64,000 nt of DNA from an uncultured Candidatus Saccharibacteria bacterium. GTDB lineage: Bacteria; Patescibacteriota; Minisyncoccia; Phycocordibacterales; UBA2100. How positions within the stretch are numbered: the stretch's first letter is position 1; each line of letters starts with the position of its first letter. This document shows, piece by piece, positions 1-64,000 of the stretch. The stretch lies in assembly GCA_964654205.1 (NCBI GenBank), contig CAZZHR010000002.1, forward strand, positions 65,800-129,799, given 5' to 3'. Under the pieces are notes generated by a model that saw nothing but the letters and a program-made list of their open reading frames with translations, ran no database searches and was not told the origin of the DNA. Made by a program: the position numbers and the translations under genes.

Positions 1-99
1 AAGTGCCCGATTGCGGTGCCGCTTGAACGTGCATCCGCAATTACCTCACGAAGCGTGCGCATGTCGCCCAGTATACCGCATCGATAAAAGGTCACGTGG

Positions 100-105
100 T
101 ACAAT
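100..105 (+). promoter_or_regulatory. -10 box TACAAT, preceded by TGG, 6 nt before ATG 112 (leaderless geometry)
   Basis: The sequence reads tggTACAATccgctcATG. The same -10/N6-7/start layout recurs at many genes in this window. Confidence 0.4.
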
Positions 106-111
106 CCGCTC

Positions 112-1101
112 ATGCAATACGATGTCCTTGCCATCGGCGATCCCGTTATTGACTGCTTTATCAGACTGAAAGACGCGAAAGTCCACTGCAACATCGACAA
201 CGAGGACTGCGAGCTCTGCGTAAAATTCGGCCAAAAAATCCCCTTCGAATTCGCGGTCGAAGTGCCTGCGGTCGGCAATGCGTCGAATGCCGCTGTCGCG
301 TGCGCACGGCTCGGACTCGCATCCGCTTTCCGCGGTTCGGTGGGCGACGATGCCAACGGCCAGCTCATCATCGACACCTTCGCGAAAAACGGCGTCGCAA
401 CCGAACACATCGTGAAAGAGCCGGGCAAGGTGACGAATTACCACTACGTGCTCTGGTACGAGAGTGAGCGCACCATCCTCATCAAGCACGAGCACTTTAC
501 GTACTCGCTCCCGCAGCTCTCCGGTGCGCCGAAATGGATTTATCTCTCATCGCTCGGCGAAGGGACAGAAAAGTACCAGCACGAGATTGCTGCGTATGCG
601 CAAACGAGTGGTTCCAAACTCGCGTTCCAGCCCGGCACGTTCCAGATAAAACTCGGCGCCGACGAGCTCAAAGATATTTATGCGGCGGCAGAGATAAGCT
701 TCTGCAACAAAGAAGAGGCGCAGCAGATTTTGAAGACAGAGGAGAGCGACCTGAGAAAGCTGCTCGACGGAATGAGGAGCTTGGGTGTGAAGCAGATGGT
801 GATTACGGATGGCAGAAATGGCTCCTACGCGATGGATGAAAAGGGCTCCGCCTGGCACATACCCATGTATCCCGACCCGAAGCCGCCAGTGGAGCGCACC
901 GGCGCGGGCGATGCGACAGCCTCAACGACGGTCGCGTACCTGCTCAAAGGTCTTAGTCTCGAAGAAGCTCTCATGCGCGGGCTGATCAATTCGGCATACG
1001 TCGTGCAAGAAATAGGCGCGCAAAAAGGCCTGCTTACGCCGGAGCACATTGAGGAGCTCTACGCCGCCCGCCCCGCCGACTTTAAAGCAACGGCTCTCTA
1101 G
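112..1101 (+). CDS. PfkB-family carbohydrate/nucleoside kinase (ribokinase-like)
   Basis: 329-aa ORF. N-terminal VLAIGDPVID and GNASNAAV motifs plus the C-terminal TGAGDA anion-hole motif are typical of PfkB kinases. Confidence 0.88.
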   Translation: MQYDVLAIGDPVIDCFIRLKDAKVHCNIDNEDCELCVKFGQKIPFEFAVEVPAVGNASNAAVACARLGLASAFRGSVGDDANGQLIIDTFAKNGVATEHIVKEPGKVTNYHYVLWYESERTILIKHEHFTYSLPQLSGAPKWIYLSSLGEGTEKYQHEIAAYAQTSGSKLAFQPGTFQIKLGADELKDIYAAAEISFCNKEEAQQILKTEESDLRKLLDGMRSLGVKQMVITDGRNGSYAMDEKGSAWHIPMYPDPKPPVERTGAGDATASTTVAYLLKGLSLEEALMRGLINSAYVVQEIGAQKGLLTPEHIEELYAARPADFKATAL

Positions 1102-1117
1102 AGCCATTTTCCCAATA

Positions 1118-1145
1118 TTGACTACCCGTCTAGTCGTGGTATAAT
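1118..1145 (+). promoter_or_regulatory. sigma70-like promoter: TTGACT, 16-nt spacer, TGgTATAAT
   Basis: -35 TTGACT at 1118-1123 and an extended -10 tggTATAAT at 1137-1145, upstream of the 1171/1216 ORF. Confidence 0.55.
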
Positions 1146-1215
1146 TGCAAGAGCAGGGAGGCGTTGAACAGTGTGGTGGGTGTCACTCGATTTCTCGAAC
1201 CAACGAGGAACTGTG

Positions 1216-1869
1216 ATGCGTATCAAACTGTGGACTATCGAGGCCAGGTTCTTCCGCACCTCGATTCACATGTCTCATTTCTTTGGCGCGCTCATCTTCG
1301 CGATGATCGTGGGTCCGGGAATTGAGATGCAAAGGATCGCCGAGGCGAGAGCCGAGGCGGCCCGTGAGGCGCGACTCGTGCAACTCCGCAAGGACGAGCA
1401 CGAAATCACGTGTCTCACAAACGTTGCTCACCACGAAGCTCGTGGTGAGATGGTGGGCGTGCGCGAGCTGGTCGCAAAGACTGTGCTTGCAATCGCCGGC
1501 GACAGGATGTCGAAGCTGCCGAAGACCGTGTGCGAACTCGCCAGGGTCAAAGGCATGTTCTCGAACATCCGATACGTCGAGGAGCCGCGCTTCGCTGACG
1601 CGAAATGGGCGGCGATTCACGGGGAAATGAGCGAGGTCTACTACGGACCCCGTACACTTCCCCGCGGCTGGGGGTGCGTGCGTGGGTTCCGAGTCTCCGA
1701 CGACCAATTGGAGAAACTCGGTCCCAAGGCGCTCGCACAGCTGGGCTTCACGGTGAACGCGAAGGGATTGAAGTACTTCGCGGCACACCGAGTACCCGTC
1801 GACACTCGCGGTCGCATAACGTTTTATGCACCGCGAGGCGGGTGCAGCGATCCGACTCCAACGACATAG
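1216..1869 (+). CDS. membrane-anchored protein with a SleB/Hydrolase_2-like cell-wall hydrolase domain
   Basis: The motif LTNVAHHEARGEMVGVRELVAKTVLAI resembles the SleB-family core (AR-GE...vA.Vvlnr). There is an N-terminal hydrophobic helix. ATG 1216 has GAGGA 6 nt upstream. GTG 1171, with GGGAGG upstream, is an alternative start. A promoter lies upstream and a terminator downstream. Confidence 0.55.
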   Translation: MRIKLWTIEARFFRTSIHMSHFFGALIFAMIVGPGIEMQRIAEARAEAAREARLVQLRKDEHEITCLTNVAHHEARGEMVGVRELVAKTVLAIAGDRMSKLPKTVCELARVKGMFSNIRYVEEPRFADAKWAAIHGEMSEVYYGPRTLPRGWGCVRGFRVSDDQLEKLGPKALAQLGFTVNAKGLKYFAAHRVPVDTRGRITFYAPRGGCSDPTPTT

Positions 1870-1897
1870 TTCCTCCGGCCACGTGGCCGGAATTCCT

Positions 1898-1931
1898 GAC
1901 GGCGCCCTCGTGGCGCCGTCTTCTTTTTTTT
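1898..1931 (+). terminator. rho-independent terminator
   Basis: GACGGCGCC / GGCGCCGTC 9-bp stem followed by TTCTTTTTTTT. A second palindrome, CCGGCCACGTGGCCGG, lies just upstream. Confidence 0.75.
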
Positions 1932-1958
1932 GCATCCATGCCACTCTGAACCACATCC

Positions 1959-1992
1959 GTACCGATTCCTATCTATAGATAGGAATCGGTAC
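1959..1992. repeat. perfect 34-bp palindrome GTACCGATTCCTATCTA|TAGATAGGAATCGGTAC
   Basis: Read directly from the sequence. It lies in the intergenic region between convergent genes. Confidence 0.9.
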
Positions 1993-2012
1993 AGGCAGAT
2001 ACTGAAGTGAGT

Positions 2013-2046
2013 AGGGAACAGGGAGAATTAGGGAACCGGGAGAATA
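2013..2046 (+). repeat. tandem 17-nt direct repeat: AGGGAACAGGGAGAATT / AGGGAACCGGGAGAATA
   Basis: Two adjacent copies with 15/17 identity, in an intergenic region. Confidence 0.7.
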
Positions 2047-2091
2047 TGGAGACTCGGGGATTCGCATTTCTTAGACCAGGGCGCGGGCGCT

Positions 2092-3099
2092 CTACGTGCG
2101 CCCCCTTCGCGGGATTACATTCTTTACTGCCGCGACAATATCCTTGACGCCGAGTCCGTATGCCTCGATGAGTTCTGCGGCCGTGCCAGACTCCCCGAAC
2201 TCGTCTTGTACCGCGACGAACTCCATCGGTGTCGGGGCTTCGCGCGCGAGCACTTCCGCTATCGCGCCGCCCAGTCCCCCGTTGACCTGATGTTCTTCCA
2301 CAGAGACGACGCAGCCCGCACGCTTCGCTTCGCGCACGATGGTCTCCGCGTCGATTGGTTTTATCGTATGAATATTAGTGACCGTGACCTGCATTCCCTC
2401 TCCTTCTAGCTGCTTCGCAGCTTTGAGCGCACCATGGAGGAGCGAGCCGGTGGCAAAGAGTGCGACCTGCGGAGAATCTGACTGCCATAGAACATTTGCC
2501 TTGCCGAGTGTGAATGGTGTTTCTGGCGTCGTCATCTGCGGCATCTTTTCACGCTCGACGCGGATGTAGACCGGCGTGTTCGTCTTCGCTGCTGCGATGG
2601 TAGCCTTTTTCGCCTCCTCTGCATCACATGGCGAGAGCACTATCATATTGGGCATCGCTCTCATGAGCGCGAGGTCTTCGAGCATCTGGTGCGTCGCGCC
2701 ATCGGGTCCCGTGAGAAGCCCCGCATGGGAGCCGACTATTTTTACCGGCACGTTGTTGAGCGCGATGGTCGTGCGTATCTGCTCCCAGTTGCGCCCGGGT
2801 GAGAACGCCGCGTACGAGGTGCAAAACGGGATTTTCCCGTAGTTCGCCATGCCCGAGGCCACCGTGACGAGATTTTGCTCCGCGACGCCCACTTGGATAA
2901 ACCGTGCAGGGAATTTTTTCGCGAAGAGGTCCATCTTCGTCGACTCAGTGAGGTCTGCCGAAAGCGCGACGATATTTTCATCCGCCTCGCCGGCTACGAC
3001 GAGTCCCTCGCCAAAACCCTGGCGCGTCGGGGAGAGCGTTCCGCCAGCCGGCGGAGCCCCCCAGATGTCCTCGCGCAGCTTCATTTCAGGATTCAACAT
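2092..3099 (-). CDS. transketolase, C-terminal subunit (pyrimidine-binding plus C-terminal domains)
   Basis: Motifs FIQVGVAEQN, GSHAG...GPDGATHQ and EDLALMRAMPNM. I trimmed the ORF to MLNPEMKL, 2 nt after the upstream gene's stop codon. Confidence 0.9.
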   Translation of the reverse strand: MLNPEMKLREDIWGAPPAGGTLSPTRQGFGEGLVVAGEADENIVALSADLTESTKMDLFAKKFPARFIQVGVAEQNLVTVASGMANYGKIPFCTSYAAFSPGRNWEQIRTTIALNNVPVKIVGSHAGLLTGPDGATHQMLEDLALMRAMPNMIVLSPCDAEEAKKATIAAAKTNTPVYIRVEREKMPQMTTPETPFTLGKANVLWQSDSPQVALFATGSLLHGALKAAKQLEGEGMQVTVTNIHTIKPIDAETIVREAKRAGCVVSVEEHQVNGGLGGAIAEVLAREAPTPMEFVAVQDEFGESGTAAELIEAYGLGVKDIVAAVKNVIPRRGRT

Positions 3100-3101
3100 A
3101 T

Positions 3102-3938
3102 TTATTGAGCTACCGCGCGCAACTCTTCGAGGAACTTCGGCGCCTCGTCCTTCGTCGGCGGTTTGCCGTGCCATTTGTAGTCGTTCTCGATACTCTTGAT
3201 GCCCTTCCCTGGCGTCACATGCGCGAGGATGAGCGTCGGCTTGTCCTGGATCGACTTCGCTTCATCGCACGCAGCGATGAACTGCGCGATGTTATGACCA
3301 TCTATCTCTACGACGTGCCAGCCGAATGCCTCGTACTTTGCCCGCATCGGCTCGAGCGACATCACGTCTTCTGTGTTCCCCTCTATCTGGATATTGTTGC
3401 GGTCCATGATGGCGACGAGGTTCGATAATCGATAGTGTCCGGCGAACATCGCGCCCTCCCACGTGTTGCCCTCTTGCTGCTCACCATCGGACATCGCGCA
3501 AAAAATACGGAACTTTTTGTTGTCCATCCGCGCGGCGTACGCATACCCCGCCGCTTGTGAGAGCCCGCTCCCGAGCGGTCCCGAGGTCGTTTCCACACCT
3601 GGCAACTTCTCTCGCTCTGGGTGCCCCTGGAGACGCGAACCGAACTTGCGGAGCGTCAGGCATTCTTCTACCGGAAAGTATCCCGCATGCGCCATCGTCG
3701 CGTAGCGAACCGGCGTGATGTGACCGTTGGAAAGAAACAGGCGGTCACGCTCCTCCCATTCGGGATTCTTCGGGTCGTTTTTGAGTACGTGGAAATAGAG
3801 TGCGGTGAAAATGTCCGTCATGCCTAAGGGGCCGGCTGTGTGCCCCGAACCTGCCGCCGCCAGCATTTCAATAATCGTCTGTCGAACCTTGTTAGCCTGC
3901 TGTTCCAGCCTCTGTATTTCGGCATCCGTAAGAGCCAT
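3102..3938 (-). CDS. transketolase, N-terminal subunit (TPP-binding)
   Basis: Motifs GSGHTAGPLGMTD, LSNGH and MSDGEQQEGNTWEG. Start trimmed to MALTDAEIQ. A TATAAT box lies 6 nt upstream. Confidence 0.9.
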   Translation of the reverse strand: MALTDAEIQRLEQQANKVRQTIIEMLAAAGSGHTAGPLGMTDIFTALYFHVLKNDPKNPEWEERDRLFLSNGHITPVRYATMAHAGYFPVEECLTLRKFGSRLQGHPEREKLPGVETTSGPLGSGLSQAAGYAYAARMDNKKFRIFCAMSDGEQQEGNTWEGAMFAGHYRLSNLVAIMDRNNIQIEGNTEDVMSLEPMRAKYEAFGWHVVEIDGHNIAQFIAACDEAKSIQDKPTLILAHVTPGKGIKSIENDYKWHGKPPTKDEAPKFLEELRAVAQ

Positions 3939-3944
3939 GACGCG

Positions 3945-3950
3945 ATTATA
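3945..3950 (-). promoter_or_regulatory. -10 box TATAAT 6 nt before ATG 3938 (leaderless geometry)
   Basis: The minus strand reads TATAATcgcgtcATG. The box overlaps the rpe stop codon. Confidence 0.4.
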
Positions 3951-4668
3951 CAGTCTCCGCGAGCACGGGGGGTGTGCATCCGCGCATGGCCCTCTCGTGG
4001 AGGCGAGCGAAGGCCTGGGCAGGATTGTCGCTCTTTGAGATTGCCGAGCCCACGCAGAGTCGATTTGCCCCGGCACGTACGAGGTCCTCGATGTTGGACT
4101 CCCCCACGCCACCGTCTACTGCCACCATGAGGTCGGGGTGTTTTGCATGCAGCTCTTCAACTCGTGAAAGCGCGGTGTCATTGAATGGCTGACCCTGGGG
4201 ACCAATCTTCGTTATAGACATCAGAAGCGCGTAATCAATAGCAGAAACAAATTCATCAATAGCAGCGAGTGGCGTATCAATCTTTAGCGCGAGACCAATC
4301 TCATTCGTTCCAGCACTGCGGCACAATGCGATTGTGCGCTGCACATCCTCTGCCGTGTCGAAGGATTCGACATGAAATACGATTCTCTTGAATCCAGCCT
4401 GAGCGAAGCACTCATAAACATCAAGATTCTGTTTTATCATCAAATGCAACTCCATCGAAACACTTCCTCCTAGCCTCAATTGCCGCAATTCCTCAAGCTG
4501 GGTCACATTGTTGAACGGCCATGTCTTTATATCTACGAACACGCCGTCGTCTATATCCACGTGCATCCAGTCGGTGTACGAACCGACGGATTGCACATAC
4601 GAAGCAACGTCGGACCACTCCCTCGGGACAACCGTCGGAAGTATGTGTGGGTCGCAAAGGTACCTCAT
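3946..4668 (-). CDS. rpe: ribulose-phosphate 3-epimerase family protein (divergent)
   Basis: Motifs HVDIDDGVFV, ELHLM, GLALKIDTP, LLMSI..GPQGQPF, VAVDGGV and VGSAI follow the RPE TIM-barrel pattern. Trimmed to MRYLCDP, next to the upstream stop. Confidence 0.78.
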   Translation of the reverse strand: MRYLCDPHILPTVVPREWSDVASYVQSVGSYTDWMHVDIDDGVFVDIKTWPFNNVTQLEELRQLRLGGSVSMELHLMIKQNLDVYECFAQAGFKRIVFHVESFDTAEDVQRTIALCRSAGTNEIGLALKIDTPLAAIDEFVSAIDYALLMSITKIGPQGQPFNDTALSRVEELHAKHPDLMVAVDGGVGESNIEDLVRAGANRLCVGSAISKSDNPAQAFARLHERAMRGCTPPVLAETV

Positions 4669-4670
4669 TT

Positions 4671-5126
4671 TTATTGTGGACCGACTCGGTAGCTGCCGGT
4701 TGGCTCCGTTGATGGAGAAGCACCTTCCGGTACATTGCACGTATCAGCGGGCGACGGTACGCTCGCTTCCATAACCGCACCAATGCAATACGAGACTACA
4801 GCAGAACCAATCGTGTACGGGGTGTAGTTGTAGTTGCTGCCCGTCGACGGGTCGGTAGGTACCTCTGAAATGTAGCTTGGCGCGAGACCCGCAAGAGCGC
4901 CTGGGTACGCGGGCAGTGACTGAGAAGAATAGTAGAGCTCGAGCGCGACTTGGAGCTGCTTGAGGTCCGAGATGCGACGCGTATCGCGCCCCTTCTCTCT
5001 CGCACTATTGAGTGATGCGAGCACAACAGAAGATAGGAGTCCGATGATAGCCACCACGACGAGAAGCTCTATGAGCGTGAACCCTCGCTGGGTGCTACGT
5101 CGCGATATGCGCAAATCTGTTGACAT
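4671..5126 (-). CDS. type IV pilin / pseudopilin with a prepilin N-terminal cleavage-methylation motif
   Basis: Leader MSTDLRISRRSTQRG followed by FTLIELLVVVAIIGLLSSVVL, i.e. the G|FTLIE motif with Glu at +5. Confidence 0.88.
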   Translation of the reverse strand: MSTDLRISRRSTQRGFTLIELLVVVAIIGLLSSVVLASLNSAREKGRDTRRISDLKQLQVALELYYSSQSLPAYPGALAGLAPSYISEVPTDPSTGSNYNYTPYTIGSAVVSYCIGAVMEASVPSPADTCNVPEGASPSTEPTGSYRVGPQ

Positions 5127-5129
5127 GAT

Positions 5130-5348
5130 TTATTGCGGAAGGAGAGGGGGCGCGTCAGAACCACCGGTATTGAATAAGAGAAACGCTCCGACGAGCGCCA
5201 GAACACCAATGCCGATGAGTGTATAGATGGCTGTCTGCCTGTCTCCCACGAGTCCCCACGATACGAGCTTGTCCGCAAAGTCGCCGCGTTCCGCAGCGGG
5301 CGGTCTCCCGAATTCGTCGTTGTTGCTGTCAAAACGCATGTCGCTCAT
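5130..5348 (-). CDS. small single-TM membrane protein, unknown function
   Basis: 72 aa with one hydrophobic helix (AIYTLIGIGVLALVGAFLLF). Its stop is 3 nt from the pilin start. A TATACT box lies 7 nt upstream of its ATG. Confidence 0.5.
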   Translation of the reverse strand: MSDMRFDSNNDEFGRPPAAERGDFADKLVSWGLVGDRQTAIYTLIGIGVLALVGAFLLFNTGGSDAPPLLPQ

Positions 5349-5355
5349 ACCATGA

Positions 5356-5361
5356 AGTATA
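5356..5361 (-). promoter_or_regulatory. -10 box TATACT 7 nt before ATG 5348
   Basis: The minus strand reads gggTATACTtcatggtATG. Confidence 0.4.
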
Positions 5362-5392
5362 CCCTGCGACAGGACAAATCAACACGGGTTGC

Positions 5393-5884
5393 TCACAGTT
5401 GCGTGTCGATGCTCGCGATTCGGCGCGCATGGCGTTCATCACCGGAAAAAGGGGCATCGAGCCAATCTTTGACGGCTTTCTTTGCATCGTCTATAGAGAG
5501 GAATCGGGCACCGAGGGAAAGTGCGTTCGCGTTGTTGTGCTCGCGCGTCGAGACTATCATGTTGAATGTCTTCCCTGCCGCATCGGTCTGTGTCGTGACG
5601 CCGCCGTAGTACACAACAGCGCGAACCCCCTTGAATCGGTTTGCGACGATGGCTTCACCTTGTCCCGAACCCCCCAAGATTACTGCTCTGCTGTCGAATC
5701 CACCCGCAACGTCGGCTGAAAGCTTCCGCGCAGCTCCGGCAACGATGCCGGGATAGTCGTCGGCCGCATCGTACGTGGATGCTCCGCAATCTTCTACCTC
5801 GTAGCCAAGCTCGTCTCGTACAAATGCCACGAGCGTATTTTTCAATTCGAACCCCGCGTGGTCTGCGGCGAAATAGACCTTCAT
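5393..5884 (-). CDS. rpiB: ribose-5-phosphate isomerase B (RpiB/LacA/LacB family)
   Basis: MKVYFAADHAGFELKN and ILGGSGQGEAIVANR are typical of RpiB. The start is 1 nt after the gap stop. Confidence 0.9.
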   Translation of the reverse strand: MKVYFAADHAGFELKNTLVAFVRDELGYEVEDCGASTYDAADDYPGIVAGAARKLSADVAGGFDSRAVILGGSGQGEAIVANRFKGVRAVVYYGGVTTQTDAAGKTFNMIVSTREHNNANALSLGARFLSIDDAKKAVKDWLDAPFSGDERHARRIASIDTQL

Positions 5885-5885
5885 A

Positions 5886-6905
5886 CTACAGTCGCTTCGC
5901 GACTTCACTCACATGCTCGACGAGCGTGTGCACATATCCCATCTCGTTGTCGTACCACGCGAGCACCTTCACGAGCGTGCCATCTACAACACGAGTCATC
6001 GAGAGGTCGGCGATAGAGCCAAATGGCAGTCCAAGGATGTCGCTCGAGACAAGCGGTTCTTCGCTCACAGCGAAGACTCGCTTCCACCTGTCGCTCTGTG
6101 CCGCTGCCTTCAGGGTGGCGTTCACTTCTTCGGCGCTCGTCGCGCGCTTGGCAACAAAAGTGACATCGACGAGAGAGCCCGCGGGTACGGGCACGCGCAC
6201 CGATACGCCGTCGAACTTTCCCGCAAGCTGCGGATATGCAAGCGCAGTCGCCTTCGCAGCACCGGTCGAGGTCGGCACCATATTGAGCGCAGCAGCACGG
6301 CTTTCGCGGAGATCTTTAGACTTGCCGCCATCTACGAGTGCCTGTGATGCGGTGTATGCGTGCGTCGTATTGAGAATCGCTCGCTCGATGCCTATCGCTT
6401 CATCCAAGATGCCCACGAGGGGTGATGCGGCGTTGGTTGTGCAGGAGGCATTCGATGAAATGTCACACGTGCCCTGGCCGGGCAGGCCGAATTTCGATTC
6501 GTTCGCCCCGATGAGTATGGTCTCAAGCCCATCGCCTTTCCCAGGTGCAGAGATGACGACTTTCTTTGCACCCGCGGTGATGTGTCCGCGCGCTTTTTCA
6601 GCATCGGTGAAGAAACCTGTCGATTCGACGACAATGTCGATGCCGAGGTCTTTCCATGGGAGTTTTTCAGGCTCTTTCTCTGCAGTTATACGCACGTTCC
6701 TCCCCCCTATCACGAGCCCGCCATCGCCCACTGCGACTTCGAATTTCGCCTTTCCATAGACAGAATCGTAGGTGAGGAGATACGCGAGGCTCTCCGCGGG
6801 GGTGAGGTCGTTGACCGCGACGAGTTCGAGGCCAGGCCTATCGTGTATCGCCCGCGCGAACCCCCTGCCAATCCTGCCAAATCCATTGATTGCAATTTTT
6901 GCCAT
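5886..6905 (-). CDS. gap: glyceraldehyde-3-phosphate dehydrogenase, type I
   Basis: MAKIAINGFGRIGR, the SNASCTTN catalytic-Cys motif and WYDNEMGY. I trimmed the 424-aa ORF to the conserved N-terminus. Confidence 0.95.
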   Translation of the reverse strand: MAKIAINGFGRIGRGFARAIHDRPGLELVAVNDLTPAESLAYLLTYDSVYGKAKFEVAVGDGGLVIGGRNVRITAEKEPEKLPWKDLGIDIVVESTGFFTDAEKARGHITAGAKKVVISAPGKGDGLETILIGANESKFGLPGQGTCDISSNASCTTNAASPLVGILDEAIGIERAILNTTHAYTASQALVDGGKSKDLRESRAAALNMVPTSTGAAKATALAYPQLAGKFDGVSVRVPVPAGSLVDVTFVAKRATSAEEVNATLKAAAQSDRWKRVFAVSEEPLVSSDILGLPFGSIADLSMTRVVDGTLVKVLAWYDNEMGYVHTLVEHVSEVAKRL

Positions 6906-6911
6906 GTGGCG

Positions 6912-6917
6912 AGTATA
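6912..6917 (-). promoter_or_regulatory. -10 box tggTATACT 6 nt before ATG 6905 (leaderless geometry)
   Basis: The minus strand reads gtggTATACTcgccacATG. Confidence 0.45.
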
Positions 6918-7116
6918 CCACCCGCGCACAGGTGCTCTTGGGGAGATTTCTGGTGTTATTCCGTAGCGGGTGTGGATGTCGCCCCAGACGGTTCTGATGC
7001 TTCGTTGCTCTCTTCCGATTCCGTCCCCTCGTTGGTATCGGAGTCCTCGGATTCGGTACTCGTTGCCGCAGATGGCTCTTCCGGCACCTCTACTTCCCCG
7101 GCGTTGGGGTCGAACA

Positions 7117-7632
7117 CTATGACAGTACGTTCCGCGAACGTCGAAAAAGAACGTACGCACCGAAAAGGAGTAGGGGTGTGAGGATCACACCGCCCACCAA
7201 ATACGGCGCAGGAAAAACACGTTCACCTTCGACGACAGTGATGGAGAACTCGTTCGCGGCAAGCTCCTCGCCGTCTGCCGTTCTGTAACTCACACTCAGC
7301 GCAAACGTACCCTGCTCTGGGAACGTGTAAAGGAGCGTGGTCGGGCCGAAAGTTTGGAAACGGACTCCGGTCGCAAGAAGTGTTTTTCGCTCTCTCATTA
7401 CCCTCACCCACACATGGTCGAAATGCTCGAACGCGAGGTCTTCTTCTGCTCGCAGTTCAAACTCAAACCGTGACGCGCGCCCGGCTTCGAACGTAGGCTC
7501 ATCGTAGCCAATATCAATGAAAAAAGGTGACGATGTGGCTTCGAGGGAGTATCCGAGCGAATGCGCATTGACTATCGAGTAGGGAGCTACCGCGAGGAAA
7601 AGCAGGAGGATGCAGAACAGCACACGCCGCAT
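7117..7632 (-). CDS. secreted / C-terminally anchored beta-sandwich-like protein, unknown function
   Basis: Signal peptide MRRVLFCILLLFLAVAPYSIVNA and a C-terminal TM (LVGGVILTPLLLFGAYVLF). A TAGACT box lies 7 nt upstream of the ATG. Confidence 0.6.
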   Translation of the reverse strand: MRRVLFCILLLFLAVAPYSIVNAHSLGYSLEATSSPFFIDIGYDEPTFEAGRASRFEFELRAEEDLAFEHFDHVWVRVMRERKTLLATGVRFQTFGPTTLLYTFPEQGTFALSVSYRTADGEELAANEFSITVVEGERVFPAPYLVGGVILTPLLLFGAYVLFRRSRNVLS

Positions 7633-7649
7633 GTCTGTCAGTCTATCAT

Positions 7650-7874
7650 TCAACGGTTCGCGTGCATCAGGCATTCCGCTCGGACGTACGGCGGAGTCGC
7701 GTCACAGAAATTCCTCAACCTCACAGTCTTTTGCGCATGCTGATGCAAGTCGACTTTTGCATGACCGAGTGCTGTGTCCATTATCCTGCGCGCCCACTCA
7801 AGCATGCGCGCAGCGAGTATCTCGCCGCTCTCGCGGATGAAGTGGGCAACAGCGCTGATAAAGGACTCGTTCAT
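7650..7874 (-). CDS. small hypothetical protein
   Basis: 74 aa. Its ATG is 1 nt after the stop of the upstream gene. There is no recognisable motif. Support comes only from the tight operon spacing. Confidence 0.35.
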   Translation of the reverse strand: MNESFISAVAHFIRESGEILAARMLEWARRIMDTALGHAKVDLHQHAQKTVRLRNFCDATPPYVRAECLMHANR

Positions 7875-7875
7875 A

Positions 7876-9141
7876 TCAATTTTCAGGTGTGGTGGTCGCT
7901 TGCTGCACTTGTTCGCTCTCTGTAGCCACTGGCTCGGTAGTTGTCGCTGGGATTTCTATCTCCGTACTTCCTGCTTCGGTATTCGTGCTTCCCATTCCAC
8001 TCTCCGTACTCCCCCCTTCGTTCCCTCCGCTCTCATTCGACGCTTCTTCATTCATACCTCCTATTTCGTCTCCTTGTTCTTCTTGGACTTCTTCTTGGGC
8101 AGGCGTGCTCGTTGCCGAAATCGTGTCGCTCGACGCTTCTTCATTCGTACTTCCTCCTTCTCCTGCTGGACTTTCAACGTTCACATTTTCACTTTCAACC
8201 TGCGGCGGAGCCGCCGGCCTCACATTCCCCGCCTCGCTCACTTCGCCACCCGGATTCGCAGCATCACCCACGAGCACGATGCGGCGCACTGTTATCACTG
8301 CACCGCCTGGGTCTGTCGCGCTGTATTCAATCGAGTGCGCAGTCGTCGTCGAGGTATCGATGCCAGTCCATGTCGCTTTCTCGACGCCGTTGATGCGCAT
8401 ATACACGCCCGCGTTGGTCTGGTATGGATCGACGAGTACCGCGCCGAGGTCTGCGTAGCTCGCACCGAGCGGAATACGCGCCGGATTGTTGCCGAGGAGC
8501 TGCAGACCTATCTTGAGCCCGCTCGCGCTCGTACTTCCTGCTTCGTTACTCGTACTTCCGTTTCCGCTTCCATCTGCGGGACCAAAGACCGCGGCCGCTG
8601 CGGCCACCTGCGGCTGGACGACAGGGGTGTAGCCGGGGAGCGTCTCGGTGCTGTCATCGAGGAATTTGCCGATAAGGCCGCCGTACGACGTCGCTACGGT
8701 GAGCTGCGTCACTGCGCTCCGCGCGTTCTCTTGTGTCTTGCTCAGCCGCGAAGCCTCGCGTTCTATCACTTGCCTGAGCTGCTGCGTCACGTACAGGCCG
8801 AGGTCGCGATACTCGCCGAGGTCTGTCTTCGAGACCTGCATCGTTACTTTTTTGATTACGTCCTTCCAGACGTACTCGTCGACATCTATCGTGTGGAATT
8901 CGTACTCTACGAAATAGTCGTTCTCGTCTTCGGTGACCGCGGTGATGACAGCACGCGGGCTGTAGCTCGAGAGGTCCTTGCCGACGAGGTAGGTGTTGTC
9001 CACGGTGAGCACTTCATGCTGCTGCGAGTAGATGGCCTCCGGATTCGTCGCCGCAAAGACCCCCGTGCCGCCTAGAATCAGGATGCCGAGTGCCACCGGC
9101 ACGGCATTGTGATACTGAAAGAAGTGAAGAAGTGGGGTCAT
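7876..9141 (-). CDS. membrane-anchored surface protein with an Ig-like (DUF5011-type) domain and an acidic low-complexity tail
   Basis: N-terminal TM (VPVALGILILGGTGVFA). The segment GNNPARIPLGASYADLGAVLVD...SIEYSATDPGG fits the DUF5011 Ig-like pattern. The C-terminal 120 aa or so are rich in E/S/T/G. Confidence 0.72.
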   Translation of the reverse strand: MTPLLHFFQYHNAVPVALGILILGGTGVFAATNPEAIYSQQHEVLTVDNTYLVGKDLSSYSPRAVITAVTEDENDYFVEYEFHTIDVDEYVWKDVIKKVTMQVSKTDLGEYRDLGLYVTQQLRQVIEREASRLSKTQENARSAVTQLTVATSYGGLIGKFLDDSTETLPGYTPVVQPQVAAAAAVFGPADGSGNGSTSNEAGSTSASGLKIGLQLLGNNPARIPLGASYADLGAVLVDPYQTNAGVYMRINGVEKATWTGIDTSTTTAHSIEYSATDPGGAVITVRRIVLVGDAANPGGEVSEAGNVRPAAPPQVESENVNVESPAGEGGSTNEEASSDTISATSTPAQEEVQEEQGDEIGGMNEEASNESGGNEGGSTESGMGSTNTEAGSTEIEIPATTTEPVATESEQVQQATTTPEN

Positions 9142-9175
9142 AGGTGAGAGGTTAGAGTTGATAGTTTTTAGTTGA
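9141..9175 (+). repeat. direct repeat copy 1: TAGGTGAGAGGTTAGAGTTGATAGTTTTTAGTTGA
   Basis: About 29/35 identical to the copy at 9532-9566. It spans the stop codon and 3' end of the four-helix-bundle gene. Confidence 0.8.
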
Positions 9176-9598
9176 TAAGGGTGTACGCAACTTCCCGATA
9201 ATCGCCGTAAGCATTCGCTGTACTTCGTCGAGCAATTCGATGGATTTGGAGAAATCTATACTGGGAAAGAGCCGTTGCGCCGCGAGAAGCTGTGTTTCCA
9301 GCTCCGCGGCTGAACCAGCCGAGACGCATAAGAATTGCGCGTAATCCTTCCTTGTCCCCCTCTTTGTACCCTCGGCTATGTTTGAGGGGATTGATATTGC
9401 GGCGCGCCGCATCTGGCTCATCAGACCAAACTGCTCCGACTGTGGGAGTTTCGCGGTATCGCGGTACATCGTTTCGACAAGACTCATAGCCCTCTGCCAC
9501 ACGACCAAATCCTTGAAAGACCGCACAGGGGTAGGTGCGAGGTTAGAGTTTTTAGTTTTTAGGTTTGAGCTGTGTGTCGTTTTCATATTTCTTTTCAC
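9152..9598 (-). CDS. four-helix-bundle protein of the 23S rRNA intervening-sequence (S23-IVS) family
   Basis: FKDLVVWQRAMSLVETMY, SQMRRAAISIPSNIAEG and SAGSAAELETQLLAA are hallmark motifs. The start is GTG 9598 or ATG 9586. Confidence 0.85.
   Translation of the reverse strand: MKRNMKTTHSSNLKTKNSNLAPTPVRSFKDLVVWQRAMSLVETMYRDTAKLPQSEQFGLMSQMRRAAISIPSNIAEGTKRGTRKDYAQFLCVSAGSAAELETQLLAAQRLFPSIDFSKSIELLDEVQRMLTAIIGKLRTPLSTKNYQL
9532..9566 (+). repeat. direct repeat copy 2: TAGGTGCGAGGTTAGAGTTTTTAGTTTTTAGGTTT
   Basis: Lies in the 5' codons of the four-helix-bundle gene, 391 bp from copy 1. Confidence 0.8.
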
Positions 9599-9601
9599 TA
9601 A

Positions 9602-9615
9602 AACCTCTAACCTAT
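9602..9615 (-). repeat. inverted copy: ATAGGTTAGAGGTT on the minus strand
   Basis: 13/14 match to ATAGGTGAGAGGTT at 9140-9153 in inverted orientation. The two copies bracket the four-helix-bundle gene. Confidence 0.75.
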
Positions 9616-10112
9616 AAACTCATCACTACCTTCCCAATAATGTCGACTTGTTGAACTGCTCCGAAGACGCGCCCATCGCTGCTCTTGCTGCGATTGTCAC
9701 CGAGCACAAGGTAATCTTCTGGCCCGAGTTGCATACGAAATGCTCCATTGTTCGTCCCGCCTATCATGCTTCCCGTCTCGTACCTCGTACTCTTTCCTTC
9801 GCTATCAGTGACCGTCACTCCATCTTCGCCAAGCTCTACAAGCTCACCGGGCAAGCCAATCACCCGTTTCACTTCAATCACCTCTTTCTGGTGCGGATTG
9901 CGATGCACGAGTATGTCGCCACGGCTAATGTGGAATCGGTGAGTCACCTTTTCGACGATAACAACGTCGTTCGCAGAAAACGTCGGCTCCATCGAGCCGC
10001 CAGAGACCACGTACGGACGGAAAATGAAAACCGAAGACAGCAGCGCGAGCGCAATGACAGTCGCAATCGTCTCTTTGTGCGTTCGTATCGTTGTGTGCAA
10101 TTGGTACGTCAT
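9612..10112 (-). CDS. lepB: signal peptidase I (S26 family)
   Basis: SGGSMEPTF (catalytic Ser), VKRVIGLPGE (Lys box), VLGDNRSKSSDGR and an N-terminal TM. Confidence 0.9.
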   Translation of the reverse strand: MTYQLHTTIRTHKETIATVIALALLSSVFIFRPYVVSGGSMEPTFSANDVVIVEKVTHRFHISRGDILVHRNPHQKEVIEVKRVIGLPGELVELGEDGVTVTDSEGKSTRYETGSMIGGTNNGAFRMQLGPEDYLVLGDNRSKSSDGRVFGAVQQVDIIGKVVMSL

Positions 10113-10114
10113 AT

Positions 10115-13100
10115 CTAAATTTCCATCCCGAGCATGAGCGCGAGGGCTTGGACGAAGCTGTTTGATGTGGCGGCAGGGGCGGCAGAATATTTGAACGGCT
10201 GCTCCGCGAACGCGGCGTAGACCATTGTGTCGCCGCTCGTGTTGAGGAAGGTGGTTCTTAACTTGAAACCATTGGCTAGAGAATCAATGACGTCTGCGGG
10301 TGCCGACTCTTGAGACGAACCATCGGCGCCCAAAACGCCACTTATTGGATTGTAGGTGTTCCTTGTTGTATCCAACATCCACCAACTACCCGTCGTTCCA
10401 ACCGCGGGCTTAAGCATGACAAACCGCGGCTTGAAGCCGGTGTAGACGAACGGACCGTCGGTCGAGCCATTGCCGGTGTAGGAGCCAAATGCCGACATGC
10501 CGGTCGTGGAGGCAAAGAGGTACGCCGCGTACTCGCTCCCGCCACCTACGCCGCCCGGTGTGCTCGAGGAATCGGTGAGTGCGCCGTTCTCCGTAAATGC
10601 TCCGCCTCGCCCCCTGTTGATGTGCCAATTGTCGCTCGTTCCAGAGAAGTACACATCGGGGACGAGTGTGGAACCGACCCCGATGACGGGCACGGGTTCG
10701 CCATTCGCGTCGATGAAGAAGCGCCTATTGGCTTCGACCGAGAGGTCCAGGCTCGTCCCGAACTTTATCCAAAGGTCTTTGATGTCTCCCGTGAGCTTGA
10801 AGCCCGCGTCCGGTTCCGCCCCCACCGCGAAGTTGCCTCTCGTCCAGTCGATCGTGTCGTTGGTAAGCGTGGAGCCGCCCGAATTGAAGTCGCTCACATC
10901 GTTGCGGTAGACCCAGGCGGAGCCGGTGTTTAGGTCGACCGAGAAGAGGTAGTGCACCCAGCCACTCGAGGCGAGCGTCTGCGTCGAGGAGTTCAGGATC
11001 ATGTCGAAGTTGTTGGACGCGTCGAGCCCCACGACCTGGATCACCTGCGTACCCGCCGTGCGTACGATGTAGAAGCCCGTGCCGAGGTCTCCCGTCGCTG
11101 CGATCGTCTGGTTGGTGCTATCTGCGCCCGTAATGTTGACCCAAAAAGAGACAGTTAACCGTTTGCCGTCCACGACGTCTGTGAGGTTTGCACCGCGCGT
11201 GAGGTAATCGTTGGTACCGTCGAAATGCGCGGCGCCGCCTTTGTTCACATCGGCATTCGTCCCCACGGTGAAGGCGCTTGCGGTAGGCGCGGTGTCGTTC
11301 CAGTAGGTCGCGTCGTCGGCAGTCGCAGCTGTGCTGTTGAGCAATAGATAGTCAGTCGCCGGTGCAGATGTATTGGACGAGTGATAGACCGCCCAATCGC
11401 CGGAGCCCGAAGCTTGTGTGTACGAGCGGAGCATCGCGCTCCCCTGATCGGCGATCGCCACGCTTGTGGCAGAGAGCGCCGCAACCGCGGGGTTCGGAGT
11501 CGTGCCGTCGACGATACCGCTCCCGTCGGCCACCTCTCTCCAATCGGTACCGTCGAAGGCGTACACACGGAGCTCGTTGGTCGTTGAGTCCACGAATGCC
11601 ACTCTGTTGCGGCCCAGCGCCGCCATGCCCGTCGAGCCTCCACTCGATTCGATTGTGAGAGAATTGCCCACCTGAGACCAATTCGTGCCGTCGAAATCAT
11701 ACGCGCGCAGCTGCTTTGTCCCCGAGTAGTCGTAGAGGGCTACGCGCGAAGCCGAGAGCGCCGCGAGGGAAGGGAGTGTGATGCCGCTGATGTTGAGCTC
11801 GTTCCCAGTCAGAGTCCAGTTGGTGCCGTCGAAATCATACGCGCGCAAGTCGTCGTTGGTGCCGTCGATAAAGGCTATGCGGTCGGACAGGAGCCCCGCA
11901 AGCGCGGGAGATCCCACGCCCGAGATGTTGAGCTCGTTGCCGGTCAGCGACCATGTAGAGCCGTTGAAATCGTATGCGCGCAAGTCGTCATTCCCGCTGT
12001 CAATAAATGCGACACGGCTCGAAAGCATAGTTGCGAGCGAGGGCGACCCTATACCCGAGATGCTGAGTCCGCTTCCTGTGAGAGACCAATTCGACGAGCT
12101 CAGGTCGTATGCGCGCAAAGACGCATTCCCGAAATCAACATATGCCACCCTCGTCGCGGAGAGCGCGGCAAGCGCGGGAGTATTGATACCGCTTATCGTG
12201 AGGCTGTTGCTCGTCTGTGCCCAGTCTCCGCGCACCTCTTTCACGAGCATGAAGTCCGGCGCTTTACCGAGCGAATGGCTCACCGTCCTGCTCTTACCCG
12301 TCCCCTTGTACGAGACGATGTCGAACCCGGCCTCCGCCGTCTCTTTCCAGAGCCATGAGATGTAGTTCTTGCCGCTCGTGTTGACGTTGGCCGAGCTCGC
12401 GCCGGAGCCGAGGCTGAAGCCGTTGTCGTCGTACGACGTGAGCGATTCCGTGTCGTCGACATCTTCACCGGCGGTCAGATTGGAGCTGAGCCACGCCTGC
12501 ACCCCGCGCAGAGCATCGAAGAGCGCATGGTTGGTCGAAGCGTCGGTACGGTTCTTTATCCACACGAGGTCGGGGCTAAAGCCGGTAACCGTTGTGCTTG
12601 TACCCGTCTGGTAGACAGACTTTGCCGCACCCGTGCCTGCGTACGCGATCGCATCAAAATAATTCTTCGGCACCACCACATCCGGCTCGGGCAAGTTGGC
12701 GGTCGAGAGTGCTTTGAAGCCAGAGGGCGGTTCGTATCTGAAATATCCCCCCGCCGCCGAGTAGTGCGTCGTCGTAGTTGTCCCTGGCTGACCAAAGTTT
12801 ATTGAAGCGCTTGCACCCGTGTAGACGGCGAGTGATGGAAATACAGGGTCAGCTCCGCTGAGTGTGGCGGCAGCTCCTGTGCCTCCTACTGGGTCACCAC
12901 TGTTCTGCCATGTCCCGTTTTTTGAGAAGTAAATCTTCTTGTTATCCAAATCAAGCGCTACACCGACGACATCGTTCGTTGTAAACGTATTGCCGTACGC
13001 GGCATTGGTCCCTCCGTTGTACGTCGTACCATCATGCCCGTAGTAGCTGATGCCCCCATTAGCAGACGAGCCGCCGGGAAATGCGCCGAGTGTCATCGGA

Positions 13101-14242
13101 GTGAACGCTGTGGAAGTTGCAACCCCGACGAGATAAAAATTACTGCCACTACTCTGTGCACCAGCTGTCACTTCCCAATACCATTTACCACTCGTGACAC
13201 CAATAATTGAGAGTGCCGTAAGAAAATTCCCAGCACTATGAGTCATACTCAAGTTGCCTTGAGAAAGAGTCAGCGAAGAGTTTTTGTAAATCGAGTTAAG
13301 TGTCGCAAACGCGTTCGTCGGGGTGTCGATGACTTGGTCGGTTGCGTCGAGGTTGTTGGCGGTCCAGTTGTTGCCGTTGCCGGATGTGTCGGTGCCAAGC
13401 GCCGCACTGTTGCCAAAGGCGAGCTTGAAGCCATTTGTCCCATACGTGCCCGTGTACGACTTCGGCCGCCAGTATCCATTGGCGTCGTACTCGCCGAAAG
13501 AGGTGGGCGTGAGCGCCTGCCCGTCGACAAAATGTAGGTCGGAGAGGTAGACATCAATCGAGCAACATGCACCCCCTTGTTGCTGACCGATACGATTGTT
13601 CGCATTGGCGAGCGCGAATTGGTACTCAGCGTTTTGTGCGGGATAATTCGCAGCGTCAAACGCCGTAATCTGCATCCCATCGATGTACATCTTCACTCTA
13701 TTCGCTGCAGTCGCATCTGTCGTGTCCCACACAACTACGACATGCATCCATTTTGATGGATCGCGAAAAAGTGCCGAGCTGCGAAGTTCGGCGGAAGTAG
13801 CCCCGCCGAAGGCGAAACTCAGGTTGTCCGCTGCAGCGCCGCCCGCCCCGAATTCAAGCCACGAAGAATTGCTCGACGAACCATCGTAGCCGGCAACTAT
13901 CGTTTGTCTCGTCCCCAAATTCCCCCTTTTTATCCACGTAGATATCGTTCCCTTCTTACGGTCAGCGGGTGCACCGGAGAATGTCTTGCTTAGGTTTGCA
14001 CTGTCATCGTCGTTGAAGCGAGCGCTGTTCGCGATCGTGTACGCCGCCTCCGCCTGCGGGAGTGTGAGAAGCGCAAACTGCGCGCCAAACCACGCCAGCG
14101 CGACAATCGCCGCCACAACCACCCGCCACCTCCACAGCCCGTTCAAAGCGTTCAAGGAGGCGTGCAAGGGGCGCCCTTGCACATGTGCAAGGGCGCCCCT
14201 TGCGCCGGAGATTTTGAGAAACTTGGTGAAGAGATTACTCAT
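10115..14242 (-). CDS. giant (1375 aa) signal-anchored surface protein: LamG, SPRY, six 45-aa repeats, LamG, plus three copies of a phage-structural-protein-like module
   Basis: One uninterrupted ORF with an N-terminal TM (VVVAAIVALAWFGAQFALL). Its domain signatures are listed as separate features. Its start forms an ATGA overlap with the RAYT stop. Confidence 0.9.
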   Translation of the reverse strand: MSNLFTKFLKISGARGALAHVQGRPLHASLNALNGLWRWRVVVAAIVALAWFGAQFALLTLPQAEAAYTIANSARFNDDDSANLSKTFSGAPADRKKGTISTWIKRGNLGTRQTIVAGYDGSSSNSSWLEFGAGGAAADNLSFAFGGATSAELRSSALFRDPSKWMHVVVVWDTTDATAANRVKMYIDGMQITAFDAANYPAQNAEYQFALANANNRIGQQQGGACCSIDVYLSDLHFVDGQALTPTSFGEYDANGYWRPKSYTGTYGTNGFKLAFGNSAALGTDTSGNGNNWTANNLDATDQVIDTPTNAFATLNSIYKNSSLTLSQGNLSMTHSAGNFLTALSIIGVTSGKWYWEVTAGAQSSGSNFYLVGVATSTAFTPMTLGAFPGGSSANGGISYYGHDGTTYNGGTNAAYGNTFTTNDVVGVALDLDNKKIYFSKNGTWQNSGDPVGGTGAAATLSGADPVFPSLAVYTGASASINFGQPGTTTTTHYSAAGGYFRYEPPSGFKALSTANLPEPDVVVPKNYFDAIAYAGTGAAKSVYQTGTSTTVTGFSPDLVWIKNRTDASTNHALFDALRGVQAWLSSNLTAGEDVDDTESLTSYDDNGFSLGSGASSANVNTSGKNYISWLWKETAEAGFDIVSYKGTGKSRTVSHSLGKAPDFMLVKEVRGDWAQTSNSLTISGINTPALAALSATRVAYVDFGNASLRAYDLSSSNWSLTGSGLSISGIGSPSLATMLSSRVAFIDSGNDDLRAYDFNGSTWSLTGNELNISGVGSPALAGLLSDRIAFIDGTNDDLRAYDFDGTNWTLTGNELNISGITLPSLAALSASRVALYDYSGTKQLRAYDFDGTNWSQVGNSLTIESSGGSTGMAALGRNRVAFVDSTTNELRVYAFDGTDWREVADGSGIVDGTTPNPAVAALSATSVAIADQGSAMLRSYTQASGSGDWAVYHSSNTSAPATDYLLLNSTAATADDATYWNDTAPTASAFTVGTNADVNKGGAAHFDGTNDYLTRGANLTDVVDGKRLTVSFWVNITGADSTNQTIAATGDLGTGFYIVRTAGTQVIQVVGLDASNNFDMILNSSTQTLASSGWVHYLFSVDLNTGSAWVYRNDVSDFNSGGSTLTNDTIDWTRGNFAVGAEPDAGFKLTGDIKDLWIKFGTSLDLSVEANRRFFIDANGEPVPVIGVGSTLVPDVYFSGTSDNWHINRGRGGAFTENGALTDSSSTPGGVGGGSEYAAYLFASTTGMSAFGSYTGNGSTDGPFVYTGFKPRFVMLKPAVGTTGSWWMLDTTRNTYNPISGVLGADGSSQESAPADVIDSLANGFKLRTTFLNTSGDTMVYAAFAEQPFKYSAAPAATSNSFVQALALMLGMEI
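10748..11236 (-). other. second LamG/concanavalin-like (Laminin_G_3-type) domain, aa ~1003-1165
   Basis: AAHFDGTNDYL...LTVSFWVN...GWVHYLFSVDLNTGSAWVYRND...FAVGAE fits the Laminin_G_3 pattern. Confidence 0.65.
11408..12217 (-). repeat. six tandem in-frame ~135-bp (45-aa) repeats, likely a beta-propeller
   Basis: Unit consensus LRAYDFDGTNW(S/T)LTGNELNISG(I/V)GSPSLAALSxxRVAFxDxxNDx. The GAAATCRTAYGCGCGCA motif recurs about every 135 nt on the plus strand. Confidence 0.85.
12788..13345 (-). other. SPRY/B30.2-like domain, aa ~300-485
   Basis: The TSGKWYWEV signature, then VVGVALDLDNKKIYFSKNG and FPSLAVYTGASASINFG, match the SPRY pattern. Confidence 0.7.
13508..14035 (-). other. first LamG/concanavalin-like domain, aa ~70-245
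   Basis: GTISTWIKR...WMHVVVVWDTT...VKMYIDG...SDLHFVDGQAL fits the Laminin_G_3 pattern. Confidence 0.65.
14163..14204. repeat. REP-like palindrome doublet: TGCAAGGGGCGCCCTTGCA-CATG-TGCAAGGGCGCCCCTTGCg
   Basis: Two 19-nt near-palindromes (8-bp stems) in inverted orientation form a 42-nt palindrome. It lies within codons 13-27 of the 1375-aa ORF, 35 nt downstream of the RAYT stop. Confidence 0.85.
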
Positions 14243-14901
14243 ACTTCGTCGAGCATTAATTCTCGGACTGTCGATTTCCGTGCGACGATGTCGTCGAAAG
14301 CGTCTTCAACGAAACGCTGGTACTCGCGCGCACTCTTGAAGTGCTCAAGGATTGTTGCCGTATCACACAATCCCCCGGTATCTGGCGAGAGGTACTCGGC
14401 ATAGCTACTATGCGGCCACTTTCGAGCGTCTCGCACAAGCTTCGCCACTTGGGGATTCACATGAATATAGGCCGAGAGGTGTTTGAGTTGCGTATCGTCT
14501 ACCACATGCACGGCCTTGATGCGATCCTGAAATACATGTCCCACATGATCGTACTTGCGATTGAAGTACATCGAGTAGCTCGTCAGTAGTTTCAGAAAAA
14601 GTTTACTAATCGATACATCTTTGTTCTGTCGTATGAGAAAATGGAAATGATTAGGCATAAGACAGTACACAGCAATCGAGAATGCATCTCTTTCGAATGG
14701 CTCGATGCGAATCTGGACGCGCTTCCCGCCGGTGTGCAAGGGCGCCCCTTGCACATCGCGACCGAGAGAGCGCATAAGTCGGTCTAGGAAAACTCGTGCA
14801 TCCTCATCATCTCGAAGGATGTCCATCTTGCCATTGCCGCGGCTGAAGAGGTGGTACCACTCTCCTGTCGAGAACTCTTTGTAGTCGCGTGAATTTGTCA
14901 T
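14239..14901 (-). CDS. REP-associated tyrosine transposase (RAYT) / IS200-like Y1 transposase homolog
   Basis: WYHLFSRGN, the HUH motif CLMPNHFHFLI, GHVFQDR and YIHVNP (catalytic Tyr region). There is no second IS gene. Confidence 0.85.
   Translation of the reverse strand: MTNSRDYKEFSTGEWYHLFSRGNGKMDILRDDEDARVFLDRLMRSLGRDVQGAPLHTGGKRVQIRIEPFERDAFSIAVYCLMPNHFHFLIRQNKDVSISKLFLKLLTSYSMYFNRKYDHVGHVFQDRIKAVHVVDDTQLKHLSAYIHVNPQVAKLVRDARKWPHSSYAEYLSPDTGGLCDTATILEHFKSAREYQRFVEDAFDDIVARKSTVRELMLDEV
14735..14753. repeat. third copy of the REP-like palindrome, inside the RAYT ORF and in frame
   Basis: TGCAAGGGCGCCCCTTGCA on the plus strand. It encodes VQGAPLH between the N-terminal strand and the HUH motif. 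Confidence 0.85.
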
Positions 14902-14911
14902 ACTCGATTAG

Positions 14912-17900
14912 TCATCTAAAGCCCGTGGCAGCCGCGCCGAATACGACGAGCGAGCTGGTCGCATTGGTCGCGACAAATGAGACGAGGTCACATTGGTTGG
15001 CCGTCGTGGTGAGTGTCGGTGCGCTTCCACCCTGCCAGCGCACGACCGCTGGCCAGGTCAGTGTGCGGCTTCCCGTGCCGTCTTGGCACACCACGAGACG
15101 GAGGATTTGCCCCGCGATGAAATTGGAGAATGTAATCGTGCGGTTGCCGCCGAGTGTCACCTTCTGCTGGTTGCCTTCAAGCCAGTTGATAGCCACGGTC
15201 GCGCCGTCGGAGAGACTCCTTTCCACCGTGGTGATAGCGCCACCCGCACCCACCGCAAATTTCGCAAACGGCGTCGATGTACCCACACCCACGTTGCCGT
15301 TGGCGTTGATGACAAAGAGGGACTGCGCTGTGGTGGAAGCGACCTGTATGAAGTTGGTCGAGCTATCCTGCGTCTCTATCGTGAGCTTGGCCGCAGGGGT
15401 CGTGGTGCCGATTCCTGCCGCTGTCTCTACATAGAGCTTGCCCGCTCCAGTCGGCGACGTGGGGCAGCCGGATGCGCAGACAAGGAGGTTGTCGTCGGAG
15501 AGCAGAATGTTTTTGTTGGACGTGTGTATCGTAAGGTCGCCAGTCGAGTCCACTTGGAGCGAGGCGACCGTGGAATCATTGTACGAAATCGCTACCTGAG
15601 GATTCGCCGCTGCAGCCGTCACCGAGAACTTGCGGTACGGCGATGTGGTGCCGACACCGAAGAATCCGGCACTCGTGGCGCGCATCACCTCGGTGAGCGC
15701 GCCACTTTGCAGTGTCGAGAACACGAGGTCGCCCTTCCCGAGCCCGCCGAAGTTCTGTTGCAAGATGCTCGTGATTGCAGAAGTCGTCGTACCCGTGCCG
15801 GTGACATCGAGCGCGCGGAATGAGAGCCGCGATGCGGTCGATGTCGCGCTCGCCGCATTGGTGAGGTAGAGCTGGTCGGCGGTCGCGCCGGAAGATGTGT
15901 TGTAGACATCGAGCTTCGTGCCCGGCGTCGTCGTACCGATGCCGACATTGCCCGTGCTGGTGATGCGCATTCGCTCTTGGCTCGACTCATATCCACCAGT
16001 CCTAAACTGAATACTGTCGGAGCCGCCTGATGCAACATTCCCGTTGGTAAAGAGCACCAGACTAGTATTCGAACCGAAACTCGTGTTTCCGCCGAGACCG
16101 TATCCGACACCAGACCCGTACGCACGGAAGTAGCCTGTCGCAGTATCGCTATGTACAGTGTATGTGCTCTGACCATTGCTATTTGCATTCGTCACCGTGA
16201 CCCCGTCGACGCTCGCTACATTGCTGTACACAGTGAGTTTTGTAGACGGAGTCGTCGTCCCTACCCCCACGTTGCCGGTGTTTGTCACCGCAAAGAGCGA
16301 GCTCGTCGCGCTCGCGGTCGAGCTCGCTATCTCGAAGAGCATCGTATTGGTCTCGCCCGACAGTGCGTGCACTGAGAGCTTAGCCCACGGCGACGACGTG
16401 CCGATACCGAAGCGCGCATTGACCGTATCCCACGTGAGCGTACTCGACGCCGCCATCACGCCGCCGTAGTTGAATTGTATGTTGCCGTTGCCGCCTGCCG
16501 GAGCCGAGCCGCCGGATGCGAGGAGGGAGCCGGAGAAGTATGTGTAGACTGCCGAACCATCGACAGCTGTACCCGTTGAAAGCACCGCTGCTTCGAGATA
16601 GTCGGATGTTCCATTCATGTCGACAATGGTGGTTACTTGCGCCGCATCTGCACCACCCGATCGATAGGGACCGTTTGCTATCGCGACACCGTTCTTACGG
16701 ACAGCTGCCTGACAGTTGTTTGTGGTATTTGTACATCCAACAGACGCGACAACGATATACTTGCCGGCTACCGTAGGTGTGAAGCGGTTGGTCGTTAGGT
16801 CAAAATTGTTGTTGGTATCGTAAGTTTCAGTCGTCCAATCGACCACAAGTACCGTATCGCTCACAGTGGTTGTCGCCGACCCATTGCGATGCACATGGAA
16901 CGCTACCGTAGAAGAAGCGGTTCCAACCGTGCGGTTCGTGTAGACCTTGACCGCGAATCCGCCTGCGCCGCCTGCGCCGCCTGCGCCTCCAGTGCCCGCA
17001 TTTCCAGCGCTACCCCCGGAGCCAACGGTGAAATAGAAAGTCCCCGTCGGACTGCCTACAAGCTCGTACGCGTATCCTCCGCCTCCACCTCCGCCTCCAC
17101 TCCATACGTTGTTGAGATCATTGATTCCGCCGCCAGCCCCTCCTCCTCCGAACGCGTTGCCTGCGCCGCCTGCTGCCGTAGTACCCGCTCCGCCACCCCC
17201 ACCGCGGGCACCATTGCCCCCCGCTCCTCCCACTGCGTACAGATCTTGCGTCTCCCCACCATCCGCATCAATACCAAGCGTGAGTCCGCCTGCACCACCA
17301 ACGAGATTTACTTCGCCACCGGAGCCAGAACCGCCAGATGCCGCAGGCCCATTGGAGCCAGACCCACCGCCTCCGCCCGTCGCACTTAAGTGCGGAGAGG
17401 AGCATGCGACAGAATTGCTTCCGAAGCATGTCGTACCTCCTACGCCACCATTGCCGCCGTTGCCTCCACCGCCACCCCCTCCACCGCCGCCCCAAACCTC
17501 CACTTCTATATATGACGTATCGCTCGGGAGCGTGAGCGTGCCACCGGAGAAGCTCGGTGCGCTGCCGGGGTCTCCGGTGAAGACCACCGACGAGGTTCCC
17601 ACAGTGGAAGTCGCGTATGTTCCTATGAGCGTGTTGCCACCACCTCCGCCTCCACTCGAGCCGCTCCCCGTCCCCGCACACTGTCCGCTCGGGAGCAGGA
17701 AGCAGCCGCTCGTGAGTTGGACGCCACCCGCAAAGGTGGATGTTGCCGAGCCGGTGATATTGAGGAGTGTTGATTGAATGCCGCCAGAGAATGTTGTGGT
17801 GGAAGGCGACCCAAACGTCGCTGCGCCGGTGGATGCCGAGAACGAGAGCGCGGCTACCGTAGAAGTCGACGAGTGCGTCGAGGTGGCGAGGTAGAAGGTG

Positions 17901-20900
17901 CTGCCGATGTTGCGGAGTGTCCAGAGATTGCTGCCGAGCCCGTCCGAGAGCGCGAGCTGCGGACCTGTCGAGCTCGCGACCGTAAGAATATGGTACGGTG
18001 TCGTCGTACCGATGCCGAACGTACCGTTGAAATAGCCGAGACCGTTGTCGAGAATGCGGAAGCGCGTCGTCGAGGCGGAGTCGAAGAATTCCGTGAGTAT
18101 GCCCGTGCCCGTCCCAGATCCCTGCACTGAGAGCTTAGCCCACGGTGACGTGGTGCCGATTCCGACGTTGCCCGTCGAACCCTGAATGAGCATTCTCGTC
18201 GCGTAACTCCCGGCCGTTGCGTTGGCCTTGAAATGGAGGTCGCCATTGTTGCCCGTCTGCCCTATCTCCGCCCAGCCCGTGCCAGTACCCGCGCCGCCGG
18301 TCGTGAATATCATGCTGCCGACGTTGCCTGTACCGGCTCTGTTGAGGAAGAGTCGGAAGTCGCCCGACGTGTCAAAGGCCGCACTCGTACCGAAGACGTC
18401 GAGCTTACTCCCCGGCGTCGTCGTACCGATTCCCACGCTGCCGGTGCTCTTTACCGCCAAAAGGTCACCGCCGGATCCGCTCGATGAGTTGAGCTGCAAG
18501 AGGTCCGCGCTGGAACCGGTATGAAGACTTCCAACGATGACGGGCTTCGCGATGTCGTGCTCGTTGTAGATGTTGAAGATACCTGTAAAGGTCGGGGAGG
18601 TTTTGCCAAAACCGATCTCCCCCGTGGGACTGACGATGAAGGCGTTGACGCCGTCGGTCCTGTTCTGGAAGAAGAGCGCCCCAGCAGGAGTATTGCCGCT
18701 ATCCCCCGCGAGGAAGCCCCATTTCTTACCGCCGGAGTCCGTATTCTGGAGATTGAACCACGGATCGCTGCCGCTCACATGGAACTTCGCGTCGCTTGAA
18801 GCTGCGCCCACGCCGAGCAGACCCTGCACGAGTAGGTTACCTGTCGTCGTCGCGCCGCCTGAGATCGTGAGGCCGCCCGCCTGTGTGCCGTCGCCGATGG
18901 TGGAACTTGCTGTGACACCGAGGCCGCCAGTTACAGCGAGTGTGGTCCACGGACTTACGTTGCCGATACCGACACTTCCACCACCGCTTTGAAGGACGAG
19001 ATTATTCCATGCACCGGCACCGCTGCTCTGTGCGCTGAGTCCAAAATAAGTATTGCCCGTGCTCGCGCCCGACGCTACAAAGAGCACCGAACCGGCTGAA
19101 CCAGAGACCCAATCGCTCGTCGTTATCGCAAGTTGTGAAGGCGCATTACCGCCAGTAATTTGCAACTTACCGTTGGTCGGACTCGCCGTGCCGATACCGA
19201 AGTTGCCGCTGATGCGGTCGACGAAGACGAGCGGCGAGGAGGTACCGACGGTAAAGAGCGAGGTCGATGGCGGCGTCGATGTGCCGACGGCGAGACCGCC
19301 GGAGGCGATTGTGCTCGTCGCCGTCGTCGAAGTGGCGACGAAATATGAAGCGTCGACGAATGACGTAAAGCGAGCATTGCCACTAACGTGAAGCTTATAG
19401 GTGGGAGAGGTATTACCTATACCTACAGAGCCAGCTGTATTGAGGAACAATAAGTCTGTCGCCGCGGCGCCCGTGCTGATGGAAAATCCAGAGCTATCGT
19501 TACCACTGATTCCGACTTTCCATTCTGGAGTCGTACCGCTTCTGACAAAGCTGACATTCGGTGCCACATTTCCGTTTATCAAAATTCCTTGATACGTCGT
19601 TCCTGCAGTCACATGGAGTGGCTGCTGCGGATTTGTTGTTCCAATTCCAACCCGACCGCTTGGGTTCCAAATGCCGGAGCCCGGGAAGAATGCGGTGCCA
19701 GAGACAGAGAGCGCGGTTGAGGACGCATACGGGAACGTGGACGCTGCTGTGGTAGAAGTCGCAGTGAAGATTGGCGCGGTGATGGTGTTGTATGCGGTGA
19801 GTGCGCCGCGCAGGAGTGAGCTGCCCGCGACTGAGAGGTTTCCGCTTGAGTCGATGGTCGTCGTCGCGCTGCCGCCGAAGTACGCAGTGCCAAAGTTGGA
19901 GAAGTTAGTACTCGACGCATTCCCCGAGAATATCTGGAGCGCCGTCCAGTTGTTGGAGACACTTGTGTCCACGGAGCCCCCACCGCCCGTGATACAAGCA
20001 CCGTCTACGGCAAAGCATCCGTCGGCGAGGTTTATTCCATTGGCAAATGTGGTAGTAGCCGAGCCGGTAAAGGTAATATCGCTCAGCGTAGTCCCAGAAA
20101 GGGTACCGCCCGTAATCGTCGAGTCGGAGATATCGACGCTGCTGAGCTGATCGATTTTGTTTGTGTGCGCGACCGTCTGATACACATTGGTAATACTTGC
20201 CGACTGCGCTGTAGAGACACCGGCGACGAGGCTTGTGAGTCGCTGTTCCACGGCTGCGATCCGCGTATCGAGGTCGGCATCCGTGATGCCGCCGACAGAT
20301 GCAACTATGCGCTCGGTCTCGACGATACGTTCAACGACTCGTTCGTTTGTCACCACAGTCGATGTGCTCACAACAACAGGCGTTTGCTGCGATTGCGCTA
20401 CGATAACCTGTGCGCGTTCATACGGATCCATCGTGTCGATGAATCCCGCATCGAGCGGTGTAAGTGCGAGCGAGTTCGTCGCGTCACTCGGGAACACGAT
20501 GTTGTAGACGAACGTGTCGACGCTCGTGTTGACTGCCTTCGCGATGGTGCGCAGCGCATCAGGGAAGAAAGAAAGTGTCGCGCTCGATACTTGTGCGAGC
20601 GCGACCTCGGGATTCTCAACCGCATAGTACGTCGCATCACTCGCCGCGCGCACCGCGCGCGTCGCCACTTCATCAACTCGTACGAGCGACTGCGCGACGC
20701 TCGCCGCCATCTCGCGCGTAGTCTCCGCTGCAAACCGCGCATAGGCTGGGTCGACAAACGCATACGTGCCAAATGTCATGGTGAACGCAACGAGCATCGC
20801 GACAAACTTCTGCAGAAACTCCGTCGCGGGAGAAATCGTGTACACCGGCACGTGCACATGTGCGTGACTCAAAGTACGAGCAACCGCCTCGTGCACGCCC

Positions 20901-21349
20901 GACGGCGCCGCTGCGATAGACGGCATCGCGTGAGCGACCTTCGCGCTCTGCGCCACCGCCGCAGCCTTCAATTTTTCCTGCACATGCTTCGCGTGCGCCG
21001 CCAACGTCTTCGTCACAGGTATTTGTCCGCTCACAGAAAGGGCGCTCTCGACACTCTTTACACTTTCAGATTTCAACTTTATATCTTGTGGCTTATTCTC
21101 CACCCCGTGATATTCACGCACCCGTTCATCCGACAGCTGCTCCCTGCGGATGGTTTTCGCATGCTCTTGCTCCACGAGGTATTTTTGGAGCGAGCCCTCA
21201 TCGACGTACCAGTTCTTGCCGATTCTTCTACCGCGAAGCCTTCCATCACGGCAAAGACGAGCGATGTAGTCGCGAGAGAGCCCTGCACTGGATGAAGCAT
21301 CCCCGGCCGAGAGGTGCTTCTGCCCGTCGAAATATATTTCGTTGCTCAT
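14912..21349 (-). CDS. giant (2145 aa from ATG 21349) membrane protein: cytoplasmic excisionase-type HTH, one TM, then an ectodomain of GIGTTxP repeats, a glycine-rich domain and a C1q-like domain
   Basis: One uninterrupted ORF. Modules are listed separately. I prefer ATG 21349 (MSNEIYFDG) over GTG 21430 because the paralogous module in the next gene starts at the same relative position. Confidence 0.9.
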   Translation of the reverse strand: MSNEIYFDGQKHLSAGDASSSAGLSRDYIARLCRDGRLRGRRIGKNWYVDEGSLQKYLVEQEHAKTIRREQLSDERVREYHGVENKPQDIKLKSESVKSVESALSVSGQIPVTKTLAAHAKHVQEKLKAAAVAQSAKVAHAMPSIAAAPSGVHEAVARTLSHAHVHVPVYTISPATEFLQKFVAMLVAFTMTFGTYAFVDPAYARFAAETTREMAASVAQSLVRVDEVATRAVRAASDATYYAVENPEVALAQVSSATLSFFPDALRTIAKAVNTSVDTFVYNIVFPSDATNSLALTPLDAGFIDTMDPYERAQVIVAQSQQTPVVVSTSTVVTNERVVERIVETERIVASVGGITDADLDTRIAAVEQRLTSLVAGVSTAQSASITNVYQTVAHTNKIDQLSSVDISDSTITGGTLSGTTLSDITFTGSATTTFANGINLADGCFAVDGACITGGGGSVDTSVSNNWTALQIFSGNASSTNFSNFGTAYFGGSATTTIDSSGNLSVAGSSLLRGALTAYNTITAPIFTATSTTAASTFPYASSTALSVSGTAFFPGSGIWNPSGRVGIGTTNPQQPLHVTAGTTYQGILINGNVAPNVSFVRSGTTPEWKVGISGNDSSGFSISTGAAATDLLFLNTAGSVGIGNTSPTYKLHVSGNARFTSFVDASYFVATSTTATSTIASGGLAVGTSTPPSTSLFTVGTSSPLVFVDRISGNFGIGTASPTNGKLQITGGNAPSQLAITTSDWVSGSAGSVLFVASGASTGNTYFGLSAQSSGAGAWNNLVLQSGGGSVGIGNVSPWTTLAVTGGLGVTASSTIGDGTQAGGLTISGGATTTGNLLVQGLLGVGAASSDAKFHVSGSDPWFNLQNTDSGGKKWGFLAGDSGNTPAGALFFQNRTDGVNAFIVSPTGEIGFGKTSPTFTGIFNIYNEHDIAKPVIVGSLHTGSSADLLQLNSSSGSGGDLLAVKSTGSVGIGTTTPGSKLDVFGTSAAFDTSGDFRLFLNRAGTGNVGSMIFTTGGAGTGTGWAEIGQTGNNGDLHFKANATAGSYATRMLIQGSTGNVGIGTTSPWAKLSVQGSGTGTGILTEFFDSASTTRFRILDNGLGYFNGTFGIGTTTPYHILTVASSTGPQLALSDGLGSNLWTLRNIGSTFYLATSTHSSTSTVAALSFSASTGAATFGSPSTTTFSGGIQSTLLNITGSATSTFAGGVQLTSGCFLLPSGQCAGTGSGSSGGGGGGNTLIGTYATSTVGTSSVVFTGDPGSAPSFSGGTLTLPSDTSYIEVEVWGGGGGGGGGGNGGNGGVGGTTCFGSNSVACSSPHLSATGGGGGSGSNGPAASGGSGSGGEVNLVGGAGGLTLGIDADGGETQDLYAVGGAGGNGARGGGGGAGTTAAGGAGNAFGGGGAGGGINDLNNVWSGGGGGGGGYAYELVGSPTGTFYFTVGSGGSAGNAGTGGAGGAGGAGGFAVKVYTNRTVGTASSTVAFHVHRNGSATTTVSDTVLVVDWTTETYDTNNNFDLTTNRFTPTVAGKYIVVASVGCTNTTNNCQAAVRKNGVAIANGPYRSGGADAAQVTTIVDMNGTSDYLEAAVLSTGTAVDGSAVYTYFSGSLLASGGSAPAGGNGNIQFNYGGVMAASSTLTWDTVNARFGIGTSSPWAKLSVHALSGETNTMLFEIASSTASATSSLFAVTNTGNVGVGTTTPSTKLTVYSNVASVDGVTVTNANSNGQSTYTVHSDTATGYFRAYGSGVGYGLGGNTSFGSNTSLVLFTNGNVASGGSDSIQFRTGGYESSQERMRITSTGNVGIGTTTPGTKLDVYNTSSGATADQLYLTNAASATSTASRLSFRALDVTGTGTTTSAITSILQQNFGGLGKGDLVFSTLQSGALTEVMRATSAGFFGVGTTSPYRKFSVTAAAANPQVAISYNDSTVASLQVDSTGDLTIHTSNKNILLSDDNLLVCASGCPTSPTGAGKLYVETAAGIGTTTPAAKLTIETQDSSTNFIQVASTTAQSLFVINANGNVGVGTSTPFAKFAVGAGGAITTVERSLSDGATVAINWLEGNQQKVTLGGNRTITFSNFIAGQILRLVVCQDGTGSRTLTWPAVVRWQGGSAPTLTTTANQCDLVSFVATNATSSLVVFGAAATGFR
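16517..16906 (-). other. C1q/TNF-like jelly-roll domain (130 aa)
   Basis: VAFHVHRNG...FDLTTNRFTPTVAGKYIVVASV...AAVRKNGVAIANG...VDMNGTSDYLEAAV...YTYFSGSLLA follows the C1q globular-domain pattern (F.A...F...G.FT.P..G.Y.F...KNG...L..GD.V...F.G.LL). Confidence 0.6.
16940..17515 (-). other. glycine-rich domain of the type seen in phage minor-tail / ALK-like Gly_rich proteins
   Basis: Opens with IEVEVWGGGGGGGGGGNGGNGG, has internal EVNLVGGAGG and FYFTVGSGGSAGNAGTGGAGG, and closes with GGFAVKVY. Confidence 0.6.
21173..21349 (-). other. excisionase-type (HTH_17-like) module at the N-terminus of the giant protein
   Basis: IYFDGQKHLSAGDASSSAGLSRDYIARLCRDGRLRGRRIGKNWYVDEGSLQKYL fits the pattern of HTH_17, a MerR-superfamily helix-turn-helix (hEaA..lGvs..ti.rl.r.G.l....iG..w.i....l..yl). 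Confidence 0.6.
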
Positions 21350-21650
21350 GAGCGATGATGCCTGTGGCCGGACGCACGATTTATCTAATATTCTACTACT
21401 CTTTTCGCCAATTGGACGTGTATCGGACACTATTACGTGTGGACAAGCCTAAGCAGAATTTGTACCGGACATTTTTTACATTTTTTCCCACAAGTTCGTA
21501 TCAACGCACAAAAAATTCTCCGTTTTTTTGAAAAAAAGCCTCTTCACTACAACCTCTCACCTCTTACCTACCCCCCTCCTCCCGGCCGACTCGGGCATCC
21601 GAGGAGCGACGTAGAGCGGTATTCCGCGCGTGTGTGGCGCAGAAAATGAA

Positions 21651-21670
21651 CGGCGCCCAATTGGGCGCCG
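21651..21670 (-). terminator. hairpin / terminator: CGGCGCCCAATTGGGCGCCG
   Basis: A perfect 20-nt palindrome 26 nt downstream of the 21696 stop, followed on the minus strand by TTCATTTT. Confidence 0.55.
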
Positions 21671-21695
21671 CCTTAAGGCCTAGTCACTACACGAA

Positions 21696-22682
21696 TCAGC
21701 GCGAATAGCGTACTTCTTTGCTCACGATGGCTTCCAGAAGGTCGATGAGTACTTCGAGGCCACTCGCTGCATTTGCGGTCATGGTCTCAACCGCGCCAAC
21801 ATCTGCCGCCTCGAACATTGCGTAAAGTGATTCACTCTTGATCGACGCAAAGCCATACGACATCACGATGACCACGGTGAGAGCCACGCCCGCTTTTATC
21901 GCCAAAGACTTAGACATTCCGGGCATCCGTCCACGTCGCATGGGTGCCGTCTTGGCCACTGCATGCGGCACAGCACCTGCACGAGCCCGCGTCTCAACAA
22001 TGCGAATCAGTACAGCATTCGGAAGCGGCTCCAACGCCGCGCTTCGCACTTCATCATTCGCCACCGTTTTCACGTCGGCTGTCGCATTTTGAGTGTCGCC
22101 CTTCAGCTGAGGTTTGTTCACCATTGGCATAAGATGCTTCTCGTCCCGGATGTAGGTGTAGTACGAGGTAGGCCTCTCATCTGATCTCAGCCCTTGAGGC
22201 ACATTACTCGGTGCCGGTCGTACCAGGCCTACTGCATCCGCCTGGACTGCAGCGAGAAGCGAATCTTTCTGGGATTTATGCGTCAAAAGGCCGTTTCTCT
22301 CGACATACCAGCGATTCCCTATTTGCCGAGAGAGTATTTTGCCGGCCCGAGCGAGCTGACCAATGTAGTCAGGATTGTAGCCTGTCATTTTCGCGGCCTT
22401 TGCCGCCGAGACATAGTCCTTGCCATCGAAGGTAATGAGTGTGTCGGCTGCGTCCACAGGCCGTATAGGGGCTTCTGGTGGCCTTGGGACGAATGAATCA
22501 GCATTGCGCTTGTACGCTTCGAGTGAGGCAGGATTCACGTACCAGAGCCCGCCTACGCGCTGCGCGTCGATGACTCCACCGCGCGCAAGCTGGCCGACGT
22601 AGTCCTGCGCGTAGCCGTATTCCTTTGCCGCGCGCTTCGAAGATATATATGTCGTTCCGCCGAGATATAGCTGATCTGCCAT
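21696..22682 (-). CDS. C-terminally membrane-anchored protein with two tandem excisionase-type HTH modules
   Basis: YISSKRAAKEYGYAQDYVGQLARGGVIDAQRVGGLWYVNPASLEAY and YVSAAKAAKMTGYNPDYIGQLARAGKILSRQIGNRWYVERNGL. TM helix LAIKAGVALTVVIVMSYGFASI near the C-terminus. A TATACT box lies 6 nt upstream of ATG 22682. Confidence 0.8.
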   Translation of the reverse strand: MADQLYLGGTTYISSKRAAKEYGYAQDYVGQLARGGVIDAQRVGGLWYVNPASLEAYKRNADSFVPRPPEAPIRPVDAADTLITFDGKDYVSAAKAAKMTGYNPDYIGQLARAGKILSRQIGNRWYVERNGLLTHKSQKDSLLAAVQADAVGLVRPAPSNVPQGLRSDERPTSYYTYIRDEKHLMPMVNKPQLKGDTQNATADVKTVANDEVRSAALEPLPNAVLIRIVETRARAGAVPHAVAKTAPMRRGRMPGMSKSLAIKAGVALTVVIVMSYGFASIKSESLYAMFEAADVGAVETMTANAASGLEVLIDLLEAIVSKEVRYSR

Positions 22683-22688
22683 GATGCA

Positions 22689-22694
22689 AGTATA
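22689..22694 (-). promoter_or_regulatory. -10 box TATACT 6 nt before ATG 22682 (leaderless geometry)
   Basis: The minus strand reads ttgTATACTtgcatcATG. Confidence 0.45.
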
Positions 22695-22756
22695 CAATGA
22701 GCCGCATCTCGGCTTCCCGACTTTCCGAGATTATGTGGACAGCGCAGTTCCTTCGC

Positions 22757-24196
22757 TTACCTCATTACCCCTTTTATGAGAAGCTCTCTCAATACCTCGG
22801 GGTCAGCTGAACCTCTGAGCTGTCGCATACACTGTCCTAACAAAAACTCAAGAGCAGCAGCCTTTCCTGCCCTGTAACCAGCCGCTACATTTGGGTTCGC
22901 GTCGATGACGCTCTTTACGACACCCTCCATAAGCACCGTATCAGTCTTCTGCAACAAGTCGTGCTTCTCCGCGATTGCAATTGGATTACCGCCCCCTTGT
23001 ACCATGAGCGCGAGAATATCTTTTGCAGCTCGAGAGGTTACCTTCCTTTCAGCGACAAGGCCGATAAGCTCCGCAAAGCCATGTGCATCAACAGGGATTT
23101 CGGCGCTTAAAATCGAATCTCGCACTTCGATGTCTCGGACAATTTTTACCAAATCATTCGCAATATAGTTACTCGCAATTGCGAGCTGTCCTGCGGCAAG
23201 CTTTGCCGCAACGGCGTCAAAAAATCTTCCGAATCGCTCATCCTTTACGAACGAATCCGCATCCTCAGGCTTCACGCCAGCCGCCTTGTACCGCGCGCGC
23301 CTTTGCGCAGGCAACTCCGGCAACTTTAAATCTTTAAACATTTCTACCTCTGAAAGCCTCAGGCTCGGTAAATCAGGATCCGGGAAGTATCGATAATCTG
23401 CGCTACCTTCTTTGGTACGCTGCGGGAAAGTCGCCTGCTTCGTCTCATCCCAACCGAGTGTCTGCTTGGTAACCTCGCCTCCAGTCTCAAGAAGCTTCGT
23501 CTGGCGCTCTATCTCGTAGCGCACGGCGCGCTCCATCGCATTAAAAGAATTTAGGTTCTTGATCTCTACGTATCCCATGGAGCGCTCCCCCCTTTTCGCC
23601 ACAGAAACGTTTGCTTCTACGCGCATCTCCCCTTTTTCCATGTTTGCCTCGCTCACGCCAAGCGCCCTGAGCAGTAGCTGCAGCTCGCGCGCAAACTCAC
23701 CCGCCTGCTCCGCGCTATGAATCACCGGCTCCGTAACAAGCTCCATAAGCGGGACACCAGCTCTGTTGTAATCGATAGTGGTCTCACCTGACACCTCGTC
23801 GCCTGCCTGCGCAGGTAGGTGCATCGAACTTGCTGTATCTTCCTCCAAGTGTACGCGCGTAATCGCTACACCGGCAAGCTCCCCTCCTGAAACTAGCGGA
23901 TGCTCGTATTGCGAGATTTGATAGCCCTTTGGCAAATCCGGATAGAAATAGTTTTTACGGTCAAACTCTGCGTAGTCTGCGAGCTTCGAGCCAAGCGCAG
24001 TTCCCACACGCAGTACATGCATGACTGCCTGCTTATTTATTACCGGGAGCGTCCCCGGGTGCGCCATGCACACAGGGCAGATGTTTACGTTGGGTCTTGA
24101 TTCATCAGGGTCATTTTTTGAAGCACAAAACATCTTCGTCTCGGTTCGAAGTTCGGCGTGTATTTCGAGGCCTATGGTGGGCACATACTCAGCCAT
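22757..24196 (-). CDS. gatB: Asp-tRNA(Asn)/Glu-tRNA(Gln) amidotransferase subunit B
   Basis: IGLEIHAEL, NICPVCMAHPGTLPV, YFYPDLPKGYQISQ and ADYRYFPDPDLP are hallmark GatB motifs. Confidence 0.95.
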   Translation of the reverse strand: MAEYVPTIGLEIHAELRTETKMFCASKNDPDESRPNVNICPVCMAHPGTLPVINKQAVMHVLRVGTALGSKLADYAEFDRKNYFYPDLPKGYQISQYEHPLVSGGELAGVAITRVHLEEDTASSMHLPAQAGDEVSGETTIDYNRAGVPLMELVTEPVIHSAEQAGEFARELQLLLRALGVSEANMEKGEMRVEANVSVAKRGERSMGYVEIKNLNSFNAMERAVRYEIERQTKLLETGGEVTKQTLGWDETKQATFPQRTKEGSADYRYFPDPDLPSLRLSEVEMFKDLKLPELPAQRRARYKAAGVKPEDADSFVKDERFGRFFDAVAAKLAAGQLAIASNYIANDLVKIVRDIEVRDSILSAEIPVDAHGFAELIGLVAERKVTSRAAKDILALMVQGGGNPIAIAEKHDLLQKTDTVLMEGVVKSVIDANPNVAAGYRAGKAAALEFLLGQCMRQLRGSADPEVLRELLIKGVMR

Positions 24197-24625
24197 ATGG
24201 CGGCATCATACGACCTCTAAGCCATACGCGGAACACCCATAGAGCCAAAGCCCGCCAATCTGTCAGCACCCCACTCGCCCTGCCATTGCCACCCTATTGC
24301 TGCTCACAGATACCGAAGACTCCGCAGCGGCACCCGTTCGTGCTCTGTACTTCGCTCATCGCTCTTCTCCTGATTGCGAACCCTCGGCCTTACGAGTCTA
24401 CCGAGATGCGTCGCTATACAAAGCCATCTCGGATGCCGAGATAATGTACACGGCAGATGCGAATGTTGTGGGTAGTGTGCTGAATCTTGGCCGACGACGA
24501 GCTGCAGTCCGCGTCGCGTTCAGCATGCAAGTGGAGCTACTCAGTACCTCTTGCCTACCATTGCGGCAAGAACGCGTGAAAATATACGCAACATTAATCC
24601 GCTCATGTAAAGAGCGCTTTTCGTG

Positions 24626-27151
24626 CTACACGACAATGCGCCACCCGTCTGCGAGTAGGGGCTCGGCCTTCTTAAATTTCATTTCCTTGGTCTCAGTGCC
24701 ATTCGTAATAATGACTTTGTCGTTGCGACGGTATTCTTTCTTGCCCGCAATGGGCGCTTGTGCGGTGATACTCCGCGCCGCTCGCGATACCGCTTGTTCC
24801 CCCGCCGTCGCCGTGTGCACTCGCGGCGCCGCTCCGATATGTGGAATTAGTGTTCGTACGTGCGCAGCATACGTCTCCTCTAGCTGCTGGAAAAGCCTGC
24901 GACCTTCTTTTTTGTACTCGACGAGCGGATCGCGCTGTCCGTATGCGCGGAGATTCACGCTCGAGCGCAGGTACTCCATAGCTTCGAGATGCTCCACCCA
25001 GAGAAAGTCGATGCCCTGTAAGAGTATGCGGCGCACCGTCGGGACAAACGCATCCGTAAGCTCCTCTTTCTTTTTCTGTATAGCTTGAGCAAGAGCCTCA
25101 TCAGAGAGCGCGAGCCGCTCGAGCTCAGCCAGTACCGCCCCCTCTCCACCCGTCAGGAGGTCACGGCGACGTGTGTAGATGCTCTTGCGCTGGATGTTGA
25201 GCACATCGTCGTATGCGAGCACATGCTTGCGTGAGTCGAAGTGTATCTCCTCTATTCGCGTCTGCGCCTTCTCGAGCGAGCGCGTGATCATTTTGTTGAA
25301 TATCGGCTCGTCCTCGGGAATATTGAAGCTCCCCATCACCCGCTTGATGACGTCGCTCGCAAAAACGCGCATGAGACTGTCCTCAAGCGAAACGTAGAAC
25401 TGTGTCGCACCCGGGTCCCCTTGTCGGCCTGAGCGGCCACGCAGCTGGTTGTCGATGCGGCGCGCTTCGTGGCGCTCGGTGCCGAGCACAAAGAGGCCGC
25501 CGAGACTTTTTACTTCCTCGTAACTCTCCGGTGTCCCTGGATTGCCGCCGAGCTTAATGTCGACGCCTCGGCCGGCCATGTTGGTCGCGATGGTTACCGC
25601 GCCCTTCTTCCCGGCTTGCGCGACGATCTCACCCTCGCGCTCGTGATTCTTTGCGTTGAGCACTTCGTGCGGGATGCCCTCTTGCTTGAAGTACACCGAG
25701 AGCAGCTCGTTCTTTTCCACCGATACGGTACCGATGAGGACGGGCTGCCCCTTCTCGTGCAGCTCGCGCACGCGCTTCGCTATGGCTTTCATCTTGCCGT
25801 TCTCGGTCTGCAGGATGAGGTCGTCGAGGTCTGTTCGCTGAACGGGCTTGTTGGTCGGCACACTCGCTACGTTCAGGCCATATACCTTGTAGAATTCTTC
25901 GGACGAAGTGGCTGCGGTACCCGTCATGCCCGCGAGCTTGTCGTAGAGGCGGAAATAATTCTGGAAAGTTATCGATGCGAAAGTACGGCTCTCCTGTTGG
26001 ACTGAGACACCCTCCTTTGCCTCTATGGCCTGGTGGAGGCCATCAGACCACCTGCGCCCTGGCTGCATGCGACCCGTGAACTCGTCGACAATGATGACAG
26101 TCCCATCTCGCACTACGTAGTCCTTGTCTCGCTCAAAGAGAGCTTTTGCTCTCACGGCGGTCTCGAGGTGATGCACCATCTTGATGCCAGCATCCGTATA
26201 TATATTGTCTATCCCGAGCGCTGCCTGCGCCTTCTCGATACCTGCATCGGTCATCGCTATCTGTTTGTGCTTTTCGTCTACGGTGAAGTCCTCCTCGCGA
26301 ACCATGCCGCGCGCAATCTGCGCGAATCGCCCGTAGAGCGATTCTGCCTGCGAGACGGGTGCCGAGATAATCAGTGGCGTGCGTGCCTCGTCGATGAGGA
26401 TGGAATCTATCTCGTCGACTATTGCGAACCGGTACCCGCCATCCTGCGGGACGCGCTGACGCAAACCTGCTGCCTCGTATTCAAGGTTGTCGCGGAGGTA
26501 GTCGAAGCCGAATTCATTGTTGGTACCGTAGGTGATGTCGGCGGCATATGCTTCCCCGCGCGTACACGGACGAAGGAAATCTCGCGCCACCTTGAAGCTA
26601 CCTTCTGTATCCTGCTGCGCCTCTTCCTCCGCCTTGAGTTCCGGCGGAACATGCGATGGATCGTATATAAATGACGACTCGTGGTTGAGCACTCCCACGG
26701 TGAGGCCGAGTGCATAGTATATTTGCCCCATCCATGCGCCATCGCGGCGCGAGAGGTAGTCGTTGACAGTGATGACATGTACGCCTTTGCCCTCGAGGGC
26801 GTTGAGGTACGCTGGGAGCGTCGCGACGAGTGTCTTGCCCTCGCCCGTGCGCATCTCTGCGATGCCACCCTGGTGGAGTATCATCCCACCGATGAGCTGC
26901 ACGTCGAAGTGACGTTGACCGAGCGTCCTGCGCGACGCCTCCCTCACCGCGGCAAATGCCTCAGGCGCGAGGCTATCAAGGGATTCCCCGCCCGAAATGC
27001 GGACCTTGAATTCCGCGCTCTTTCCCTTGAGCGCCTCGTCGGTGAGCGCCGTAAACGTGTCTTCAAGTGCATTGACAGCAGCCACAATAGGCTGCGCCTT
27101 GCGGAGCGCCGCGACATTGGTATCTCCGAAGAGTCCTTTCCAAAATGACAT
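24626..27151 (-). CDS. secA: preprotein translocase ATPase SecA
   Basis: MRTGEGKTLVATLPAYLNAL, IVDEIDSILIDEARTPLIIS, GMTGTA, TNMAGRGVDIKLGG and LRGRSGRQGDPG. Trimmed to MSFWKGLFG. Confidence 0.95.
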   Translation of the reverse strand: MSFWKGLFGDTNVAALRKAQPIVAAVNALEDTFTALTDEALKGKSAEFKVRISGGESLDSLAPEAFAAVREASRRTLGQRHFDVQLIGGMILHQGGIAEMRTGEGKTLVATLPAYLNALEGKGVHVITVNDYLSRRDGAWMGQIYYALGLTVGVLNHESSFIYDPSHVPPELKAEEEAQQDTEGSFKVARDFLRPCTRGEAYAADITYGTNNEFGFDYLRDNLEYEAAGLRQRVPQDGGYRFAIVDEIDSILIDEARTPLIISAPVSQAESLYGRFAQIARGMVREEDFTVDEKHKQIAMTDAGIEKAQAALGIDNIYTDAGIKMVHHLETAVRAKALFERDKDYVVRDGTVIIVDEFTGRMQPGRRWSDGLHQAIEAKEGVSVQQESRTFASITFQNYFRLYDKLAGMTGTAATSSEEFYKVYGLNVASVPTNKPVQRTDLDDLILQTENGKMKAIAKRVRELHEKGQPVLIGTVSVEKNELLSVYFKQEGIPHEVLNAKNHEREGEIVAQAGKKGAVTIATNMAGRGVDIKLGGNPGTPESYEEVKSLGGLFVLGTERHEARRIDNQLRGRSGRQGDPGATQFYVSLEDSLMRVFASDVIKRVMGSFNIPEDEPIFNKMITRSLEKAQTRIEEIHFDSRKHVLAYDDVLNIQRKSIYTRRRDLLTGGEGAVLAELERLALSDEALAQAIQKKKEELTDAFVPTVRRILLQGIDFLWVEHLEAMEYLRSSVNLRAYGQRDPLVEYKKEGRRLFQQLEETYAAHVRTLIPHIGAAPRVHTATAGEQAVSRAARSITAQAPIAGKKEYRRNDKVIITNGTETKEMKFKKAEPLLADGWRIVV

Positions 27152-27189
27152 GGATACCCATCCTACCACTGTGCGACTTTTCAATCCAT

Positions 27190-27222
27190 GAAAAGAAGAA
27201 GCCTCCTTTCGGAGGCTTCTTC
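27190..27222 (-). terminator. rho-independent terminator: 12-bp stem GAAGAAGCCTCC/GGAGGCTTCTTC, then TTTTC
   Basis: A perfect stem with a 4-nt loop and a T-tract on the minus strand, 5 nt downstream of the 23-codon ORF stop. Confidence 0.8.
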
Positions 27223-27226
27223 GGGA

Positions 27227-27298
27227 CTACGCGCGCTTCTTGCGCTTCGTGGCCTTCTTTTTCTTGGCTGTCTTTTTCGCCTTCTTTTTCTTTGCCAT
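27227..27298 (-). CDS. unannotated 23-aa polybasic micro-protein MAKKKKAKKTAKKKKATKRKKRA
   Basis: I translated it by hand. It is below the ORF-track cutoff. It runs ATG to TAG, has its own strong terminator, and an AT-rich -10-like AATATT lies 7 nt upstream. Confidence 0.45.
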   Translation of the reverse strand: MAKKKKAKKTAKKKKATKRKKRA

Positions 27299-27439
27299 GG
27301 TCGTAAATATTTTGAGAGTATTAAACTCGACCTTCGCTTCGCGCGCGAAACGCTACAGCGTTTACATAATTATTGCACTCATGCATGTAAAGAAATGTTT
27401 TTTGAAAAAATTGTGTGGATAACTCTTTTATTTTTTAAA

Positions 27440-27759
27440 ATGTATCTCTGATGTAGAAATCAGTTATATGAAATTACTTTCACAGGAAGATATTCAGTAC
27501 GTACTTGAGAAGACATTTCCTTCCGTACACTCCGCGTCGCTCGCCCATACGCAGAAACACCCTTCTGAGGGGTGTTTCTGAAAGACGCACAGCGGAGGAC
27601 GGGTGCGAGCTCCAAAAAAAGTGAAAGTCTTATGTGAGTGCCGCCGCCCTCCGCAATACGCCCTTTTAGTCCTACGACAAAGAGTAACACCCTGTCCTTG
27701 AGTGACAACCTCTATTCGTTGCACACTACTCAGATACGAGACTTGCGTATAATCAGCCA
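27440..27759 (-). ncRNA. candidate structured RNA of unknown class, possibly a long 3'UTR
   Basis: It lies downstream of a duplicated TATAAT promoter element at 27766-27771. It contains a 10-bp hairpin (27553-27579), a long imperfect hairpin (GCGGAGG 27592-27598 pairs with CCTCCGC 27648-27654) and a terminal hairpin at 27448-27463 followed by a T-rich run. No convincing ORF is present. Confidence 0.3.
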
Positions 27760-27772
27760 TGGCGGATTATAA
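27747..27772. promoter_or_regulatory. 26-bp near-palindrome GTATAATCAGCCATGGCGGATTATAA, a candidate operator that contains TATAAT
   Basis: Half-sites TATAATC / GATTATA lie around a central CCATGG. The 18-bp core ATGGCGGATTATAAACAA (27759-27776) is repeated exactly at 28456-28473. Confidence 0.5.
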
Positions 27773-27786
27773 ACAAGCGCGTGAGC

Positions 27787-28422
27787 CTATCGTTCTCCCA
27801 AACCGAAGTGCACTCGCAAGGGTTTATCGTACTCGATTGCGTCCGCAATAATGTATCTCACCTCCGTTCGCAGCGATGCGTCTAGCTTCAGAAGCGTTAT
27901 GATTTCTTCACAATCATACGGGTGCACCCATACGCTGTTTTGCAATCGGTGAAAACCAAGTCTCTTTAATATTTCGCGTACACGATCTCGCGTAGAGCGC
28001 CGCGCATGCGGAATGTCGAATATCACGACTCGCCAACGTCCGTCCCATCGACGCGGCCTAGGTATTTCTACGGCCGAAAGCCGGATGCGTTCCGCATGTG
28101 ACTTTCCCCTCTCCGTCAGTATGGGGTAACGTTTGCCCGAGTGCCGCATAAACTCGACCATCCCTTTTTTCTTCAATCTCGAGAGTGTCTCCCGCAGCCT
28201 CTGCGTGGGCTGCGGGGGCAGGATTACATCAAGGTGTTCTCTTTTGATGAGCGCAGCGACTTTCGGCGCCATCACCGCTACCGTGAGAATTCCTCCGAGA
28301 GCGAGCGTACCTATCACAGCTCTTTCTATCGATCCGCGTCTCAACCGCAGACGAACTCCACTCTCCTGGGATACGCGCGATTCTTGCTCACGCCTCTTCT
28401 GGGTATTCTGTTTTTGCCGCAT
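27787..28422 (-). CDS. PaaX-family-like regulator with a Cas2/VapD-fold C-terminal domain
   Basis: LRETLSRLKKKGMVE (winged-helix-like), then WDGRWRVVIFDIPHARRSTRDRVREILKRLGFHRLQNSVWVHPYD, typical of PaaX C-terminal or Cas2-like domains. ATG 28422 has TACAAT 6 nt upstream. TTG 28437 is an alternative start. Confidence 0.7.
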   Translation of the reverse strand: MRQKQNTQKRREQESRVSQESGVRLRLRRGSIERAVIGTLALGGILTVAVMAPKVAALIKREHLDVILPPQPTQRLRETLSRLKKKGMVEFMRHSGKRYPILTERGKSHAERIRLSAVEIPRPRRWDGRWRVVIFDIPHARRSTRDRVREILKRLGFHRLQNSVWVHPYDCEEIITLLKLDASLRTEVRYIIADAIEYDKPLRVHFGLGER

Positions 28423-28428
28423 GAGTGC

Positions 28429-28434
28429 ATTGTA
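28429..28434 (-). promoter_or_regulatory. -10 box TACAAT 6 nt before ATG 28422 (leaderless geometry)
   Basis: The minus strand reads gtTACAATgcactcATG. Confidence 0.45.
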
Positions 28435-28443
28435 CAAACTTGT

Positions 28444-28469
28444 TTATAACTCGCTATGGCGGATTATAA
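28444..28469. promoter_or_regulatory. second copy of the palindromic operator/promoter element: TTATAACTCGCTATGGCGGATTATAA
   Basis: An imperfect palindrome that shares the exact 18-bp core with 27759-27776. It lies 22-50 nt upstream of the regulator gene start. Confidence 0.5.
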
Positions 28470-28622
28470 ACAATTCAGGAATGTTCCCTTTAGTCCTGTT
28501 GTGCAGTGTGCATAAACTGAATACCGCCCTTTCGGGCGGTACTTCAGCGACTTTCAATCTGCGAGCCACACTTTGTGGCACTCACGTATTCATTATATGT
28601 ACCGCGCAGCGACGCGCAAGTA

Positions 28623-30854
28623 CTAGAGTACTTCGGCCGTACCGGTACGTATCTGCTCAATGACAGGATCCGCCTGCTCTCCAATACCCGGGATAGCGCG
28701 CTTCGCTTCTTCGAGCGCCGCGATCGCCGCCGCGCGATTGCCGGAGAGGTAGTGTATCGCGGCAAGCGTGAAATAGAGCTGCGCATCCTGTGGATTTGCG
28801 CGGATGGCAGCTTCCCAAATCGGCACCGCGCGCACGAGCTGGTTGGTCGAGCGATACGCGGCGAGCACGCGCGAATCGGCCGCCTGGCCTTTCTCGACGT
28901 ATGGTGCGAGCACCTCTTCTCCCTCAGCCATCTGGCCGTTCAAAATGAGCCCAGAGCCGTAAAGCACGGCCGCAGTCGCGAATGACGCGTCGAGTTCGTG
29001 CGCCTGTTTGTAATACGAGAGCGCCGAGGCGGTATCGCCGCGCGCTATCGCGTTCTCCGCAAGCTGGAACATTATTGCCTGCTTTTTCGGAGAGTCTTCG
29101 AGCGCCCGTTCGTACGCTGCCTTCGCATCGTCGTGCAATCCATAGGCTCCATAGAGCACGCCGAGAAAGAGTGGAAAACGCGCATCCAGCGGCGACATGT
29201 CCTCCTGTTTCCGCATTTCCGATTCCGCGAGCGCAAAGAACTGCTGCTTCGTGGCCTCGGGTATGTCGAGCTGGCTCGCCTGTGCTGCCATTTGCGCGAG
29301 CTGCTCCCGGGCTTCCTGCATGCCAAATGTGCCGAGCTCAATCGACTGCCTCATGTACTCCAGATTCGTTGCAATCTGACCCTGCGGTGCGATCGCCTGG
29401 AGCAGAAGCCTGTTCGCAGCGAGCGGCTTTTGGTTGACACCCCATGCGAGGAAAAGCAGCGCGAGTGCACATGCGAGCGCGATGTACGGGATGTACGCAC
29501 GGTTGACTACTGCGCTCCAGAGCACTTTTGCTTCTTGCGCCTTACTGGCTCGATATGCGATAAACGCGAGCACCGTCCCAAAGAGGATGTAGCTTGTCAC
29601 GTTGTCGAAGACGAAGAAGTTGTGCACGAAGTAGCCCGCGAGGAGTCCCGTGAGTATCGAGCGCTCCGCTATCGAGAATCCATCCGGCCGTCCCGTCAAG
29701 ACACTTCGCCAGAGCGCGAATAGCGCAGCGAAGAATATCGAGAGATACGCGAGCAGGCCGAGCGTTCCCCCTGCGACCCACCAGTCGAAAATGATGTTGT
29801 GCACGCGGTCAAACCACGGCTCCTGGCTGTGCATGCGCGGGTCGTAGTACTTGTCGAAAACGAGCGCGTAATTCTCCTGACCCCAGCCCAAAATGGGCTT
29901 CTCCTGTACACCCTGCCATGCCATCTGCCAGTTGATGAATCGCGCCTTCGTCGTCGCGTCGTCGAGTGAGATGGTCGCAAGACGCTGGAGGAAGCCGATG
30001 CGCTGCACCCACGTCTGCTCTTTCACTAAGAAGAACCCGCCGATAATGACGAGGAGCCCTACCACCATCGCCGCCGACGCTCTCCATGCGTTGCGCGAAT
30101 TTTGAGCCTGCATGAGCACGAGCAGCGCGGAAAGGAGCGCGCCGCCGACGAGACCGAGAATCGCACCGCGCGTACCGGTGAGGAGAAGTGCGATGGTGTC
30201 GAGCACAATGATAGAGCCGTACATAAGCGAGATGCCGACGCGCTTTCCCTCGCCCCTTTCCACCCACTGCTGCGCCCAGAGCATCGCCGCGAGGAATATG
30301 TGGAACAGCATGTATGCAGCGAAGTAGATGGGGTTGCCGAATGTCGCGTCGATGCGGCCGCTCAGTCCCGCTGCTCCACCCTGACCGAGTGCAATCTGGC
30401 CGGTAACTTGGAAGAGGCCGTATATCGAGAGGTACGCCGAGACGCCGAGCGTCGTCCACCACAGCCACCGCCAGAGTTTCTCCGTCTGGAGCATCGAGGC
30501 TGCAACCACGGTGTAGACGAGGAGATGGGCAAGCGTCACCCACCCGTCCATGCGCTCGTAGTTGCTCCAGATGCTCTTAAAGGGGTATTCGCCGAAGATG
30601 TCGGCAAGCCCGATGATGGCAACAAATACAGCGAGTGCCGCGAGCACCCATGAGCGCCGGGGTCTATACGCGGGATTGACGAGTGCGAGCGCGAGCCACG
30701 CTGCCGCGCTTATCTCGACAACGATGCGAAAGGCGAAGTTTTTACCCGTGATGTAGGGGAAAAAGAGCGACGAAGTGACGAGGAGGCACACGAAGGGGAG
30801 CGCAAATACGCCAGCAAGGGCAATGAATCGGAGCGTCTTCTCAAGGACAGTCAT
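28623..30854 (-). CDS. O-antigen ligase (Wzy_C)-domain polytopic membrane protein with C-terminal TPR repeats
   Basis: Many TM helices. LLTGTRGAILGLVGG and FDRVHNIIFDWWVAGGTLGLLAY fit the O-antigen ligase core. The C-terminal 280 aa or so are TPR-like (AxxYYKQAxELD...). Trimmed to MTVLEKT, with TAGAAT 7 nt upstream. Confidence 0.78.
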   Translation of the reverse strand: MTVLEKTLRFIALAGVFALPFVCLLVTSSLFFPYITGKNFAFRIVVEISAAAWLALALVNPAYRPRRSWVLAALAVFVAIIGLADIFGEYPFKSIWSNYERMDGWVTLAHLLVYTVVAASMLQTEKLWRWLWWTTLGVSAYLSIYGLFQVTGQIALGQGGAAGLSGRIDATFGNPIYFAAYMLFHIFLAAMLWAQQWVERGEGKRVGISLMYGSIIVLDTIALLLTGTRGAILGLVGGALLSALLVLMQAQNSRNAWRASAAMVVGLLVIIGGFFLVKEQTWVQRIGFLQRLATISLDDATTKARFINWQMAWQGVQEKPILGWGQENYALVFDKYYDPRMHSQEPWFDRVHNIIFDWWVAGGTLGLLAYLSIFFAALFALWRSVLTGRPDGFSIAERSILTGLLAGYFVHNFFVFDNVTSYILFGTVLAFIAYRASKAQEAKVLWSAVVNRAYIPYIALACALALLFLAWGVNQKPLAANRLLLQAIAPQGQIATNLEYMRQSIELGTFGMQEAREQLAQMAAQASQLDIPEATKQQFFALAESEMRKQEDMSPLDARFPLFLGVLYGAYGLHDDAKAAYERALEDSPKKQAIMFQLAENAIARGDTASALSYYKQAHELDASFATAAVLYGSGLILNGQMAEGEEVLAPYVEKGQAADSRVLAAYRSTNQLVRAVPIWEAAIRANPQDAQLYFTLAAIHYLSGNRAAAIAALEEAKRAIPGIGEQADPVIEQIRTGTAEVL

Positions 30855-30861
30855 AGCCGGG

Positions 30862-30867
30862 ATTCTA
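30862..30867 (-). promoter_or_regulatory. -10 box TAGAAT 7 nt before ATG 30854
   Basis: The minus strand reads TAGAATcccggctATG. Confidence 0.4.
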
Positions 30868-31686
30868 TCACGAACGCTTCTTGCGCGTCGGCCGGCCATG
30901 GTCGTCTTCGATGCGGACAATGTCCTCCTCATCGAAATCGCCGTATGCGACCTCCACGACGATGCCGCCTTTCTTCGACTCGAGCCTGTGTACCTGTTTC
31001 TTGCCCACACAGTACGTCTCGCCCCTTTTGAGCCTCACCTGCTCCGCTTTGCCCTTTGCATCGTGGAGGGTCGCTAAGGCATCGCCCTCTACAAGGAGCC
31101 AGCACTCGCTGCGACGATGATGGTATTGCAGACTCAACCGACTCTTGGGCTTTATGTAAATGGTCTTGAGATTCCAGTCCTTGCCACTGTCCCAGCCGTA
31201 GTATTCGCCCCACGGCCGTACTGTTTTCTTCACCGGTTTTGCCGCTTTCGCGATCATCCAGGACGAAGACTGTACTTTCCCTCCGTGACCAACTCGGTAC
31301 TTCCGCGCGATGCCGAGCTCGATGCACACAGAGTCCTCTGGCGTATTCGACTGTACCCTGTCGCCGCCATTGGCGAAGACGTGCGGGCGCAGCTTCCGGA
31401 GCGTGCGCGAGACACTCATATCGGGGTCGTTCTCCGCGTGGTCGGTGAGCACCACCTTGTCGACGAACGGGAGCGACCGTATCATCTCTGCGCGCTCTTT
31501 CTCCGGCATAAAAGCGAAACCTTTCTTAGACTTGAGCCAATTGTCATTGTTGATGATGACAACAAGCTTGTCGCCGAGCTTCTTTGCCTCCTTAAACATA
31601 CGCACATGTCCGATATGGAGTGGGTCGAACCCCCCCGACACAGCGACCCATCGAACCTTTTTGCTACCGTATCGTGCCTTGGCCAT
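30868..31686 (-). CDS. bifunctional cytidylyl/adenylyltransferase-like domain (RfaE-II / TagD type) fused to a cupin (type II phosphomannose-isomerase-like) domain
   Basis: N-terminal VAVSGGFDPLHIGHVRMF (HxGH nucleotidyltransferase). C-terminal RPWGEY...SLQYHHRRSECWLLVEGDA (cupin motif). Confidence 0.82.
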   Translation of the reverse strand: MAKARYGSKKVRWVAVSGGFDPLHIGHVRMFKEAKKLGDKLVVIINNDNWLKSKKGFAFMPEKERAEMIRSLPFVDKVVLTDHAENDPDMSVSRTLRKLRPHVFANGGDRVQSNTPEDSVCIELGIARKYRVGHGGKVQSSSWMIAKAAKPVKKTVRPWGEYYGWDSGKDWNLKTIYIKPKSRLSLQYHHRRSECWLLVEGDALATLHDAKGKAEQVRLKRGETYCVGKKQVHRLESKKGGIVVEVAYGDFDEEDIVRIEDDHGRPTRKKRS

Positions 31687-31718
31687 AGTGGCGTCATCCT
31701 AGCAGAGAGGGCGCACGC

Positions 31719-32459
31719 ATGCGAACTCCTCTATATAATAGGGCTGTGGCGCATATATCACTTATCTTACCCGCGATAGACGAGACGAATTCGCTAGAAG
31801 AGACTGTCCGACTTTCACGTAAGGCACTTTCGTCGCACGACCTCGAGTTTCTCATCGTGACATCTCCCGCCTTTACGACAGGTCCTTGTCTTCGCACAAT
31901 CGAGAATCTGACGACCAACAACCCCGACATTCGACACATCGTGCAAACACTGCCGGGTGTCGGCGGCGCCATACGTAATGCGTTCGATGTTGCGAAGGGC
32001 GAATACACGGTACTCATGGCGAGCGACCTTGAGACTGACCCCGTCGCACTTCCGGCACTCATACAAAAATTGGAGGATGGATTCGACATCGCCGCTACGA
32101 CCCGGTGGCGCGGTGGCGCACATTTCGTAGGCTACCATCCTGTGAAACTTGTATTCAACTACGCATTTCAAAAACTATTTCGCATACTCTACTGGACAGA
32201 CCTCACAGACATGACATACGCATACCGCGCGTACCGCACACCAATAGTAAAACGCATCAGGTGGGAAGAAACGCGGCATCCTTTCCTTTTCGAGAGTATC
32301 GTGAAGCCACTGCGGCTGGGGTACAGAGTGACCGAAGTCGACACCTCATGGAAAGCTCGTTCGGAAGGCGTCTCGCACGGACGACTCACGGACACTCTGA
32401 ACTACGCAAAAGTAGGTCTCAGAGTCCGCTTTATGCCCGCGTCGGAGTTGGTATACTAG
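31719..32459 (+). CDS. GT2 polyprenol-phosphate glycosyltransferase (DPM1/ArnC-like)
   Basis: ISLILPAIDETNSLEETV and MASDLETDP (DxD-like). The alternative in-frame start GTG 31746 has TATAAT 6 nt upstream. Confidence 0.82.
   Translation: MRTPLYNRAVAHISLILPAIDETNSLEETVRLSRKALSSHDLEFLIVTSPAFTTGPCLRTIENLTTNNPDIRHIVQTLPGVGGAIRNAFDVAKGEYTVLMASDLETDPVALPALIQKLEDGFDIAATTRWRGGAHFVGYHPVKLVFNYAFQKLFRILYWTDLTDMTYAYRAYRTPIVKRIRWEETRHPFLFESIVKPLRLGYRVTEVDTSWKARSEGVSHGRLTDTLNYAKVGLRVRFMPASELVY
31734..31739 (+). promoter_or_regulatory. -10 box TATAAT 6 nt before in-frame GTG 31746
   Basis: The sequence reads ctaTATAATagggctGTG. The divergent intergenic gap is only 32 nt. Confidence 0.4.
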
Positions 32460-32559
32460 CCGCAACTCATATGCGTCCAGCTCTCATCACCCCGATACCA
32501 CAATGCTACGCATTGGCTACGGGGCAGGCCGGCGGCATACCTGGTGAGATTTCCTGACT

Positions 32560-33627
32560 ATGAAAAACAAACCGACACTGATTACTGGAGGTTGCGGCTT
32601 CGTTGGACGCCACCTCACGAAAAGCCTCATCGAACGAGGCTATCGAGAAATATGGATTATTGACAACATCGCTCTTGAGAGTGCACACCGTCCACACAGC
32701 TGGCTCTCGGCACGATGGCAAGAGTCCAGTGAGGGCGACGCGCTCATGTATAAGAAAGATGATGTATCGATACGATTCCTCGAGCGCGACGCGCTCGAAG
32801 TGTTCGCTACCCAGCCCGCCGGCGAATTTCCTCAGTTCGGCGATGTCTTCCACCTTGCTTCTATTGTAGGCGGGCGAACGCTTATCGATGGTGACCCCCT
32901 CCTCGTCGCACGTGACCTCGGTATCGATGCCGCGCTATTTCTTTGGCTCTCCCGTGATTCTATGCGCGCCGAACGCGTACTGTACGCTTCATCATCCGCT
33001 GCCTATCCCACGAGACTCCAGGGAGAGAGTGGTGCTGTCGCGCTCAAAGAGTCATTCATAGAATTCTCGGGCGGAACGCTTGGCCAGCCGGACATGACAT
33101 ACGGCTGGGCGAAACTCACCGGCGAGTACCTCGCAAAGCTCGCGCACGAAAAGTACGGCATGCACGTCGCCTGCGTCCGACCATTTTCCGGATATGGGGA
33201 GGATCAAGACCTCACATATCCCACCCCATCTATCGCTCTGCGTGTCGCACGCGGTGACGACCCCATAGAGGTTTGGGGTACCGGTACGCAAGGGCGCGAT
33301 TTCGTGCACATTGACGACTGCGTCGACGCATTCTTCGCTGTACTCGAGAAAGTGTCCGACGGCTCCGCCATCAATATCGGCACTGGGACGCCCACGACAT
33401 TCATTGAATTGATAGAACGCATGCTTACACTCGAAGGTCGTGCAGCAGGAATCAAGCCTCTTTCTGACAAACCGGTCGGAGTGACGACGCGATATGCGGA
33501 CACTACTATGATGGACGAGCGAGTACAGTGGCAGCCGAAAATATCGCTCGACGAGGGACTGCGCCGTGTACTCGACGGTGCGAGACAACGCCTCGCGGGA
33601 AACCCGCTTCCATTCTGCATCGTATGA
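32560..33627 (+). CDS. NAD-dependent nucleotide-sugar epimerase/dehydratase (extended SDR)
   Basis: LITGGCGFVGRHL Rossmann motif and YGWAK (YxxxK). Confidence 0.88.
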   Translation: MKNKPTLITGGCGFVGRHLTKSLIERGYREIWIIDNIALESAHRPHSWLSARWQESSEGDALMYKKDDVSIRFLERDALEVFATQPAGEFPQFGDVFHLASIVGGRTLIDGDPLLVARDLGIDAALFLWLSRDSMRAERVLYASSSAAYPTRLQGESGAVALKESFIEFSGGTLGQPDMTYGWAKLTGEYLAKLAHEKYGMHVACVRPFSGYGEDQDLTYPTPSIALRVARGDDPIEVWGTGTQGRDFVHIDDCVDAFFAVLEKVSDGSAINIGTGTPTTFIELIERMLTLEGRAAGIKPLSDKPVGVTTRYADTTMMDERVQWQPKISLDEGLRRVLDGARQRLAGNPLPFCIV

Positions 33628-34724
33628 AGACGGCAATCGTCACCACAACGATATACGTGCCGAGACTCTTGGCTTCCTATGCCGACGACGCAAAGAAGCA
33701 CGGACACAACCCTATCTTTATCGTAGTCGCGGACAAGAAAACACCGCCGGAGGCCGAGGCGTTCTGCGCAGAACTCGCGAAAACATCGGGGTTTCGCGTC
33801 GAGTACTTTACGGTCGAGCGTCAGGACGAATACCTCTCTCGCTTCCCTGCACTGAAGGCTCACTTACCGTGGAATTGCATCCAGAGGCGCAATGTCGGGC
33901 TCCTCTATGCGTTTGAAGAAGGTTGCGAGACGATTATTACGATTGACGACGACAACTTCCGCGTAACTGAAGACTACATAGGAGCGCATGTTGTCAGCGG
34001 CGAGCGCGAGTGCGACGTAATCTCGACGACAACAGGCTGGCTCAACGTGTGTACTACTCTGAAAGAAAAGCACGGCCGGACTTTCTATCACCGCGGCTTC
34101 CCCCTCGAGAAGCGTCATCTTGAAGAAAACTGGAAGACACAAACACAGACCGTGCGGCCAGTCGTCAACGCCGGTCTCTGGCTCGGCGACCCGGACGTCG
34201 ACGCCATGGAGCGGCTCTACTGGTCCAATGAGCCGACAGAAGCGACCGAATACACAAGCACGCAAAACTACGCTCCGTCAAAGGGCATATGGACGCCTTT
34301 CAATTCACAGAACACCGCCATTGCGCGCCGAGCTATCCCCGCGTATTTTCTCAGTCCCATGGTCGGCCGGTACGATGACATTTGGGCCGCCTACATCATC
34401 AAAAGAATCGCGGACCACCTTGGCGAGTCCATCGTTTTCGGCGAACCTATCGTTCGACAAGAGCGGAACCCGCACAACTATTGGAAAGATCTCGACAATG
34501 AACGCTACGGGCATGCGCTCACTCTTCGTTTTACGCAGGTGCTCGATTCGATTGACCTAGAGGGAAAGGATTACGGCGAGTGCTACGCGGAACTCGTCGA
34601 CTCGCTGCCGACTACATTTACGTCGCTTGGCAAACTCTCCGACGTGGAGGACGCGTTCGTCGCCGGGTATTTTGAGGGTATGAGAGTATGGCGCGAGACA
34701 TTCCCTACCCAGCCCGGACAGTAA
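33624..34724 (+). CDS. reversibly-glycosylated-polypeptide (RGP, GT75) family protein, UDP-arabinopyranose-mutase-like
   Basis: TIDDDNF, HRGFPLEKR, GLWLGDPDVDA and GRYDDIWAAYI parallel the plant RGP motifs TIDDDCF, VRGYPFSLR, GLWLNIPDYDA and GRYDDMWAG. ATGA overlap with the upstream SDR gene. Confidence 0.75.
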   Translation: MKTAIVTTTIYVPRLLASYADDAKKHGHNPIFIVVADKKTPPEAEAFCAELAKTSGFRVEYFTVERQDEYLSRFPALKAHLPWNCIQRRNVGLLYAFEEGCETIITIDDDNFRVTEDYIGAHVVSGERECDVISTTTGWLNVCTTLKEKHGRTFYHRGFPLEKRHLEENWKTQTQTVRPVVNAGLWLGDPDVDAMERLYWSNEPTEATEYTSTQNYAPSKGIWTPFNSQNTAIARRAIPAYFLSPMVGRYDDIWAAYIIKRIADHLGESIVFGEPIVRQERNPHNYWKDLDNERYGHALTLRFTQVLDSIDLEGKDYGECYAELVDSLPTTFTSLGKLSDVEDAFVAGYFEGMRVWRETFPTQPGQ

Positions 34725-35055
34725 CGACGACACCAAGCAGTATCATCGCCAGGCCTATGGCCTGGAAAAGGGTGATGCGCTCGCCGAGGAGAATCGCTGC
34801 ACCTGTAGTGAGCACAAACGTCATACCTATCATAATGGGGTAGCCTACGGCGAGCGGCACAGAGCGCAGCGCGAGGAGGTAGAAACCGAGATTGAGTGCA
34901 AAGAGGACAGCAGCGCTCGCAGCGTACAGATGAGCAGCCGTGAACTCAAACCTAAACAATGCAGAAAAGGAAAACTGATTCGCAGCAGCAAACTTGAGCA
35001 GCACGTTCGCTGCAGCGTTGAGCGTGAAAGCGAGTGCGAGAAACATTAGGTTCAT
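34705..35055 (-). CDS. SMR/EamA-like 4-TM small transporter (ArnE/F-type lipid-linked sugar flippase candidate)
   Basis: 116 aa with four hydrophobic helices and an EmrE-like size. TAGACT lies 6 nt upstream of the ATG. Confidence 0.65.
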   Translation of the reverse strand: MNLMFLALAFTLNAAANVLLKFAAANQFSFSALFRFEFTAAHLYAASAAVLFALNLGFYLLALRSVPLAVGYPIMIGMTFVLTTGAAILLGERITLFQAIGLAMILLGVVVTVRAG

Positions 35056-35069
35056 AGCGTAAGTCTATA

Positions 35070-36605
35070 CTATTCGTCCGACGGTAGCGTGCGCCAAATA
35101 CCGATACCTTTCTCGCCGCCTACCCTATGAATCTCCGAAAGATTCGCCCATGGGCTCTCGACACCCAAGAACTGCCTGTAACGATACTGGATATAGAGAT
35201 CAAAATCTGCAAGATAACCAATATGCTCCTCATCGAGATACGCCCAGAGTCTGCGCTCTCGGAGAGCAGAGGCCGCTTCATTGTTCACAAGCCCGTCGAG
35301 ATTAACGATTCTATGCTCGGAGAAATAGGCTTGCACGCCCGCGTTGAATACACCTATCGTAGAATTCTCGGGCAGGTTCTCGTTCATCCAATGCGCAGCC
35401 TCGTACATGACAAGTTGCTGCGACTGCGCATACCGAAGATCTTTTTCCCAAGCGAAAACAAAAAGGGCTCCGACAGCAAGCGCACAAACTGCTGACGGGA
35501 GTGGTCGCAGCCACCCCCCTTCCCGCCACCTTCCGAGCATCCAGGCTACGAATAGGACGAAGAAGATATTGAACGCCACAAAGTACCATTCTCGAAACGT
35601 CCATCGAATGCTCGCGCTGGTTATGAAATGAAGCAATGTCCCCGCAAAAAGAAAAGCTTCTACTGGCATTTTCAGATTCACAAACCGCTCTCGTGCAGAG
35701 ATTGCCCACGCAATAACTGCACCAATAAACATGAGCGCCAAGAGAGGCGCGCCAGTTTGGTCGATAACCTGGCGTACTGCGCGCTCTGTCATGTATACGA
35801 CTGCTTTCATCTGCACGAAAAGACCCTCTCCGTTGTCTACTTTCACCAATTCATGATTTACGATAGTTGAGGAAACAGACGAAGATGTGAACAGCATGCC
35901 GAAATTCACGAAATTCCACGCAAGCCACGGTGCAACAAAGACTGTCGCTACTAGGCCAGCAGCAATTGAGTGTCGAATACCGACTACGAAGCCGTGTCGA
36001 TACATTAGAAACACGAAAAAGAGCAAGAGGTAGAATACATTGTCGAGTCGGGCAAGCATGAGGAGACCCGCCGCGGCTCCGACGAACAGAAGTCGAAGCA
36101 TTGTCGGCGACTCACTGTAACGGACAGCGGCGAGCACGGTAGTAGATAGAAGCGCCAATGACAGCGGCGTTTCAAGTCCTGACGACATTCCGTAGAGGAC
36201 AAATGGATTGAAGAGCCAGAGTGCTAGTGCACTGGCTTGTACCCAGACACTATTCGTGTACCGGCGCAGAATGAATAAAAGGGTCACTGCGGTCAATGCG
36301 CTCAGAAGCACCGAGAGTGCAAGCGCCGCCCGGACGGGTTCGATATCCATTTCACTGCCCGTGGAAAATATTGAGAAGATTCCCGTGAGCATGACGAGCC
36401 AAAGCGGATGAAATCCATTCGTCGGATTCTCGCCGTCAAAGGTCACGCCGTTCCCCTCAATGATATTGCGCGCGATTTGGAAATAGTAGAATGAATCATC
36501 AGGGATAAGATCCGAGAGCCAGAAAGAGAGCGGCTGAAAGACCATCCACAGCTGGAGTATTAAGCCGACTGCAACAGTCAGGTACGGCAGCGGTCGCGCA
36601 GTCAT
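35070..36605 (-). CDS. GT-C fold membrane glycosyltransferase (ArnT/PMT-like)
   Basis: At least 10 TM helices and a first-loop DDSFYYFQIARNI motif typical of GT-C enzymes. The start is ATG 36605 or TTG 36614. Confidence 0.7.
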   Translation of the reverse strand: MTARPLPYLTVAVGLILQLWMVFQPLSFWLSDLIPDDSFYYFQIARNIIEGNGVTFDGENPTNGFHPLWLVMLTGIFSIFSTGSEMDIEPVRAALALSVLLSALTAVTLLFILRRYTNSVWVQASALALWLFNPFVLYGMSSGLETPLSLALLSTTVLAAVRYSESPTMLRLLFVGAAAGLLMLARLDNVFYLLLFFVFLMYRHGFVVGIRHSIAAGLVATVFVAPWLAWNFVNFGMLFTSSSVSSTIVNHELVKVDNGEGLFVQMKAVVYMTERAVRQVIDQTGAPLLALMFIGAVIAWAISARERFVNLKMPVEAFLFAGTLLHFITSASIRWTFREWYFVAFNIFFVLFVAWMLGRWREGGWLRPLPSAVCALAVGALFVFAWEKDLRYAQSQQLVMYEAAHWMNENLPENSTIGVFNAGVQAYFSEHRIVNLDGLVNNEAASALRERRLWAYLDEEHIGYLADFDLYIQYRYRQFLGVESPWANLSEIHRVGGEKGIGIWRTLPSDE

Positions 36606-36638
36606 ACGAGTCAATGGATTCTAGCGAGTACAGTATGG

Positions 36639-36644
36639 CATACT
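36639..36644 (+). promoter_or_regulatory. -10 box tggCATACT 6 nt before ATG 36651
   Basis: The sequence reads tatggCATACTacccgcATG. A divergent TAGAAT lies at 36618-36623 on the minus strand. Confidence 0.4.
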
Positions 36645-36650
36645 ACCCGC

Positions 36651-37913
36651 ATGAAACAACGCCTGCTGGGACTGATAGATCAGGCGAGCGGGTTGCTCCG
36701 CACGGATCTCCGCTATTCGATGTCGGGCGGCTTTTTTCTTACGGCCATGCAAATCACGAGCGCTATCATCAGCTTTGGCCTCACAGTAGCGTTCGCCAAC
36801 CTGCTCCCGGTTGATACATATGGTACGTACCGGTACATGCTCGCAGCATACGCCATCCTTTCCATCTTCGCGCTCCCAGGCATAGAGACCGCCCTCATGC
36901 GAGCAGTATCCGTCGGCAAGGAAGGTGCGTTCGCAGAAAGTCTGCGGACCAAATTCCGGTGGGGATTACTAGGCTCGCTCGCCGCCGTCTTCTACGCTGG
37001 TTATCTTTTCTCTCAGGACAGCATGGTAATGGCCGGCCTTTTCATTGTCGTTGCACTCATGCTCCCGGCGATGGAATCCCTAGCCCTGTACAGCACCTTC
37101 TTCAACGGCAAGAAGCTTTTTCGACAGTGGGCTGCGTTCGATATTGCCGCGCAGCTGCTGTCAGTAACGGCGCTCGTTGGGGCGATGATCGCTACGAAAA
37201 ACATCGTAGCGCTCCTGCTCGCCTACTTCCTGCCATACATCATCGTCCGCGTAATCGGAAGCTGGTACGTGAAGGAGTATCACGTGACAAGCGACACACC
37301 AGACAGCGAGCTCATGCCGTACGCTAAATCTGTTACATTCTTTCAAATCATTTCGAAGATTTCTTCCTCGCTCGACCAAATAGTCCTCTACCACGTGCTA
37401 GGTCCCGCGCAGGTCGCCATCTATTCGCTCGCGATGGCTATCCCGAATCGGGCTCAGGGATTATTCAAAATCAGCGGTATTCTCGCGTTCCCCAAATTCG
37501 CCGCCCGAACGAGCGGAGAAGTCGTGTATACGCTACCGAGAAAGATGCTTCTTTTCGGTGCCGGCATCATGCTTGTGTGTGTGGTGTACGTGCTTATAGC
37601 GCCGTACCTATTTGCACTTCTCTTCCCACAATATATGGCATCTCTCACCTACTCGCAGGTCGCGATATTCTTTACACTTTCTGCCGTGACCTACCCGTTT
37701 AGTTCGTTCCTATTTTCGCATAAAAGACTCGCGGAGAATTACGCAATCTCGCTCGGGAGCTTCTTCAGTAAAATTATTGCGCTCGCCGTATTCGTTCCTT
37801 TTTACGGTATCTGGGGCGCGATTATTAGCGTCCTAGTCGCGTCCGCTACCACAACCACGATATCGGTCATCGTACTGTGGCGCGAGCGACGCAGCTCTCC
37901 TGTCGCTTCCTAG
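36651..37913 (+). CDS. Wzx-type oligosaccharide/polysaccharide flippase (MOP superfamily)
   Basis: 420 aa, about 12 TM helices, with Polysacc_synt-like organisation. Confidence 0.78.
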   Translation: MKQRLLGLIDQASGLLRTDLRYSMSGGFFLTAMQITSAIISFGLTVAFANLLPVDTYGTYRYMLAAYAILSIFALPGIETALMRAVSVGKEGAFAESLRTKFRWGLLGSLAAVFYAGYLFSQDSMVMAGLFIVVALMLPAMESLALYSTFFNGKKLFRQWAAFDIAAQLLSVTALVGAMIATKNIVALLLAYFLPYIIVRVIGSWYVKEYHVTSDTPDSELMPYAKSVTFFQIISKISSSLDQIVLYHVLGPAQVAIYSLAMAIPNRAQGLFKISGILAFPKFAARTSGEVVYTLPRKMLLFGAGIMLVCVVYVLIAPYLFALLFPQYMASLTYSQVAIFFTLSAVTYPFSSFLFSHKRLAENYAISLGSFFSKIIALAVFVPFYGIWGAIISVLVASATTTTISVIVLWRERRSSPVAS

Positions 37914-38865
37914 CAATGCAGTACAAGGATATGTAGCGCTTTCTTGTCGGGAGCATGACGAGGTAGATGATGATAGCTGGTATCCCAAATAGAACCGCGT
38001 CCTTCATCGACGCAAGTGTCGCAGTAACAGATATGACTCGCTCCTTCGGACTTCCTATATGAATGTGGCCATCATTCCGGAGTGCGCGCTTGGTTTTGTC
38101 GACAAGACCGAAGGAGAATGCTGTGCCATAGAGGAACCGCAACTTCACAATAAGGTAACGCAGCCCACCGAAGTATCGAGTCATGTAGACAATTTCGAAC
38201 CCATGTCGCTCAAGATACATTTGAAGAGAGTGTCTGTCCCAGCACGTGAGGTGTCGGGGTGGAAGGTCGCCGCGCATGAGCCAGTCGGCATGGTGCCTAT
38301 AAGGCATCGACATGGCGACGTATCCCCCATCTCGAAGTGATTGTTTGACCGCTTCGATAAAGTCGGCGTGATTATCGATATGTTCAAACACGTCAAAAAA
38401 TGTTACGAGGTCGAACTTTCTCTCTGGATGCTTGCGCGCATACTCAATGATGTCCCCGAGCTCGACATTGGGCAGTTGAAAAAGTGTGTTCGCGACCCGT
38501 ACCGCATCTCGATCAAAATCCAGCCCATAGGGATCCCATTTTTGAGAACGTGCGTAGTACAGAAAATTGCCCGTCCCACAGCCGACGTCGAGCACGCGGC
38601 CATACATCGGTGCGAGTTTCGAGATAACTTTGAGATGGTTCCAATTCGGCTTCATAAGCGGATCTCTGTTGCGACCGGCGTATCGTGTATCTTTTTCGTA
38701 CCATTCAGCGCCTGGATTTTTCAAAGGGGACCAAAACCACGCATCGCATGTGCCGCAGTCAAAGAGCATATAGGTTATGCCACTATCTTCGTGTGTGCGA
38801 CCGCGCGGTCTCGCATCGGTTGCTCCGCATAAAGGACATATCGATGCAGGTACCGTCTGTGCCAT
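37867..38865 (-). CDS. class I SAM-dependent methyltransferase with an N-terminal Cys4 zinc ribbon and a C-terminal TM
   Basis: CPLCG...CGTC ribbon and the VLDVGCGTGNF motif I. Trimmed to MAQTVPAS, because the upstream part of the ORF is antisense to the radical SAM gene. Confidence 0.8.
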   Translation of the reverse strand: MAQTVPASICPLCGATDARPRGRTHEDSGITYMLFDCGTCDAWFWSPLKNPGAEWYEKDTRYAGRNRDPLMKPNWNHLKVISKLAPMYGRVLDVGCGTGNFLYYARSQKWDPYGLDFDRDAVRVANTLFQLPNVELGDIIEYARKHPERKFDLVTFFDVFEHIDNHADFIEAVKQSLRDGGYVAMSMPYRHHADWLMRGDLPPRHLTCWDRHSLQMYLERHGFEIVYMTRYFGGLRYLIVKLRFLYGTAFSFGLVDKTKRALRNDGHIHIGSPKERVISVTATLASMKDAVLFGIPAIIIYLVMLPTRKRYISLYCIARKRQESCVARATVR

Positions 38866-38976
38866 ACAAGAAGTGAATGCGTGACACTTTAGCATGAATT
38901 GAACCGAGTGGCTTAGTCTGATAAGGTTGCTCTGGATGGGCTCTTTGACAGAGGGCCGCAACGAAGGGGTGAAACG

Positions 38977-40740
38977 ATGAAGAAAAAGTTCATCCTCGCG
39001 GCTCGCTATTACAGCATCGAGCCGCTGGGGATCCTGTACTTGGCCGGTCTCGTGAAAGCGATGCCGGACTGGGACTGCAAGGTGGTGCTCGTTCGCGAGT
39101 ACAATTTTGAGGAGCTCTACGATGCCGTGCGAAGCTGGCAGCCTGACCTGGTCGGCTTCCAGATCTGGACGGGATACCACATTCCCGCCTTCGCCGCCTG
39201 CGACCGCATACGGGGTATGGGCGTGCCCGTCGTGATAGGCGGCCCGCACGCTACGTACTTCTCGGATGAATGCAAGAAGCATGCAGAGTGGGTAGTCCAA
39301 GGAAGCGGCTTCGGCCTCCTCCAGAAGATACTCACGGGTCTTGGTGGCGGCGTTCACTTCGACAAGTCGGGCCGAGAAGAGGTTTTCCCCCTTCCTGACC
39401 GCGACGTCGTCTACAATGCGTATCCCGAGTTGGGTAACAGCCCGATTAAGAGCATCTTCGGCTCAGTCGGGTGCCCAATGACGTGCACGTACTGTTATGC
39501 GCCCTCGTTCAACGAGATGCATGGTGGCTTCAAACTAACCGTGCGTCCCGTCGACGACATCGTGCGCGAGGCGAAGGCGATCATGGAGCAGTGGCCACTT
39601 CGAATGGTCTACTTCCAGGACGACATTTTCGGGTACAACATCCGTTGGCTCGAGGAGTTCTCCAAGAAGTGGAAATCCGAGGTTGGAGTCCCGTACCACT
39701 GCCAGATCCGATTGGAGCTGACCCGACACGACAAAGGCGATCAGCGCCTAGACCTCTTCGCTGAAGGCGGCTGCAGCGGCATTACGCTCGCGATAGAAAG
39801 TGGCAACGCTTTTCTTCGCGACCGCGTGCTCTTCCGCCACATGCCCGACGAACTCATCGTCGAGGGATGCCGGAAGATCATGGATCGAGGGATGACGCTC
39901 CGGACGGAGCAGATTCTCGCGGTGCCCTTTAGCGACACGGTCACAGACCTCGCGACGCTCGACCTCAATAACCGTATCAGACCTACGATGGCGTGGACAT
40001 CGATCCTCGCCCCCTATGCCGGGACGGACATGGGCACGATCGCGAAGAATTTCGGATTCTATGACGGCAACAACGATGACCTGTCGGAATCTTTCTTCGA
40101 CAGGAGCGTACTCCGACATGTCGAAGGAGGCCCGCGGGACATCGAGGCAATCGTTGAAAAATCCGGAACTCCCGCGAACGTGCACGCGGCGAAGCAACCG
40201 CTTTTGAGCCTTCGGGCGCACAGGCGCAACAGCTACGACGCAGATGTGGTCGACAAGACTGGATTGAAGCACGGCACTATTCGGTATCTGGACCAGGTCG
40301 ACAACGAGAGGTACTGCAGGGACACCGTTCGTCTTCAGCGCCTGTTCAACTGGCTGGCAATGGTGCCGCAGGCAGCGAAGCTCGGACGCATGCTTGTGGA
40401 CATTCCGGAGGAGGAGTGGACATGGGCACGCATCGGCCGCGAGAGCGAGAAGCACCTGCACGATACGGGCGTCGGCGACGTGGAGTCATGGAAGCGCGAG
40501 CTTGCACGCGAAATGTCCGTCGAGGTATTGCCCGAGCCGATCGCTCAAAACATTCCGTTCTTCGCGCACTTCCCTGCGGGAGGCGTGCTCGCGCGGAGCG
40601 TGGTGGAAAAAGATGTCCTGCGTTCCACGAGAACGACGGGCGAGGCACTCGATGAACTCGGGACACTCGCGCGCCGGCACCTCTTCCACTTCGGCCTCTA
40701 CAAGATCGAAGAAGGATTGGCGCCGATCGCAAGTCGCTGA
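38977..40740 (+). CDS. B12-binding-domain radical SAM enzyme
   Basis: An N-terminal cobalamin-binding-like Rossmann region (IEPLGILYLAG...VVIGGPHAT), then GSVGCPMTCTYCYAPSF (CxxxCxxC). GGGGTG Shine-Dalgarno (SD, ribosome-binding) sequence upstream. Confidence 0.88.
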   Translation: MKKKFILAARYYSIEPLGILYLAGLVKAMPDWDCKVVLVREYNFEELYDAVRSWQPDLVGFQIWTGYHIPAFAACDRIRGMGVPVVIGGPHATYFSDECKKHAEWVVQGSGFGLLQKILTGLGGGVHFDKSGREEVFPLPDRDVVYNAYPELGNSPIKSIFGSVGCPMTCTYCYAPSFNEMHGGFKLTVRPVDDIVREAKAIMEQWPLRMVYFQDDIFGYNIRWLEEFSKKWKSEVGVPYHCQIRLELTRHDKGDQRLDLFAEGGCSGITLAIESGNAFLRDRVLFRHMPDELIVEGCRKIMDRGMTLRTEQILAVPFSDTVTDLATLDLNNRIRPTMAWTSILAPYAGTDMGTIAKNFGFYDGNNDDLSESFFDRSVLRHVEGGPRDIEAIVEKSGTPANVHAAKQPLLSLRAHRRNSYDADVVDKTGLKHGTIRYLDQVDNERYCRDTVRLQRLFNWLAMVPQAAKLGRMLVDIPEEEWTWARIGRESEKHLHDTGVGDVESWKRELAREMSVEVLPEPIAQNIPFFAHFPAGGVLARSVVEKDVLRSTRTTGEALDELGTLARRHLFHFGLYKIEEGLAPIASR

Positions 40741-40763
40741 ATTCGTTGCTTCACAGTTCTTCC

Positions 40764-40794
40764 GCCCCGGGCTTGTCCCGGGGCCTTTTCTTTT
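40764..40794 (+). terminator. rho-independent terminator: GCCCCGGG/CCCGGGGC, then CTTTTCTTTT
   Basis: An 8-bp GC stem, a 5-nt loop and a T-rich tail, 24 nt after the radical SAM stop. Confidence 0.75.
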
Positions 40795-40809
40795 ACTACG
40801 ATTCCTGGC

Positions 40810-40815
40810 TATACT
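40810..40815 (+). promoter_or_regulatory. -10 box tggcTATACT 6 nt before ATG 40822
   Basis: The sequence reads ctggcTATACTcgccgcATG. Confidence 0.45.
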
Positions 40816-40821
40816 CGCCGC

Positions 40822-41259
40822 ATGACAAAGAAACACCCTATCACCGTGGTTGTATCCGGAGGTTTCGACCCTGTACATATCGGCCACGTCCGAATGTTTC
40901 GCGAAGCCAAAAAGCTCGGAGACACGCTTATTGTGGTCTTGAATAATGACAATTGGGTGAAGGACAAAAAGGGGTACGTATTCATGCCCGCCAAGGAGCG
41001 GAAAGAAGTTATTGAAAGCATTAAATATGTTGATAAGGTCGCACTCTCATCTCACATACCAGGCGACGCGGACAAGACCATCGCGCGTGAACTGAGGCGT
41101 ATTAGACCCGATATTTTTGCCAATGGTGGTGGTGCGAAGCATATGCCTGGTAATGAACTCGACACCTGTCGTGAACTCGGCATTCAACTCGCTTACGACG
41201 TGGGGGGCAGAAAGAAAGTTCAGTCGAGCTCGCGGCTCGTACAAAATTCAAGGCACTGA
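40822..41259 (+). CDS. stand-alone cytidylyl/adenylyltransferase-like protein, paralog of the N-terminal domain of 30868-31686
   Basis: [37 protein letters not shown] aligns almost residue for residue with [37 protein letters not shown]. Confidence 0.85.
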   Translation: [145 protein letters not shown]

Positions 41260-41288
41260 TTGACAATAGTGATGTAAATCTGCATAGT
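41260..41288 (+). promoter_or_regulatory. sigma70-like promoter: TTGACA, 17-nt spacer, CATAGT
   Basis: A perfect -35 hexamer and a plausible -10, upstream of the SD-led (GGGAGA) ATG 41330. Confidence 0.5.
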
Positions 41289-41329
41289 TGCACCGGACCA
41301 TCCCGAAACGATTGGTGTGGGAGACAATA

Positions 41330-42205
41330 ATGCTGACATTAGATGCGGCCACGCTGCTCTCGCGAGCTGCGTACGGCCAAGACATGTTCGTCACGGAAGC
41401 CCAGGTGGCAGAGCGCGGCGAGCGACTCGCGATCAATGTTCCGGAAGGGGCGCGCGTCGCCACCAGTCGCGCGGAGCGGTGGGAGCTCTCGGCTACGAAC
41501 AATCCGAAGTGGCGCTGGTCGCAAGGCGGTGCGCTTCCACTCATGCGTCTGCGCGACGCGATCGTCGCTCCGCTTCAGCTCTCGGATTCGACGTTGCCCT
41601 TGTACGCCAATCACCTTACGGCGGCGACAGGGCTCGCGAGCTCACCCGAGGAATGGGTCAATCCCAGACGCCTTATGCGTGAAGCGTTCGAAGAGATCGC
41701 GATCGCGACGCCGACCGGTATAGCGATTCCCATCTTCAACGACCCCGAACTCGACACGCTTTCCTTCGGCACATTACCTGGGGTTCTGTCGCTCATCGAG
41801 ATGCAGAGTGACTTGCCAGACCTCTTCCACCTCGGTGTGTTCAACCGCGTGCGGGCGCAACACCTGCCACTTCGCGGCGAACGCTCGATTAGCGTGAGTA
41901 TTTTCGGAAGGATCGTCTCGCACATGCGAGCGGTCGCGGTCTTGGACGAGACGACGCGCGGAGTCGATATTATGCATGCGTATCAAATCGATCTGCGTGC
42001 GTGGAGGCTCGACGAGATCTCGCTCTTTTGCGCCGAGTCACGCGACGGTGTGCCGACCAATAGTGAGATCGCTTGTCTCGAGTTCAATGACGACTTCGAG
42101 CCTCTGCGAATCATCCGGTCGTTCAAGACAGGCAAGGCGATTGAGGGCACGGGCTCGATGGAGCGGATCTCGCCGGTTCTGAGGGCGACGCTCGCATCGC
42201 TCTGA
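41330..42205 (+). CDS. hypothetical protein, possibly a degenerate Nudix fold
   Basis: GLASSPEEWVNPRRLMREAFEEIAI loosely resembles the Nudix box Gx5Ex7REUxEExGU, but the spacing is off by one. No other motif was recognised. Confidence 0.5.
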   Translation: MLTLDAATLLSRAAYGQDMFVTEAQVAERGERLAINVPEGARVATSRAERWELSATNNPKWRWSQGGALPLMRLRDAIVAPLQLSDSTLPLYANHLTAATGLASSPEEWVNPRRLMREAFEEIAIATPTGIAIPIFNDPELDTLSFGTLPGVLSLIEMQSDLPDLFHLGVFNRVRAQHLPLRGERSISVSIFGRIVSHMRAVAVLDETTRGVDIMHAYQIDLRAWRLDEISLFCAESRDGVPTNSEIACLEFNDDFEPLRIIRSFKTGKAIEGTGSMERISPVLRATLASL

Positions 42206-42223
42206 AGCACACGCAATCTTGCG

Positions 42224-42254
42224 AGCCCCGGCGACGCCGGGGCTTGTTCTTTTA
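42224..42254 (+). terminator. rho-independent terminator: AGCCCCGG/CCGGGGCT, then TGTTCTTTT
   Basis: An 8-bp stem, a 5-nt loop and a T-rich tail. Confidence 0.7.
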
Positions 42255-42285
42255 TATGAGCGCGCAATCGGCTACTATGCATGTA

Positions 42286-43419
42286 ATGAACAGAATCAGG
42301 GTCGCCATAATGACCGACGATTTTGATCCGCGACCAGAGCGGACTTTGTACTATCGCCGCCTCATTGAGCGCCTCATTGCATCCCCAGAGCTGGAAGTTA
42401 CCCTCGTCCATGCGAAAGCGGTGCCAGATGAACCGCTCTATGCGCAGACGCGCGAGGTCATCATGCCGCGTGTACAGCTGCCATTCGGTTCGCGATTCGT
42501 GGCATTTTTGCGCTACTGTTTGACCACCGAGGACCGATACGACATCGTGCACTGGCTGAAACCTCGTATTTTTCCTTTCTTCTGGCTTTTCCCAGCGAGG
42601 CGGATCATCGTTATGGCGCATGGCGGTGGTGACGTGTTTGTTCCAGGCATATGGACCCTCTCACGTCGCATATTTAACTGGACAATGATCTATTTTGGCA
42701 ACCGTATCCATACACTTATTGCAGTATCTGAGTACGCGAATAAAGAAATTGTGTACGCTTACAGAGCGCATCCGGAAAAAGTTGTGACCATCTATAACCC
42801 TGTCGATCCTCTGTACACACAGCCCTTTTCAGAAACTGTCGAGGCAGAGATCCGCCGCGAACACGGGCTAAGGGAGCCCTACTTCTTTTCGATAAGCCGA
42901 TTCCGCCTGCATAAAAATATTGGCCGTACTGTCGAGGCATTCGTGAGATACAGGACAGAACATCCCGAGAGTCGTGAACATCTTGCGCTCGGAGGTGGCT
43001 CGCTCGACGAGTTCGAGACGGCGTACGGCCCTCTTCTCGATTCCCCGTATACTAAGGATATCCACTTCCTAGGATATATCCCTTCCGAACATCTCCCAGC
43101 TCTCTACAGAGGCGCCACTGCGCTCGTATTCATATCGCTCAATGAGGGCTTTGGACTACCTGTCGTCGAGGCTATGGCCTGCAAGACGCCTGTCATCGTT
43201 TCGAATGTGACGTCGCTTCCTGAGATTGCAGGCGACGCTGGTGTCATAGTGGATCCGCAGAGCACCAGCGACGTAGCCGCCGCTATGTCCAGGGTCGCTC
43301 TCGATGAGCCATTTAGGAGGCAGCTCGTGGAGCGTGGGTACAAACGCAGTACATTCTTTACGTGGGACAAGAACTTCGCCTCTGTTCTCGCACTCTACAA
43401 ACGCGCTCTCTCTCAATGA
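42286..43419 (+). CDS. GT4-family glycosyltransferase
   Basis: EGFGLPVVEAMACKTPVIVSNVTSLPEIAGDAG (the EX7E region). Start moved past the terminator to MNRIRVAIM, with TACTAT 7 nt upstream. Confidence 0.88.
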   Translation: MNRIRVAIMTDDFDPRPERTLYYRRLIERLIASPELEVTLVHAKAVPDEPLYAQTREVIMPRVQLPFGSRFVAFLRYCLTTEDRYDIVHWLKPRIFPFFWLFPARRIIVMAHGGGDVFVPGIWTLSRRIFNWTMIYFGNRIHTLIAVSEYANKEIVYAYRAHPEKVVTIYNPVDPLYTQPFSETVEAEIRREHGLREPYFFSISRFRLHKNIGRTVEAFVRYRTEHPESREHLALGGGSLDEFETAYGPLLDSPYTKDIHFLGYIPSEHLPALYRGATALVFISLNEGFGLPVVEAMACKTPVIVSNVTSLPEIAGDAGVIVDPQSTSDVAAAMSRVALDEPFRRQLVERGYKRSTFFTWDKNFASVLALYKRALSQ

Positions 43420-43811
43420 CTATGGAACTCCGCACACCACTTCCCGAAGCTCTCGATCGACTCTCAATCCTCACACTCAAGCTCGAACACACACCCGAGA
43501 ATGATCCTCGACGTACGAGCGTGAAGAAGGAATATGATTTTTATCGCGCCGTGGTGGAAAGCTATCGCACGGATGGTACTCCTGTACAGAACGCGTGGCT
43601 CGATGAGCTTGTAGCGGTCAATCGCACATGCTGGGATATGGAGGACGCCATCCGTGAAGGCAAGGAGGGAGGCCTTACACTAGAGGAAGTAGGTAGGCGT
43701 GCGCTTGAACTAAGAGATCTCAATAAACAACGCATCTCCGTGAAGAATCGGATTGCGAAGGAGTGCGGCCTCGACTTTTTCGAGGTCAAAATACGGCACG
43801 CGTCTGAATAG
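43416..43811 (+). CDS. small helical protein resembling DUF4254
   Basis: VNRTCWDMEDAIRE and LRDLNKQRISVKNRIAKE resemble the DUF4254 pattern (N..LW..ED..R ... Nq.Rnd.Ie.iD), recalled from memory. ATGA overlap with the upstream GT. Confidence 0.5.
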   Translation: MTMELRTPLPEALDRLSILTLKLEHTPENDPRRTSVKKEYDFYRAVVESYRTDGTPVQNAWLDELVAVNRTCWDMEDAIREGKEGGLTLEEVGRRALELRDLNKQRISVKNRIAKECGLDFFEVKIRHASE

Positions 43812-43814
43812 CTC

Positions 43815-44942
43815 CTAGGTTCGCTCTAACGCCTCTTTGACAATCTTGATCACGTAATCCACCTCGTTTTTCTTGAGCTTCGCATACATCGGGAGTGACA
43901 CAGTGCTGCCCGCAATCTTCTCCGCTATGGGAAAATCCCGTGTCTTGAATCCGAACTTCTTCTTGTAGAGCGTAAAAAGGTGGATAGGCGGATAGTTGAT
44001 GACGGCGCCAACACCGTGAGTATTCAAGTATGCGAGTACCGCGTCGCGCTTTTTCGCCTCCACCCAAATGGGAAAGAGATGGTATCCGTGAATCGCGCCA
44101 CGAAGCGCCTCCGGCATTTGAATAGCCAGATTCTTGAAACCGGCGCGATACTTTTTTGCCACCGCTTCTCTTTTTGCGCGCGTCGAATCCGCTTTTCTCA
44201 ACTGCGGCAAGAGCATGGCACCCTGTATATTGTTCATGTTTGCTTTCCATCCAGCCACGTTAATATCGTATGTCTTAAGCCCCGTCCTCTCGCGTTGGGC
44301 GAGCTCCGACGTGATGCCATGTGAACGCAATTGACGCATGAGCGCTGCGACATCATCGCTCTGCGTTGCAAACGCCCCGCCTTCGCCGCTTGTAATTCCT
44401 TTTGTCGCATAAAAACTAAAGCAGGCGCCGAATGACTTTTCGCCCGGCCGAATGCCATCGCGCTTAGCCTCAAGAGCATGTGCAGCGTCCTCGATGACAA
44501 TGAGCTTGTTCCTTTTTGCGATGGAAAGGATTTTCTTCATATCAACCATTTGCCCGTACAGATGGACGGGCAGTATGGCTTTAGTGCGCTTCGTAATGGC
44601 TTTTTCTATGAGGTCCGCGTTGATATTGCCCGTATGCGACTCAACATCAACGAAAACCGGTTTTGCTCCGGTCATCAAAATGACATTCGAACTCGCGACA
44701 AACGACATGGGTGTCGTGATGACCTCGTCTCCTTCCCCTACGCCGGCAGCAAGCAGCGCGAGATGCAACGCGCTCGTACAGCTCATAAGCCCGATTGCAT
44801 GTTTTGTGCCAAGGTATCGAGCGAGTGCCTTCTCAAACGCGTCCACGTCCGCGCCTGTCGTGAGGAAAAGTGACTGCAGCACACCATCGACGGCGGCGCG
44901 TTCCTTTTCTCCCACATTATGTTTAAAAAAAGCCACTTTCAT
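43815..44942 (-). CDS. DegT/DnrJ/EryC1/StrS-family PLP-dependent sugar aminotransferase
   Basis: FSFYATKGITSGEGGA (PLP Lys) and a family-typical N-terminal region. Confidence 0.9.
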   Translation of the reverse strand: MKVAFFKHNVGEKERAAVDGVLQSLFLTTGADVDAFEKALARYLGTKHAIGLMSCTSALHLALLAAGVGEGDEVITTPMSFVASSNVILMTGAKPVFVDVESHTGNINADLIEKAITKRTKAILPVHLYGQMVDMKKILSIAKRNKLIVIEDAAHALEAKRDGIRPGEKSFGACFSFYATKGITSGEGGAFATQSDDVAALMRQLRSHGITSELAQRERTGLKTYDINVAGWKANMNNIQGAMLLPQLRKADSTRAKREAVAKKYRAGFKNLAIQMPEALRGAIHGYHLFPIWVEAKKRDAVLAYLNTHGVGAVINYPPIHLFTLYKKKFGFKTRDFPIAEKIAGSTVSLPMYAKLKKNEVDYVIKIVKEALERT

Positions 44943-44943
44943 A

Positions 44944-45930
44944 CTAGACCCTTGATACTTCGGAGAATATCTGTTTGAAAACTTCTATATTGTAGTAGCG
45001 CAGATTGGCGTAGTCGAAAGAAGCATCGTAGTGTTCGTCCAAACCTTTCAGTATCGATGCCACGGAGCCAGTTGGTCTAAATTTGAGCTCTTTCTTAGCC
45101 TTTTCTATGGTCGCGGTGTAATTGCGAAGATCTGGTGAGTTGAGTATCTCGAGTGCTATCTCTACACCGTGCTTCTTTTTAAAGTGCGCTTGTATCTCTT
45201 CGGCTACCGCTCCCACTGTGACGTTGCAACTCGCAATGTTAAACGTACCAGAAACAGCTTGTGGTGCCTCGATAGCGAGGATGTACGCCTGCACGGCGTC
45301 ATCCATATCAAGAAGCGGGCGACCTATCTTGGGATTGTCTACGACTATCTTTTTTCTCAGGCGGGCATTTTTGTACATCGCATTCACAAGGAGGTCGAAG
45401 CGCATGCGCGGACTCCAACCTGATACGGTACCTTTCCGAATCGCAATGACCGAAAAATCTTTGCTCGCGAGAGGCATAAGTGCTTGATTCGCCTGCGCCT
45501 TGGACGCGCCATACGGATACGCAGACGTGAGCGGCGCGTTTTCGTCGCACACTTTCCCGTCGGCATTGCCATACACAGAACACGAATCGGCGAATATGAA
45601 TCGATTGACCCCCGCATGGAGAGCTGCAAATGCCGAATACGCTGGAACGCCAAGATTGCTGATAAAGTTGTACGCGCTCGCATACTGCGCCATCGGATCG
45701 CTCGAGAGACCGGCGAGAAATACGACCGTATCAAACCCTTTAAAAAAATCCTGCGGCACCTTGAGTACGTCGGATTTTACTAGTGTTACGGACTCATCGA
45801 GATGGTTCCCAAACCAGCACGGATCGACGACCGTGACTTTGTACCCGCGCTCAAGCAGCTCGGGAACAAGTCTGGTCCCGATGTATCCTGCCCCACCTAT
45901 TACGCACAGGCTTCGAGGGCTCTTTGTCAT
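44944..45930 (-). CDS. NAD-dependent nucleotide-sugar epimerase/dehydratase (SDR)
   Basis: VIGGAGYIGTRLV and YGASK (YxxxK). TATACA lies 6 nt upstream of the ATG. Confidence 0.88.
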   Translation of the reverse strand: MTKSPRSLCVIGGAGYIGTRLVPELLERGYKVTVVDPCWFGNHLDESVTLVKSDVLKVPQDFFKGFDTVVFLAGLSSDPMAQYASAYNFISNLGVPAYSAFAALHAGVNRFIFADSCSVYGNADGKVCDENAPLTSAYPYGASKAQANQALMPLASKDFSVIAIRKGTVSGWSPRMRFDLLVNAMYKNARLRKKIVVDNPKIGRPLLDMDDAVQAYILAIEAPQAVSGTFNIASCNVTVGAVAEEIQAHFKKKHGVEIALEILNSPDLRNYTATIEKAKKELKFRPTGSVASILKGLDEHYDASFDYANLRYYNIEVFKQIFSEVSRV

Positions 45931-45983
45931 GTTGGCTGTATAGTACGCACAATCGTGGTGTAAATCAAACGTACACGTCTCTC

Positions 45984-46649
45984 CTACTGTCCCGTGTCAC
46001 CCTGCTTATATATTTTTAGAATGTACGTGTGTCCATCGTGTGTAAAATGCGCAGGATATCGTTCGTTGTCGACCACTCGAAGCAAGTTGAATTGCTGGAG
46101 AATGGTTTGATGTATGTCGAGTTCGCTATCTTTGGATTTACGCTTCTTGTACCACGTACTTTCCCCCCGCTGCTCTCTCGGCTCATTGTGTGGATATGCA
46201 TCGATGAATTTAAGTGCGAGTTCAATGGTTTTTTGTCCTTGCGCTTGCTTCAGCTCTTCATTGAGTTCATGTCCTTGAAAATGAATAGTGTCCTTATAGT
46301 AGTACGGTCCCGAATCTACTTTTGCCACAGCCTCGAAGAGCGTTACAGGGATATCATTTTTACCCTCCAATATTTGCCAGGTCAGCGGTGAAAATCCTTG
46401 GCCGAGCGGGAGATCGCTCGGGTGAATCACGATGTTGTGCCTGTGTTTTTGTAGCGTGGACTCCGGCACAATCTTGTCGCAGCTAAGTATGAAGAGGATG
46501 TCGCCTTTCTCTATATCATTTTCCACCCCGAAAATTCTTACTGAGTGTCCTCGCGACTCGATGGCCAACTTAAGTTCAGCAATGTAGGGGTGTATCCAGC
46601 TATTTGGATTATCAACGAATATCGATATTGAGAGGTTTTGCTTTGCCAT
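45984..46649 (-). CDS. formyltransferase-domain protein (sugar N-formyltransferase candidate)
   Basis: NIVIHPSDLPLGQGFSPLTWQILEG matches the Formyl_trans_N motif (H.SLLP..RG..P). GATAAT lies 6 nt upstream of ATG 46649. Confidence 0.78.
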   Translation of the reverse strand: MAKQNLSISIFVDNPNSWIHPYIAELKLAIESRGHSVRIFGVENDIEKGDILFILSCDKIVPESTLQKHRHNIVIHPSDLPLGQGFSPLTWQILEGKNDIPVTLFEAVAKVDSGPYYYKDTIHFQGHELNEELKQAQGQKTIELALKFIDAYPHNEPREQRGESTWYKKRKSKDSELDIHQTILQQFNLLRVVDNERYPAHFTHDGHTYILKIYKQGDTGQ

Positions 46650-46659
46650 AGCGCAATTA

Positions 46660-47793
46660 TCATCGTCGCGAGCGCTTGTGGTCAAGGAGTTGCGAAAAGA
46701 GTCTCGCCAGTGCGGCCGCGGAGTTTTCTATCGTACGGTCGCCGTAGCGCACCCTTGCTTCTCGGGCGAGGCGCGCCATAAGAGCATCATCAGAGAGTGC
46801 GCGAACAAGCGCGCGGGCAAGCCCCTCTACATCTCGAGGCTCCGCGAGAAGTCCTGTTTCTTCGTGCTTTATGACGTCCGGGATACCGCCCACGTTCGAC
46901 GCCACGATGGGTAGATCTGAAAAGAACGCTTCCGCAAGTACCATGCCTTGCCCTTCCCACACCGAAGGAAATACGAAGATGTCCGCACTTCTCATAAGGT
47001 CTGGTACATCTTTGCGGGCGCCTAGGAAGATGACTCTGTGCTCAATGCCGAGTTCTTTTGCCTCCTGTTTGAGCGAGGCTTCAAGCCCACCTATTCCCGC
47101 TATTGCAAAATATGTGTCTGGCTTATCTTTAAGAACCAGCGGCATCGCCCTTAAGAGGTACGTATGACCTTTTTGTTCTATGAGGCGCCCCACTGTGAGT
47201 ACGAAATGCGCACCCTCTGGTATTCCGATTTCGCGCCGTATCTTTACCCTATCTATCGGCGTAGTGAATTTCGAAAGGTCGACCGCGTTCATTGATATTT
47301 CGTGGATTTTCTTTTGGGGAAAACCAATCACATCACGTGCGTAGACAGATATTGCCTGTGTTTGCGAGAGACACGCATCTGTACATTTAGATAAAACCCA
47401 GTCAGTCCAGATGTATTTTTTGGGAAGTGACGGGATGAGGTTCTGTACGGCCGTCACGATAAGTCGCGTACGAGCAAGGAGGGCTGCCAACCTACCGAAG
47501 AGATCCGACATGAACAGTTGTGTGAAGACGACATCAAATTTCTCCCTACGTATGTACCGATATAGTCGAAAGAACCCGGGTACGTCCCAAAAACCCCTGA
47601 AACCGAAATCAATGTATACGACCGACGGTTTCAGCAGGTCTTTGAAGAAAGAGTACTTTTGCTCGGTGCGGAGTGTCGCGACGGTCACATCTACGTCCTT
47701 CTTTTCTAGTTCGTTCGCGAAGTTTACGACGAGCCGTTGTACACCACCGGGCGCGAGCTCATTCGTCAGCAGAAGCAGCTTGAACTTACTCAT
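46660..47793 (-). CDS. GT4-family glycosyltransferase
   Basis: VFPSVWEGQGMVLAEAFFSDLPIVASNVGGIPDVI. Confidence 0.9.
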   Translation of the reverse strand: MSKFKLLLLTNELAPGGVQRLVVNFANELEKKDVDVTVATLRTEQKYSFFKDLLKPSVVYIDFGFRGFWDVPGFFRLYRYIRREKFDVVFTQLFMSDLFGRLAALLARTRLIVTAVQNLIPSLPKKYIWTDWVLSKCTDACLSQTQAISVYARDVIGFPQKKIHEISMNAVDLSKFTTPIDRVKIRREIGIPEGAHFVLTVGRLIEQKGHTYLLRAMPLVLKDKPDTYFAIAGIGGLEASLKQEAKELGIEHRVIFLGARKDVPDLMRSADIFVFPSVWEGQGMVLAEAFFSDLPIVASNVGGIPDVIKHEETGLLAEPRDVEGLARALVRALSDDALMARLAREARVRYGDRTIENSAAALARLFSQLLDHKRSRR

Positions 47794-48419
47794 GAAGAAG
47801 TGCTCTTTACTGCCGCGACGAGGTATCCGAGCGGATAGCGATTGGTTGAGAATGTCTGCTTTTTGTCCAGACCCACGAGCACGTCATCGAGTACAGAACT
47901 CACCAGGCCATGTGCCTGCGCAAGAAGCGGAACCTTCGAAAGAACGTTATGCGCCACGTGGGACGCCGCCGTAAAGGGACCCTTTCCGATAGGCGTTACC
48001 TGCACGTTGTGGAACTCCGCATCCGCGAATATTTTCTTCAGGGTTTCATCAGTGTAGCGAAAGTAATCGTGCGGCGAGGGGTGTACTTGCATGATGAATG
48101 GCACCGCGAGCAGTATCTTCCCGCCGGGCTTGAGTATGCGGCGACACTCTGAAAGGAATTGCTCGTGATTGTAGATGTGCTCCATGATGTTCATGCATAT
48201 GACACCGTCGTACGACGCGTCTGGGAGCGGAAACTTTTCTTCCAGATCGAAAATGTGCTCCGCGCCCGTCTCCCGCGAGAGATTCACGACCTCCACCTTT
48301 TTCTCTCCGCGCAGAAGCGCGTGATAGCCCGAGCGACTATCGCCCCCGACGTCTAACACACGGCCAGTGAGCTCGTGCTTTTCGAGCTCTCTGTACAGTC
48401 GACGTCTCCAGGGACTCAT
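47790..48419 (-). CDS. class I SAM-dependent methyltransferase
   Basis: VLDVGGDSRSGY (motif I-like) and ILKPGGKILLAVPF. 4-nt overlaps with both neighbouring genes. Confidence 0.78.
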   Translation of the reverse strand: MSPWRRRLYRELEKHELTGRVLDVGGDSRSGYHALLRGEKKVEVVNLSRETGAEHIFDLEEKFPLPDASYDGVICMNIMEHIYNHEQFLSECRRILKPGGKILLAVPFIMQVHPSPHDYFRYTDETLKKIFADAEFHNVQVTPIGKGPFTAASHVAHNVLSKVPLLAQAHGLVSSVLDDVLVGLDKKQTFSTNRYPLGYLVAAVKSTSS

Positions 48420-49444
48420 ATATGCATTTCTCTTCTTAGCATCCCGACCAGTGTACCCAAACTATGATCACGCGCCACTTGCTCACGCAGTTCATTCGTG
48501 CCCGCCGAGCCAAGGAACTGCTCGATCCGATCCGACAGCTGATGAGCATCACCCGCTTTGAACCATAGCTTGTCTCCTGCGAATTGCCGATAATCCTCAC
48601 TGCATGCGATGCTTGTGCATCCACAGGCAACCGCTTCGAAGATGGTCTTGTCGAACATACCGCTCGCGCTCGCGTTGACGAATACCTCGTGCACGGAATA
48701 GATAGCTGGCGTTTCGCTGTTCTTCACGCCTGGATAGAATACTACGTTGTCGGAAAGGTTATTCTCGCGGACGAAACGCTTTTGGTCTTCGAGATACCCA
48801 GCACCTTTTGGCAGTGCGTCGCCGTACATCGAAGCCGTAAAATCAATTCCTCTGCTCTTCAAAATCTTGAACGCCTCGAGCATCACGTGGATATTTTTCG
48901 ATGGTGCAATGCGGCCGAGCGAAAGGATACTGCGCGGTTTACGCTCCATCCCAGGCACTGGCCTGAACATATCAGTGTCAATGCCGACAGGCATCAGTAC
49001 ATTCTTTCGATATTTCGCGACGTACGAGCTTTTCGACGTACAGAATGTTTTATGCGAGAGCGCTACGGCTATATCTGTGACAATCCCGGGCGCCCAGTGA
49101 TTGCGCCAGAGATACACGCGCTTGCCCATGAGCCGCCAGAAGATACCGCCGAGCACGACGTACTCCGGATTCATATGTACGAAGACCGCGTCGTACTCGC
49201 GTCGAAGCGTCCACGCGAGTCGATAAAACCGAAGTATATAAAGCAACCGGTTACCACCAGATTCTTTGCCGAGCGAGTACACCTGTACATTCGCCGGGAC
49301 ATCGTGTGCTCCGACACGCAGCCCCACCGCGTGAATGTGCGGGAACTTCGCCGCAAAAGCACGCAGCCACCCATGGAAAAACCCCAACACGGGGTCTTTC
49401 GTATCTATCGCCTGTGTAAACACGAGAAGCCTCGTCCCGTTCAT
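48416..49444 (-). CDS. GT4-like glycosyltransferase, paralog of the C-terminal half of 49441-51423
   Basis: LLVFTQAIDTKDPVLGFFHGWLRAF...VQVYSLGKE aligns with VLVCTESVDRSDPLLGYFHGWLREF...VTEHSLGKE in the next gene. Confidence 0.8.
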   Translation of the reverse strand: MNGTRLLVFTQAIDTKDPVLGFFHGWLRAFAAKFPHIHAVGLRVGAHDVPANVQVYSLGKESGGNRLLYILRFYRLAWTLRREYDAVFVHMNPEYVVLGGIFWRLMGKRVYLWRNHWAPGIVTDIAVALSHKTFCTSKSSYVAKYRKNVLMPVGIDTDMFRPVPGMERKPRSILSLGRIAPSKNIHVMLEAFKILKSRGIDFTASMYGDALPKGAGYLEDQKRFVRENNLSDNVVFYPGVKNSETPAIYSVHEVFVNASASGMFDKTIFEAVACGCTSIACSEDYRQFAGDKLWFKAGDAHQLSDRIEQFLGSAGTNELREQVARDHSLGTLVGMLRREMHI

Positions 49445-51423
49445 GATGTGTAGTGCGAATGTTCTCCGCCCTCCCTCGTCAACATTTCGAGCATGTTGGG
49501 GACGACAGAGGAGAGCGCGTGCTCGCGGCGCACGTAGGCACGCGCAAGAGCGCGCGCATGCTCGCGCTTCTCTTCCGAGAGCGCGAGCGCGGCCTTGATA
49601 GCTACGGCTACGCTCTCAGGCGTGACTTCCTCGAGGAACAGCCTCGGCTCGATGACCCGTTGCACCTCCTTTTCTGAGGTAATCACAAGACAGCCGGCCG
49701 CCATCGCCTCATAGAGCGTCTTTTTTGAGCCGTGCGCGGAACCCGCGTGAATGAAAATCTCATGCGATGCGTAGATGCCCGGCGTCTTCTCATGGAGCAC
49801 CGTCCCGCGATACGCGACTGCTCCGCTGCGTTCTGCGTCGGTGAACTGGGAGCGGAGCTTCGCCGCGTACGCTTCATCTCCCGGTCGCGGCTCCCCGTAG
49901 ACATCGAGCGAGAAGTTGTGGACGTTCTCGCGCACCTGCGCGGCGGCCGCGATGACCGACTCGAGTCGCTTCGATTGATGGATGCGGCCCATAAAAAGCA
50001 GCGACTCTTTCGGCGCAGAGCGTAATGCGGAATACATGTCCGTATCGATGCCCATCGGGACGTACCGCGCGTGTGCAAGCCGGGCGGCATACGAATCCTT
50101 GCTCGAATAGAAGACGATGTCGGCGAGCTGCATCGCCATGCGCGCCATCCATGTCGCGCGCGCGTCGTTGTGCCAGAAACCGACGCGCTTGCCGAGCAGC
50201 TTCCAGAGCCACCCGCCGACGACGGCAAACTCGGACGAGAGATGGACGAGTACCGCGTCGTACTCGCGGCGATGCTTCCACGCCACGGAAAGCAGGCGCG
50301 CCGAGTACACGAGTCGGCGGAAGAACCGCCCCACGGCCGACATCGATTCCTTGCCGAGACTGTGTTCAGTCACGTTGGGTGGGAGCCCCCTGTCGCCGTA
50401 GCCGAGGCAGACGACGTGCAGCCTGTGTGCGTGACGTGCAAACTCCCTAAGCCAGCCGTGGAAGTAGCCGAGGAGCGGGTCGGAGCGGTCTACCGATTCA
50501 GTGCAGACGAGCACTTTCACCTCGCCGCGCAGCGAGCTCAATTTCGGGAGCTCCATCCGTTCGAACGGCTCTTTGAGCACCGACTTTCCATACACGCCCT
50601 CAAGGAGGTCGAGGTCTTTGCCCGTGCCGCGGAGGAGTTCGATATTTTTACGCTCCATGGCTTCCAAGAGCGCCGTACCTGCTTCATTGCCAATCTTTGT
50701 GCTGTATTCGCCTCGGAGAGCCGCGACATCTTTGATAAAACAGTGGCCGCCCGCGCCGCGTCCGCTTTTGTGTATCGGGCGAGCGTAGCGATTGTTGACG
50801 AGAGGGTCCGCTTCGATGGCGCGCTGAATCATGTGCCAATTGCAGCCGTGGTGCGCCGCGAGGTCGTACATGAGGTTGAAAAAGAGTATTTGCGTGTAGC
50901 CGCTCCCGTTGTGCGAGTACTTGATGATCTCGGCTTCCGTGCTCGAGCATGTCTGCGCATATGGCGCAGTCGGAAGGACAGAGTGGATGAGCGCTGCGGC
51001 AGCCTTCTGCTTCGGCGTGTCTTCTGTGAGCCCTACGATGTTCATAAAAGGATGCGCCGCGTCGTGCGCCGCGGTCGCCTCGCTGAGAAATTCCGGCGAG
51101 TAGATGACTGTCTTGTCGGGGAACTCGGTCTGTAATACTTTTGCAGTGCCAGGCACGATGGTCGATTTTATGACTGCAACTTTGTTTTTTCCCACGAGCT
51201 CAATTGCGGATCGGACGATCGAGTAGTCGAATCCCGATGGCGTGGTCGGAGTCGGCACTGCGATAAAGACGAGGTCGCACTCAAGCACCTTGTCCCTATT
51301 TCGCACATAGGGCTCTTCGAGGGCATAGCGGACGCACGCATAGCCGCGGCGCTCGAAATCGTCGGCATAATTCTTGCCGATGAATCCCTGCCCTATGAAC
51401 CCGATGAGCGGCGTGTCTTTCAT
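49441..51423 (-). CDS. fusion protein: UDP-glucose/GDP-mannose dehydrogenase-like N-terminal half plus a GT4-like glycosyltransferase C-terminal half
   Basis: IGFIGQGFIGKNYA Rossmann motif, VFIAVPTPT and GGHCFIKD (catalytic Cys region), then the GT domain described above. Confidence 0.78.
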   Translation of the reverse strand: MKDTPLIGFIGQGFIGKNYADDFERRGYACVRYALEEPYVRNRDKVLECDLVFIAVPTPTTPSGFDYSIVRSAIELVGKNKVAVIKSTIVPGTAKVLQTEFPDKTVIYSPEFLSEATAAHDAAHPFMNIVGLTEDTPKQKAAAALIHSVLPTAPYAQTCSSTEAEIIKYSHNGSGYTQILFFNLMYDLAAHHGCNWHMIQRAIEADPLVNNRYARPIHKSGRGAGGHCFIKDVAALRGEYSTKIGNEAGTALLEAMERKNIELLRGTGKDLDLLEGVYGKSVLKEPFERMELPKLSSLRGEVKVLVCTESVDRSDPLLGYFHGWLREFARHAHRLHVVCLGYGDRGLPPNVTEHSLGKESMSAVGRFFRRLVYSARLLSVAWKHRREYDAVLVHLSSEFAVVGGWLWKLLGKRVGFWHNDARATWMARMAMQLADIVFYSSKDSYAARLAHARYVPMGIDTDMYSALRSAPKESLLFMGRIHQSKRLESVIAAAAQVRENVHNFSLDVYGEPRPGDEAYAAKLRSQFTDAERSGAVAYRGTVLHEKTPGIYASHEIFIHAGSAHGSKKTLYEAMAAGCLVITSEKEVQRVIEPRLFLEEVTPESVAVAIKAALALSEEKREHARALARAYVRREHALSSVVPNMLEMLTREGGEHSHYTS

Positions 51424-51441
51424 GGCGACGTATACTAGCAA

Positions 51442-52515
51442 TTATCGCACCCCCGCGGAAGCTACATCAGCGCAGTACGCGGATACATAGTCTTCGAAGC
51501 TTTTGTAAGGATAATCGGCCAAGAACGCGTCATAAGGACCCTCGGCAAACCAGCGCTTGAGCGCATCTCTGTAATCCTTTTCTTCTGTGACGATTGCTCC
51601 CGCTTCTCTGGCGATACCCACGTCGGTCGATAGGACCGGCTTCCCGGCAGCGAGCGCCTCGATGATGACGAGGCCATACCCTTCGTAGCGCGACGTGACA
51701 AGCACGAGGTCGGCGAGCGCGTAGTATGGCGCACTGTCTGTCTCGCCCTCAAAAAAGACGCGCTCGGCCACTTTGAGTTCATGAGCGAGCTTGTCGAGGT
51801 ACGGCCGTTCGCTGCCACCACCCACGATGACGAGGCACGCATCCGTCGGTGCCGCAGCCGCGAACGCCCGGAGCGCGAGGCATGGATTCTTTTCCGCCTC
51901 AAAGCGACCTACATAGAGCAGGCGTTTCGAAAACCGGGCAAACTTTTGCACAAGCTCCGTATCGGGTCTCGCATTGCGTACACGATCAATATCGACAAAG
52001 ATGGGCAGCACCGTTATCGGACATGTGAGCTCGAATGTATCCTGCAGTGAGCGCTTAATGCGCTCGGAAACGACACGAACACGTGATGAGCGTTGCAATA
52101 CGATTCCCGCCATACGGACGCGCAATCTGTTGATCCAAGAATGATTCGCATACGCCGGAGAAAGAAAGTCTGTGTGGACTTGCACATGCAGCGGCTTGCC
52201 GACAAAACGTGATATCACGAGTGCCGTGAGCCCAGCCTCGAATGGATCCTGTGCGGATACGACATCCGGCCATGGCAACCGCGTCGCGAGGAGTAGCGCA
52301 TCTATGCTATACAGCAACTTCGAGAACGACCTCGTAGGATGCACATGAAGCGCCCCATCGCGGATTTCTGTGAACCCATCGTTTTCGAGCGAGAAACCAA
52401 TGATGTCGAGTGCGCCGAATTTCTCAGCGTACGCTTTCTGCCGCGCGTATGCGGGAGAGCCGGGCACCAGGATGCCCCGCTTTGACCTGTCGGCTCCGAT
52501 CTGCAAGACATGCAT
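51442..52515 (-). CDS. GT4-family glycosyltransferase
   Basis: TSRYEGYGLVIIEALAAGKPVLSTDVGIAREAG. Confidence 0.87.
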   Translation of the reverse strand: MHVLQIGADRSKRGILVPGSPAYARQKAYAEKFGALDIIGFSLENDGFTEIRDGALHVHPTRSFSKLLYSIDALLLATRLPWPDVVSAQDPFEAGLTALVISRFVGKPLHVQVHTDFLSPAYANHSWINRLRVRMAGIVLQRSSRVRVVSERIKRSLQDTFELTCPITVLPIFVDIDRVRNARPDTELVQKFARFSKRLLYVGRFEAEKNPCLALRAFAAAAPTDACLVIVGGGSERPYLDKLAHELKVAERVFFEGETDSAPYYALADLVLVTSRYEGYGLVIIEALAAGKPVLSTDVGIAREAGAIVTEEKDYRDALKRWFAEGPYDAFLADYPYKSFEDYVSAYCADVASAGVR

Positions 52516-52529
52516 ACCTCTACAGAGTA

Positions 52530-53687
52530 TCAGCGTGCCGTGAGAATGTCCTCATACAATGTGATGAATGAATTCACCACGTTCGTAAGCTGGAACTGTT
52601 TAGACCTCTCATATGCAGACTTGGCCATTTTATTCCGCAGATCAAGGTTCACTAGAAGTTCCCGAATTTTCTCAGAGAATGCGTCTTCGTCACTCGGATC
52701 GACGAGGAAACCCGTAATCCCATCTTGCACCAATTCCGAGCAACCCCCCACATCGGTGGACACAATAGGAAGGCCGAAGTGCATGGCTTCGATGAAGACG
52801 TTGGGGAATCCCTCTTCGAGAGACGCAGACACGTAGAGCGCGGCGCCTTGAAACTGCGCATACACGTCTGCTGACGATAGGCGTCCTGTAAACGTGACCG
52901 GCACTCGGAGCCGCTTTGCTTCTGACTCGGATTCCTCGCGGATCCTGTCCTGGCCGTCACCGATGAGCACGAGATGTGCATGGGGGGTTTTCGCCTTGGC
53001 GAACGCACGGATTATCGTCGGTATTCTTTTGTGCGGAATGAACCGATTCGCTGACACGACGACAGGCTTGCTATCGTGAGTGAATGTCTTGTACCCGCCG
53101 CCCTCGATGTCGAGCGCATTTGGAATGATTCGGATACTCGCATCCTCGCCTGCTATCGCGCGAATGTTCTTCGCACGGAACTGTGAGGGTGCCCACACCA
53201 CAGAAAAAAGCAGAAGGCCGTGGCGTTCTATCCAAGTCAGGAACCTCGAAAAAACCGAGAAAGAGTAGGTGCCGCCGAAGTCACGGCTTTTTACGTCACT
53301 CGTTGCGTATGTTTCCCACACCCAGTCGCCTGCGAACTTTATGATACTGGGCATGCCTGCGATTTTCGCAAAAAGGCCTGCCACGAATGACAGTGCGCTC
53401 ACGCTGTGCGCATGTAGGATGTCCGGTCGCTCACGCACGATGACCCATGCCAGACATGCAGAACCGACGAGCCAGCGGATGGGCTTATCGAGCGGCGTGC
53501 GAGTGTAGCGCCAACGGTATCGGTACACCGTGTATCCGTCTGGATTCGACAACTCAAAGCGATCCCCTACAGTGACAACAACGGGTGTTACGCCCCTATC
53601 ATTGAGTACACGGCAAAGGTGCCACGACTGCGTTGCGGGCCCTCCTATCATGGGTGGGAAAATGGGCGCGTACATCAAGACTTTCAT
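52530..53687 (-). CDS. GT4-family glycosyltransferase
   Basis: ASLEEGFPNVFIEAMHFGLPIVSTDVGGCSELV. TAGTAT lies 6 nt upstream of the ATG. Confidence 0.9.
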   Translation of the reverse strand: MKVLMYAPIFPPMIGGPATQSWHLCRVLNDRGVTPVVVTVGDRFELSNPDGYTVYRYRWRYTRTPLDKPIRWLVGSACLAWVIVRERPDILHAHSVSALSFVAGLFAKIAGMPSIIKFAGDWVWETYATSDVKSRDFGGTYSFSVFSRFLTWIERHGLLLFSVVWAPSQFRAKNIRAIAGEDASIRIIPNALDIEGGGYKTFTHDSKPVVVSANRFIPHKRIPTIIRAFAKAKTPHAHLVLIGDGQDRIREESESEAKRLRVPVTFTGRLSSADVYAQFQGAALYVSASLEEGFPNVFIEAMHFGLPIVSTDVGGCSELVQDGITGFLVDPSDEDAFSEKIRELLVNLDLRNKMAKSAYERSKQFQLTNVVNSFITLYEDILTAR

Positions 53688-53693
53688 ATCTCG

Positions 53694-53699
53694 ATACTA
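53694..53699 (-). promoter_or_regulatory. -10 box TAGTAT 6 nt before ATG 53687
   Basis: The minus strand reads TAGTATcgagatATG. Confidence 0.4.
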
Positions 53700-53762
53700 T
53701 ACATGCCTCCTCGCCCGCTCATTGTCCCATTCGTCCGACTGTCACCAGCGACCCGAGCTACG

Positions 53763-54818
53763 CTAGCCACGTTTGGTGGCAAATTTTACCTTTTTGAAGT
53801 ACGCCTGCTGAAGGTCGAGTTGCATCTTCTCAAAGGTGCCCGGCGGCAAAGCTTTAGTCGCAGCAATAATACGACGGATACCCTCCTCCAAGGAGACCTC
53901 TGGCGTGAATCCGAGTACTTTCTTTACTTTCTTCATATCTGCAAGCAGTCGGTACGCATAGATCTGAATAGGGACATTTACACGCACGGGCTTCGGAGTC
54001 TTGACTCCGAGCTGCTTAGCAATGATAGCAAGTACGTCATTGAACGTGTGCTCAATGCCGAAGCCAAGGTTCAGTTCGCAGGTCGGGATATTCTTTTCCA
54101 TCGCCATAATGAAAGCGCGGGCTACGTCGTCGACATAGATGAAATCACGCGTCTGCTTGCCGTCGCCCCATATGACCGGCTTCTGTCCGCCCATGAGCGC
54201 CCACGTAAGGAGCGACGTGATGTTGGCATACCCCAGCTTCGTATGCTCTCCGACTCCGTAGACGGAGAATGGTCGGAAGGCGATGCATTTGAAACCCCAC
54301 CTGTTGCTATAGCGCCTTGCTTCAAGTTCGCACCAATGTTTCGAGCCTGCTTTACTGTCGGGCGGATCGATGGGCATGTCCTCGCGAAATGGCACGCGCG
54401 GCGGCTTGTTCCATTCCTCATAGACGGCGGACGTGGATGCCCATACTATCTTTCTTTTCCCATGCTTGCGCATCGCCTCAAGGATTGTCTTGAACCCGCG
54501 CATCGTAAAGTCGCAGGACTCTACGTCGTTCTCTTCGTACATGATGAACGACGACGGCGCAGCGAGATGGATGATATGGTCTGCTTTTGAGACCAAGTCC
54601 GAAACGAGCTTGTAGTCACGGACGTCGCCCTCTTTCCAGGCTATGTGCGGGGAATTGAGTATTTGGTCGCGATTCGAGAACCGGAAATTATCGAGCGCCG
54701 TGACCCGGTATCCCTTTTCGATAAGTTGCCTCACGAGAGAGCGCCCGATAAAACCTGCTGCGCCTGTCACGAATACGTTTTCACGCAGACCAGACTTTTT
54801 TCGAAACTGTTTTTTCAT
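53763..54818 (-). CDS. NAD-dependent nucleotide-sugar epimerase/dehydratase (SDR)
   Basis: VFVTGAAGFIGRSLV Rossmann motif. Trimmed to MKKQFRKK. Confidence 0.88.
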   Translation of the reverse strand: MKKQFRKKSGLRENVFVTGAAGFIGRSLVRQLIEKGYRVTALDNFRFSNRDQILNSPHIAWKEGDVRDYKLVSDLVSKADHIIHLAAPSSFIMYEENDVESCDFTMRGFKTILEAMRKHGKRKIVWASTSAVYEEWNKPPRVPFREDMPIDPPDSKAGSKHWCELEARRYSNRWGFKCIAFRPFSVYGVGEHTKLGYANITSLLTWALMGGQKPVIWGDGKQTRDFIYVDDVARAFIMAMEKNIPTCELNLGFGIEHTFNDVLAIIAKQLGVKTPKPVRVNVPIQIYAYRLLADMKKVKKVLGFTPEVSLEEGIRRIIAATKALPPGTFEKMQLDLQQAYFKKVKFATKRG

Positions 54819-54850
54819 ATGGCGAGGATAGTACCATGGCGGCACTCAAA

Positions 54851-54878
54851 GTAAAACGGGGCGCGAGGGCGCCCCGTT
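54851..54878 (-). terminator. rho-independent terminator: AACGGGGCGC/GCGCCCCGTT, then TTTTAC
   Basis: A 10-bp GC-rich stem and a 4-nt loop, with a T-tract on the minus strand. Confidence 0.7.
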
Positions 54879-54901
54879 CCAATCTTGGGCAGGCGGGAAC
54901 G

Positions 54902-55123
54902 CTACCGCGTTGGCGGACCCGCGAGAAGATAGGGACTCCTCAGAATGAGCTCGGTGATGATGAGAGACGACTGAATCCAGGCGATGGCAATGGTAGCCGG
55001 CGCAAGCGTCAGCATTGCGTACTCCTTCATTCCGAACTCGTTTCCTTGGAGAGGAGAGACAAATGGGAACATTACAGCTCCCTCCTTTCCTACCCAATCA
55101 AACACCCATATCGGTGTTCTCAC
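54902..55123 (-). CDS. possible small membrane protein
   Basis: GTG start. One hydrophobic helix (AMLTLAPATIAIAWIQSSLIITELIL). It sits between the GT stop and the terminator, but there is no family motif. Confidence 0.3.
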   Translation of the reverse strand: MRTPIWVFDWVGKEGAVMFPFVSPLQGNEFGMKEYAMLTLAPATIAIAWIQSSLIITELILRSPYLLAGPPTR

Positions 55124-55130
55124 CAGCGAG

Positions 55131-56354
55131 TTATCCCCTGTTCGTCAGTGGGTCGAAAACCTCCCTTTTCATGCGCTCTGCTATCAGACCCCAGTCGTAC
55201 CGCTCCGCCGCAAGCTCCCTGGCGTTCTTTACGATGCGTGCGGTGAGCGACGGCTCACCCATGTAGCGCCGCACAGCTTTAGCGACTGATTCCGGATTGC
55301 TGACTTCGCAGAAGATGCCTGTCGGTTCCATGTCGGGATTTCTCTCCGGGTCGAAAAGAAAATCTGGTATGCCGCCGACCGGAGTCGCCACCACGGGAAT
55401 GCCCGCAGCGAACGCTTCAACAAACGCATTGCCAAAACCCTCGATAAGCGATGGTCGCACAAAAATGTCGCACATTTTGTAGTACGCCGGCAATTCGTCG
55501 TGACCGATGTGCCCCGCAAAAATTACGCGCCCCCGCACGCCAGATTCCTGCGCTATGCGCTCGAGCTTGGCTTCGTCTTCTCCAGAGCCGGCAATGAGCA
55601 GCTTTACATTCTCGGGCAGGTGCGCGAGCGAGCGAATCGTGTCCTCGACACCGCGCGAGAGTACGAGGCGCGATGCGGTGAAGAGGAATACGTCACCCAT
55701 TTTTTTGTCGTACTTTTCCTTCAACGTGAGGAGTTCATCTTCCGGTATCACACGAGAAAACTTCGCCACGTCGACTGCGTTGGGAATCACTGCTACGTGC
55801 CCCTTGTACCCTATGTTCCGCACCTCCCGCTCCAGAAAATGCGATATAACCTTGATGCGGTCGGCTCTATGGTAGACACGTTTGTACAGCCACCACAGCA
55901 CATAGAGAATCGGTCGACGCTTCGGCATGTCGCTAAACGCTCGGCCGTCCTGTAGCTCAAGCACATACGGCGTCTTGGGGTGCAGATAATTGAAGATCAT
56001 GCCCGCGAAACCCGCCTGGTTCGCCATCATCGACCAGACCGTGTCGTACACATACTTCTGGTCGAGCATCATCGCTTTCACAAATGCCGTAAAAGGGAAC
56101 AGTAGCTTGGCGAACTTGAGAGTAAGCGGCATCATGCGATCCGACACCTTTGGATTTGCAGCAGACGGGCCGATGCGGTGAATCGTTATGTTGCCCCGCC
56201 TCTCGACTTTCGGCAGGGCTCTGTCGAAGCGGAGCGTCACCATGTGAAATTCATACTCGCTGGAATCAATGCGGTCGGTAATTTCTTTTATCGCCACCTC
56301 CGCGCCGCCAACGAAGGGATGGTAAGTGAGCGAGATAATCAGAACGCGTCTCAT
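55131..56354 (-). CDS. GT4-family glycosyltransferase
   Basis: RPSLIEGFGNAFVEAFAAGIPVVATPVGGIPDFL. Confidence 0.9.
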   Translation of the reverse strand: MRRVLIISLTYHPFVGGAEVAIKEITDRIDSSEYEFHMVTLRFDRALPKVERRGNITIHRIGPSAANPKVSDRMMPLTLKFAKLLFPFTAFVKAMMLDQKYVYDTVWSMMANQAGFAGMIFNYLHPKTPYVLELQDGRAFSDMPKRRPILYVLWWLYKRVYHRADRIKVISHFLEREVRNIGYKGHVAVIPNAVDVAKFSRVIPEDELLTLKEKYDKKMGDVFLFTASRLVLSRGVEDTIRSLAHLPENVKLLIAGSGEDEAKLERIAQESGVRGRVIFAGHIGHDELPAYYKMCDIFVRPSLIEGFGNAFVEAFAAGIPVVATPVGGIPDFLFDPERNPDMEPTGIFCEVSNPESVAKAVRRYMGEPSLTARIVKNARELAAERYDWGLIAERMKREVFDPLTNRG

Positions 56355-57238
56355 GCCTTCTGTGCCTTTAGTGAATCTATATACTGTTTTACCGTCATCT
56401 GCGGCTTCCAGCCGAATTCCTTTTCCACTCGTGTCGTATCGACGATCGAGTCCATGCGGTTCCCCTTCCGCTCCGGCAGCATGACGATGTTGTCAGTAAA
56501 CATCTTCGCGATATCGAGCACCGTGTGCGATTCAGGACTTCCGAGACCGTACTCATCGCCCTGCCCTTTCTCCCCCACATCGACGAGGCCGCGCGCGATG
56601 TCGCCGGCAAAGGTAAAGTTGCGCTTCTGCGTACCAGGTGAGACCACGGTGATGGGCTCGCCTTTCCAGTACTGCGTCTTGAAACGTCCGATGACGCTCG
56701 CATACGGGCCTTCCGCGAGCTCTTGTTTTCCGTACGCATTGTAGAAATACGTGATGGCGTACGGCATGCTGAACCATGTGCCGTAGTTGCGCACGAGTTC
56801 GGTATTGCTCGCCTTCATCCACGCGTAGGGCGATTGGTCGCGCCCCATGCCGCCATCTGAGAACTTGGTCGACGAACCGGCATACACGATTTTGCACTTC
56901 TGGCCAGATAGATTGCGCTTGCGCCAATACTCGAAGACGCGGAACGTGCCGTGGACGTTGCTCTCCCACACGAGCGGCAAGTCGTCGAAGCTTTGTTCGA
57001 CGCGCGAGTACTCGCCGAGATGGAAAATGATAGCGGGGTTTTCTTTGCCGAGAAGCTGTTCGATGTCTTTCGTATGTCCCTCTACGTACTCCGCTCCCGC
57101 GAAATGATTGTCCTTGCTGCCGATGAAGTAATTGTCGAGCGATACCACCCGATACCCCTTTTCGAGGAGCATCTCGATAAGGTGTGAACCAATCAGACCG
57201 GCGCCACCTGTCACAATGACCGTTTTTTTCTCACTCAT
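56351..57238 (-). CDS. NAD-dependent nucleotide-sugar dehydratase/decarboxylase (SDR; UDP-glucuronate decarboxylase / dTDP-glucose dehydratase-like)
   Basis: VIVTGGAGLIGSHLIE and YAWMK (YxxxK). 4-nt overlap with the downstream GT. Confidence 0.88.
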   Translation of the reverse strand: MSEKKTVIVTGGAGLIGSHLIEMLLEKGYRVVSLDNYFIGSKDNHFAGAEYVEGHTKDIEQLLGKENPAIIFHLGEYSRVEQSFDDLPLVWESNVHGTFRVFEYWRKRNLSGQKCKIVYAGSSTKFSDGGMGRDQSPYAWMKASNTELVRNYGTWFSMPYAITYFYNAYGKQELAEGPYASVIGRFKTQYWKGEPITVVSPGTQKRNFTFAGDIARGLVDVGEKGQGDEYGLGSPESHTVLDIAKMFTDNIVMLPERKGNRMDSIVDTTRVEKEFGWKPQMTVKQYIDSLKAQKA

Positions 57239-57272
57239 GTGTTGAAGCGTACAGTGTGTCGTTACAAAAGCA

Positions 57273-57300
57273 AAGTCGCCGTTTTCTCAAACGGCGACTT
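57273..57300 (-). terminator. hairpin terminator: AAGTCGCCGTT/AACGGCGACTT
   Basis: An 11-bp stem and a 6-nt loop. The minus strand continues GCTTTTGTAAC. Outer GTTAC/GTAAC bases extend the stem. Confidence 0.62.
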
Positions 57301-57370
57301 GTAACATGTGTCGTTCACTGGCCGCGGAGCTTGCGAATCTCGTCGGAAGTAAGCCCGAGGTCGCTCGGCG

Positions 57371-57868
57371 TCACCACGCCGCTCGCGAGCACATCGTTGC
57401 GTAGGTGGTCGAGCGCATGATCGGGCTCGGCCCAGACTCGCTCGCGGTGATGCGAACGAACTCCATAGCATGCGCAATCACCGCTGCGCGAAAATACGCG
57501 TCCACGACCTGCTTGGGCATGCCGATGTCAGCGTAGCTCAGGCCTTTCCGCAGTAGATCGTCGAGTTCGCGCCGCCCATGATGCGGATATTCGCCCGGAA
57601 GGGTCTGCCACCGATAGATGCAGTAGCGTACGCTGAAGATGTTCGCGCGCTTGCGAGCGCTCTTCAGCATCGTCTGCGTCACCCTGGTGCCGTCACCGAG
57701 GGTTACGACATGACCGTCCTCGATGAGCCGCGAGAAATCTTCGATGAAGTCGGGCATCTTCAGTGTAAACCAGTTCGACCTCTCCGTTGGCCAGAACCCT
57801 TCGCCGGTCGAAAGGAGCTCTTCGAGCTCTTTCGTGTTGTGTCGTGGTCGCAGTTTGGTGACGCTCAT
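57371..57868 (-). CDS. hypothetical protein
   Basis: 165 aa. GGGAGG SD 5 nt upstream of the ATG and a terminator downstream. No recognisable motif. Confidence 0.5.
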   Translation of the reverse strand: MSVTKLRPRHNTKELEELLSTGEGFWPTERSNWFTLKMPDFIEDFSRLIEDGHVVTLGDGTRVTQTMLKSARKRANIFSVRYCIYRWQTLPGEYPHHGRRELDDLLRKGLSYADIGMPKQVVDAYFRAAVIAHAMEFVRITASESGPSPIMRSTTYATMCSRAAW

Positions 57869-57927
57869 CTGCGCCTCCCGGTTGCCAATACTCCTACCAT
57901 TATACCACGAATGCCAGACTCAAGCAA

Positions 57928-59136
57928 CTACACCGTATCCTCAACGATGCCCCACTCGCCCTGCCGCTTCCGGCGCACCGCCATCACAGCGCCACCAGTG
58001 AGGAGCGCGAGTGCGACGGGAGCAAACCACCACATGCTCATGCCGAACGATGCGCTTGCGGCAGCGACGGTAGGACGCACCACATCCGTGGCCGATTCTG
58101 GTACCACCTCCACCGCTTCAGTTTCCTCGTCGGGGGCAGCGGGAGAGAGTTGCACGGACGCGCGAGATGCGGGCTTAGGCGCTACACTCGACTGCACCGC
58201 TTGGAATTCGCTCGGCGAGGGCGCTGACGCTGGCGCACTCTGTGTGGGCGCATCACCCGCTTTCATCGCGAGTACGCCGTTGGGGTACGCGAGCTCCGCC
58301 TCCGCTCCTGCAAAAAAGCCGAGTGTTTTCGGAGATACCCGCATCGACGAGCCGGCAAGAATGAAGGAGTTGTCGGGCAGAAGAAATTCGCGCATGAATG
58401 CGCGAATAATCCATGAGGATAGGTCGAGATCTCGATCTGCATGGTTCTCGATTATCACGCTTCCGTCGGACTCAGCGCGAAACGCCAGCCGCGCTGGTTC
58501 TGCTGTGACGACGATACGGTCGCTTGCGGACTCAATGTCCTTAGCAACGGAGAGCACGACGACGTATTTCCCAGGGTACTCATAGTGGTGCGTCACGGTC
58601 GCACCTTCTGCCGTACCCCCATCGCCGAAGTTCCAGTTGAACCGCACATTGTCGAGGGGCTCCTTCTTCTTATTGTAGGCGCGTGCGCGATACGTCGTGT
58701 GCGCACCGACGATGACGACTCTGTCCTCGCCCGCGTCGACGAAGACTGAGGGGTCTGGCGGCGCTACGTATGACGAGACGGGTGCAATCTGCTGTGTCGT
58801 CGCTGTGGTCTGGGTATTCGTCGACTGAGTAGTGGTCGTGCTGGTGTCGGTTCCCGATGTTGTCTGTGCTTGTGATGATCCTCCTGGAGCTTCGCCGACG
58901 GTGATGAGATGTTTAAAATTGTCGAAAGTCGACGGTCCGATGCCATTGACATTGATGATGTCCTCAATTGTCGCGAAGGGGCCGTTCGTCGTCCTGTAAT
59001 CGATTATTCTCTGGGCCAAGGTAGGCCCAATGCCCGGGAGAGTATCGAGCGTTGCGAGGTCCGCCGTGTTGATATTGATGAGCGCATGCGCCGGGAGCGG
59101 CGCAAGAAGCAATATGAGTGCGACAAGCCATCGCAT
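57928..59136 (-). CDS. comEA: ComEA-like DNA receptor: signal peptide, tandem helix-hairpin-helix, Thr-rich linker, PKD domain, lamin-tail-like domain, C-terminal TM
   Basis: INTADLATLDTLPGIGPTLAQRII...NVNGIGPSTF (HhH). FNWNFGDGGTAEGATVTHHYEYPGKYVV (PKD). SVIIENHADRDLDLSSWII (LTD-like). WWFAPVALALLTGGAVMAV (TM). Confidence 0.8.
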   Translation of the reverse strand: MRWLVALILLLAPLPAHALININTADLATLDTLPGIGPTLAQRIIDYRTTNGPFATIEDIINVNGIGPSTFDNFKHLITVGEAPGGSSQAQTTSGTDTSTTTTQSTNTQTTATTQQIAPVSSYVAPPDPSVFVDAGEDRVVIVGAHTTYRARAYNKKKEPLDNVRFNWNFGDGGTAEGATVTHHYEYPGKYVVVLSVAKDIESASDRIVVTAEPARLAFRAESDGSVIIENHADRDLDLSSWIIRAFMREFLLPDNSFILAGSSMRVSPKTLGFFAGAEAELAYPNGVLAMKAGDAPTQSAPASAPSPSEFQAVQSSVAPKPASRASVQLSPAAPDEETEAVEVVPESATDVVRPTVAAASASFGMSMWWFAPVALALLTGGAVMAVRRKRQGEWGIVEDTV

Positions 59137-59143
59137 GCACGGT

Positions 59144-59149
59144 ATTATG
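59144..59149 (-). promoter_or_regulatory. -10 box CATAAT 7 nt before ATG 59136
   Basis: The minus strand reads cgCATAATaccgtgcATG. Confidence 0.4.
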
Positions 59150-59198
59150 CGACACGAATCAATGAGAGAGTGTTTGACTATTGAATCGCTGTGGATTC

Positions 59199-61079
59199 TC
59201 AGTTAACACCCTTGTCCTTTGTATCGCCGCCGTTGACGACGCGCTGGAGCACTTGGTTGGATACTTCAGGATTCGCTTGTGACCGCTCCCCGGCGTGATT
59301 CTGTTGCATCTCTGTAGGCTTTTGATGCGGCGTCGCATGGCGAGGACCGCCCTGAGACTTATCAAAGCGTTGCTCACCCCGGCCATGATTGTGGTGCGGC
59401 TGGTGGTCGCGCGACTGCTGTTTATGCGCCTGCTTATCGCGCAATAGCTCGAGCGGCGAGCGAGCGGGTGCTTGAGCTGATGAAATACCCTCGGCACGTG
59501 CCTTTTCTATCGCGTCGCGAAGAGAGTTCCGTCCCGCCTCGGCGCGAGGTTGGGTTGTCACCTGCTCGCGCCGCGGCTCCACCCTGGCAATGGTCGGCTG
59601 CAGTACGGGCGCAGGCGCAGGTGACGGGCGCGACTCGCGCAATCTCTCTGCCGGAGAGATGCTCGGGGGAGGTGTAAAGCCACCATTCGGCCGATAGTCG
59701 CGCCGTTCTTTTTTTTCTTTTGGCGGCGGGATGAACTCTTCTTGCTTAGATTTTATGAGCTCCTCTATCTTCGCCCTTGGTACGCCGAAGGCGTGTCGCG
59801 ACGACATGATGACATCGTCGCGGTATGTGATGTTGGGCGGCTCAATAGGCGGTATGGTCTCTGCCGAAAAGGGCGGCGAACCCACACCATCTATCATGAG
59901 CGTGAGGTAAATCTGCCCGAGGCCGAGATTCACGAGGTCCTCCGGTTCGAACGTGGGCTGGAAGACAGTCTCGAGAACTTCCGCGTCGAATGGACCCACC
60001 CGGAAGACAATGAGCGTGCCGACGTTGCCGAAGACCGCGTCGCGGACTTCCTCTTCCATCTGCTCGATGTACTGGTTGGCCAGCGTGAGCGCGAGCTTGT
60101 ACTTGCGGGATTCTGAGAGAATATCGGCGAATGCCTCGTTCATCATCGACTGGAATTCGTCGACATAAAAGTAGAAGCGAGGCAGTTTCGCAAGACGCAT
60201 CGGCGGTTCGTCTGCACGCGACATCGCAGCAAGGTAAATCTTGACGGTGAGCGCCGAGCCGAGGAGAGAGGCGTTCGTCTCGCCCATGCGTCCTTTTGAG
60301 AGATTGACGATGAAGATTTTCTTCTCATCCATCACTTTGCGCAAATCGAAGGAAGATTTTGCCTGGCCTACAATGTTGCGAATGAGAGGGTTTGAGACGA
60401 ATTGGCCGATTTTGTTCTGGATTGCCGGCAGAGCTTCGCGTGTGTATGTGTCGGTAAAATTCGCAAATTCCTCCACCCAGAACGCTTTGACGATAGGGTC
60501 TGAAACCTTTTCAAGCACCGCATTGCGATACGTTTTGTTGATGAGCATGCGGTTCACGTCGAGCAGCGTCGAGCCTGGATACTCGAGGAGTGCGAGCAGA
60601 GTGTTTTGCAAGATATACTCCATGCGGGCGCTCCACGCGTCCACCCAGATGCGTTTGAGTGCCCCCATGAGACCGGAGACGACGAGGTGCCGCTTGTCAT
60701 ACCCCACGTCCTCCATCACGTTGAATCCAAGGGGGTATTCGGTATCAAACGGCGCGAAGTAGATGACATCACTGATACGCTCCTGCGGGATGAAATCGAG
60801 GAGCTTTTCGGCGGTCGAGCCGTGGGGGTCGATAAAGGCGATGCCTTCCCCATTTTGAATATCCTGAATCGCCATGTTCTCGAGCATGGTCGATTTGCCC
60901 ATGCCGGTCTTGCCGATAACATAGATATGCTTTCCGCGGTCTATCGCGCGGATACCGAACATTTCCCTCTTTCCCCGCGTGTGCGTCGATGCGAAGTAGG
61001 TGATTCGCCTATCGTCGTCGAACTGGTCAGGGTGGGGCTTGTGCTCGCCTGAAGCGTGACTGTCGTGGTGCTCAGACAT
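59199..61079 (-). CDS. soluble VirD4/TraD/TraG-like (type IV coupling protein-like) P-loop ATPase with a disordered His/Gln-rich C-terminus
   Basis: Walker A VIGKTGMGKST, Walker B FYFYVDEFQ, then LANQY...VGTLIVFRV. No N-terminal TM. The last 190 aa or so are low complexity. Confidence 0.78.
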   Translation of the reverse strand: MSEHHDSHASGEHKPHPDQFDDDRRITYFASTHTRGKREMFGIRAIDRGKHIYVIGKTGMGKSTMLENMAIQDIQNGEGIAFIDPHGSTAEKLLDFIPQERISDVIYFAPFDTEYPLGFNVMEDVGYDKRHLVVSGLMGALKRIWVDAWSARMEYILQNTLLALLEYPGSTLLDVNRMLINKTYRNAVLEKVSDPIVKAFWVEEFANFTDTYTREALPAIQNKIGQFVSNPLIRNIVGQAKSSFDLRKVMDEKKIFIVNLSKGRMGETNASLLGSALTVKIYLAAMSRADEPPMRLAKLPRFYFYVDEFQSMMNEAFADILSESRKYKLALTLANQYIEQMEEEVRDAVFGNVGTLIVFRVGPFDAEVLETVFQPTFEPEDLVNLGLGQIYLTLMIDGVGSPPFSAETIPPIEPPNITYRDDVIMSSRHAFGVPRAKIEELIKSKQEEFIPPPKEKKERRDYRPNGGFTPPPSISPAERLRESRPSPAPAPVLQPTIARVEPRREQVTTQPRAEAGRNSLRDAIEKARAEGISSAQAPARSPLELLRDKQAHKQQSRDHQPHHNHGRGEQRFDKSQGGPRHATPHQKPTEMQQNHAGERSQANPEVSNQVLQRVVNGGDTKDKGVN

Positions 61080-61085
61080 ACGGGA

Positions 61086-61091
61086 AGTATA
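61086..61091 (-). promoter_or_regulatory. -10 box TATACT 6 nt before ATG 61079 (leaderless geometry)
   Basis: The minus strand reads ggggTATACTtcccgtATG. The box lies inside the left arm of the 17-bp inverted repeat. Confidence 0.45.
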
Positions 61092-61194
61092 CCCCGTGAG
61101 ATAGGCGCTCCTCCGGTCTTTAATGCAAATTGGAGCAAAGCAGGATCGACCATGTTTCTAGGCTCACCCCGCACGCATATCTCACGGGGTATAC
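61087..61194. repeat. perfect 17-bp inverted repeat: GTATACCCCGTGAGATA (61087-61103) / TATCTCACGGGGTATAC (61178-61194), 74-nt spacer
   Basis: Read directly. The arms are exact reverse complements. Confidence 0.9.
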
Positions 61195-61195
61195 C

Positions 61196-61222
61196 AAGAA
61201 GCGTCCCTCAGGGACGCTTCTT
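61196..61222 (-). terminator. hairpin at the 3' end of the hydrolase gene: AAGAAGCGTCCC/GGGACGCTTCTT
   Basis: A 12-bp stem and a 3-nt loop that overlap the TAA stop. No clear T-tract. Confidence 0.45.
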
Positions 61223-62489
61223 ATTGCGCCGAGAGCGCCTGTTTCAAGCTGCTGTATCGATTCGCGGGATCCCAGAAGTACCACGAGGTGAGCCCTGCGT
61301 CGTACGTTGCGCGTGTCTGGTCGAGGATGTCTTGCGCGGTATACGTCTTGCCGTAATTAAAATCCTGCAGCCACGGGCGCAGCATCTTGGGGTCATACAC
61401 CGGTTTCTCGTACACTGCCGGCGTCGACGTGCCGATACGCGTAAAGGCGAGCGACGGGACGGTCGTCGTGGGCGCTTTGAGTCGCCGCACCGCTTCGGCC
61501 ATGGATTGGTACACGACTTTGTACGGGTCACTGTTCGGGTCACTCAGTCCTGCAAAGCCCTTGTTGTAGTGCGATGGGTACACCATGGGCGCGATGTAGT
61601 CGAAATATGGAAGCGCGCGCTCGAGCTGTTGGCCGATACCGAGGTCGTCGGTGAGCACGGTCGTGTAGCCAAAGAGGTCTGCGCTCATGACCGGCACGTG
61701 GCCGCCGTGGTGCGCCGTATCAAATCCCTTTACTTGCTTGTGGAGATACGAGAAGAATTTCTCCAGCTCGCCTGCCCGGTCTGTCGAGGGATAGACGATG
61801 TCGCTCATGACGCCGTCGGATGGCCAACGGACGTAATCGTAATTCAGTTCGTCGAAGCCGAGCTCGTAGCTCTCTCGGCTAAGCTCCACAATGTAGTCCC
61901 AGTGCGGCTCCGAATTGACCGCGATAAATGAGAGGCCCTTGTGGTCTTTCCATGGCTCACCGGGCCGCGCCTTCGACTGCACCGCTCGCTCAGGATGCAC
62001 CTTCGACATGAAGGGGTCTTGGAACACCGTGATGCGTCCTATCACGTAGATTCCTTTTTCATGGAGCGTCGCGATGAACTCGCGCATATCGCCCGCTCCG
62101 CACTTGGCGGCATCCCACGCTGGTTTCAATTCCTCACTCTCGGGCTTGAACGCGATGGTACCTGAGTAATCTTTTATATCGATAACGACCGCGTTGAGCT
62201 TCGTCGAGTCCAAGAGTTCTACAAGGGTGTTGCGGAGCGAGGGCGTCCCCACGGCGCACTGCGTCATGTATATCGCGTACATGGGCTCCGGCGCGGCCAC
62301 GTGACTTACGCGCGCCTTCGGAGCCTCGGGAATCACCACCTTCGGCGTACTGGTCGCACCAGCGCGGATAAATTCTGCCGACGGATTAGAGAGAGAAATG
62401 AACACGCCCGCCGCAACGACGGCGGGTGCCGCGATGCCGAGGAAAACGACGCCTATCCTCGACGCGCTCGTTCGTTTAGAGCTGGACAT
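61221..62489 (-). CDS. putative glycoside hydrolase, GHL10/DUF4015-type TIM barrel, signal-anchored
   Basis: LNAVVIDIKDYSG, VIGRITVFQD and GFDELNYDYVRWPSDG fit the DUF4015 pattern. N-terminal TM. Trimmed to MSSSKRT. Confidence 0.7.
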   Translation of the reverse strand: MSSSKRTSASRIGVVFLGIAAPAVVAAGVFISLSNPSAEFIRAGATSTPKVVIPEAPKARVSHVAAPEPMYAIYMTQCAVGTPSLRNTLVELLDSTKLNAVVIDIKDYSGTIAFKPESEELKPAWDAAKCGAGDMREFIATLHEKGIYVIGRITVFQDPFMSKVHPERAVQSKARPGEPWKDHKGLSFIAVNSEPHWDYIVELSRESYELGFDELNYDYVRWPSDGVMSDIVYPSTDRAGELEKFFSYLHKQVKGFDTAHHGGHVPVMSADLFGYTTVLTDDLGIGQQLERALPYFDYIAPMVYPSHYNKGFAGLSDPNSDPYKVVYQSMAEAVRRLKAPTTTVPSLAFTRIGTSTPAVYEKPVYDPKMLRPWLQDFNYGKTYTAQDILDQTRATYDAGLTSWYFWDPANRYSSLKQALSAQ

Positions 62490-62697
62490 GCTCGTGACGC
62501 GGTTGCGAGACGTTCTCGGTTTCTGGTCGGCGCGGATTCTCAATGTGGCCGTACCTCCTGCGCACTACGATGCCGAGCGCGATGACGAAAACGCCAACAG
62601 CAAAGAAAATCCACGTGTCCCAGGTGTTGGGAAAGCCCAAAAAAGGAAGTGCTGCGACGAGGACGCCGGAGAGCATGATGAGCGCATCGAGTGTCAT
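62476..62697 (-). CDS. small two-TM membrane protein
   Basis: MTLDALIMLSGVLVAALPFLGF...IFFAVGVFVIALGIVV. ATG 62697 has TATACT 7 nt upstream. ATG 62724, with an AGGAG SD, is the alternative start. Confidence 0.5.
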   Translation of the reverse strand: MTLDALIMLSGVLVAALPFLGFPNTWDTWIFFAVGVFVIALGIVVRRRYGHIENPRRPETENVSQPRHEHVQL

Positions 62698-62704
62698 GTG
62701 GCCT

Positions 62705-62710
62705 AGTATA
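62705..62710 (-). promoter_or_regulatory. -10 box TATACT 7 nt before ATG 62697
   Basis: The minus strand reads TATACTaggccacATG. Confidence 0.4.
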
Positions 62711-62768
62711 TAGCCACGCGGCATACGCTCCTAGTGCACAAACATCTTTATAGTCCTGTGTACCCCTC

Positions 62769-62805
62769 CCTCCCATGAGTGACCTCGTAGGTCACTCATG
62801 GGAGG
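62769..62805 (-). terminator. 16-bp perfect hairpin: CCTCCCATGAGTGACC/GGTCACTCATGGGAGG
   Basis: A 5-nt loop, 19 nt downstream of the rsmI stop. The arm TCACTCATGGG is repeated once more at 62806-62816. No T-tract. Confidence 0.5.
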
Positions 62806-62823
62806 TCACTCATGGGTGCGCTT

Positions 62824-63549
62824 TTATGCCGAGGACTGCGGCTCGATGATGACGACAAATTCTCCCCGCTCGGCCTTGCGCTTCTTCAGGTCTGCGGCGA
62901 GTTCTTTCGGCGTACCAGAGAGCATTTCTTCATGGAGTTTCGTGAGCTCGCGACCGATGTGCACTTTGCGAACTTTTACCACCTCAAGCTCCGAGAGGAG
63001 CTTCTGAATGCGGTGAGGCGACTCGAAAAGTACGACCGGGATGCCGCCCTGTGGTGAGCCTGGTCGAACCATCGCGGCGACTCTTTTTACAAATGTCTGA
63101 CGTCCTTTTTTGTGCGGCGCGAATCCAAGGAATGCGAACTCCGGCGACGCAAGCCCTGCAATCGAGAGCGCCGCGGTGAGCGAGCTTGGCCCTGGGATTG
63201 CGTCGACGAGTCCGCCGCCCTCGCGCACAAGTGCGACGAGGCGCGCGCCGGGGTCGGATATGCCCGGCGTCCCCGCGTCCGACACGTAGACCACATGCTC
63301 ACCGCTGAGCACGCGCTCGAGCACTTCTTTCGACTTCTTGCCCTCCATCGCCGCATCGAGTCGCTGGAGCGATTTTCTGATGCCATAGTGTGCGAGCAAC
63401 TTCGACACGACACGCGTGTCTTCTGCGTAGATAACACTGCACTCTTTCAAGTTCCACAGCGCCCGGAATGTGATATCGCCCATGTTGCCGATGGGCGTGG
63501 CGACGATAGAGAGTTTCCCCTGCTCGGTCTCCCTTGAGACTTCGTTCAT
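62824..63549 (-). CDS. rsmI: 16S rRNA (cytidine1402-2'-O)-methyltransferase
   Basis: LSIVATPIGNMGDITFRAL, IYAEDTR, VSDAGTPGISDPG and ESPHR are typical RsmI tetrapyrrole-methylase-fold motifs. Confidence 0.9.
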   Translation of the reverse strand: MNEVSRETEQGKLSIVATPIGNMGDITFRALWNLKECSVIYAEDTRVVSKLLAHYGIRKSLQRLDAAMEGKKSKEVLERVLSGEHVVYVSDAGTPGISDPGARLVALVREGGGLVDAIPGPSSLTAALSIAGLASPEFAFLGFAPHKKGRQTFVKRVAAMVRPGSPQGGIPVVLFESPHRIQKLLSELEVVKVRKVHIGRELTKLHEEMLSGTPKELAADLKKRKAERGEFVVIIEPQSSA

Positions 63550-63571
63550 ACGCAGACCCTACCACTGATAC

Positions 63572-63611
63572 AAAAAAGAGAGAAGCCGCGGCGCTTTCGC
63601 GCCGCGGCTTC
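63572..63611 (-). terminator. rho-independent terminator: 13-bp stem GAAGCCGCGGCGC/GCGCCGCGGCTTC, then TCTCTTTTTTG
   Basis: A perfect GC-rich stem, a 4-nt loop and a T6 tract on the minus strand, 19 nt after the 63630 stop. Confidence 0.82.
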
Positions 63612-63629
63612 GAGACGATGCCGTGATTG

Positions 63630-63872
63630 TTACTTTTTGCCCGGCGTTCCGAGCAGAAGCTCACCGTACTCGACGAGCTTGCGCCGATTTCGCGGCGTCA
63701 GGCCGTCATAGATGACCTGGACTCTCGACGGGGCGTGGTTCTCATGGCACTGCTTGAGCTGCCGCTTCGCGAGCCCAAGTGCGCTTTCAAGCGCGTAGAC
63801 CGCTTTTGAGGCGGAGCGGTCGAGCCCACGGAACCGGTGGGTCACCCTGCGGGTGATTTTTTTCCTTGGCAT
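63630..63872 (-). CDS. small basic hypothetical protein (80 aa)
   Basis: GAGGAG SD 9 nt upstream of ATG 63872, a promoter upstream and a strong terminator downstream. No family recognised. Confidence 0.55.
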   Translation of the reverse strand: MPRKKITRRVTHRFRGLDRSASKAVYALESALGLAKRQLKQCHENHAPSRVQVIYDGLTPRNRRKLVEYGELLLGTPGKK

Positions 63873-63917
63873 TTCAACGTTCTCCTCGCTTCCAGCCCCT
63901 ATGGCCGGTATGTTTGT

Positions 63918-63945
63918 ATTATAGCACACCTTGCGGATAATGCAA
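63918..63945 (-). promoter_or_regulatory. sigma70-like promoter: TTGCAT, 16-nt spacer, tgcTATAAT
   Basis: -35 at 63940-63945 and an extended -10 at 63918-63926 on the minus strand. Confidence 0.55.
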
Positions 63946-64000
63946 GTTCGCCCTATTCCTTGCCTTCGTTCTTAGAAATATGCGCAACGAGCGGTGGAAT

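What the first reader, a model, noticed from the sequence alone, without database searches (positions are those of the whole stretch)
20753..22682. Excisionase-type HTH modules tethered to the membrane: three copies in two adjacent genes, one fused to a 1900-aa ectodomain
A ~50-aa module recurs with the pattern (I/L)xFDGxxx(L/V)SAxxAxxxxGxxxDYIxxLxRxGx(I/L)xxxxIGxxWYVxxxxL.

- It occurs once at the N-terminus of the 2145-aa giant (21173-21349).
- It occurs twice in the upstream 328-aa protein (about 22509-22661 and 22278-22436).
- The pattern matches excisionase/MerR-superfamily HTH_17 DNA-binding domains.

In the giant, a ~120-aa linker and a single TM helix (20753-20818) follow the module. 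This puts the HTH in the cytoplasm and everything else outside. In the neighbouring protein the TM is C-terminal.

The topology resembles ToxR/CadC-type one-component transmembrane regulators, but with a tail-fibre-like sensor of unprecedented size. It could couple an external binding event directly to DNA binding, tether the nucleoid to the attachment site, or use the fold for protein-protein contacts between the two paralogs.
Basis: inference. Interest (0 to 1): 0.72.

Follow-up and report, generated by a model that had tools for sequence, protein, structure and literature searches.

The report
Membrane-tethered HTH proteins anchoring giant fibres
In a group of tiny uncultured (CPR) bacteria, a small membrane protein with two DNA-binding-type domains always sits next to a huge tail-fibre-like surface protein with a third copy on its cytoplasmic end, so these cells may link their surface fibres directly to their DNA.

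Summary
Three copies of a ~56-aa module are present (pairwise E ~1e-15). They match HTH_17 and fold as excisionase/BldC/RacA-type winged helices (pLDDT >93). In both proteins a single TM helix follows.

This is a conserved Kaiserbacteria/Parcubacteria gene pair, not an oddity. In 43 of 45 species loci, a 2xHTH-TM protein (~320 aa) lies directly upstream of a 1xHTH-linker-TM protein. The ectodomain of the second protein ranges from about 40 aa to more than 3,400 aa. It resembles tail fibres and Bdellovibrio MAT fibres. So the HTH-TM end is an invariant handle on a hypervariable adhesin, not on a ToxR-style sensor.

New here: an ~85-nt non-coding block precedes the fibre gene in essentially all loci. 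It carries 3-4 same-orientation TTATCC(A/C)CA boxes about 11 nt apart, then a TAAAAT element. Searching metagenomes with part of this block alone recovers HTH-TM genes (33/40).

Best reading (about 0.4): these are transmembrane transcription regulators or locus tethers that bind the boxes. Rivals: the HTH is a protein-docking handle, or the boxes belong to DnaA. DNA binding is untested.

The parts
14912..21349 (-). Giant gene (2145 aa): wHTH, helix, disordered linker, TM, then a 1946-aa fibre-like ectodomain
   Evidence: ORF. The ATG start is supported by conserved N-termini. Orthologues are present in 45 species loci.
21176..21343 (-). Giant HTH module (aa 3-58), topology beta-beta-alpha-alpha-beta-beta
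   Evidence: PF12728 scores 25.4 bits, E 1.7e-5. AF2 pLDDT is 95-97. Foldseek finds Xis 4j2n at prob 1.0 and rmsd 1.9 A, BldC 6ama at TMt 0.72-0.74, and RacA 5i44. hhalign to the neighbour family gives prob 98.7, E 2.8e-16.
21110..21199 (-). Conserved basic helix after the module (aa 51-80; family consensus FLVxQEYxKxxRxExLxxERxREYH)
   Evidence: AF2 helix 51-80 with pLDDT of about 88-96. Invariant L72, R76, E79 and Y80 in alignment A2.
20819..21109 (-). Variable, mostly disordered cytoplasmic linker (aa 81-177)
   Evidence: pLDDT is below 50 over aa 86-114 and 134-172. The region is poorly conserved and variable in length in A2.
20753..20818 (-). Giant TM helix (aa 178-199). Its juxtamembrane context is unusually conserved: EFxHKxxALxLAxMLTFGTYAxVDPxYARFA
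   Evidence: Coordinates. AF2 helix 174-199. The sequence is conserved across about 45 loci.
14915..20752 (-). Ectodomain: tail-fibre/MAT-like fibre with seven VG(I/V)G(T/N)xxPxxKL motifs, a Gly-run region and a weak C1q-like head
   Evidence: PHROG tail-fibre families phrog_9942 and phrog_18345 at E ~1e-12, and phrog_9017. Bd2133 (8ond) at E 2.5e-6. Motif count. C1q at 17.8 bits, below cutoff.
21377..21446 (-). Conserved non-coding block upstream of the giant gene. It holds box A (TTGTCCACA, 21438-21446), further GTCC-type boxes, and GTAGTAGAATATTAGATAAATCG (21377-21399), which contains a -10-like TAGAAT/TAAAAT
   Evidence: k-mer enrichment: CTAGTAAAAT in 25/43 intergenic regions against a shuffle maximum of 3. 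Fixed 47-nt spacing. Alignment of the block across the loci that carry a box. Window matches. A metagenome scan with part of the block recovers HTH-TM genes in 33/40 loci.
21649..21672 (-). Terminator-like hairpin after the small gene, which suggests the two genes are separate transcription units
   Evidence: Stem of 10 pairs (8 GC) followed by a T-rich tail. The sequence was read.
21696..22682 (-). Neighbour gene (328 aa): two wHTH modules, a linker, a TM and a 47-aa extracytoplasmic tail
   Evidence: 682 homologues at E<=1e-3, the best 120 listed nearly all full length, named Kaiserbacteria/Paceibacterota/Minisyncoccota. Alignment A1. AF2 model.
22509..22676 (-). Neighbour module 1 (aa 3-58); near-neutral (family mean net charge -0.1)
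   Evidence: HTH_17 stretch. pLDDT of about 97. Charge statistics.
22275..22442 (-). Neighbour module 2 (aa 81-136); basic (family mean net charge +4.0); followed by a conserved helix HKxxKDxLLAAVQAE
   Evidence: Best HTH_17 stretch at aa 91-133. pLDDT 93-97 and helix 129-151. Charge statistics.
21840..21905 (-). Neighbour TM helix (aa 260-281), preceded by RRGRMPGMSK
   Evidence: Hydropathy scan. AF2 helix 257-284. Positive-inside bias of 4.05 against 1.67 K+R over 43 homologues.
21699..21839 (-). Neighbour extracytoplasmic tail with a conserved helix (TAxAA...GDxLE...PELxYxR)
   Evidence: Conserved columns in A1. AF2 helix 299-320.
22689..22742 (-). Promoter-like region of the small gene: box CTGTCCACA (22734-22742) and TATACT (22689-22694) ending 6 nt before the ATG. 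This suggests a leaderless mRNA
   Evidence: Sequence read. The same (A/T)ATCCACA ... TATACT-N6-7-ATG layout occurs in most of 43 loci.

Best explanation
What is shown. This is a conserved two-gene unit specific to one CPR lineage (Kaiserbacteria and related Parcubacteria).
- Gene 1 encodes a bitopic membrane protein. Two excisionase/BldC-type winged-helix modules lie in the cytoplasm, followed by a C-terminal TM and a short outside tail.
- Gene 2 encodes a surface fibre anchored N-in, C-out, related to tail fibres and MAT fibres.
- The invariant N-terminal 'handle' of gene 2 is one such module, a basic helix, a disordered linker and a conserved TM. Its ectodomain is swapped and resized freely between species.

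What is inferred.
- The three modules are DNA-binding.
- They recognise the conserved same-orientation TTATCC(A/C)CA-type boxes. These boxes lie about 50 nt upstream of the -10-like element of the fibre gene, of the small gene and of HTH-TM paralogues. There are three to four of them, about 11 nt apart, in front of the fibre gene.
- They would bind head-to-tail, as BldC and Xis do on direct repeats.
- The proteins would then act as transmembrane transcription regulators. They would hold their own locus at the membrane and auto-control it, favouring coupled transcription, translation and Sec export (transertion) of a 2000-aa membrane-anchored fibre.
- No sensing of an outside signal is needed for this model.
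For: Fold and homology:
- Pfam HTH_17 is above cutoff on the neighbour and just below on the giant.
- AF2 pLDDT is 93-97.
- Foldseek's top matches are all DNA-bound wHTH proteins of this class: TraN, with the same tandem arrangement in one chain, and Xis, BldC, RacA and RdfS.

Conserved pairing:
- The small protein lies directly upstream of the HTH-TM protein in 43/45 species loci. The other two loci lack upstream DNA.
- The same synteny is seen in L001, L003 and L006.
- The N-terminal handle family is large. Among 50%-identity representatives, 175 reach E<=1e-30 and 2689 reach E<=1e-10. In nearly all of the 150 listed, the match starts within the first ~100 residues, and lengths run up to 5533 aa.

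Residues compatible with DNA contact:
- The positions that align (by hand) with BldC Arg30 and Lys33 are invariant Arg31 and Arg34 in the giant module (BldC contacts from PMC5859096).
- Module 2 has a mean net charge of +4.0 and the giant module about +1.5 to +1.8.

Candidate operator:
- An ~85-nt non-coding block is conserved across loci whose proteins share only ~30-70% identity.
- The box occurs preferentially in non-coding DNA. Of 110 matches, 72 lie in the 12% of sequence that is non-coding, peaking 60-100 nt upstream of ORF starts.
- The box also precedes divergently placed HTH-TM paralogues.
- Part of the block, used alone as a query, retrieves HTH-TM genes from metagenomes in 33/40 loci.

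Precedent:
- BldC binds 9-bp direct repeats head-to-tail (PMC5859096).
- TraN is a tandem-wHTH repressor (PMC6158623).
- Membrane-anchored regulators recruit target loci to the membrane (VtrA/VtrB, PMC9977878; ChiS/TfoS, PMC11856585).
Against: - No direct evidence of DNA binding exists.
- The box consensus TTATCCACA is also the canonical DnaA box (my own knowledge). Same-orientation 9-mers about 11 nt apart are also how DnaA arrays look, so DnaA could own these sites.
- The box also occurs upstream of a 23-aa Lys-rich ORF before secA, upstream of the gatB region, and upstream of a fibre gene that has no HTH in L004. So it is not exclusive to HTH genes.
- Module 1 is near-neutral, and both neighbour modules have Gln where BldC has its base-contacting Arg.
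- The recognition helices stay invariant while box sequences drift between clades (TTATCCACA against TTGTCCACA/GTCCGATA). There is therefore no covariation to support the pairing.
- The same fold is used for protein-protein contacts in CbpM (3ucs) and DafA (9dvi), both among the structural hits.
Confidence: 0.4

Rival explanations
1. Protein-docking handle. The wHTH modules do not bind DNA. They mediate protein-protein contacts in the cytoplasm. The fibre's module docks onto the two modules of the small protein, or onto another cytoplasmic partner. The small protein would act as an assembly, sorting or anchoring partner for whichever fibre carries the handle. This would parallel RodZ, which uses its HTH to hold MreB.
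For: - The constant-handle, variable-ectodomain pattern resembles the invariant N-terminal anchoring domain of Bdellovibrio MAT fibres (PMC10769870).
- The pair is strictly adjacent in 43/45 loci.
- Module 1 is near-neutral yet almost invariant.
- The TM and juxtamembrane sequence of the fibre is unusually conserved, and the small protein has a conserved outside helix. Both suggest contacts within or across the membrane.
- CbpM and DafA, which share the fold, bind proteins.
Against: - It does not explain the conserved repeat boxes in front of these genes.
- The small protein persists in L004, where the adjacent fibre has a plain signal peptide and no handle.
- Module 2 and the giant module keep a basic recognition helix and wing typical of DNA binders.
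Confidence: 0.3
2. Outside-in receptor. The fibre is the sensor of a ToxR/CadC-like one-component system. Binding or pulling at the fibre tip changes DNA binding by the cytoplasmic HTH.
For: - The architecture is bitopic and N-in with a cytoplasmic HTH.
- There is a co-encoded small membrane partner, as in ToxR/ToxS or VtrA/VtrC (PMC9977878).
- There are candidate operator boxes.
Against: - The HTH is HTH_17, not OmpR-type.
- Orthologues with the same handle are as short as 235-326 aa in total, leaving only about 40-150 aa outside, while others exceed 3500 aa. No conserved sensor exists.
- A ~100-aa disordered linker is a poor transmitter of conformational change.
- The ectodomain looks like an adhesin.
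Confidence: 0.1
3. Architectural nucleoid tether. The modules bind DNA with little specificity and simply staple the chromosome to the envelope or fibre base, as RacA anchors DNA at the cell pole. The conserved boxes belong to another factor such as DnaA.
For: - RacA is among the best structural matches.
- The box equals the DnaA-box consensus, and the ~11-nt same-orientation spacing fits DnaA arrays (my own knowledge of DnaA arrays).
- The box occurs at other promoters in the neighbourhood.
Against: - The box profile differs from a textbook DnaA profile (TTWTNCACA, my own knowledge). Position 5 is C in 73% of blocks and position 7 is A or C (39 against 27).
- There is no GC-skew turn at 21.4 kb, so this is not oriC.
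- The very strict conservation of the recognition helices suggests a specific target.
Confidence: 0.12
4. Mobile-element or prophage remnant. On this view an excisionase gene, tail-fibre genes and a transposase are left over from an integrated element.
For: - PHROG excisionase hits are weak, E 6e-5 and worse.
- PHROG tail-fibre and 'virion structural protein' hits exist.
- An IS200-like Y1 transposase gene lies between the two giant genes.
Against: - The pair keeps the same place between gatB/secA and the second giant gene across dozens of species.
- No integrase is seen.
- No relative was found in 2.9 million viral contigs.
- The modules are fused to TM segments.
- The transposase slot holds other small selfish genes in other genomes.
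Confidence: 0.03

Closest known systems
BldC / Xis / RdfS-type stand-alone excisionase-like wHTH proteins (Pfam HTH_17, MerR-like)
   Same: The fold is the same (Foldseek prob 0.9-1.0, rmsd about 2 A), and there is an HTH_17 profile match. These proteins bind arrays of direct repeats head-to-tail (PMC5859096). That is the layout of the boxes found upstream of the fibre gene.
   Different: Those proteins are small and soluble. Here every copy is tethered to the membrane, one of them on a 2000-aa fibre. An extra N-terminal beta-hairpin is present. DNA binding is untested.
TraN of plasmid pIP501 (4pm3/4p0z)
   Same: It is the best structural match to the small protein (E 4e-3, prob 0.98). Two excisionase-like wHTH domains sit in one chain, and the protein acts as a monomeric repressor on a defined site (PMC6158623).
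   Different: TraN is cytosolic, is encoded in a conjugative T4SS operon and has no TM segment. Sequence identity is only 12-15%.
Transmembrane transcription regulators (ToxR/ToxS, TcpP, CadC, VtrA/VtrC-VtrB, ChiS/TfoS)
   Same: They share the bitopic N-in layout with a cytoplasmic DNA-binding domain. They share co-encoded membrane partners. They recruit target loci to the membrane and support transertion of envelope machines (PMC9977878, PMC11856585).
   Different: Their DNA-binding domain is OmpR/PhoB-type or another type, not HTH_17. Their outside domains are compact conserved sensors, not hypervariable fibres.
Bdellovibrio MAT (mosaic adhesive trimer) fibres and phage tail fibres
   Same: The ectodomain matches Bd2133 at the sequence level (E 2.5e-6) and PHROG tail-fibre families. 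It carries the VG(G/N)xxxPxxxL-type motif (PMC10769870). It follows the same logic of a constant N-terminal anchor with variable tips.
   Different: MAT fibres have a signal peptide followed by a conserved ~130-aa beta-rich domain. Here the anchor is a cytoplasmic wHTH plus a TM helix. No S74 chaperone-protease domain was detected.
RodZ (HTH-TM-periplasmic domain, binds MreB)
   Same: It is a bitopic protein with an N-terminal cytoplasmic HTH that is used to hold a cytoplasmic partner rather than DNA. It is the model for the docking-handle rival. This comparison rests on my own knowledge and was not tested here.
   Different: RodZ has an XRE-type HTH and a small periplasmic domain. No homology was detected here.

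Membership tests
HTH_17 / excisionase-type winged helix (PF12728; TIGR01764) | Profile match at or above the curated cutoff | tested here: met
   The neighbour scores 38.5 bits against a cutoff of 27, in two stretches. The giant's copy scores 25.4 bits, just below cutoff. It is tied to the neighbour family by hhalign at prob 98.7, E 2.8e-16. TIGR01764 is below cutoff for both.
HTH_17 / excisionase-type winged helix (PF12728; TIGR01764) | Winged helix-turn-helix fold of the Xis/BldC/MerR N-domain type | tested here: met
   AF2 pLDDT is 93-97. Foldseek finds Xis 4j2n at prob 1.0 and rmsd 1.9 A, BldC at TMt 0.72-0.74, and RacA, RdfS and TraN.
HTH_17 / excisionase-type winged helix (PF12728; TIGR01764) | Binds DNA | not testable with these tools
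   Only indirect evidence exists: conserved Arg at positions that contact DNA in BldC (PMC5859096), basic modules, and conserved candidate boxes.
ToxR-like transmembrane one-component regulators | OmpR/PhoB-type winged-helix DNA-binding domain | tested here: not met
   The Pfam scan finds HTH_17 only and no Trans_reg_C. The structural matches are Xis/BldC/MerR-type.
ToxR-like transmembrane one-component regulators | Bitopic, N-in topology with the DNA-binding domain in the cytoplasm | tested here: met
   There is a single TM in both proteins. The neighbour family has a positive-inside bias of 4.05 against 1.67. For the giant the topology is inferred, because its flanking charges are uninformative.
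ToxR-like transmembrane one-component regulators | Conserved extracytoplasmic sensor domain | tested here: not met
   The outside part ranges from about 40 aa to more than 3400 aa among orthologues and is fibre-like. The neighbour has only a 47-aa tail.
BldC family (stand-alone wHTH that oligomerises head-to-tail on direct repeats) | Small protein consisting only of the wHTH | tested here: not met
   All three modules are parts of membrane proteins of 328 and 2145 aa.
BldC family (stand-alone wHTH that oligomerises head-to-tail on direct repeats) | Target sites are arrays of same-orientation repeats about one helical turn apart | tested here: inconclusive
   Such an array (boxes spaced 12/11/11 nt, all in one orientation) lies upstream of the fibre gene in most loci. 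Which protein binds it is unknown, and DnaA is a rival.
MAT / tail-fibre-like trimeric fibres | Sequence similarity to fibre shafts and the VG(G/N)xxxPxxxL motif | tested here: met
   PHROG tail-fibre families at E ~1e-12. Bd2133 at E 2.5e-6. Seven motifs.
MAT / tail-fibre-like trimeric fibres | Signal peptide followed by the conserved ~130-aa beta-rich N-terminal domain (PMC10769870) | tested here: not met
   The N-terminus is wHTH, linker and TM instead. A related genome (L004) does have a plain signal-peptide fibre at this position.
MAT / tail-fibre-like trimeric fibres | Forms trimers | not testable with these tools
   No multimer prediction was available. A weak C1q-like head (17.8 bits, below cutoff) is only a hint.
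DnaA-box cluster | 9-mers matching TTWTNCACA in arrays (consensus from my own knowledge) | tested here: inconclusive
   Box A has the consensus TTATCC(A/C)CA. However, position 7 is C in 27 of 73 blocks and position 5 is C in 73%. There is no skew inflection at the site. No DnaA protein or oriC was available for comparison.

The most novel reading that the evidence does not exclude
The fibre's own N-terminal wHTH, together with the two modules of the partner protein, binds the repeat array in front of the fibre gene while the rest of the 2000-aa chain is still being made and exported. Each fibre base would then be physically stapled to its gene. The cell would get a self-tethering transertion device with built-in copy-number feedback. 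Tension on the fibre from host contact could possibly pull the HTH off the DNA. That would make it a direct mechanical link between host attachment and gene expression in an episymbiotic CPR bacterium.
Probability: 0.12. Interest if true: 0.85.

Novelty: new variant of a known kind. Interest (0 to 1): 0.62.

Why it matters
CPR/Patescibacteria are thought to live attached to other cells, but how they attach and how they regulate attachment is largely unknown.

This locus offers three things:
- A conserved family of candidate attachment fibres with swappable tips.
- A conserved pair of membrane-tethered DNA-binding-type domains linked to those fibres.
- A short, well-defined DNA element to test them on in vitro, with no need to culture the organism.

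If the modules bind the boxes, this would extend transmembrane transcription regulators to the excisionase/BldC fold and to adhesins. It would also be a natural example of a membrane protein tied to its own gene. If they do not, it would be a new use of this fold as a cytoplasmic anchoring handle for surface fibres.

Tried and rejected
- **Longer ORF from GTG 21430 (2172 aa).** Rejected. The extension overlaps the conserved non-coding block. In other loci stop codons lie between the block and the ATG; for example, in L017 the module starts at residue 4 of the stop-to-stop frame.
- **Prophage or mobile element.** Rejected because of the conserved chromosomal synteny and the absence of viral relatives.
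- **oriC at the repeat array.** Unlikely. Cumulative GC skew runs straight through 21.4 kb, and the window has no box enrichment overall (10 matches against 6.8 expected).
- **Box as a general promoter element of the organism.** Not supported within this 64-kb window, where boxes appear only at a few promoters of this neighbourhood. Not testable genome-wide.
- **Known RNA in the intergenic region.** There are no Rfam hits anywhere in the window.
- **Paralogy of the two proteins beyond the HTH.** hhalign aligns only the module. A resemblance between the TM segments seen by eye was not significant and is not claimed.
- **Covariation between box variants and recognition-helix residues.** None was seen. 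The helices are invariant.
- **Search with the giant's N-terminal 300 aa in the word-indexed protein database.** It gave only 12 hits, mostly fragments. The exhaustive profile search was needed to see the family.
- **Profile search of the small-protein family against PDB sequences.** Nothing meaningful was found.
- **Literature searches.** Three keyword searches (HTH_17/transmembrane/Parcubacteria; Patescibacteria surface or giant proteins; membrane-bound regulators) returned no description of this module-TM family.

Full report

Yes. All the genes discussed here are on the minus strand.

- The giant gene runs from 21349 (ATG) to 14912 and encodes 2145 aa. The neighbour runs from 22682 to 21696 and encodes 328 aa.
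- The ~56-aa module occupies giant aa 3-58 (21176-21343), neighbour aa 3-58 (22509-22676) and neighbour aa 81-136 (22275-22442).
- The giant's TM (FLQKFVAMLVAFTMTFGTYAFV) is aa 178-199 = 20753-20818. The neighbour's TM is aa 260-281 = 21840-21905.
- The copies share 42-43% identity without gaps, with BLASTP E of 4e-15 to 7e-15.
- An HMM of the module finds these three copies and nothing else in the six-frame translation of the window.
- The mechanical ORF of the giant extends to a GTG at 21430. That extension lies over a conserved non-coding block, and all homologues begin MS(D/N)EI(F/Y)FDG.

**2. What is the module?**

- Pfam HTH_17 (PF12728) matches the neighbour at 38.5 bits (cutoff 27) in two stretches. 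It matches the giant's N-terminus at 25.4 bits, just under the cutoff. NCBIfam 'excise' is weak.
- Profile-profile comparison of the two protein families aligns only the module, at prob 98.7% and E 2.8e-16.
- AlphaFold2 models built on family alignments give pLDDT 93-97 for all three modules. The topology is beta-beta-alpha-alpha-beta-beta followed by a helix.
- For the neighbour model, Foldseek against the PDB ranks TraN of pIP501 first. TraN has two excisionase-like winged helices in one chain, the same tandem layout.
- For the giant model, it ranks mycobacteriophage Pukovnik Xis first (prob 1.0, rmsd 1.9 A), then RacA and BldC (TMt 0.72-0.74).
- RdfS and MerR-family N-domains follow in both lists.
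- Two proteins that use this fold to bind proteins rather than DNA also appear: CbpM and DafA.
The fold assignment stands.

**3. Topology.**

- The neighbour family has a clear positive-inside signature. It averages 4.05 K+R in the 15 residues before the TM against 1.67 after, over 43 homologues. The ~260 residues before the TM carry two folded domains and no signal peptide, so the orientation is N-in.
- For the giant the flanking charges are uninformative (1.15 against 1.46). N-in is inferred for three reasons. There is no signal peptide. Its module is homologous to the neighbour's. The C-terminal 1946 aa is fibre-like.
- After the giant's module comes a conserved basic helix (aa 51-80). A poorly conserved, low-confidence linker follows (aa ~86-172), then the TM helix.
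- The TM and its surroundings (EFxHKxxALxLAxMLTFGTYAxVDPxYARFA) are unusually conserved for a simple anchor.

**4. What is the ectodomain?**

- Pfam sees only a sub-threshold C1q-like region.
- PHROGs give tail-fibre families at E ~1e-12.
- A PDB sequence search finds Bd2133, a Bdellovibrio 'mosaic adhesive trimer' fibre, at E 2.5e-6.
- The protein carries seven VG(I/V)G(T/N)xxPxxKL motifs. These fit the MAT/S74 shaft motif described in PMC10769870.
- 'Tail-fibre-like' is therefore supported.

**5. Is it a one-off?**

No.

- The neighbour has 682 homologues at E<=1e-3. The best 120 listed are 299-358 aa and nearly all align over the full query. Those with names are labelled Kaiserbacteria, Paceibacterota or Minisyncoccota.
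- Genomic context is conserved: Wzy_C/TPR protein, secA, gatB, small 2xHTH-TM protein, then giant. This order is seen in L001 (a complete 859-kb genome), L003 and L006.
- A scan of one genome per GTDB species with the giant's N-terminal family found 45 loci. The informative record titles name Kaiserbacteria, Parcubacteria or Patescibacteria, and a few automatic labels differ.
- In 43 of the 45 loci the two-module small protein lies directly upstream of the one-module protein. The two exceptions lack upstream sequence.
- The downstream protein always has a TM 90-250 residues after the module. Its complete length is 235, 299, 326, 929, 1262, 1482, 1600, 2121, 2224, 2256, 2371 or 3156 aa. Contig-truncated examples exceed 3599 aa.
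- Several loci hold extra HTH-TM paralogues. Two large proteins carry two modules.
- An exhaustive profile search of 1.84 billion representatives found 175 clusters at E<=1e-30 and 2689 at E<=1e-10. In nearly all of the 150 listed, the match begins within the first ~100 residues, and lengths run up to 5533 aa.
- In one genome (L004) the fibre at this position has an ordinary signal peptide and no module, while the small protein is still present.
- No relatives were found in viral contigs.
- The anatomy is thus a constant cytoplasmic-plus-TM handle on a freely exchanged surface fibre, with a constant small partner. The same logic is described for MAT fibres, which have an invariant N-terminal anchor and variable tips (PMC10769870). 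Here the anchor is entirely different.

**6. A conserved non-coding element (not in the original finding).**

The intergenic region between the two genes is long for such small genomes, at 135-935 nt. It contains a block conserved at the nucleotide level across loci whose proteins share only ~30-70% identity.

- The consensus is TTATCCACA-ta-TTTaTgCAC-cCG-aTATCCACA-cG-ATATCCG-GAATAa-CTAGTAAAATA(c)TAGATAAATCG. The ATG follows 30-60 nt later.
- It reads as three to four same-orientation boxes spaced 12/11/11 nt, followed by a -10-like TAAAAT.
- In the window the block is at 21377-21446: box TTGTCCACA at 21438-21446 and GTAGTAGAATATTAGATAAATCG at 21377-21399. In this clade the inner boxes are of the GTCCGATA type.
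- A single box at a similar distance (~50 nt) from a -10-like element also precedes several other genes:
  - the small gene, where TATACT ends 6-7 nt before the ATG, suggesting a leaderless mRNA;
  - the divergently placed HTH-TM paralogues;
  - the signal-peptide fibre of L004;
  - a 23-aa Lys-rich ORF in front of secA (window 27414-27422);
  - the gatB upstream region in several loci.
- Across the loci, 72 of 110 box matches lie in the 12% of sequence that is non-coding. They peak 60-100 nt upstream of ORF starts.
- A metagenome scan using only the CTAGTAAAAT...TAGNTAARTCG part returned 44 loci. In 33 of the 40 with a downstream ORF, that ORF begins with the HTH module. In the other seven, the first ORF after the block is not an HTH gene. 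Six of them encode small proteins that recur across loci: the protein family that lies between the block and the fibre gene in L011/L013, and a second family I take to be GIY-YIG-like.
- The window has no Rfam hit and no sigma-70 -35/-10 match in this region.
- A terminator-like hairpin (21649-21672) separates the two genes.

**7. Mechanism.**

The best-supported reading is that the modules bind DNA and that these boxes are their targets.

- Proteins with this fold that have been studied bind arrays of direct repeats head-to-tail (BldC, PMC5859096). As a tandem pair in one chain, they act as a site-specific repressor (TraN, PMC6158623).
- The giant module keeps invariant Arg at the positions that align, by hand, with BldC's base- and phosphate-contacting Arg30 and Lys33.
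- Module 2 is strongly basic, at +4.0.
- A conserved regulator gene next to conserved repeats in its own promoter is the usual signature of autoregulation.
- Because all three modules are membrane-tethered, binding would hold the locus at the membrane. Membrane-anchored regulators that recruit their targets to the membrane and promote transertion of envelope machines are documented (VtrA/VtrB, PMC9977878; ChiS/TfoS, PMC11856585).
- secA lies two genes upstream of the pair. A signal peptidase I gene (9612-10112) lies just beyond the second giant gene. This fits an export-centred neighbourhood, but it is only circumstantial.

I put this reading at about 0.4. The steps 'binds DNA', 'binds these boxes' and 'tethers or autoregulates' are all inferred.

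**8. Rivals.**

- **(a) Docking handle, about 0.3.** The modules mediate protein contacts between the fibre and the small protein, or another partner.
  - For: module 1 is near-neutral yet nearly invariant. Both neighbour modules have Gln at the BldC Arg30 position. The fibre's TM and the small protein's outside helix are conserved. CbpM and DafA show the fold can bind proteins.
  - Against: it leaves the boxes unexplained, and the small protein persists without an HTH-bearing fibre in L004.
- **(b) The boxes belong to DnaA, and the modules are non-specific tethers or something else, about 0.12.**
  - For: TTATCCACA is the canonical DnaA box, and same-orientation 9-mers two nucleotides apart resemble DnaA arrays (my own knowledge).
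  - Against: position 7 is C in 27 of 73 distinct blocks and position 5 is C in 73%. There is no GC-skew turn here.
The absence of any conserved outside domain and the long disordered linker argue against it.
- **(d) Prophage remnant, about 0.03.** Effectively excluded by the synteny.

**9. Comparison and novelty.**

- By fold and profile the modules are members of the HTH_17/excisionase-like class.
- The proteins are not members of the ToxR-like family, which requires an OmpR-type domain (tested, not met).
- They are not members of the BldC family, which requires a stand-alone protein (not met).
- They are not members of the MAT family as defined by its N-terminal domain (not met).
- Functionally they most resemble transmembrane transcription regulators, combined with MAT-like fibres.
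- The literature searches run here turned up no description of this module-TM architecture, of the gene pair or of the upstream block. Database names are 'hypothetical protein' or 'helix-turn-helix domain-containing protein'.
- I rate it a new variant of known kinds. It is of real interest because it is widespread in a major uncultured lineage, ties candidate host-attachment fibres to a DNA-binding fold, and can be tested in vitro at once.

Noticed in passing
window 21377-21446 (- strand); L007-L051 intergenic regions; L052-L095: An ~85-nt non-coding block lies upstream of the HTH-TM fibre gene. It has 3-4 same-orientation TTATCC(A/C)CA boxes about 11 nt apart, then CTAGTAAAATA(c)TAGATAAATCG. 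It is conserved across loci whose proteins share only ~30-70% identity. A metagenome scan with part of the block alone retrieves HTH-TM genes in 33/40 loci.
   Followed up: yes
window 27227-27298 (- strand), box at 27414-27422: A 23-aa Lys-rich ORF (MAKKKKAKKTAKKKKATKRKKRA) lies upstream of secA and is followed by a hairpin with a T-run (read by eye). A perfect TTATCCACA box sits about 50 nt upstream of a -10-like element. A box-preceded, very basic ORF recurs a few kb upstream of the small gene in at least 10 other loci; secA lies at that position in the loci where genes were called.
   Followed up: partly
window 22689-22694 and 22682; same position in most of 43 loci: A TATACT -10-like hexamer ends 6-7 nt before the ATG of the small HTH gene, and no Shine-Dalgarno sequence is visible. 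This suggests a leaderless mRNA.
   Followed up: partly
window 10115-14242 (- strand): A second giant surface protein (1375 aa, N-terminal TM/signal anchor). It carries DUF7483 (E 1e-82) and SPRY. It also matches a PHROG 'virion structural protein' family very strongly (phrog_19943, E 5e-161) and a tail-fibre family (E 4.5e-53). Homologues follow the HTH-TM fibre gene in L001 and L003.
   Followed up: partly
window 14239-14901 (- strand); L001 18077-18568; L003 18492-18950; L011/L013 about 9.5 kb: The slot between the two giant genes holds an IS200-like Y1 transposase gene here. In L001 and L003 it holds a 23S_rRNA_IVP-type gene. In L011/L013, and in several metagenome loci, a small gene is instead inserted between the conserved promoter block and the fibre gene. 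In the metagenome loci these are the same small protein as in L011/L013 or a GIY-YIG-like protein (my reading). These positions look like hotspots for small selfish genes.
   Followed up: no
window 9612-10112, 24626-27184 and 28623-31010 (all - strand): Signal peptidase I, SecA and a Wzy_C/TPR (O-antigen-ligase-like) protein flank the fibre genes. Together they form a conserved export and envelope neighbourhood. A PaaX_M/Cas2-like 216-aa protein (27787-28437) has a near-consensus box (TTATGCACA, 28507-28515) about 70 nt upstream.
   Followed up: partly
window about 17050-17230 (giant aa ~1373-1432): The fibre contains a glycine-run region (for example GGGGGGGG and GGGGAGGG). The opposite strand gives a long proline-rich pseudo-ORF (17109-17777, + strand). 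This is probably a flexible or collagen-like segment. The antisense ORF is an artefact of composition.
   Followed up: no
window 57928-61079 (- strand): A ComEA-like HHH_3 + PKD protein lies next to a T4SS coupling-protein-like ATPase (TrwB/TraG-type). The cumulative GC skew of the window turns near 58 kb.
   Followed up: no
L005 11367 onward: The source's gene calls miss the HTH-TM fibre gene in this locus. A 1327-aa ORF starting MSDHIFFDGAKYISAADAAE... is present where only small spurious genes were called.
   Followed up: partly

Follow-up and report, generated by a model that had tools for sequence, protein, structure and literature searches.

The 64-kb stretch of patescibacterial DNA that was analyzed, referred to here as the window, carries on its minus strand a 23-codon open reading frame (ORF) that encodes a lysine-rich peptide (Table 1). 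The small ORF lies 76 nt upstream of a minus-strand ORF (27151 to 24626, with its ATG at 27151) that encodes SecA (Pfam SecA_DEAD, E = 3.9e-115) and is followed by gatB. On its upstream side, the small ORF has as neighbors two genes, one PaaX_M/Cas2-like and one of the Wzy_C/TPR type. When the DNA was re-read and translated, the ORF proved to be as it had been given in a preliminary description of this DNA, except that lysine and arginine together make up 15 of the 23 residues (13 K and 2 R), one fewer than had been counted. The AT-rich island that had been noted here was also confirmed, the GC content being 0.24 to 0.39 over positions 27300 to 27499 versus ~0.55 to 0.6 on either side. A remnant of murB was considered for the gap between 27460 and 27790, where tblastn found nothing. 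A tRNA and tmRNA scan found none, and no tRNA overlaps the region of the small ORF.

Table 1. Features of the small-ORF locus in the window, in order of transcription, and the equivalent ORFs at related loci
Feature	Position	Strand	Details
DnaA box, perfect, TTATCCACA	27422-27414	minus (ORF strand)	124 nt upstream of the ATG
A/T-rich 18-nt spacer (UP-element-like), then weak -35-like TTTCTT	27413-27390	minus	TTTCTT at 27395-27390
Extended -10 TGcAATAAT of the predicted conserved distal promoter	27377-27369	minus	DnaA box 39 nt upstream of the hexamer
GGTCGA leader motif	27332-27327	minus	
Proximal AATATT hexamer	27311-27306	minus	7 nt before the ATG
23-codon ORF, MAKKKKAKKTAKKKKATKRKKRA	27298-27227	minus	ATG 27298-27296, TAG 27229-27227
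Intrinsic terminator	27222-27191	minus	12-bp perfect stem (27222-27211 / 27206-27195), GAAA loop, TTTT
secA extended -10 TGgTAGGAT (neighboring feature)	27168-27160	minus	8 nt before the secA ATG
ORF at L001			16 aa, MAKKKAKKVAKKGKKK
ORF at L003			31 aa
ORF at L004			25 aa, MAAKKRKAAKRKPAKKRKATKKKRA
ORF at L005			37 aa
ORF at L006			76 aa
ORF at L007			65 aa
ORF at L009			37 aa; hpf-like gene between ORF and secA
ORF at L081			14 aa
ORF at L083			19 aa
ORF at L084			13 aa
ORF at L085			18 aa
ORF at L086			106 aa
ORF at L091			34 aa

The locus was compared with the DNA around relatives of SecA, taken from one-genome-per-species contigs and from metagenomes (~1.1 Mb in all). An equivalent Lys/Ala-rich ORF of 13 to 106 residues, accompanied by a strong hairpin of its own, was present at 16 further loci, which bears out the earlier suggestion that a tiny ORF with its own transcription signals is not noise. 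At 12 of these loci (L001, L003 to L007, L081, L083, L084, L085, L086, and L091) the ORF is found shortly before secA and on the same strand. The gene order in L009 is small ORF, hpf-like gene, and secA; the product of the intervening gene begins MKIQIKSTNIELNEAIRNYIEEK and is, judged by this start, a putative ribosome hibernation factor. In L015 the module is inverted and is flanked by murB and an ATP-grasp gene, with hpf and then secA following, and in L163 it is found in an unrelated context, near ispD and beside a putative tRNA gene. The SecA proteins of the ORF-bearing, secA-linked loci were 55 to 68% identical to SecA of the window, and thus even the closest relatives are distant; those with names are Paceibacteria or Kaiserbacteria-type Patescibacteria. 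L081 and L085 came from groundwater, namely from wells of the Hainich. At the loci of the comparison set with lower SecA identity, which represent other lineages, the lysine-rich ORF was absent.

A filter for K/R-rich composition, applied to short ATG-started ORFs on both strands of the ~1.1 Mb, was passed by 16 ORFs. Thirteen of these belong to the family, being either syntenic or motif-bearing, and the other three were without any associated motif. In the alignment of the family K3 is the sole invariant position, and A2, K12, and K15 are nearly invariant. What the members have in common is charge density, a short MA/MP-KK start, a K/R-rich basic end, and a freedom of length that is driven by repeats, such as AAPKKKK in L007, KKVAKK in L006, and AKRKPAKRKRK in L086. 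Judged from these sequences, the ORFs represent a lineage-specific family of Lys/Ala(/Pro)-rich proteins of 13 to 106 residues, the length of which appears to drift by gain and loss of repeats.

Conservation of the reading frame in orthologous regions had been named beforehand as the test of whether the ORF is a gene, and the frame was kept in regions in which the DNA and hairpin sequences are completely different. That the frame is open is in itself weak evidence for the short members, because their purine-rich DNA has no stops in any frame (0 and 0 stops in the two other frames of the window ORF, L081, L083, and L084). In the long members the other frames are interrupted, with 4 and 6 stops in L006, 6 and 2 in L009, 3 and 1 in L005, and 2 and 3 in L091. 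The start codon context in all members is ATG-GCN, ATG-CCN, or ATG-AAA. The window ORF and L004 share C-terminal A-T-K and K-R-A, which are specified by different synonymous codons (GCC/GCT, CGC/CGA, and GCG/GCA in the window and L004, respectively).

Codon choice for lysine also points to translation. The share of AAG among lysine codons was higher in the small ORF than in secA of the same genome in 14 of 14 genomes, with values of 0.50 versus 0.06 in L001 and 0.82 versus 0.30 in another genome, and the longest run of A in the family ORFs does not exceed 7 nt. Both the preference for AAG and the short A runs are what would be predicted if the decoding ribosome has to be kept from slipping on poly(A). 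In L163 and L164 a Shine-Dalgarno sequence, AGGAGG or GGAGG, is located 8 to 10 nt before the ATG of the MPAKK start, and in L009 AGGA is located 7 nt before the ATG of the MAKK start. Furthermore, the last 15 to 25 nt of each leader, directly before the ATG, are predicted to be unpaired in all members. The closed other frames, the synonymously encoded ends, the preference for AAG, the placement of the Shine-Dalgarno sequences, and the unpaired leader ends make it very likely that the small ORF is translated. The comparison also gives strong evidence that the small ORF is under selection. In all probability, the lysine-rich 23-codon frame is a true gene with a transcript of its own. Its product after removal of the methionine would be a disordered oligolysine of 22 residues and would carry a net charge of ~+15.

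The terminator that follows the ORF has seven G-C pairs in its stem and a TTTTC tail at 27194 to 27190. The preliminary description had correctly reported a 12-bp perfect stem followed by TTTTC, and had called it the best terminator in the window; in a perfect-stem scan of the whole window it ranked only among the three best, since comparable terminator-like sites with T-rich tails are present on the minus strand at 63611 to 63582 (13-bp stem) and at 57300 to 57273 (12-bp stem). The first base of the stem is 4 nt from the TAG, rather than 5 nt as had been given. The segment from 27190 to 27300, folded alone, had a free energy of -39.6 kcal/mol (z = -5.1 versus shuffles). A G+C-rich stem-loop followed by a U tract, which is what defines an intrinsic terminator, was found in the window and in members of the family. 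Folding of the 70 nt 3' of the stop codon gave -16.5 to -33.7 kcal/mol in the 14 secA-linked members, the stem sequences of which are unrelated to each other, and L163 and L164 also have a hairpin and a run of T after the stop. The distance from stop to stem ranges from ~2 to ~24 nt across the family. With stems that are unrelated and a distance that is variable, there is no conserved antiterminator geometry.

This has a bearing on the possibility that the ORF is a cis-acting leader peptide with an attenuator for secA, in the manner of SecM, so that translation of the polylysine ORF would influence whether the terminator forms. The place of the ORF directly upstream of secA, retained in 13 loci, is one that it shares with SecM and with the arrest peptides found upstream of secA, secDF, and yidC (PMC12992588), and the over-representation of arrest peptides upstream of sec genes reported in the same study counts in favor of attenuation, as does the short distance between the stop codon and the terminator stem in the window. 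However, secA has an extended -10 element of its own in the window, and an extended -10 is located 6 to 9 nt before the secA ATG in L004, L005, L007, L081, and L084 as well. This agrees with a habit of the genome, in that the sequence TAnnnT occurs 6 to 9 nt before the start codon in ~15 of the 34 long ORFs in the window, and a Shine-Dalgarno-like motif precedes only 8. The position of the -10 element implies that the predicted secA mRNA is leaderless or nearly so, and secA would form a separate transcription unit, starting 23 nt past the terminator of the small gene.

Because secA has its own -10 element just before its ATG, the hairpin is not an attenuator of secA. An attenuator or arrest peptide was rejected on this and the following evidence; we consider such a function highly unlikely. 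Unlike in the SecM type, the small ORF is set apart from secA by a terminator and by a promoter belonging to secA, so the two genes would not be cotranscribed by design. The hairpins are not complementary to the ORFs, in addition to lacking a conserved antiterminator. The small ORF encodes neither a signal nor a transmembrane segment, and neither a hydrophobic segment nor an arrest motif was found in the peptides of the family alignment. Moreover, the hpf-like gene intervenes between ORF and secA in L009, and the association with secA is lost both in L015, where the module is inverted, and in L163, where it is away from secA. The location upstream of secA is a matter of synteny, with no regulatory link.

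Upstream of the small ORF, the control region is more conserved than the sequence of the small gene itself. Its most distinctive element is a perfect DnaA box on the ORF strand, one of only two in the 64-kb window; the other is at 12556, in GC-rich DNA. Nine relatives (L004, L005, L006, L007, L081, L084, L085, L091, and L163) have a perfect box in the corresponding position, and boxes with one mismatch were found in L001 and L083. In the window and these nine relatives the perfect box lies on the ORF strand, between -102 and -233 relative to the start codon, and L015 has four box-like sites within 200 bp, one of which is perfect. Of the 17 perfect boxes on both strands of 1.10 Mb, 9 fall on the same strand within the interval from -260 to -90 of the 14 family ORFs, compared to a chance expectation of ~0.02 for these 170-nt intervals.

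The box is also fixed in relation to the promoter. In nine loci a -10 hexamer, either [AG]ATAAT or GATACT, starts 39 to 43 nt after the box, and the gap is 49 nt in L163. In L004, L005, L006, L084, L085, and L091 a TTGTNN -35 element lies 17 to 20 nt after the box and is separated from the -10 by a spacer of 16 to 17 nt. The window and L081 have TGCAATAAT in common in the region of the -10. The location of the consensus 9-mer with respect to the promoter is thus conserved, as is characteristic of DnaA-regulated promoters. From this consensus sequence and its conservation we infer that DnaA binds at the box, although a single box may be bound weakly by DnaA in vivo or may be used by another protein. 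Transcription would start near 27362.

The AATATT hexamer that had been proposed as the -10 box of the small ORF is located 7 nt before the ATG, as described. It has no consistent equivalent in other members, and as the promoter conserved in the family it gives way to the predicted distal TGcAATAAT farther upstream, with its DnaA box. It is possible that AATATT is a second promoter giving rise to a leaderless mRNA, as many genes in this genome appear to start in this way.

A conserved consensus box beside an AT-rich stretch, and four boxes within 200 bp in L015, might also be expected if the region served primarily for the binding of DnaA to the chromosome, as an origin or as a titration site resembling datA or DARS, with the ORF a by-product of transcription that modulates occupancy of the site. 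However, the distance from box to promoter is fixed and the boxes do not form a cluster, and conservation of the ORF at the protein level would be left unexplained, so that we regard a DnaA-binding site of this kind as very improbable. A replication origin was rejected because there is no change in the sign of the GC skew at 27.4 kb, the flanking genes are codirectional, and there is mostly a single box.

The leader between promoter and ORF has a conserved element of its own. Among the 14 secA-linked loci, 11 have GGTCGA or GGTCGG at a distance of 33 to 95 nt ahead of the start codon, and L015 has the motif at -63, compared to a background of 0.53 per kb. The leader, at 49 to 178 nt, is long for an ORF of this size, and stable small RNAs typically have a strong terminator and 5' hairpins, as seen here. 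Together with the purine-rich tracts of the shortest members, which are stop-free in all frames, these features are compatible with a small or dual-function RNA that would act through its (AAG)n tract and GGTCGR motif and in which the ORF would be incidental or only weakly translated. Such an RNA would not account for the ATG-GCN and ATG-CCN starts, the synonymous variation, the stops in the other frames of the long members, the enrichment of AAG in 14 of 14 genomes, or the fit of the Shine-Dalgarno sequences in L163, L164, and L009 to this particular ATG. Individual folds of 14 leaders revealed no common architecture, and a search of the whole window against Rfam returned nothing at the gathering threshold, while the segment from 27150 to 27850 gave no matches above chance level. 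It therefore seems improbable that the RNA itself is the functional product.

Database searches did not connect the peptides with any described protein. The window peptide had no match in NCBIfam (E ≤ 10) or Pfam (E ≤ 1), nothing significant was found when five relatives were compared with NCBIfam and Pfam profiles, and a sequence search of PDB chains yielded 0 matches at E ≤ 10. Exact look-up of eight family peptides in a collection of 15 billion proteins found none on record. In phmmer-type searches the 76-aa relative had no match at E ≤ 0.001, and the 106-aa relative retrieved mostly the K-rich tails of SWIB/MDM2 proteins and a few over-extended gene calls. A full-text search of the literature found neither a description of such a gene nor a mention of DnaA boxes in Patescibacteria.

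These searches also bear on the proposal, toward which the preliminary description had leaned, that the peptide belongs to the ribosome or associates with it as a very small polybasic protein, analogous to Thx, bS22, bL37, or eL41, and fills a cavity in the rRNA. Genes for proteins of this type are commonly missed by gene callers. The bacterial Thx, bS22, and bL37 and the eukaryotic and archaeal eL41 are similar in length (~24 to 33 residues) and charge to the short members of the family (13 to 25 residues), and hpf, which encodes a hibernation factor, is in the same neighborhood in L009 (as the hpf-like gene) and L015. Patescibacterial ribosomes, moreover, are known to be without some proteins (PMC12641178). 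Unlike these proteins, which have a conserved sequence and a fixed length, the family varies eightfold in length, from 13 to 106 residues with repeat expansions, and has almost no fixed positions. Peptides with a specific site in the ribosome are fixed in length and sequence, and the eightfold variation thus argues against a ribosomal protein. Neither similarity to a ribosomal chain or NCBIfam model nor conserved length and positions among orthologues was found, the searches of NCBIfam and PDB chains having been negative even at E = 10 and that of Pfam negative as well, and a conserved DnaA-box promoter is atypical of ribosomal protein genes. We consider a ribosomal role unlikely.

The protamine-like nucleoid protein that had been named as another option is a better fit than the ribosomal one. 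The combination of properties that the members share, with charge density and freely varying length, is typical of polycations of the protamine or H1-tail kind. Protamines are likewise tiny, with 60 to 70% basic residues, and function in the family, as in protamines, would lie in charge density and not in sequence. However, protamines are eukaryotic, arginine-rich, and specific to sperm, whereas the family is bacterial and dominated by lysine, and there is no homology between them.

Closer in composition are the H1-like lysine-rich proteins and tails of bacteria, which include Hc1 and Hc2 of Chlamydia (PF07382), proteins of Burkholderia and Bordetella (NF038053), AlgP of Pseudomonas, and the PAKKA tails of actinobacterial HU. 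Like these, the family is Lys/Ala/Pro-rich, of low complexity, and presumably disordered, and the number of its Lys/Ala/Pro-rich tandem repeats varies among relatives, as it does between strains and species in the H1-like proteins. L007 and L086 look like C-terminal domains of H1. The only database resemblances of the family, which are weak and compositional, are to Hc2/H1-like profiles and to the K-rich SWIB/MDM2 tails. By the curated profile cut-offs the family does not belong to the H1-like proteins (PF07382, NF038052, and NF038053), and its scores of ~10 to 12 bits contrast with cut-offs of 40 to 135; the 76-aa relative scored 11.7 bits against the Pfam cut-off of 40 for PF07382 and 10.1 to 11.4 bits against NCBIfam cut-offs of 80 to 135. 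Furthermore, most members are only 13 to 40 residues long and have no folded domain, whereas all H1-like proteins of which we know a description are far longer. To our knowledge, no conserved DnaA-box promoter has been described for H1-like genes. Bacterial lysine-rich H1-like proteins are known; what is new is a stand-alone oligolysine of 13 to 40 residues with a conserved DnaA-box promoter.

DnaA acts as a transcription factor, and small genes with DnaA boxes of the sda type are expressed in a manner coupled to the state of replication initiation. In the arrangement of its control region the family resembles sda of B. subtilis, which is also a gene for a small protein with one or more DnaA boxes just upstream of its promoter. 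Sda is a folded kinase inhibitor of 46 residues, unrelated to the family in sequence and function, and here there is usually one predicted box, at about -60 to -52.

The charge density, the free variation in length, and the DnaA-box promoter favor an H1-tail or protamine-like product. There is, in our estimation, about an even chance that the locus is a micro-gene with a DnaA-linked promoter that encodes a polycation acting through its charge. A sigma-70-type promoter, with its extended -10 at 27377 to 27369, would drive a monocistronic small gene under the influence of a single DnaA box ~40 nt upstream of the -10, or roughly -60 to -52 from the predicted start. In the predicted transcript of ~170 nt, a leader of ~65 nt, which is rich in A/U and free of structure close to the start codon, would precede the 23-codon ORF, and transcription would end at an efficient intrinsic terminator. 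Nucleic-acid binding by the product is inferred from composition only; the product would act by charge, as a nonspecific counter-ion or condensing agent for nucleic acids, in a role likened to that of the C-terminal tail of histone H1, of protamines, and of the lysine-rich tails of bacterial Hc2 and HU. Through DnaA, production of the peptide would be linked to the state of replication. Given the composition and the role of DnaA as a transcription factor, a counter-ion or condensing peptide with synthesis tied to replication status is plausible, with a chance that we would put at even or a little below. Several observations fit less well with a DnaA-controlled polycation. With only 13 residues, the shortest member is much smaller than would be expected of a classical nucleoid protein, the resemblance to H1-like proteins is all compositional and far below the family thresholds, and the -35 element in the window is weak. 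The conserved GGTCGR motif in the leader falls outside what a DnaA-controlled polycation explains.

A more specific and rather doubtful extension is that the peptides of 13 to 40 residues serve as a "genetic polyamine" of the ultra-small Patescibacteria, the transcription of which is set by DnaA and which either neutralizes and compacts newly made DNA or feeds back on initiation, in the latter case by masking oriC or acidic phospholipids. If this is true, the peptides would be a replication-coupled component of chromatin far smaller than any known nucleoid protein. An abundant polycation would also bear on the packing of DNA and ribosomes in cells of ~0.01 cubic micrometer and on charge balance under a very limited metabolism, and the DnaA box would give a first handle on gene control linked to the cell cycle in an uncultured phylum.

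Genes of this size escape gene callers, the minimum of which is usually 30 codons. Lysine-rich peptides are also overlooked by HMM searches, which use low-complexity bias filters, and are invisible to ordinary proteomics, as trypsin reduces polylysine to single residues. The conserved architecture of promoter and terminator can be used for finding such micro-genes. L163 and L164 came to light through over-extended gene calls in a protein database, within which the ORFs beginning MPAKK were contained.

The leader of the oligolysine gene, the 23-codon lysine-rich ORF upstream of secA, carries a hexamer, GGTCGA or GGTCGG, that is also found in 11 of the relatives' loci compared with the window (L003, L005, L006, L007, L009, L015, L081, L083, L084, L086, and L091), and it lies 33 to 95 nt upstream of the oligolysine ATG. 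In four loci it reads GTCGAC or GGTCGACC. Neither the flanks of GGTCGA/GGTCGG nor its structural context is conserved among the oligolysine leaders. No oligolysine ORF was present in the secA upstream regions of two close relatives, L002 and L008, in which the C-terminal end of an ORF read by eye as murB-like is followed directly by secA, so in some members of the clade the gene is either dispensable or located elsewhere.

Features of the window
Feature	Position	Strand	Remark
Conserved hexamer, GGTCGA or GGTCGG	27327-27332	-	oligolysine gene leader
69-nt stretch shared with relatives	27586-27654	-	hairpin at ~27575-27670
PaaX_M/Cas2-like gene, 216 aa	27787-28437	-
Imperfect inverted repeats, 36 nt, 83% identity	27742-27777 and 28438-28473		flank the PaaX_M/Cas2-like ORF
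Gene starts with TAnnnT (examples)	1101 region	+
Gene starts with TAnnnT (examples)	3938, 6905, 22682, 24196, 27151, 31686, 61079	-
40-nt perfect palindrome, 18-bp stem	14164-14203		GCAAGGGGCGCCCTTGCACATGTGCAAGGGCGCCCCTTGC
23-nt palindrome	14733-14755		related to the 40-nt palindrome, 570 nt apart
Further long perfect palindromes	62769-62805; 1959-1992

The PaaX_M/Cas2-like gene, bracketed by the inverted repeats, occupies in the window the position that murB takes in most relatives, an arrangement that suggests an inserted cassette.

The 69-nt shared stretch is 93% identical to positions 2464-2528 of L081, where its orientation relative to secA is opposite to that in the window, and further matches were detected in L086 and in L002. 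The minus strand of this region is predicted to form a long hairpin (-44.4 kcal/mol; z = -6.0) for which Rfam gave no match. The element could be a new small RNA or else a mobile repeat.

In about 15 of the 34 long ORFs of the window, a -10-like TAnnnT ends 6 to 9 nt 5' of the ATG, frequently with TG or TGG in front of it, and an SD-like motif was found in only 8 of the 34. Judged from gene starts, leaderless mRNAs appear to be in wide use by this organism, with those of secA and gatB among them.

The two related palindromes lie close to where a 1375-aa ORF ends and precede a 2172-aa ORF.

The low-complexity similarity search also returned two small proteins, P0014 and P0024, in which (KRKPA)n repeats are joined to a C-terminal segment, ...VRVIHKGPRGGRYYISKGRKVYL, that is conserved; these represent a lysine-repeat family different from the oligolysine one.

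Follow-up and report, generated by a model that had tools for sequence, protein, structure and literature searches.

Why is the gene for a small PaaX/Cas2-like protein flanked on both sides by the same palindrome, and what would the copy beyond its stop codon control? The initial annotation of the window (here, the whole 64,000-nucleotide stretch of DNA that was analysed) had noted that an 18-mer, ATGGCGGATTATAAACAA, occurs identically at 27759-27776 and 28456-28473 and carries a TATAAT on the minus strand; both copies are indeed exact, and the hexamer is present in both. Searching the 64-kb window at up to 3 mismatches returned 4 matches, which are the two copies and their own reverse-complement arms, where shuffles predict 0.02, so that the element is not dispersed through the window. 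The full repeat unit is 36 nt long (27741-27776 and 28438-28473, the copies being 83% identical), and on either side of the 211-aa gene it forms a 34-bp imperfect palindrome, of which the 26-bp near-palindromes described earlier are the inner part. The upstream palindrome (28440..28473, no strand), a putative operator that we call O-up, reads TTGTTTATAATCCGC-CATA-GCGAGTTATAAACAA on the strand of the gene and occupies approximately -18 to -51 from the leaderless start; its 26-bp core ends 22 nt ahead of the ATG at 28422, as had been stated. The downstream palindrome (27743..27776, no strand), the putative operator O-dn, begins at 27776, and the distance of 10 nt from the stop codon at 27787 is the one first reported. 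In the palindromes of the window the outer half-sites are TTGTTTA / TAAACAA and the core is CCAT(A/G)G, and the half-site is found in the 64 kb only at these two flanking positions.

The protein between the palindromes

The bracketed gene (27787..28422, minus strand) encodes a 211-aa protein identical to database protein P0001, which starts at the same ATG (28422). Pfam, an AF2 model and Foldseek together describe it as a winged-helix plus Cas2-like (PaaX_M domain) protein. Its N-terminus is basic and is followed by three further regions: a hydrophobic helix region, a recognition helix with a beta-wing (approximately residues 68-114), and a Cas2-like ferredoxin domain (approximately residues 125-208). 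It scores well above the cut-off for PF20803, the central Cas2-like domain (E=1.6e-21, 76.6 bits against 24), and passes PF09827 (E=2.8e-6, 27.8 bits against 23.8). It also passes the NCBIfam Cas2 model TIGR01573 (31.5 bits against 24.5), which is why databases call it Cas2, and falls short of the PaaX model TIGR02277 (51.1 bits against 264.55). Pfam found no match to PaaX_C (PF08223), the protein stopping after the Cas2-like domain. The best Foldseek match of the AF2 model, and also the top sequence match, is the PaaX structure 8a39, with Cas2 structures next at TM-scores, normalised to the Cas2 chains, of approximately 0.5-0.6. The N-terminal 67 residues are modeled with low confidence, the confident winged-helix part consisting of one helix and the wing, and the hydrophobic residues 33-55 could form a helix that lies in the membrane or mediates oligomerisation. 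We propose that the regulator is a dimer, homologous to the repressor PaaX over the first two thirds of that protein. The PADLOC and PHROGs libraries matched nothing in it but Cas2 and generic regulator models. Its neighbors are secA, gatB, and genes for a TPR membrane protein and glycosyltransferase-like proteins, with no paa genes among them; none of the four genes on each side is cas-like by size or translation, and Tandem Repeats Finder detected no CRISPR-like array in the 64 kb.

The palindromic bracket in related genomes

Relatives of the regulator occur at no fewer than 537 loci in GTDB species-representative genomes, and all were found in Patescibacteria. The bracket was compared in 80 homologous loci from GTDB species genomes (81 for some counts). 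In about three quarters of the 80, a repeat of 25-45 bp found in the promoter region recurs within the 0-60 nt downstream of the stop codon; palindrome arms of at least 14 bp are present on at least one side in 70/81 loci and on both sides in 41/81. The sequence of the palindrome is lineage-specific while the two copies within one locus agree, and paralogues of one genome bear unlike palindromes (L016/L030, L008/L051, L021/L080, L036/L049). Of 22 loci whose protein has a DPxQR[LI]xE recognition helix, 20 have TTGTTTA..TAAACAA sites, and such sites occur in 2 of the 48 with other helices, a comparison confounded by phylogeny. This categorical test of helix motif against half-site replaced a pairwise, Mantel-type correlation, in which divergence of the DNA-binding region tracked that of the half-site weakly (rho 0.10) and no better than did the Cas2 domain. 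Within approximately 3 kb on each side of the gene, 66 of 70 loci have the half-site nowhere but at the two places that flank it, a third palindrome copy lying at another promoter in a few loci, such as that of the glutamate dehydrogenase gene in L077. On this comparative evidence the palindrome goes with the protein that it brackets, and not with a factor of the host.

Do the palindromes act as DNA or as RNA? If transcribed, they would place a hairpin at each end of the mRNA, which might stabilise the message, terminate it, or let the Cas2-like RNase fold process it, and some Cas2 proteins have been reported as RNases. The RNA would form perfect stems of 15-20 bp, and the downstream copies are often better palindromes with added G/C clamps (L001, L046, L066, L076). 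However, mismatches in the arms show no strand-specific G-U bias (G-U on one strand or the other, 29 vs 34 in upstream and 22 vs 25 in downstream copies), which indicates selection on DNA and not on an RNA hairpin. The identity between O-up and O-dn is 96-99% at ±1-4 from the center, 73-83% at ±5-8, 91-99% at ±11-17, and at background (approximately 35-44%) past ±20. Conservation is thus concentrated in the core (±1-4) and the outer half-sites (±11-17), with positions ±5-8 often non-complementary, as is usual in protein-DNA sites. Furthermore, the leaderless arrangement places the upstream palindrome before the transcription start, where it would be untranscribed, and no U-tracts follow the downstream copies in the homologous loci. 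A role as RNA hairpins is therefore improbable.

The bracket could instead delimit a selfish mobile cassette with the palindromes as its ends, which the protein would recognise in mobilising it, in the way of RAYT-REP elements, IS200/IS605 hairpin ends, or pdif modules. The unit does lie between unrelated housekeeping genes according to lineage: neighbors in relatives include rnhB, dnaE, secA, the glutamate dehydrogenase gene, and a DsbB-family gene. Some genomes have several copies, each with its own cognate palindrome, and the Asp at the Cas2 catalytic position (FDI) is invariant in the family. There is even a filled and an empty site, since L127 has the cassette and L082 has none while their flanks are 96-100% identical. 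Yet the break points of this pair miss the palindromes by 53 and 62 nt of extra unique DNA, there is no target duplication, and the L127 insert brings a different RNA promoter with it, all of which is consistent with recombination inside the RNA genes that flank the unit and are conserved. The direct repeat CC(C)TTT(T)AGTCCT (12 nt, at 27662 and 28486) was rejected as a target-site duplication, since it does not abut the palindromes, has approximately 20 chance repeats of its kind for company, and finds no counterpart in the filled/empty comparison, which lacks a duplication. Among the invariant residues there is no HUH (H-x-H), tyrosine- or serine-recombinase signature, the window holds two sites in 64 kb, and the copies are direct in 23 loci and inverted in 12. 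The family is also nearly absent from viral contigs, with 1 relative in IMG/VR, and a phage-repressor origin was rejected on the same count. We consider it unlikely that the palindromes are the ends of a mobile unit.

A proposed autorepression circuit

The reading that we prefer, two palindromes that are the cognate DNA sites of the protein encoded between them, draws on the promoter of the gene. A TACAAT -10 box (28429..28434, minus strand) stands 6 nt before the ATG and implies a leaderless mRNA, in agreement with the start originally assigned, and a TAnnnT box exactly 6 nt ahead of the start codon is found in 32 of 81 family members. A generic promoter and terminator scan gave nothing useful. 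In homologous loci, the palindrome ends 0-40 nt from the start codon and either includes the -10 box or sits just upstream of a -10 located 6 nt before the ATG. The TATAAT within the palindrome is unlikely to be the -10 of the regulator, because many lineages without it keep a separate -10.

Each site would be tripartite, with an 8-bp core and two outer half-sites approximately 28 bp apart. O-up would cover the -35 and spacer region of the leaderless promoter (TACAAT, 6 nt, ATG), so that its occupancy would turn off transcription of the regulator's own gene. O-dn would be a second operator that most likely raises occupancy by cooperative bridging, with a loop of approximately 700 bp around the gene, and it may also be a protein roadblock at the 3' end of the gene; either role is conjectural. 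Sequence comparison establishes the conservation of the bracket, its symmetry at the DNA level, and its overlap with the promoter, and by these autorepression is well supported, although binding and repression themselves are inferred. The earlier suggestion of autoregulation by the winged-helix protein thus gains comparative evidence for an operator-like site on its own promoter. Taken as a whole, cognate sites, autorepression, and a second operator make up a mechanism that we think is probably correct, with some reservation. Across loci the downstream site lies from -37 to +92 nt relative to the stop codon. In one clade it stands at a fixed distance of approximately 30 nt upstream of the dnaE -10 box, and so it may influence the next gene in some lineages. 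A transcription factor that mostly regulates itself would have no obvious benefit to the cell.

The hairpin RNA beside the regulator

Is the structured RNA downstream of the regulator part of this circuit? The region 27440-27759 does contain strong hairpins, and it contains no credible ORF, both as originally noted: indels of 1-7 nt between homologous stretches break the reading frame, and protein coding in 27440-27760 was rejected. A transcript of approximately 300 nt had been envisaged, whereas the conserved unit is only about 95 nt long. This is a small RNA on the minus strand (27580..27673), with an inferred start near 27673, an 87-nt hairpin (27666-27580) that includes a 23-bp covarying basal stem, and a conserved internal-loop and apical domain, GGCGGCACUCAC..GACUUUCA..GGAGCUCGCACC. 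Directly 3' of it, a 14-bp hairpin (27552..27580, minus strand) may be the terminator, although its sequence is not conserved between loci; the transcript is estimated at approximately 95-125 nt. In the alignment, 94.2% of cells are paired, compared with 74% in shuffles and 40-52% in slid controls, compensatory double changes occur at 20 of 28 pairs, and G-U is the commonest pair at 4 positions. The fold z-score is -5.8 on the minus strand and -3.0 on the plus strand. By these comparative criteria it is a real structured non-coding RNA. No fewer than 110 metagenome contigs carry it, and there it lies between secA and a gene for a TPR membrane protein (O-antigen-ligase-like). The initial annotation could not name a class for it, and searches with Rfam 15 gave no relevant match for this RNA or for the partner described below, at E<=10 in 26500-29500 or at the gathering score in the 64 kb, and chance-level matches only in 13 homologous loci. 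ARAGORN found no tRNA or tmRNA, and an oriC was rejected, there being a single perfect DnaA box (27414-27422) and no cluster.

The downstream palindrome had been viewed as the promoter/operator of this RNA, with regulator and RNA forming a pair under one operator. In the window, the minus-strand TATAAT of the downstream palindrome is aimed at the RNA, and L057, L124, L127, and L164 repeat the arrangement of regulator, then palindrome, then hairpin RNA. Against this, the RNA has an extended -10 box of its own, TGTTACTCT (27681..27689, minus strand), at a conserved position upstream; across loci a TAnnnT peak at a fixed distance is seen in 57/105 and TGnTAnnnT in 41/105. A PaaX-like gene adjoins the RNA in approximately 7 of 116 loci and is missing from the other 109 or so, and the RNA lies within 3 kb of only 2 of 80 other regulator loci, leaving 78 without it. 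Depending on the locus, 62 to approximately 150 nt separate the palindrome from the RNA start, and L017 has the RNA in inverted orientation with respect to the regulator. Moreover, in 21 of 51 homologous loci the gene beyond the downstream palindrome is convergent, and the palindromes of most lineages have no TATAAT. Control of the RNA by the downstream palindrome is accordingly doubtful, and the RNA is, on this comparative evidence, a separate gene with its own promoter, outside the regulator circuit.

A partner sRNA and its pairing with the hairpin RNA

A second conserved small RNA is encoded on the other side of the regulator (28511..28585, minus strand), with a promoter consisting of TTGCGC (28619-28614), a 16-nt spacer, and TATAAT (28597-28592). 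From its 5' end it comprises GUGAGUGCCAC, a covarying hairpin, UGAAAGUC (28556-28549), and a terminator hairpin at its end. A leaderless mini-ORF at its 5' end (GUG AGU GCC...) was rejected, since neither frame nor length is conserved. The single-stranded UGAAAGUC segment is complementary to GACUUUCA (27629-27622) in the apical loop of the hairpin RNA, and pairing with the RNA's own partner exceeds that with permuted partners (p=0.0002), with several compensatory variants. The apical loop of the hairpin RNA would thus pair with the partner sRNA in a manner that covaries between loci. A Lys-rich protein of 23 aa encoded next to them is a conceivable protein partner of the RNAs. One of the two RNA parts is inverted in approximately 20 loci.

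RNase P was considered for the RNA pair because of a P2/P3/P4-like order of two intermolecular helices and a GAAAGUC motif. RNase P, SRP, and 6S were all rejected: no covariance model matched, the two RNAs total approximately 170 nt, and the two parts are transcribed separately and subject to the inversion just mentioned. For SRP RNA, the GGAA/AGCA motifs are also absent.

Wider significance

A literature search returned nothing on the regulator family or on either RNA. It is possible, and we put it forward tentatively, that two undescribed systems are adjacent here, an operator-bracketed repressor family and a bipartite small-RNA system. Patescibacteria have tiny genomes with few recognisable regulators. 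The first system would be a Patescibacteria-wide, stand-alone winged-helix/Cas2-like family, mislabelled as Cas2 in databases, each member of which would be an orthogonal operator-gene-operator cassette. Its main output may be self-insulation or roadblocking between housekeeping operons and not classical regulation of other genes; alternatively, the output may be addiction or defence by a still-active Cas2-type nuclease under very tight, looped autorepression. The bracket supplies a predicted lineage-specific DNA target for each member, which makes the family testable, and the family would be a natural source of orthogonal repressor-operator pairs. If the second site loops or roadblocks, it would be a compact means of insulating genes in genomes whose intergenic regions are very short. 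Few non-coding sequences in these loci are as conserved as the hairpin RNA and its partner. The second system, fixed between the TPR/O-antigen-ligase-like gene and secA, would unite an invariant-loop hairpin RNA and a partner sRNA through a covarying intermolecular helix. It could act as a new housekeeping ribonucleoprotein or as a riboregulator, specific to these reduced genomes. The two RNAs may thus have a conserved function that is new among RNAs, in a largely uncultivated phylum.

Comparison with known systems

The closest known relative of the regulator is PaaX, the phenylacetyl-CoA-responsive repressor of the paa operon in E. coli and Pseudomonas (8a39), with which the recognition helix, the wing, and the Cas2-like middle domain are homologous. 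The E. coli PaaX site is TGATTC-N27-GAATCA, a long bipartite palindromic operator of similar span to the sites described here, and PaaX represses its own promoter by occlusion (PMC9493321), as is proposed for the regulator. Unlike PaaX, which has 316 aa, the 211-aa regulator has no C-terminal effector domain and no nearby paa genes, and it has a putative second operator past the stop codon. The FDI motif of Cas2 is kept in the regulator but missing from E. coli PaaX in the aligned stretch. With Cas2 and VapD, the regulator has in common the ferredoxin-like fold and the motif vvFDI..R..R..L...GF.rlQ.SVW; in contrast to them, it is fused to a DNA-binding region, and its window is free of CRISPR-like arrays.

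The gene between two sites also has precedents. In lambda CI (OL/OR) and lac (O1-O2/O3), the repressor's own gene or promoter lies between cognate operators hundreds of bp to kb apart, and cooperative looping tightens autoregulation, the mode proposed here, although in our case there is a single site per side, no phage context, and looping is inferred. RAYT-REP and IS200/IS605 elements likewise have a gene between two lineage-specific palindromes that covary with the encoded protein, but the sites of the regulator are not dispersed, the protein has no HUH/Tyr motif, and the indel break points lie off the palindromes.

For the RNAs, 4.5S SRP RNA, despite its GGAA tetraloop and AGCA loop, which the hairpin RNA lacks, offers the likeness of a single long irregular hairpin of approximately 90 nt with an invariant internal-loop region. 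The pairing of the hairpin RNA with its partner involves two chromosomal genes that are separately promoted and not antisense-encoded, unlike CopA/CopT and RNAI/RNAII, and yet it is the loop-mediated pairing of those systems that it most resembles.

Results

The 18-mer ATGGCGGATTATAAACAA is present exactly at 27759-27776 and 28456-28473, as the initial annotation had stated, and the real repeat is longer: the unit is 36 nt, with copies 83% identical, and imperfect palindromes of 34 bp lie downstream (27743-27776) and upstream (28440-28473) of a minus-strand ORF that they bracket. Counted across the 64-kb window with up to three mismatches, the 18-mer gave four matches, all at the two copies and their own reverse-complement arms, where shuffles expect 0.02. 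The ORF has its stop at 27787, and its database-supported start, the ATG at 28422, gives the 211-aa protein P0001.

P0001 matches the PaaX central Cas2-like domain (PF20803, E=1.6e-21) and Cas2 (PF09827) in Pfam, and in NCBIfam it scores above the Cas2 cut-off and far below the PaaX equivalog cut-off. The closest solved relative in a family profile search is E. coli PaaX (8a39), the match spanning the recognition helix, the wing and the beginning of the Cas2-like domain. The AF2 model (pLDDT 78) has a confident helix at residues 72-85, a β-wing at 89-102 and a ferredoxin-like domain at 130-206, with low confidence in the N-terminal 67 residues; Foldseek ranks PaaX first, then Rv0674, then numerous Cas2 structures. 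After the highly basic N-terminus, residues 33-55 form a conserved, strongly hydrophobic stretch, AVIGTLALGGILTVAVMAPKVAALI, modeled as a single long low-confidence helix, which could represent buried winged-helix helices, an oligomerization helix or a membrane anchor. No CRISPR-like array was found in the 64-kb window. Patescibacteria have plentiful homologs, with 203 protein clusters and, among species-representative genomes, at least 537 loci; viral contigs almost lack them, with one match.

The flanks of 80 homologous loci were compared. In about three-quarters, a 25-45-bp repeat is common to the stretch immediately before the start codon and the first 0-60 nt past the stop, and palindrome arms of at least 14 bp occur on at least one side in 70 of 81 loci and on both sides in 41. 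The sequence varies by lineage (example arms TTGTTTATAA..., TTACCTAAC..., TTGCAATAAAT... and ATCCCCACATCTG..., with centers CTATAG, CG(AC/GT)CG, CGATCG or CGGCCG), and the two copies of any one locus match each other. Paralogs of the same genome differ in their palindromes (locus pairs L016/L030, L008/L051, L021/L080 and L036/L049), so specificity resides in the module and not in a host factor. Of 22 loci with one recognition-helix motif, 20 share one site type, versus 2 of 48 for other helices, a comparison confounded by phylogeny. When upstream and downstream copies of 35 loci were aligned at their centers, the putative protein site showed a tripartite anatomy: the copies are 96-99% identical at ±1-4, 73-83% at ±5-8 and 91-99% at ±11-17, falling to a background of about 35-44% beyond ±20. 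Their relative orientation is free (direct in 23 loci, inverted in 12). Arm mismatches have no G-U bias on either strand, which argues for a symmetric protein-DNA site and against selected RNA hairpins. Throughout the window, and likewise in 66 of 70 loci, the half-site is confined to the two flanking positions. A few loci carry a third palindrome copy, 1.5-2.3 kb from the regulator gene (L077 660-730, immediately upstream of a glutamate dehydrogenase gene; L050 1338-1375; L052 151-190), and these are possible additional regulon members.

The regulator gene has a -10 box, TACAAT, at 28434-28429, followed by 6 nt and the ATG, which supports the leaderless start read from the sequence initially. 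Across the homologous loci and the window, a TAnnnT box with a spacing of exactly 6 nt to the start codon precedes 32 of 81 regulator genes and, of the neighboring genes, 48 of 268, so leaderless transcription appears common in these Patescibacteria. The upstream palindrome either includes the -10 box or ends 14-30 nt before the ATG (about -18 to -51 in the window), and with either placement it overlaps the core promoter, the classical position of a repressor. The TATAAT within the palindrome is lineage-specific.

Relative to the stop codon, the downstream site ranges from -37 to +92 nt, mostly 0-50 nt, and no U-tract follows the palindrome. Of 51 loci, 21 have a convergent gene next. The neighbors are unrelated housekeeping genes, rnhB/dnaE in one clade and secA in the window, and elsewhere glutamate dehydrogenase, DsbB-family and FAD-linked oxidase genes; because they are unrelated across lineages, the downstream site is part of the regulator unit and is not tied to one particular target.

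The initial annotation had suggested a ~300-nt RNA at 27440-27759 under the same operator. By BLAST against the regulator loci, this interval matched only L017 (85 nt, 83.5% identity) and L057 (61 nt, 83.6% identity). A search pattern built from conserved blocks, GGCGGCACTC-N10-35-GGAGCTCGCACC, which partly imposes the invariance of the two blocks, matched at least 120 metagenome contigs, and the same long hairpin is present in about 113 of the matches listed. RNAalifold on 109 distinct sequences among the matches listed gave 28 pairs, 20 with compensatory double changes; in that structure 94.2% of cells are paired, versus 74% in shuffles and 40-52% with slid partners, the covariation score is 0.548 versus 0.17, and four positions have G-U as their commonest pair. 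Folding is stronger on the minus strand (-65 kcal/mol, z=-5.8) than on the plus strand (-48 kcal/mol, z=-3.0), which assigns the RNA to the minus strand. Indels of 1-7 nt between homologous stretches exclude a coding frame, and with it the 88-aa ORF, in agreement with the initial reading. Among the matches listed, 57 of 105 loci have a TAnnnT box at its peak position, -36 to -34 relative to the invariant block, and 41 of them have the extended TGnTAnnnT. The window's extended -10 box, TGTTACTCT at 27689-27681, puts the predicted start near 27673, with the hairpin at 27666-27580; it is followed by another hairpin, at 27580-27552, which is not conserved. The proposed Rfam search returned no family match in the window or in 13 homologous loci.

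The hairpin RNA mostly lies between a TPR/O-antigen-ligase-like gene and secA; among the matches listed, 90 loci have secA within reach and 77 the TPR gene. In about 20 of the matches listed the RNA has its orientation relative to secA reversed, which makes it an independent gene, and a PaaX-like gene adjoins it in only about 7. The inverted loci (L081, L092, L093, L101, L129, L147, L152, L158 and about 12 more) have the hairpin RNA flipped relative to secA, the TPR gene and the partner sRNA, with the surrounding gene order kept. Between L127 and L158, the partner-sRNA region is 99.5% identical and secA only 83%; together with the inversions in unchanged gene order, this suggests local recombination or mosaicism at the hairpin RNA/secA locus. 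At least three types of 130-190-nt insert occur within the 70-300 nt downstream of the hairpin RNA (L088, L094, L100, L124, L169, L195; L127, L161, L174, L183; L132, L160). They open with GGACGGGUGCGAGC, antisense of the hairpin RNA 3' arm, and close with a second 3'-arm copy and a U-run, and look like small structured elements targeting or duplicating the 3' end of the hairpin RNA gene.

On the other side of the regulator gene and its palindromes (the cassette) lies a second conserved sRNA gene (28585-28511, minus strand), with a strong promoter at 28592-28619: TTGCGC, a 16-nt spacer, TATAAT and 6 nt to the first G. From its 5' end, this partner RNA has GUGAGUGCCAC, a hairpin showing compensatory changes, UGAAAGUC and then a terminator hairpin; it was found in about 60 metagenome loci among the matches listed and has no Rfam family. 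Its 5' end is about 100-300 nt upstream of the hairpin RNA conserved core in most loci (about 145 nt in many), and in the window the cassette stands between the two RNA genes. The single-stranded UGAAAGUC complements GACUUUCA (27622-27629) within the hairpin RNA's apical loop, and the pairing covaries, for example AGAAAGUC:GACUUUCU, GAUGAAAAACU:AGUUUUUCAUC, GACGAAAAACU:AGUUUUUCGUC, GAUGAAAAUC:GAUUUUCAUU and AAAAUGAAAGUCU:AGACUUUUAUUUU. Across 59 unique pairs, the RNAs are more complementary to their own partner than to a permuted one (p=0.0002). The partner RNA 5' GUGAGU is also complementary to ACUCAC beside the apical loop.

The remainder of the initially annotated region, 27300-27550, is a variable spacer and the promoter region of a 23-aa Lys/Arg-rich ORF, MAKKKKAKKTAKKKKATKRKKRA (27227-27298, minus strand), which immediately precedes secA and has a strong terminator at 27195-27222. 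At this position related loci have KKA-repeat ORFs that are similar or longer, e.g. L057 4095-4271. A perfect DnaA box, TGTGGATAA (plus) / TTATCCACA (minus), lies at 27414-27422, upstream of the mini-protein/secA promoter, and is kept at the equivalent place in most related loci; since the window contains no DnaA box cluster, the box suggests a DnaA-responsive promoter and not oriC.

The cassette is present in L127 and absent from L082, two metagenome loci with flanks 96-100% identical: L082 has a 41-nt spacer in place of 829 nt, and the L127 insert carries a different promoter for the downstream hairpin RNA. The difference fits gain or loss through recombination inside the conserved flanking RNA genes. 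It does not fit transposition via the palindromes: the break points fall 53 and 62 nt beyond them, and there is no target duplication.

Discussion

What might explain a pair of matching palindromes around one regulator gene? The comparative evidence indicates that the duplicated element is more than a local duplication: its two copies are probably cognate operators for a PaaX/Cas2-like family that is widespread and unstudied, and the bracketing palindromes appear to be a hallmark of this family. The encoded protein would bind the upstream palindrome over its core promoter and repress its own transcription; the autoregulation proposed initially thus gains support from the homologs, and the picture works without the TATAAT. 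The downstream site would be a second operator, acting through cooperative looping or as a roadblock. In the rnhB/dnaE clade it lies about 30 nt upstream of the dnaE -10 box, so lineage-specific neighbor effects are conceivable, and in some lineages it may affect a neighboring gene such as dnaE.

The structured stretch holds a conserved hairpin sRNA, about 95 nt long, which is a separate gene and has a promoter of its own, in place of a ~300-nt RNA driven by the shared operator. The suggested regulator-RNA pair found no support: few hairpin RNA loci have a PaaX-like neighbor, and the RNA appears to have an RNA partner of its own, with predicted pairing that is necessarily in trans, one gene being invertible relative to the other.

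The E. coli PaaX operator has been reported as TGATTC-N27-GAATCA, and PaaX represses its own promoter (PMC9493321). The overall span of that operator is similar to that of the regulator-family palindrome. Unlike PaaX, P0001 has no C-terminal effector domain, and whereas PaaX is associated with paa genes, the neighborhood of P0001 contains none.
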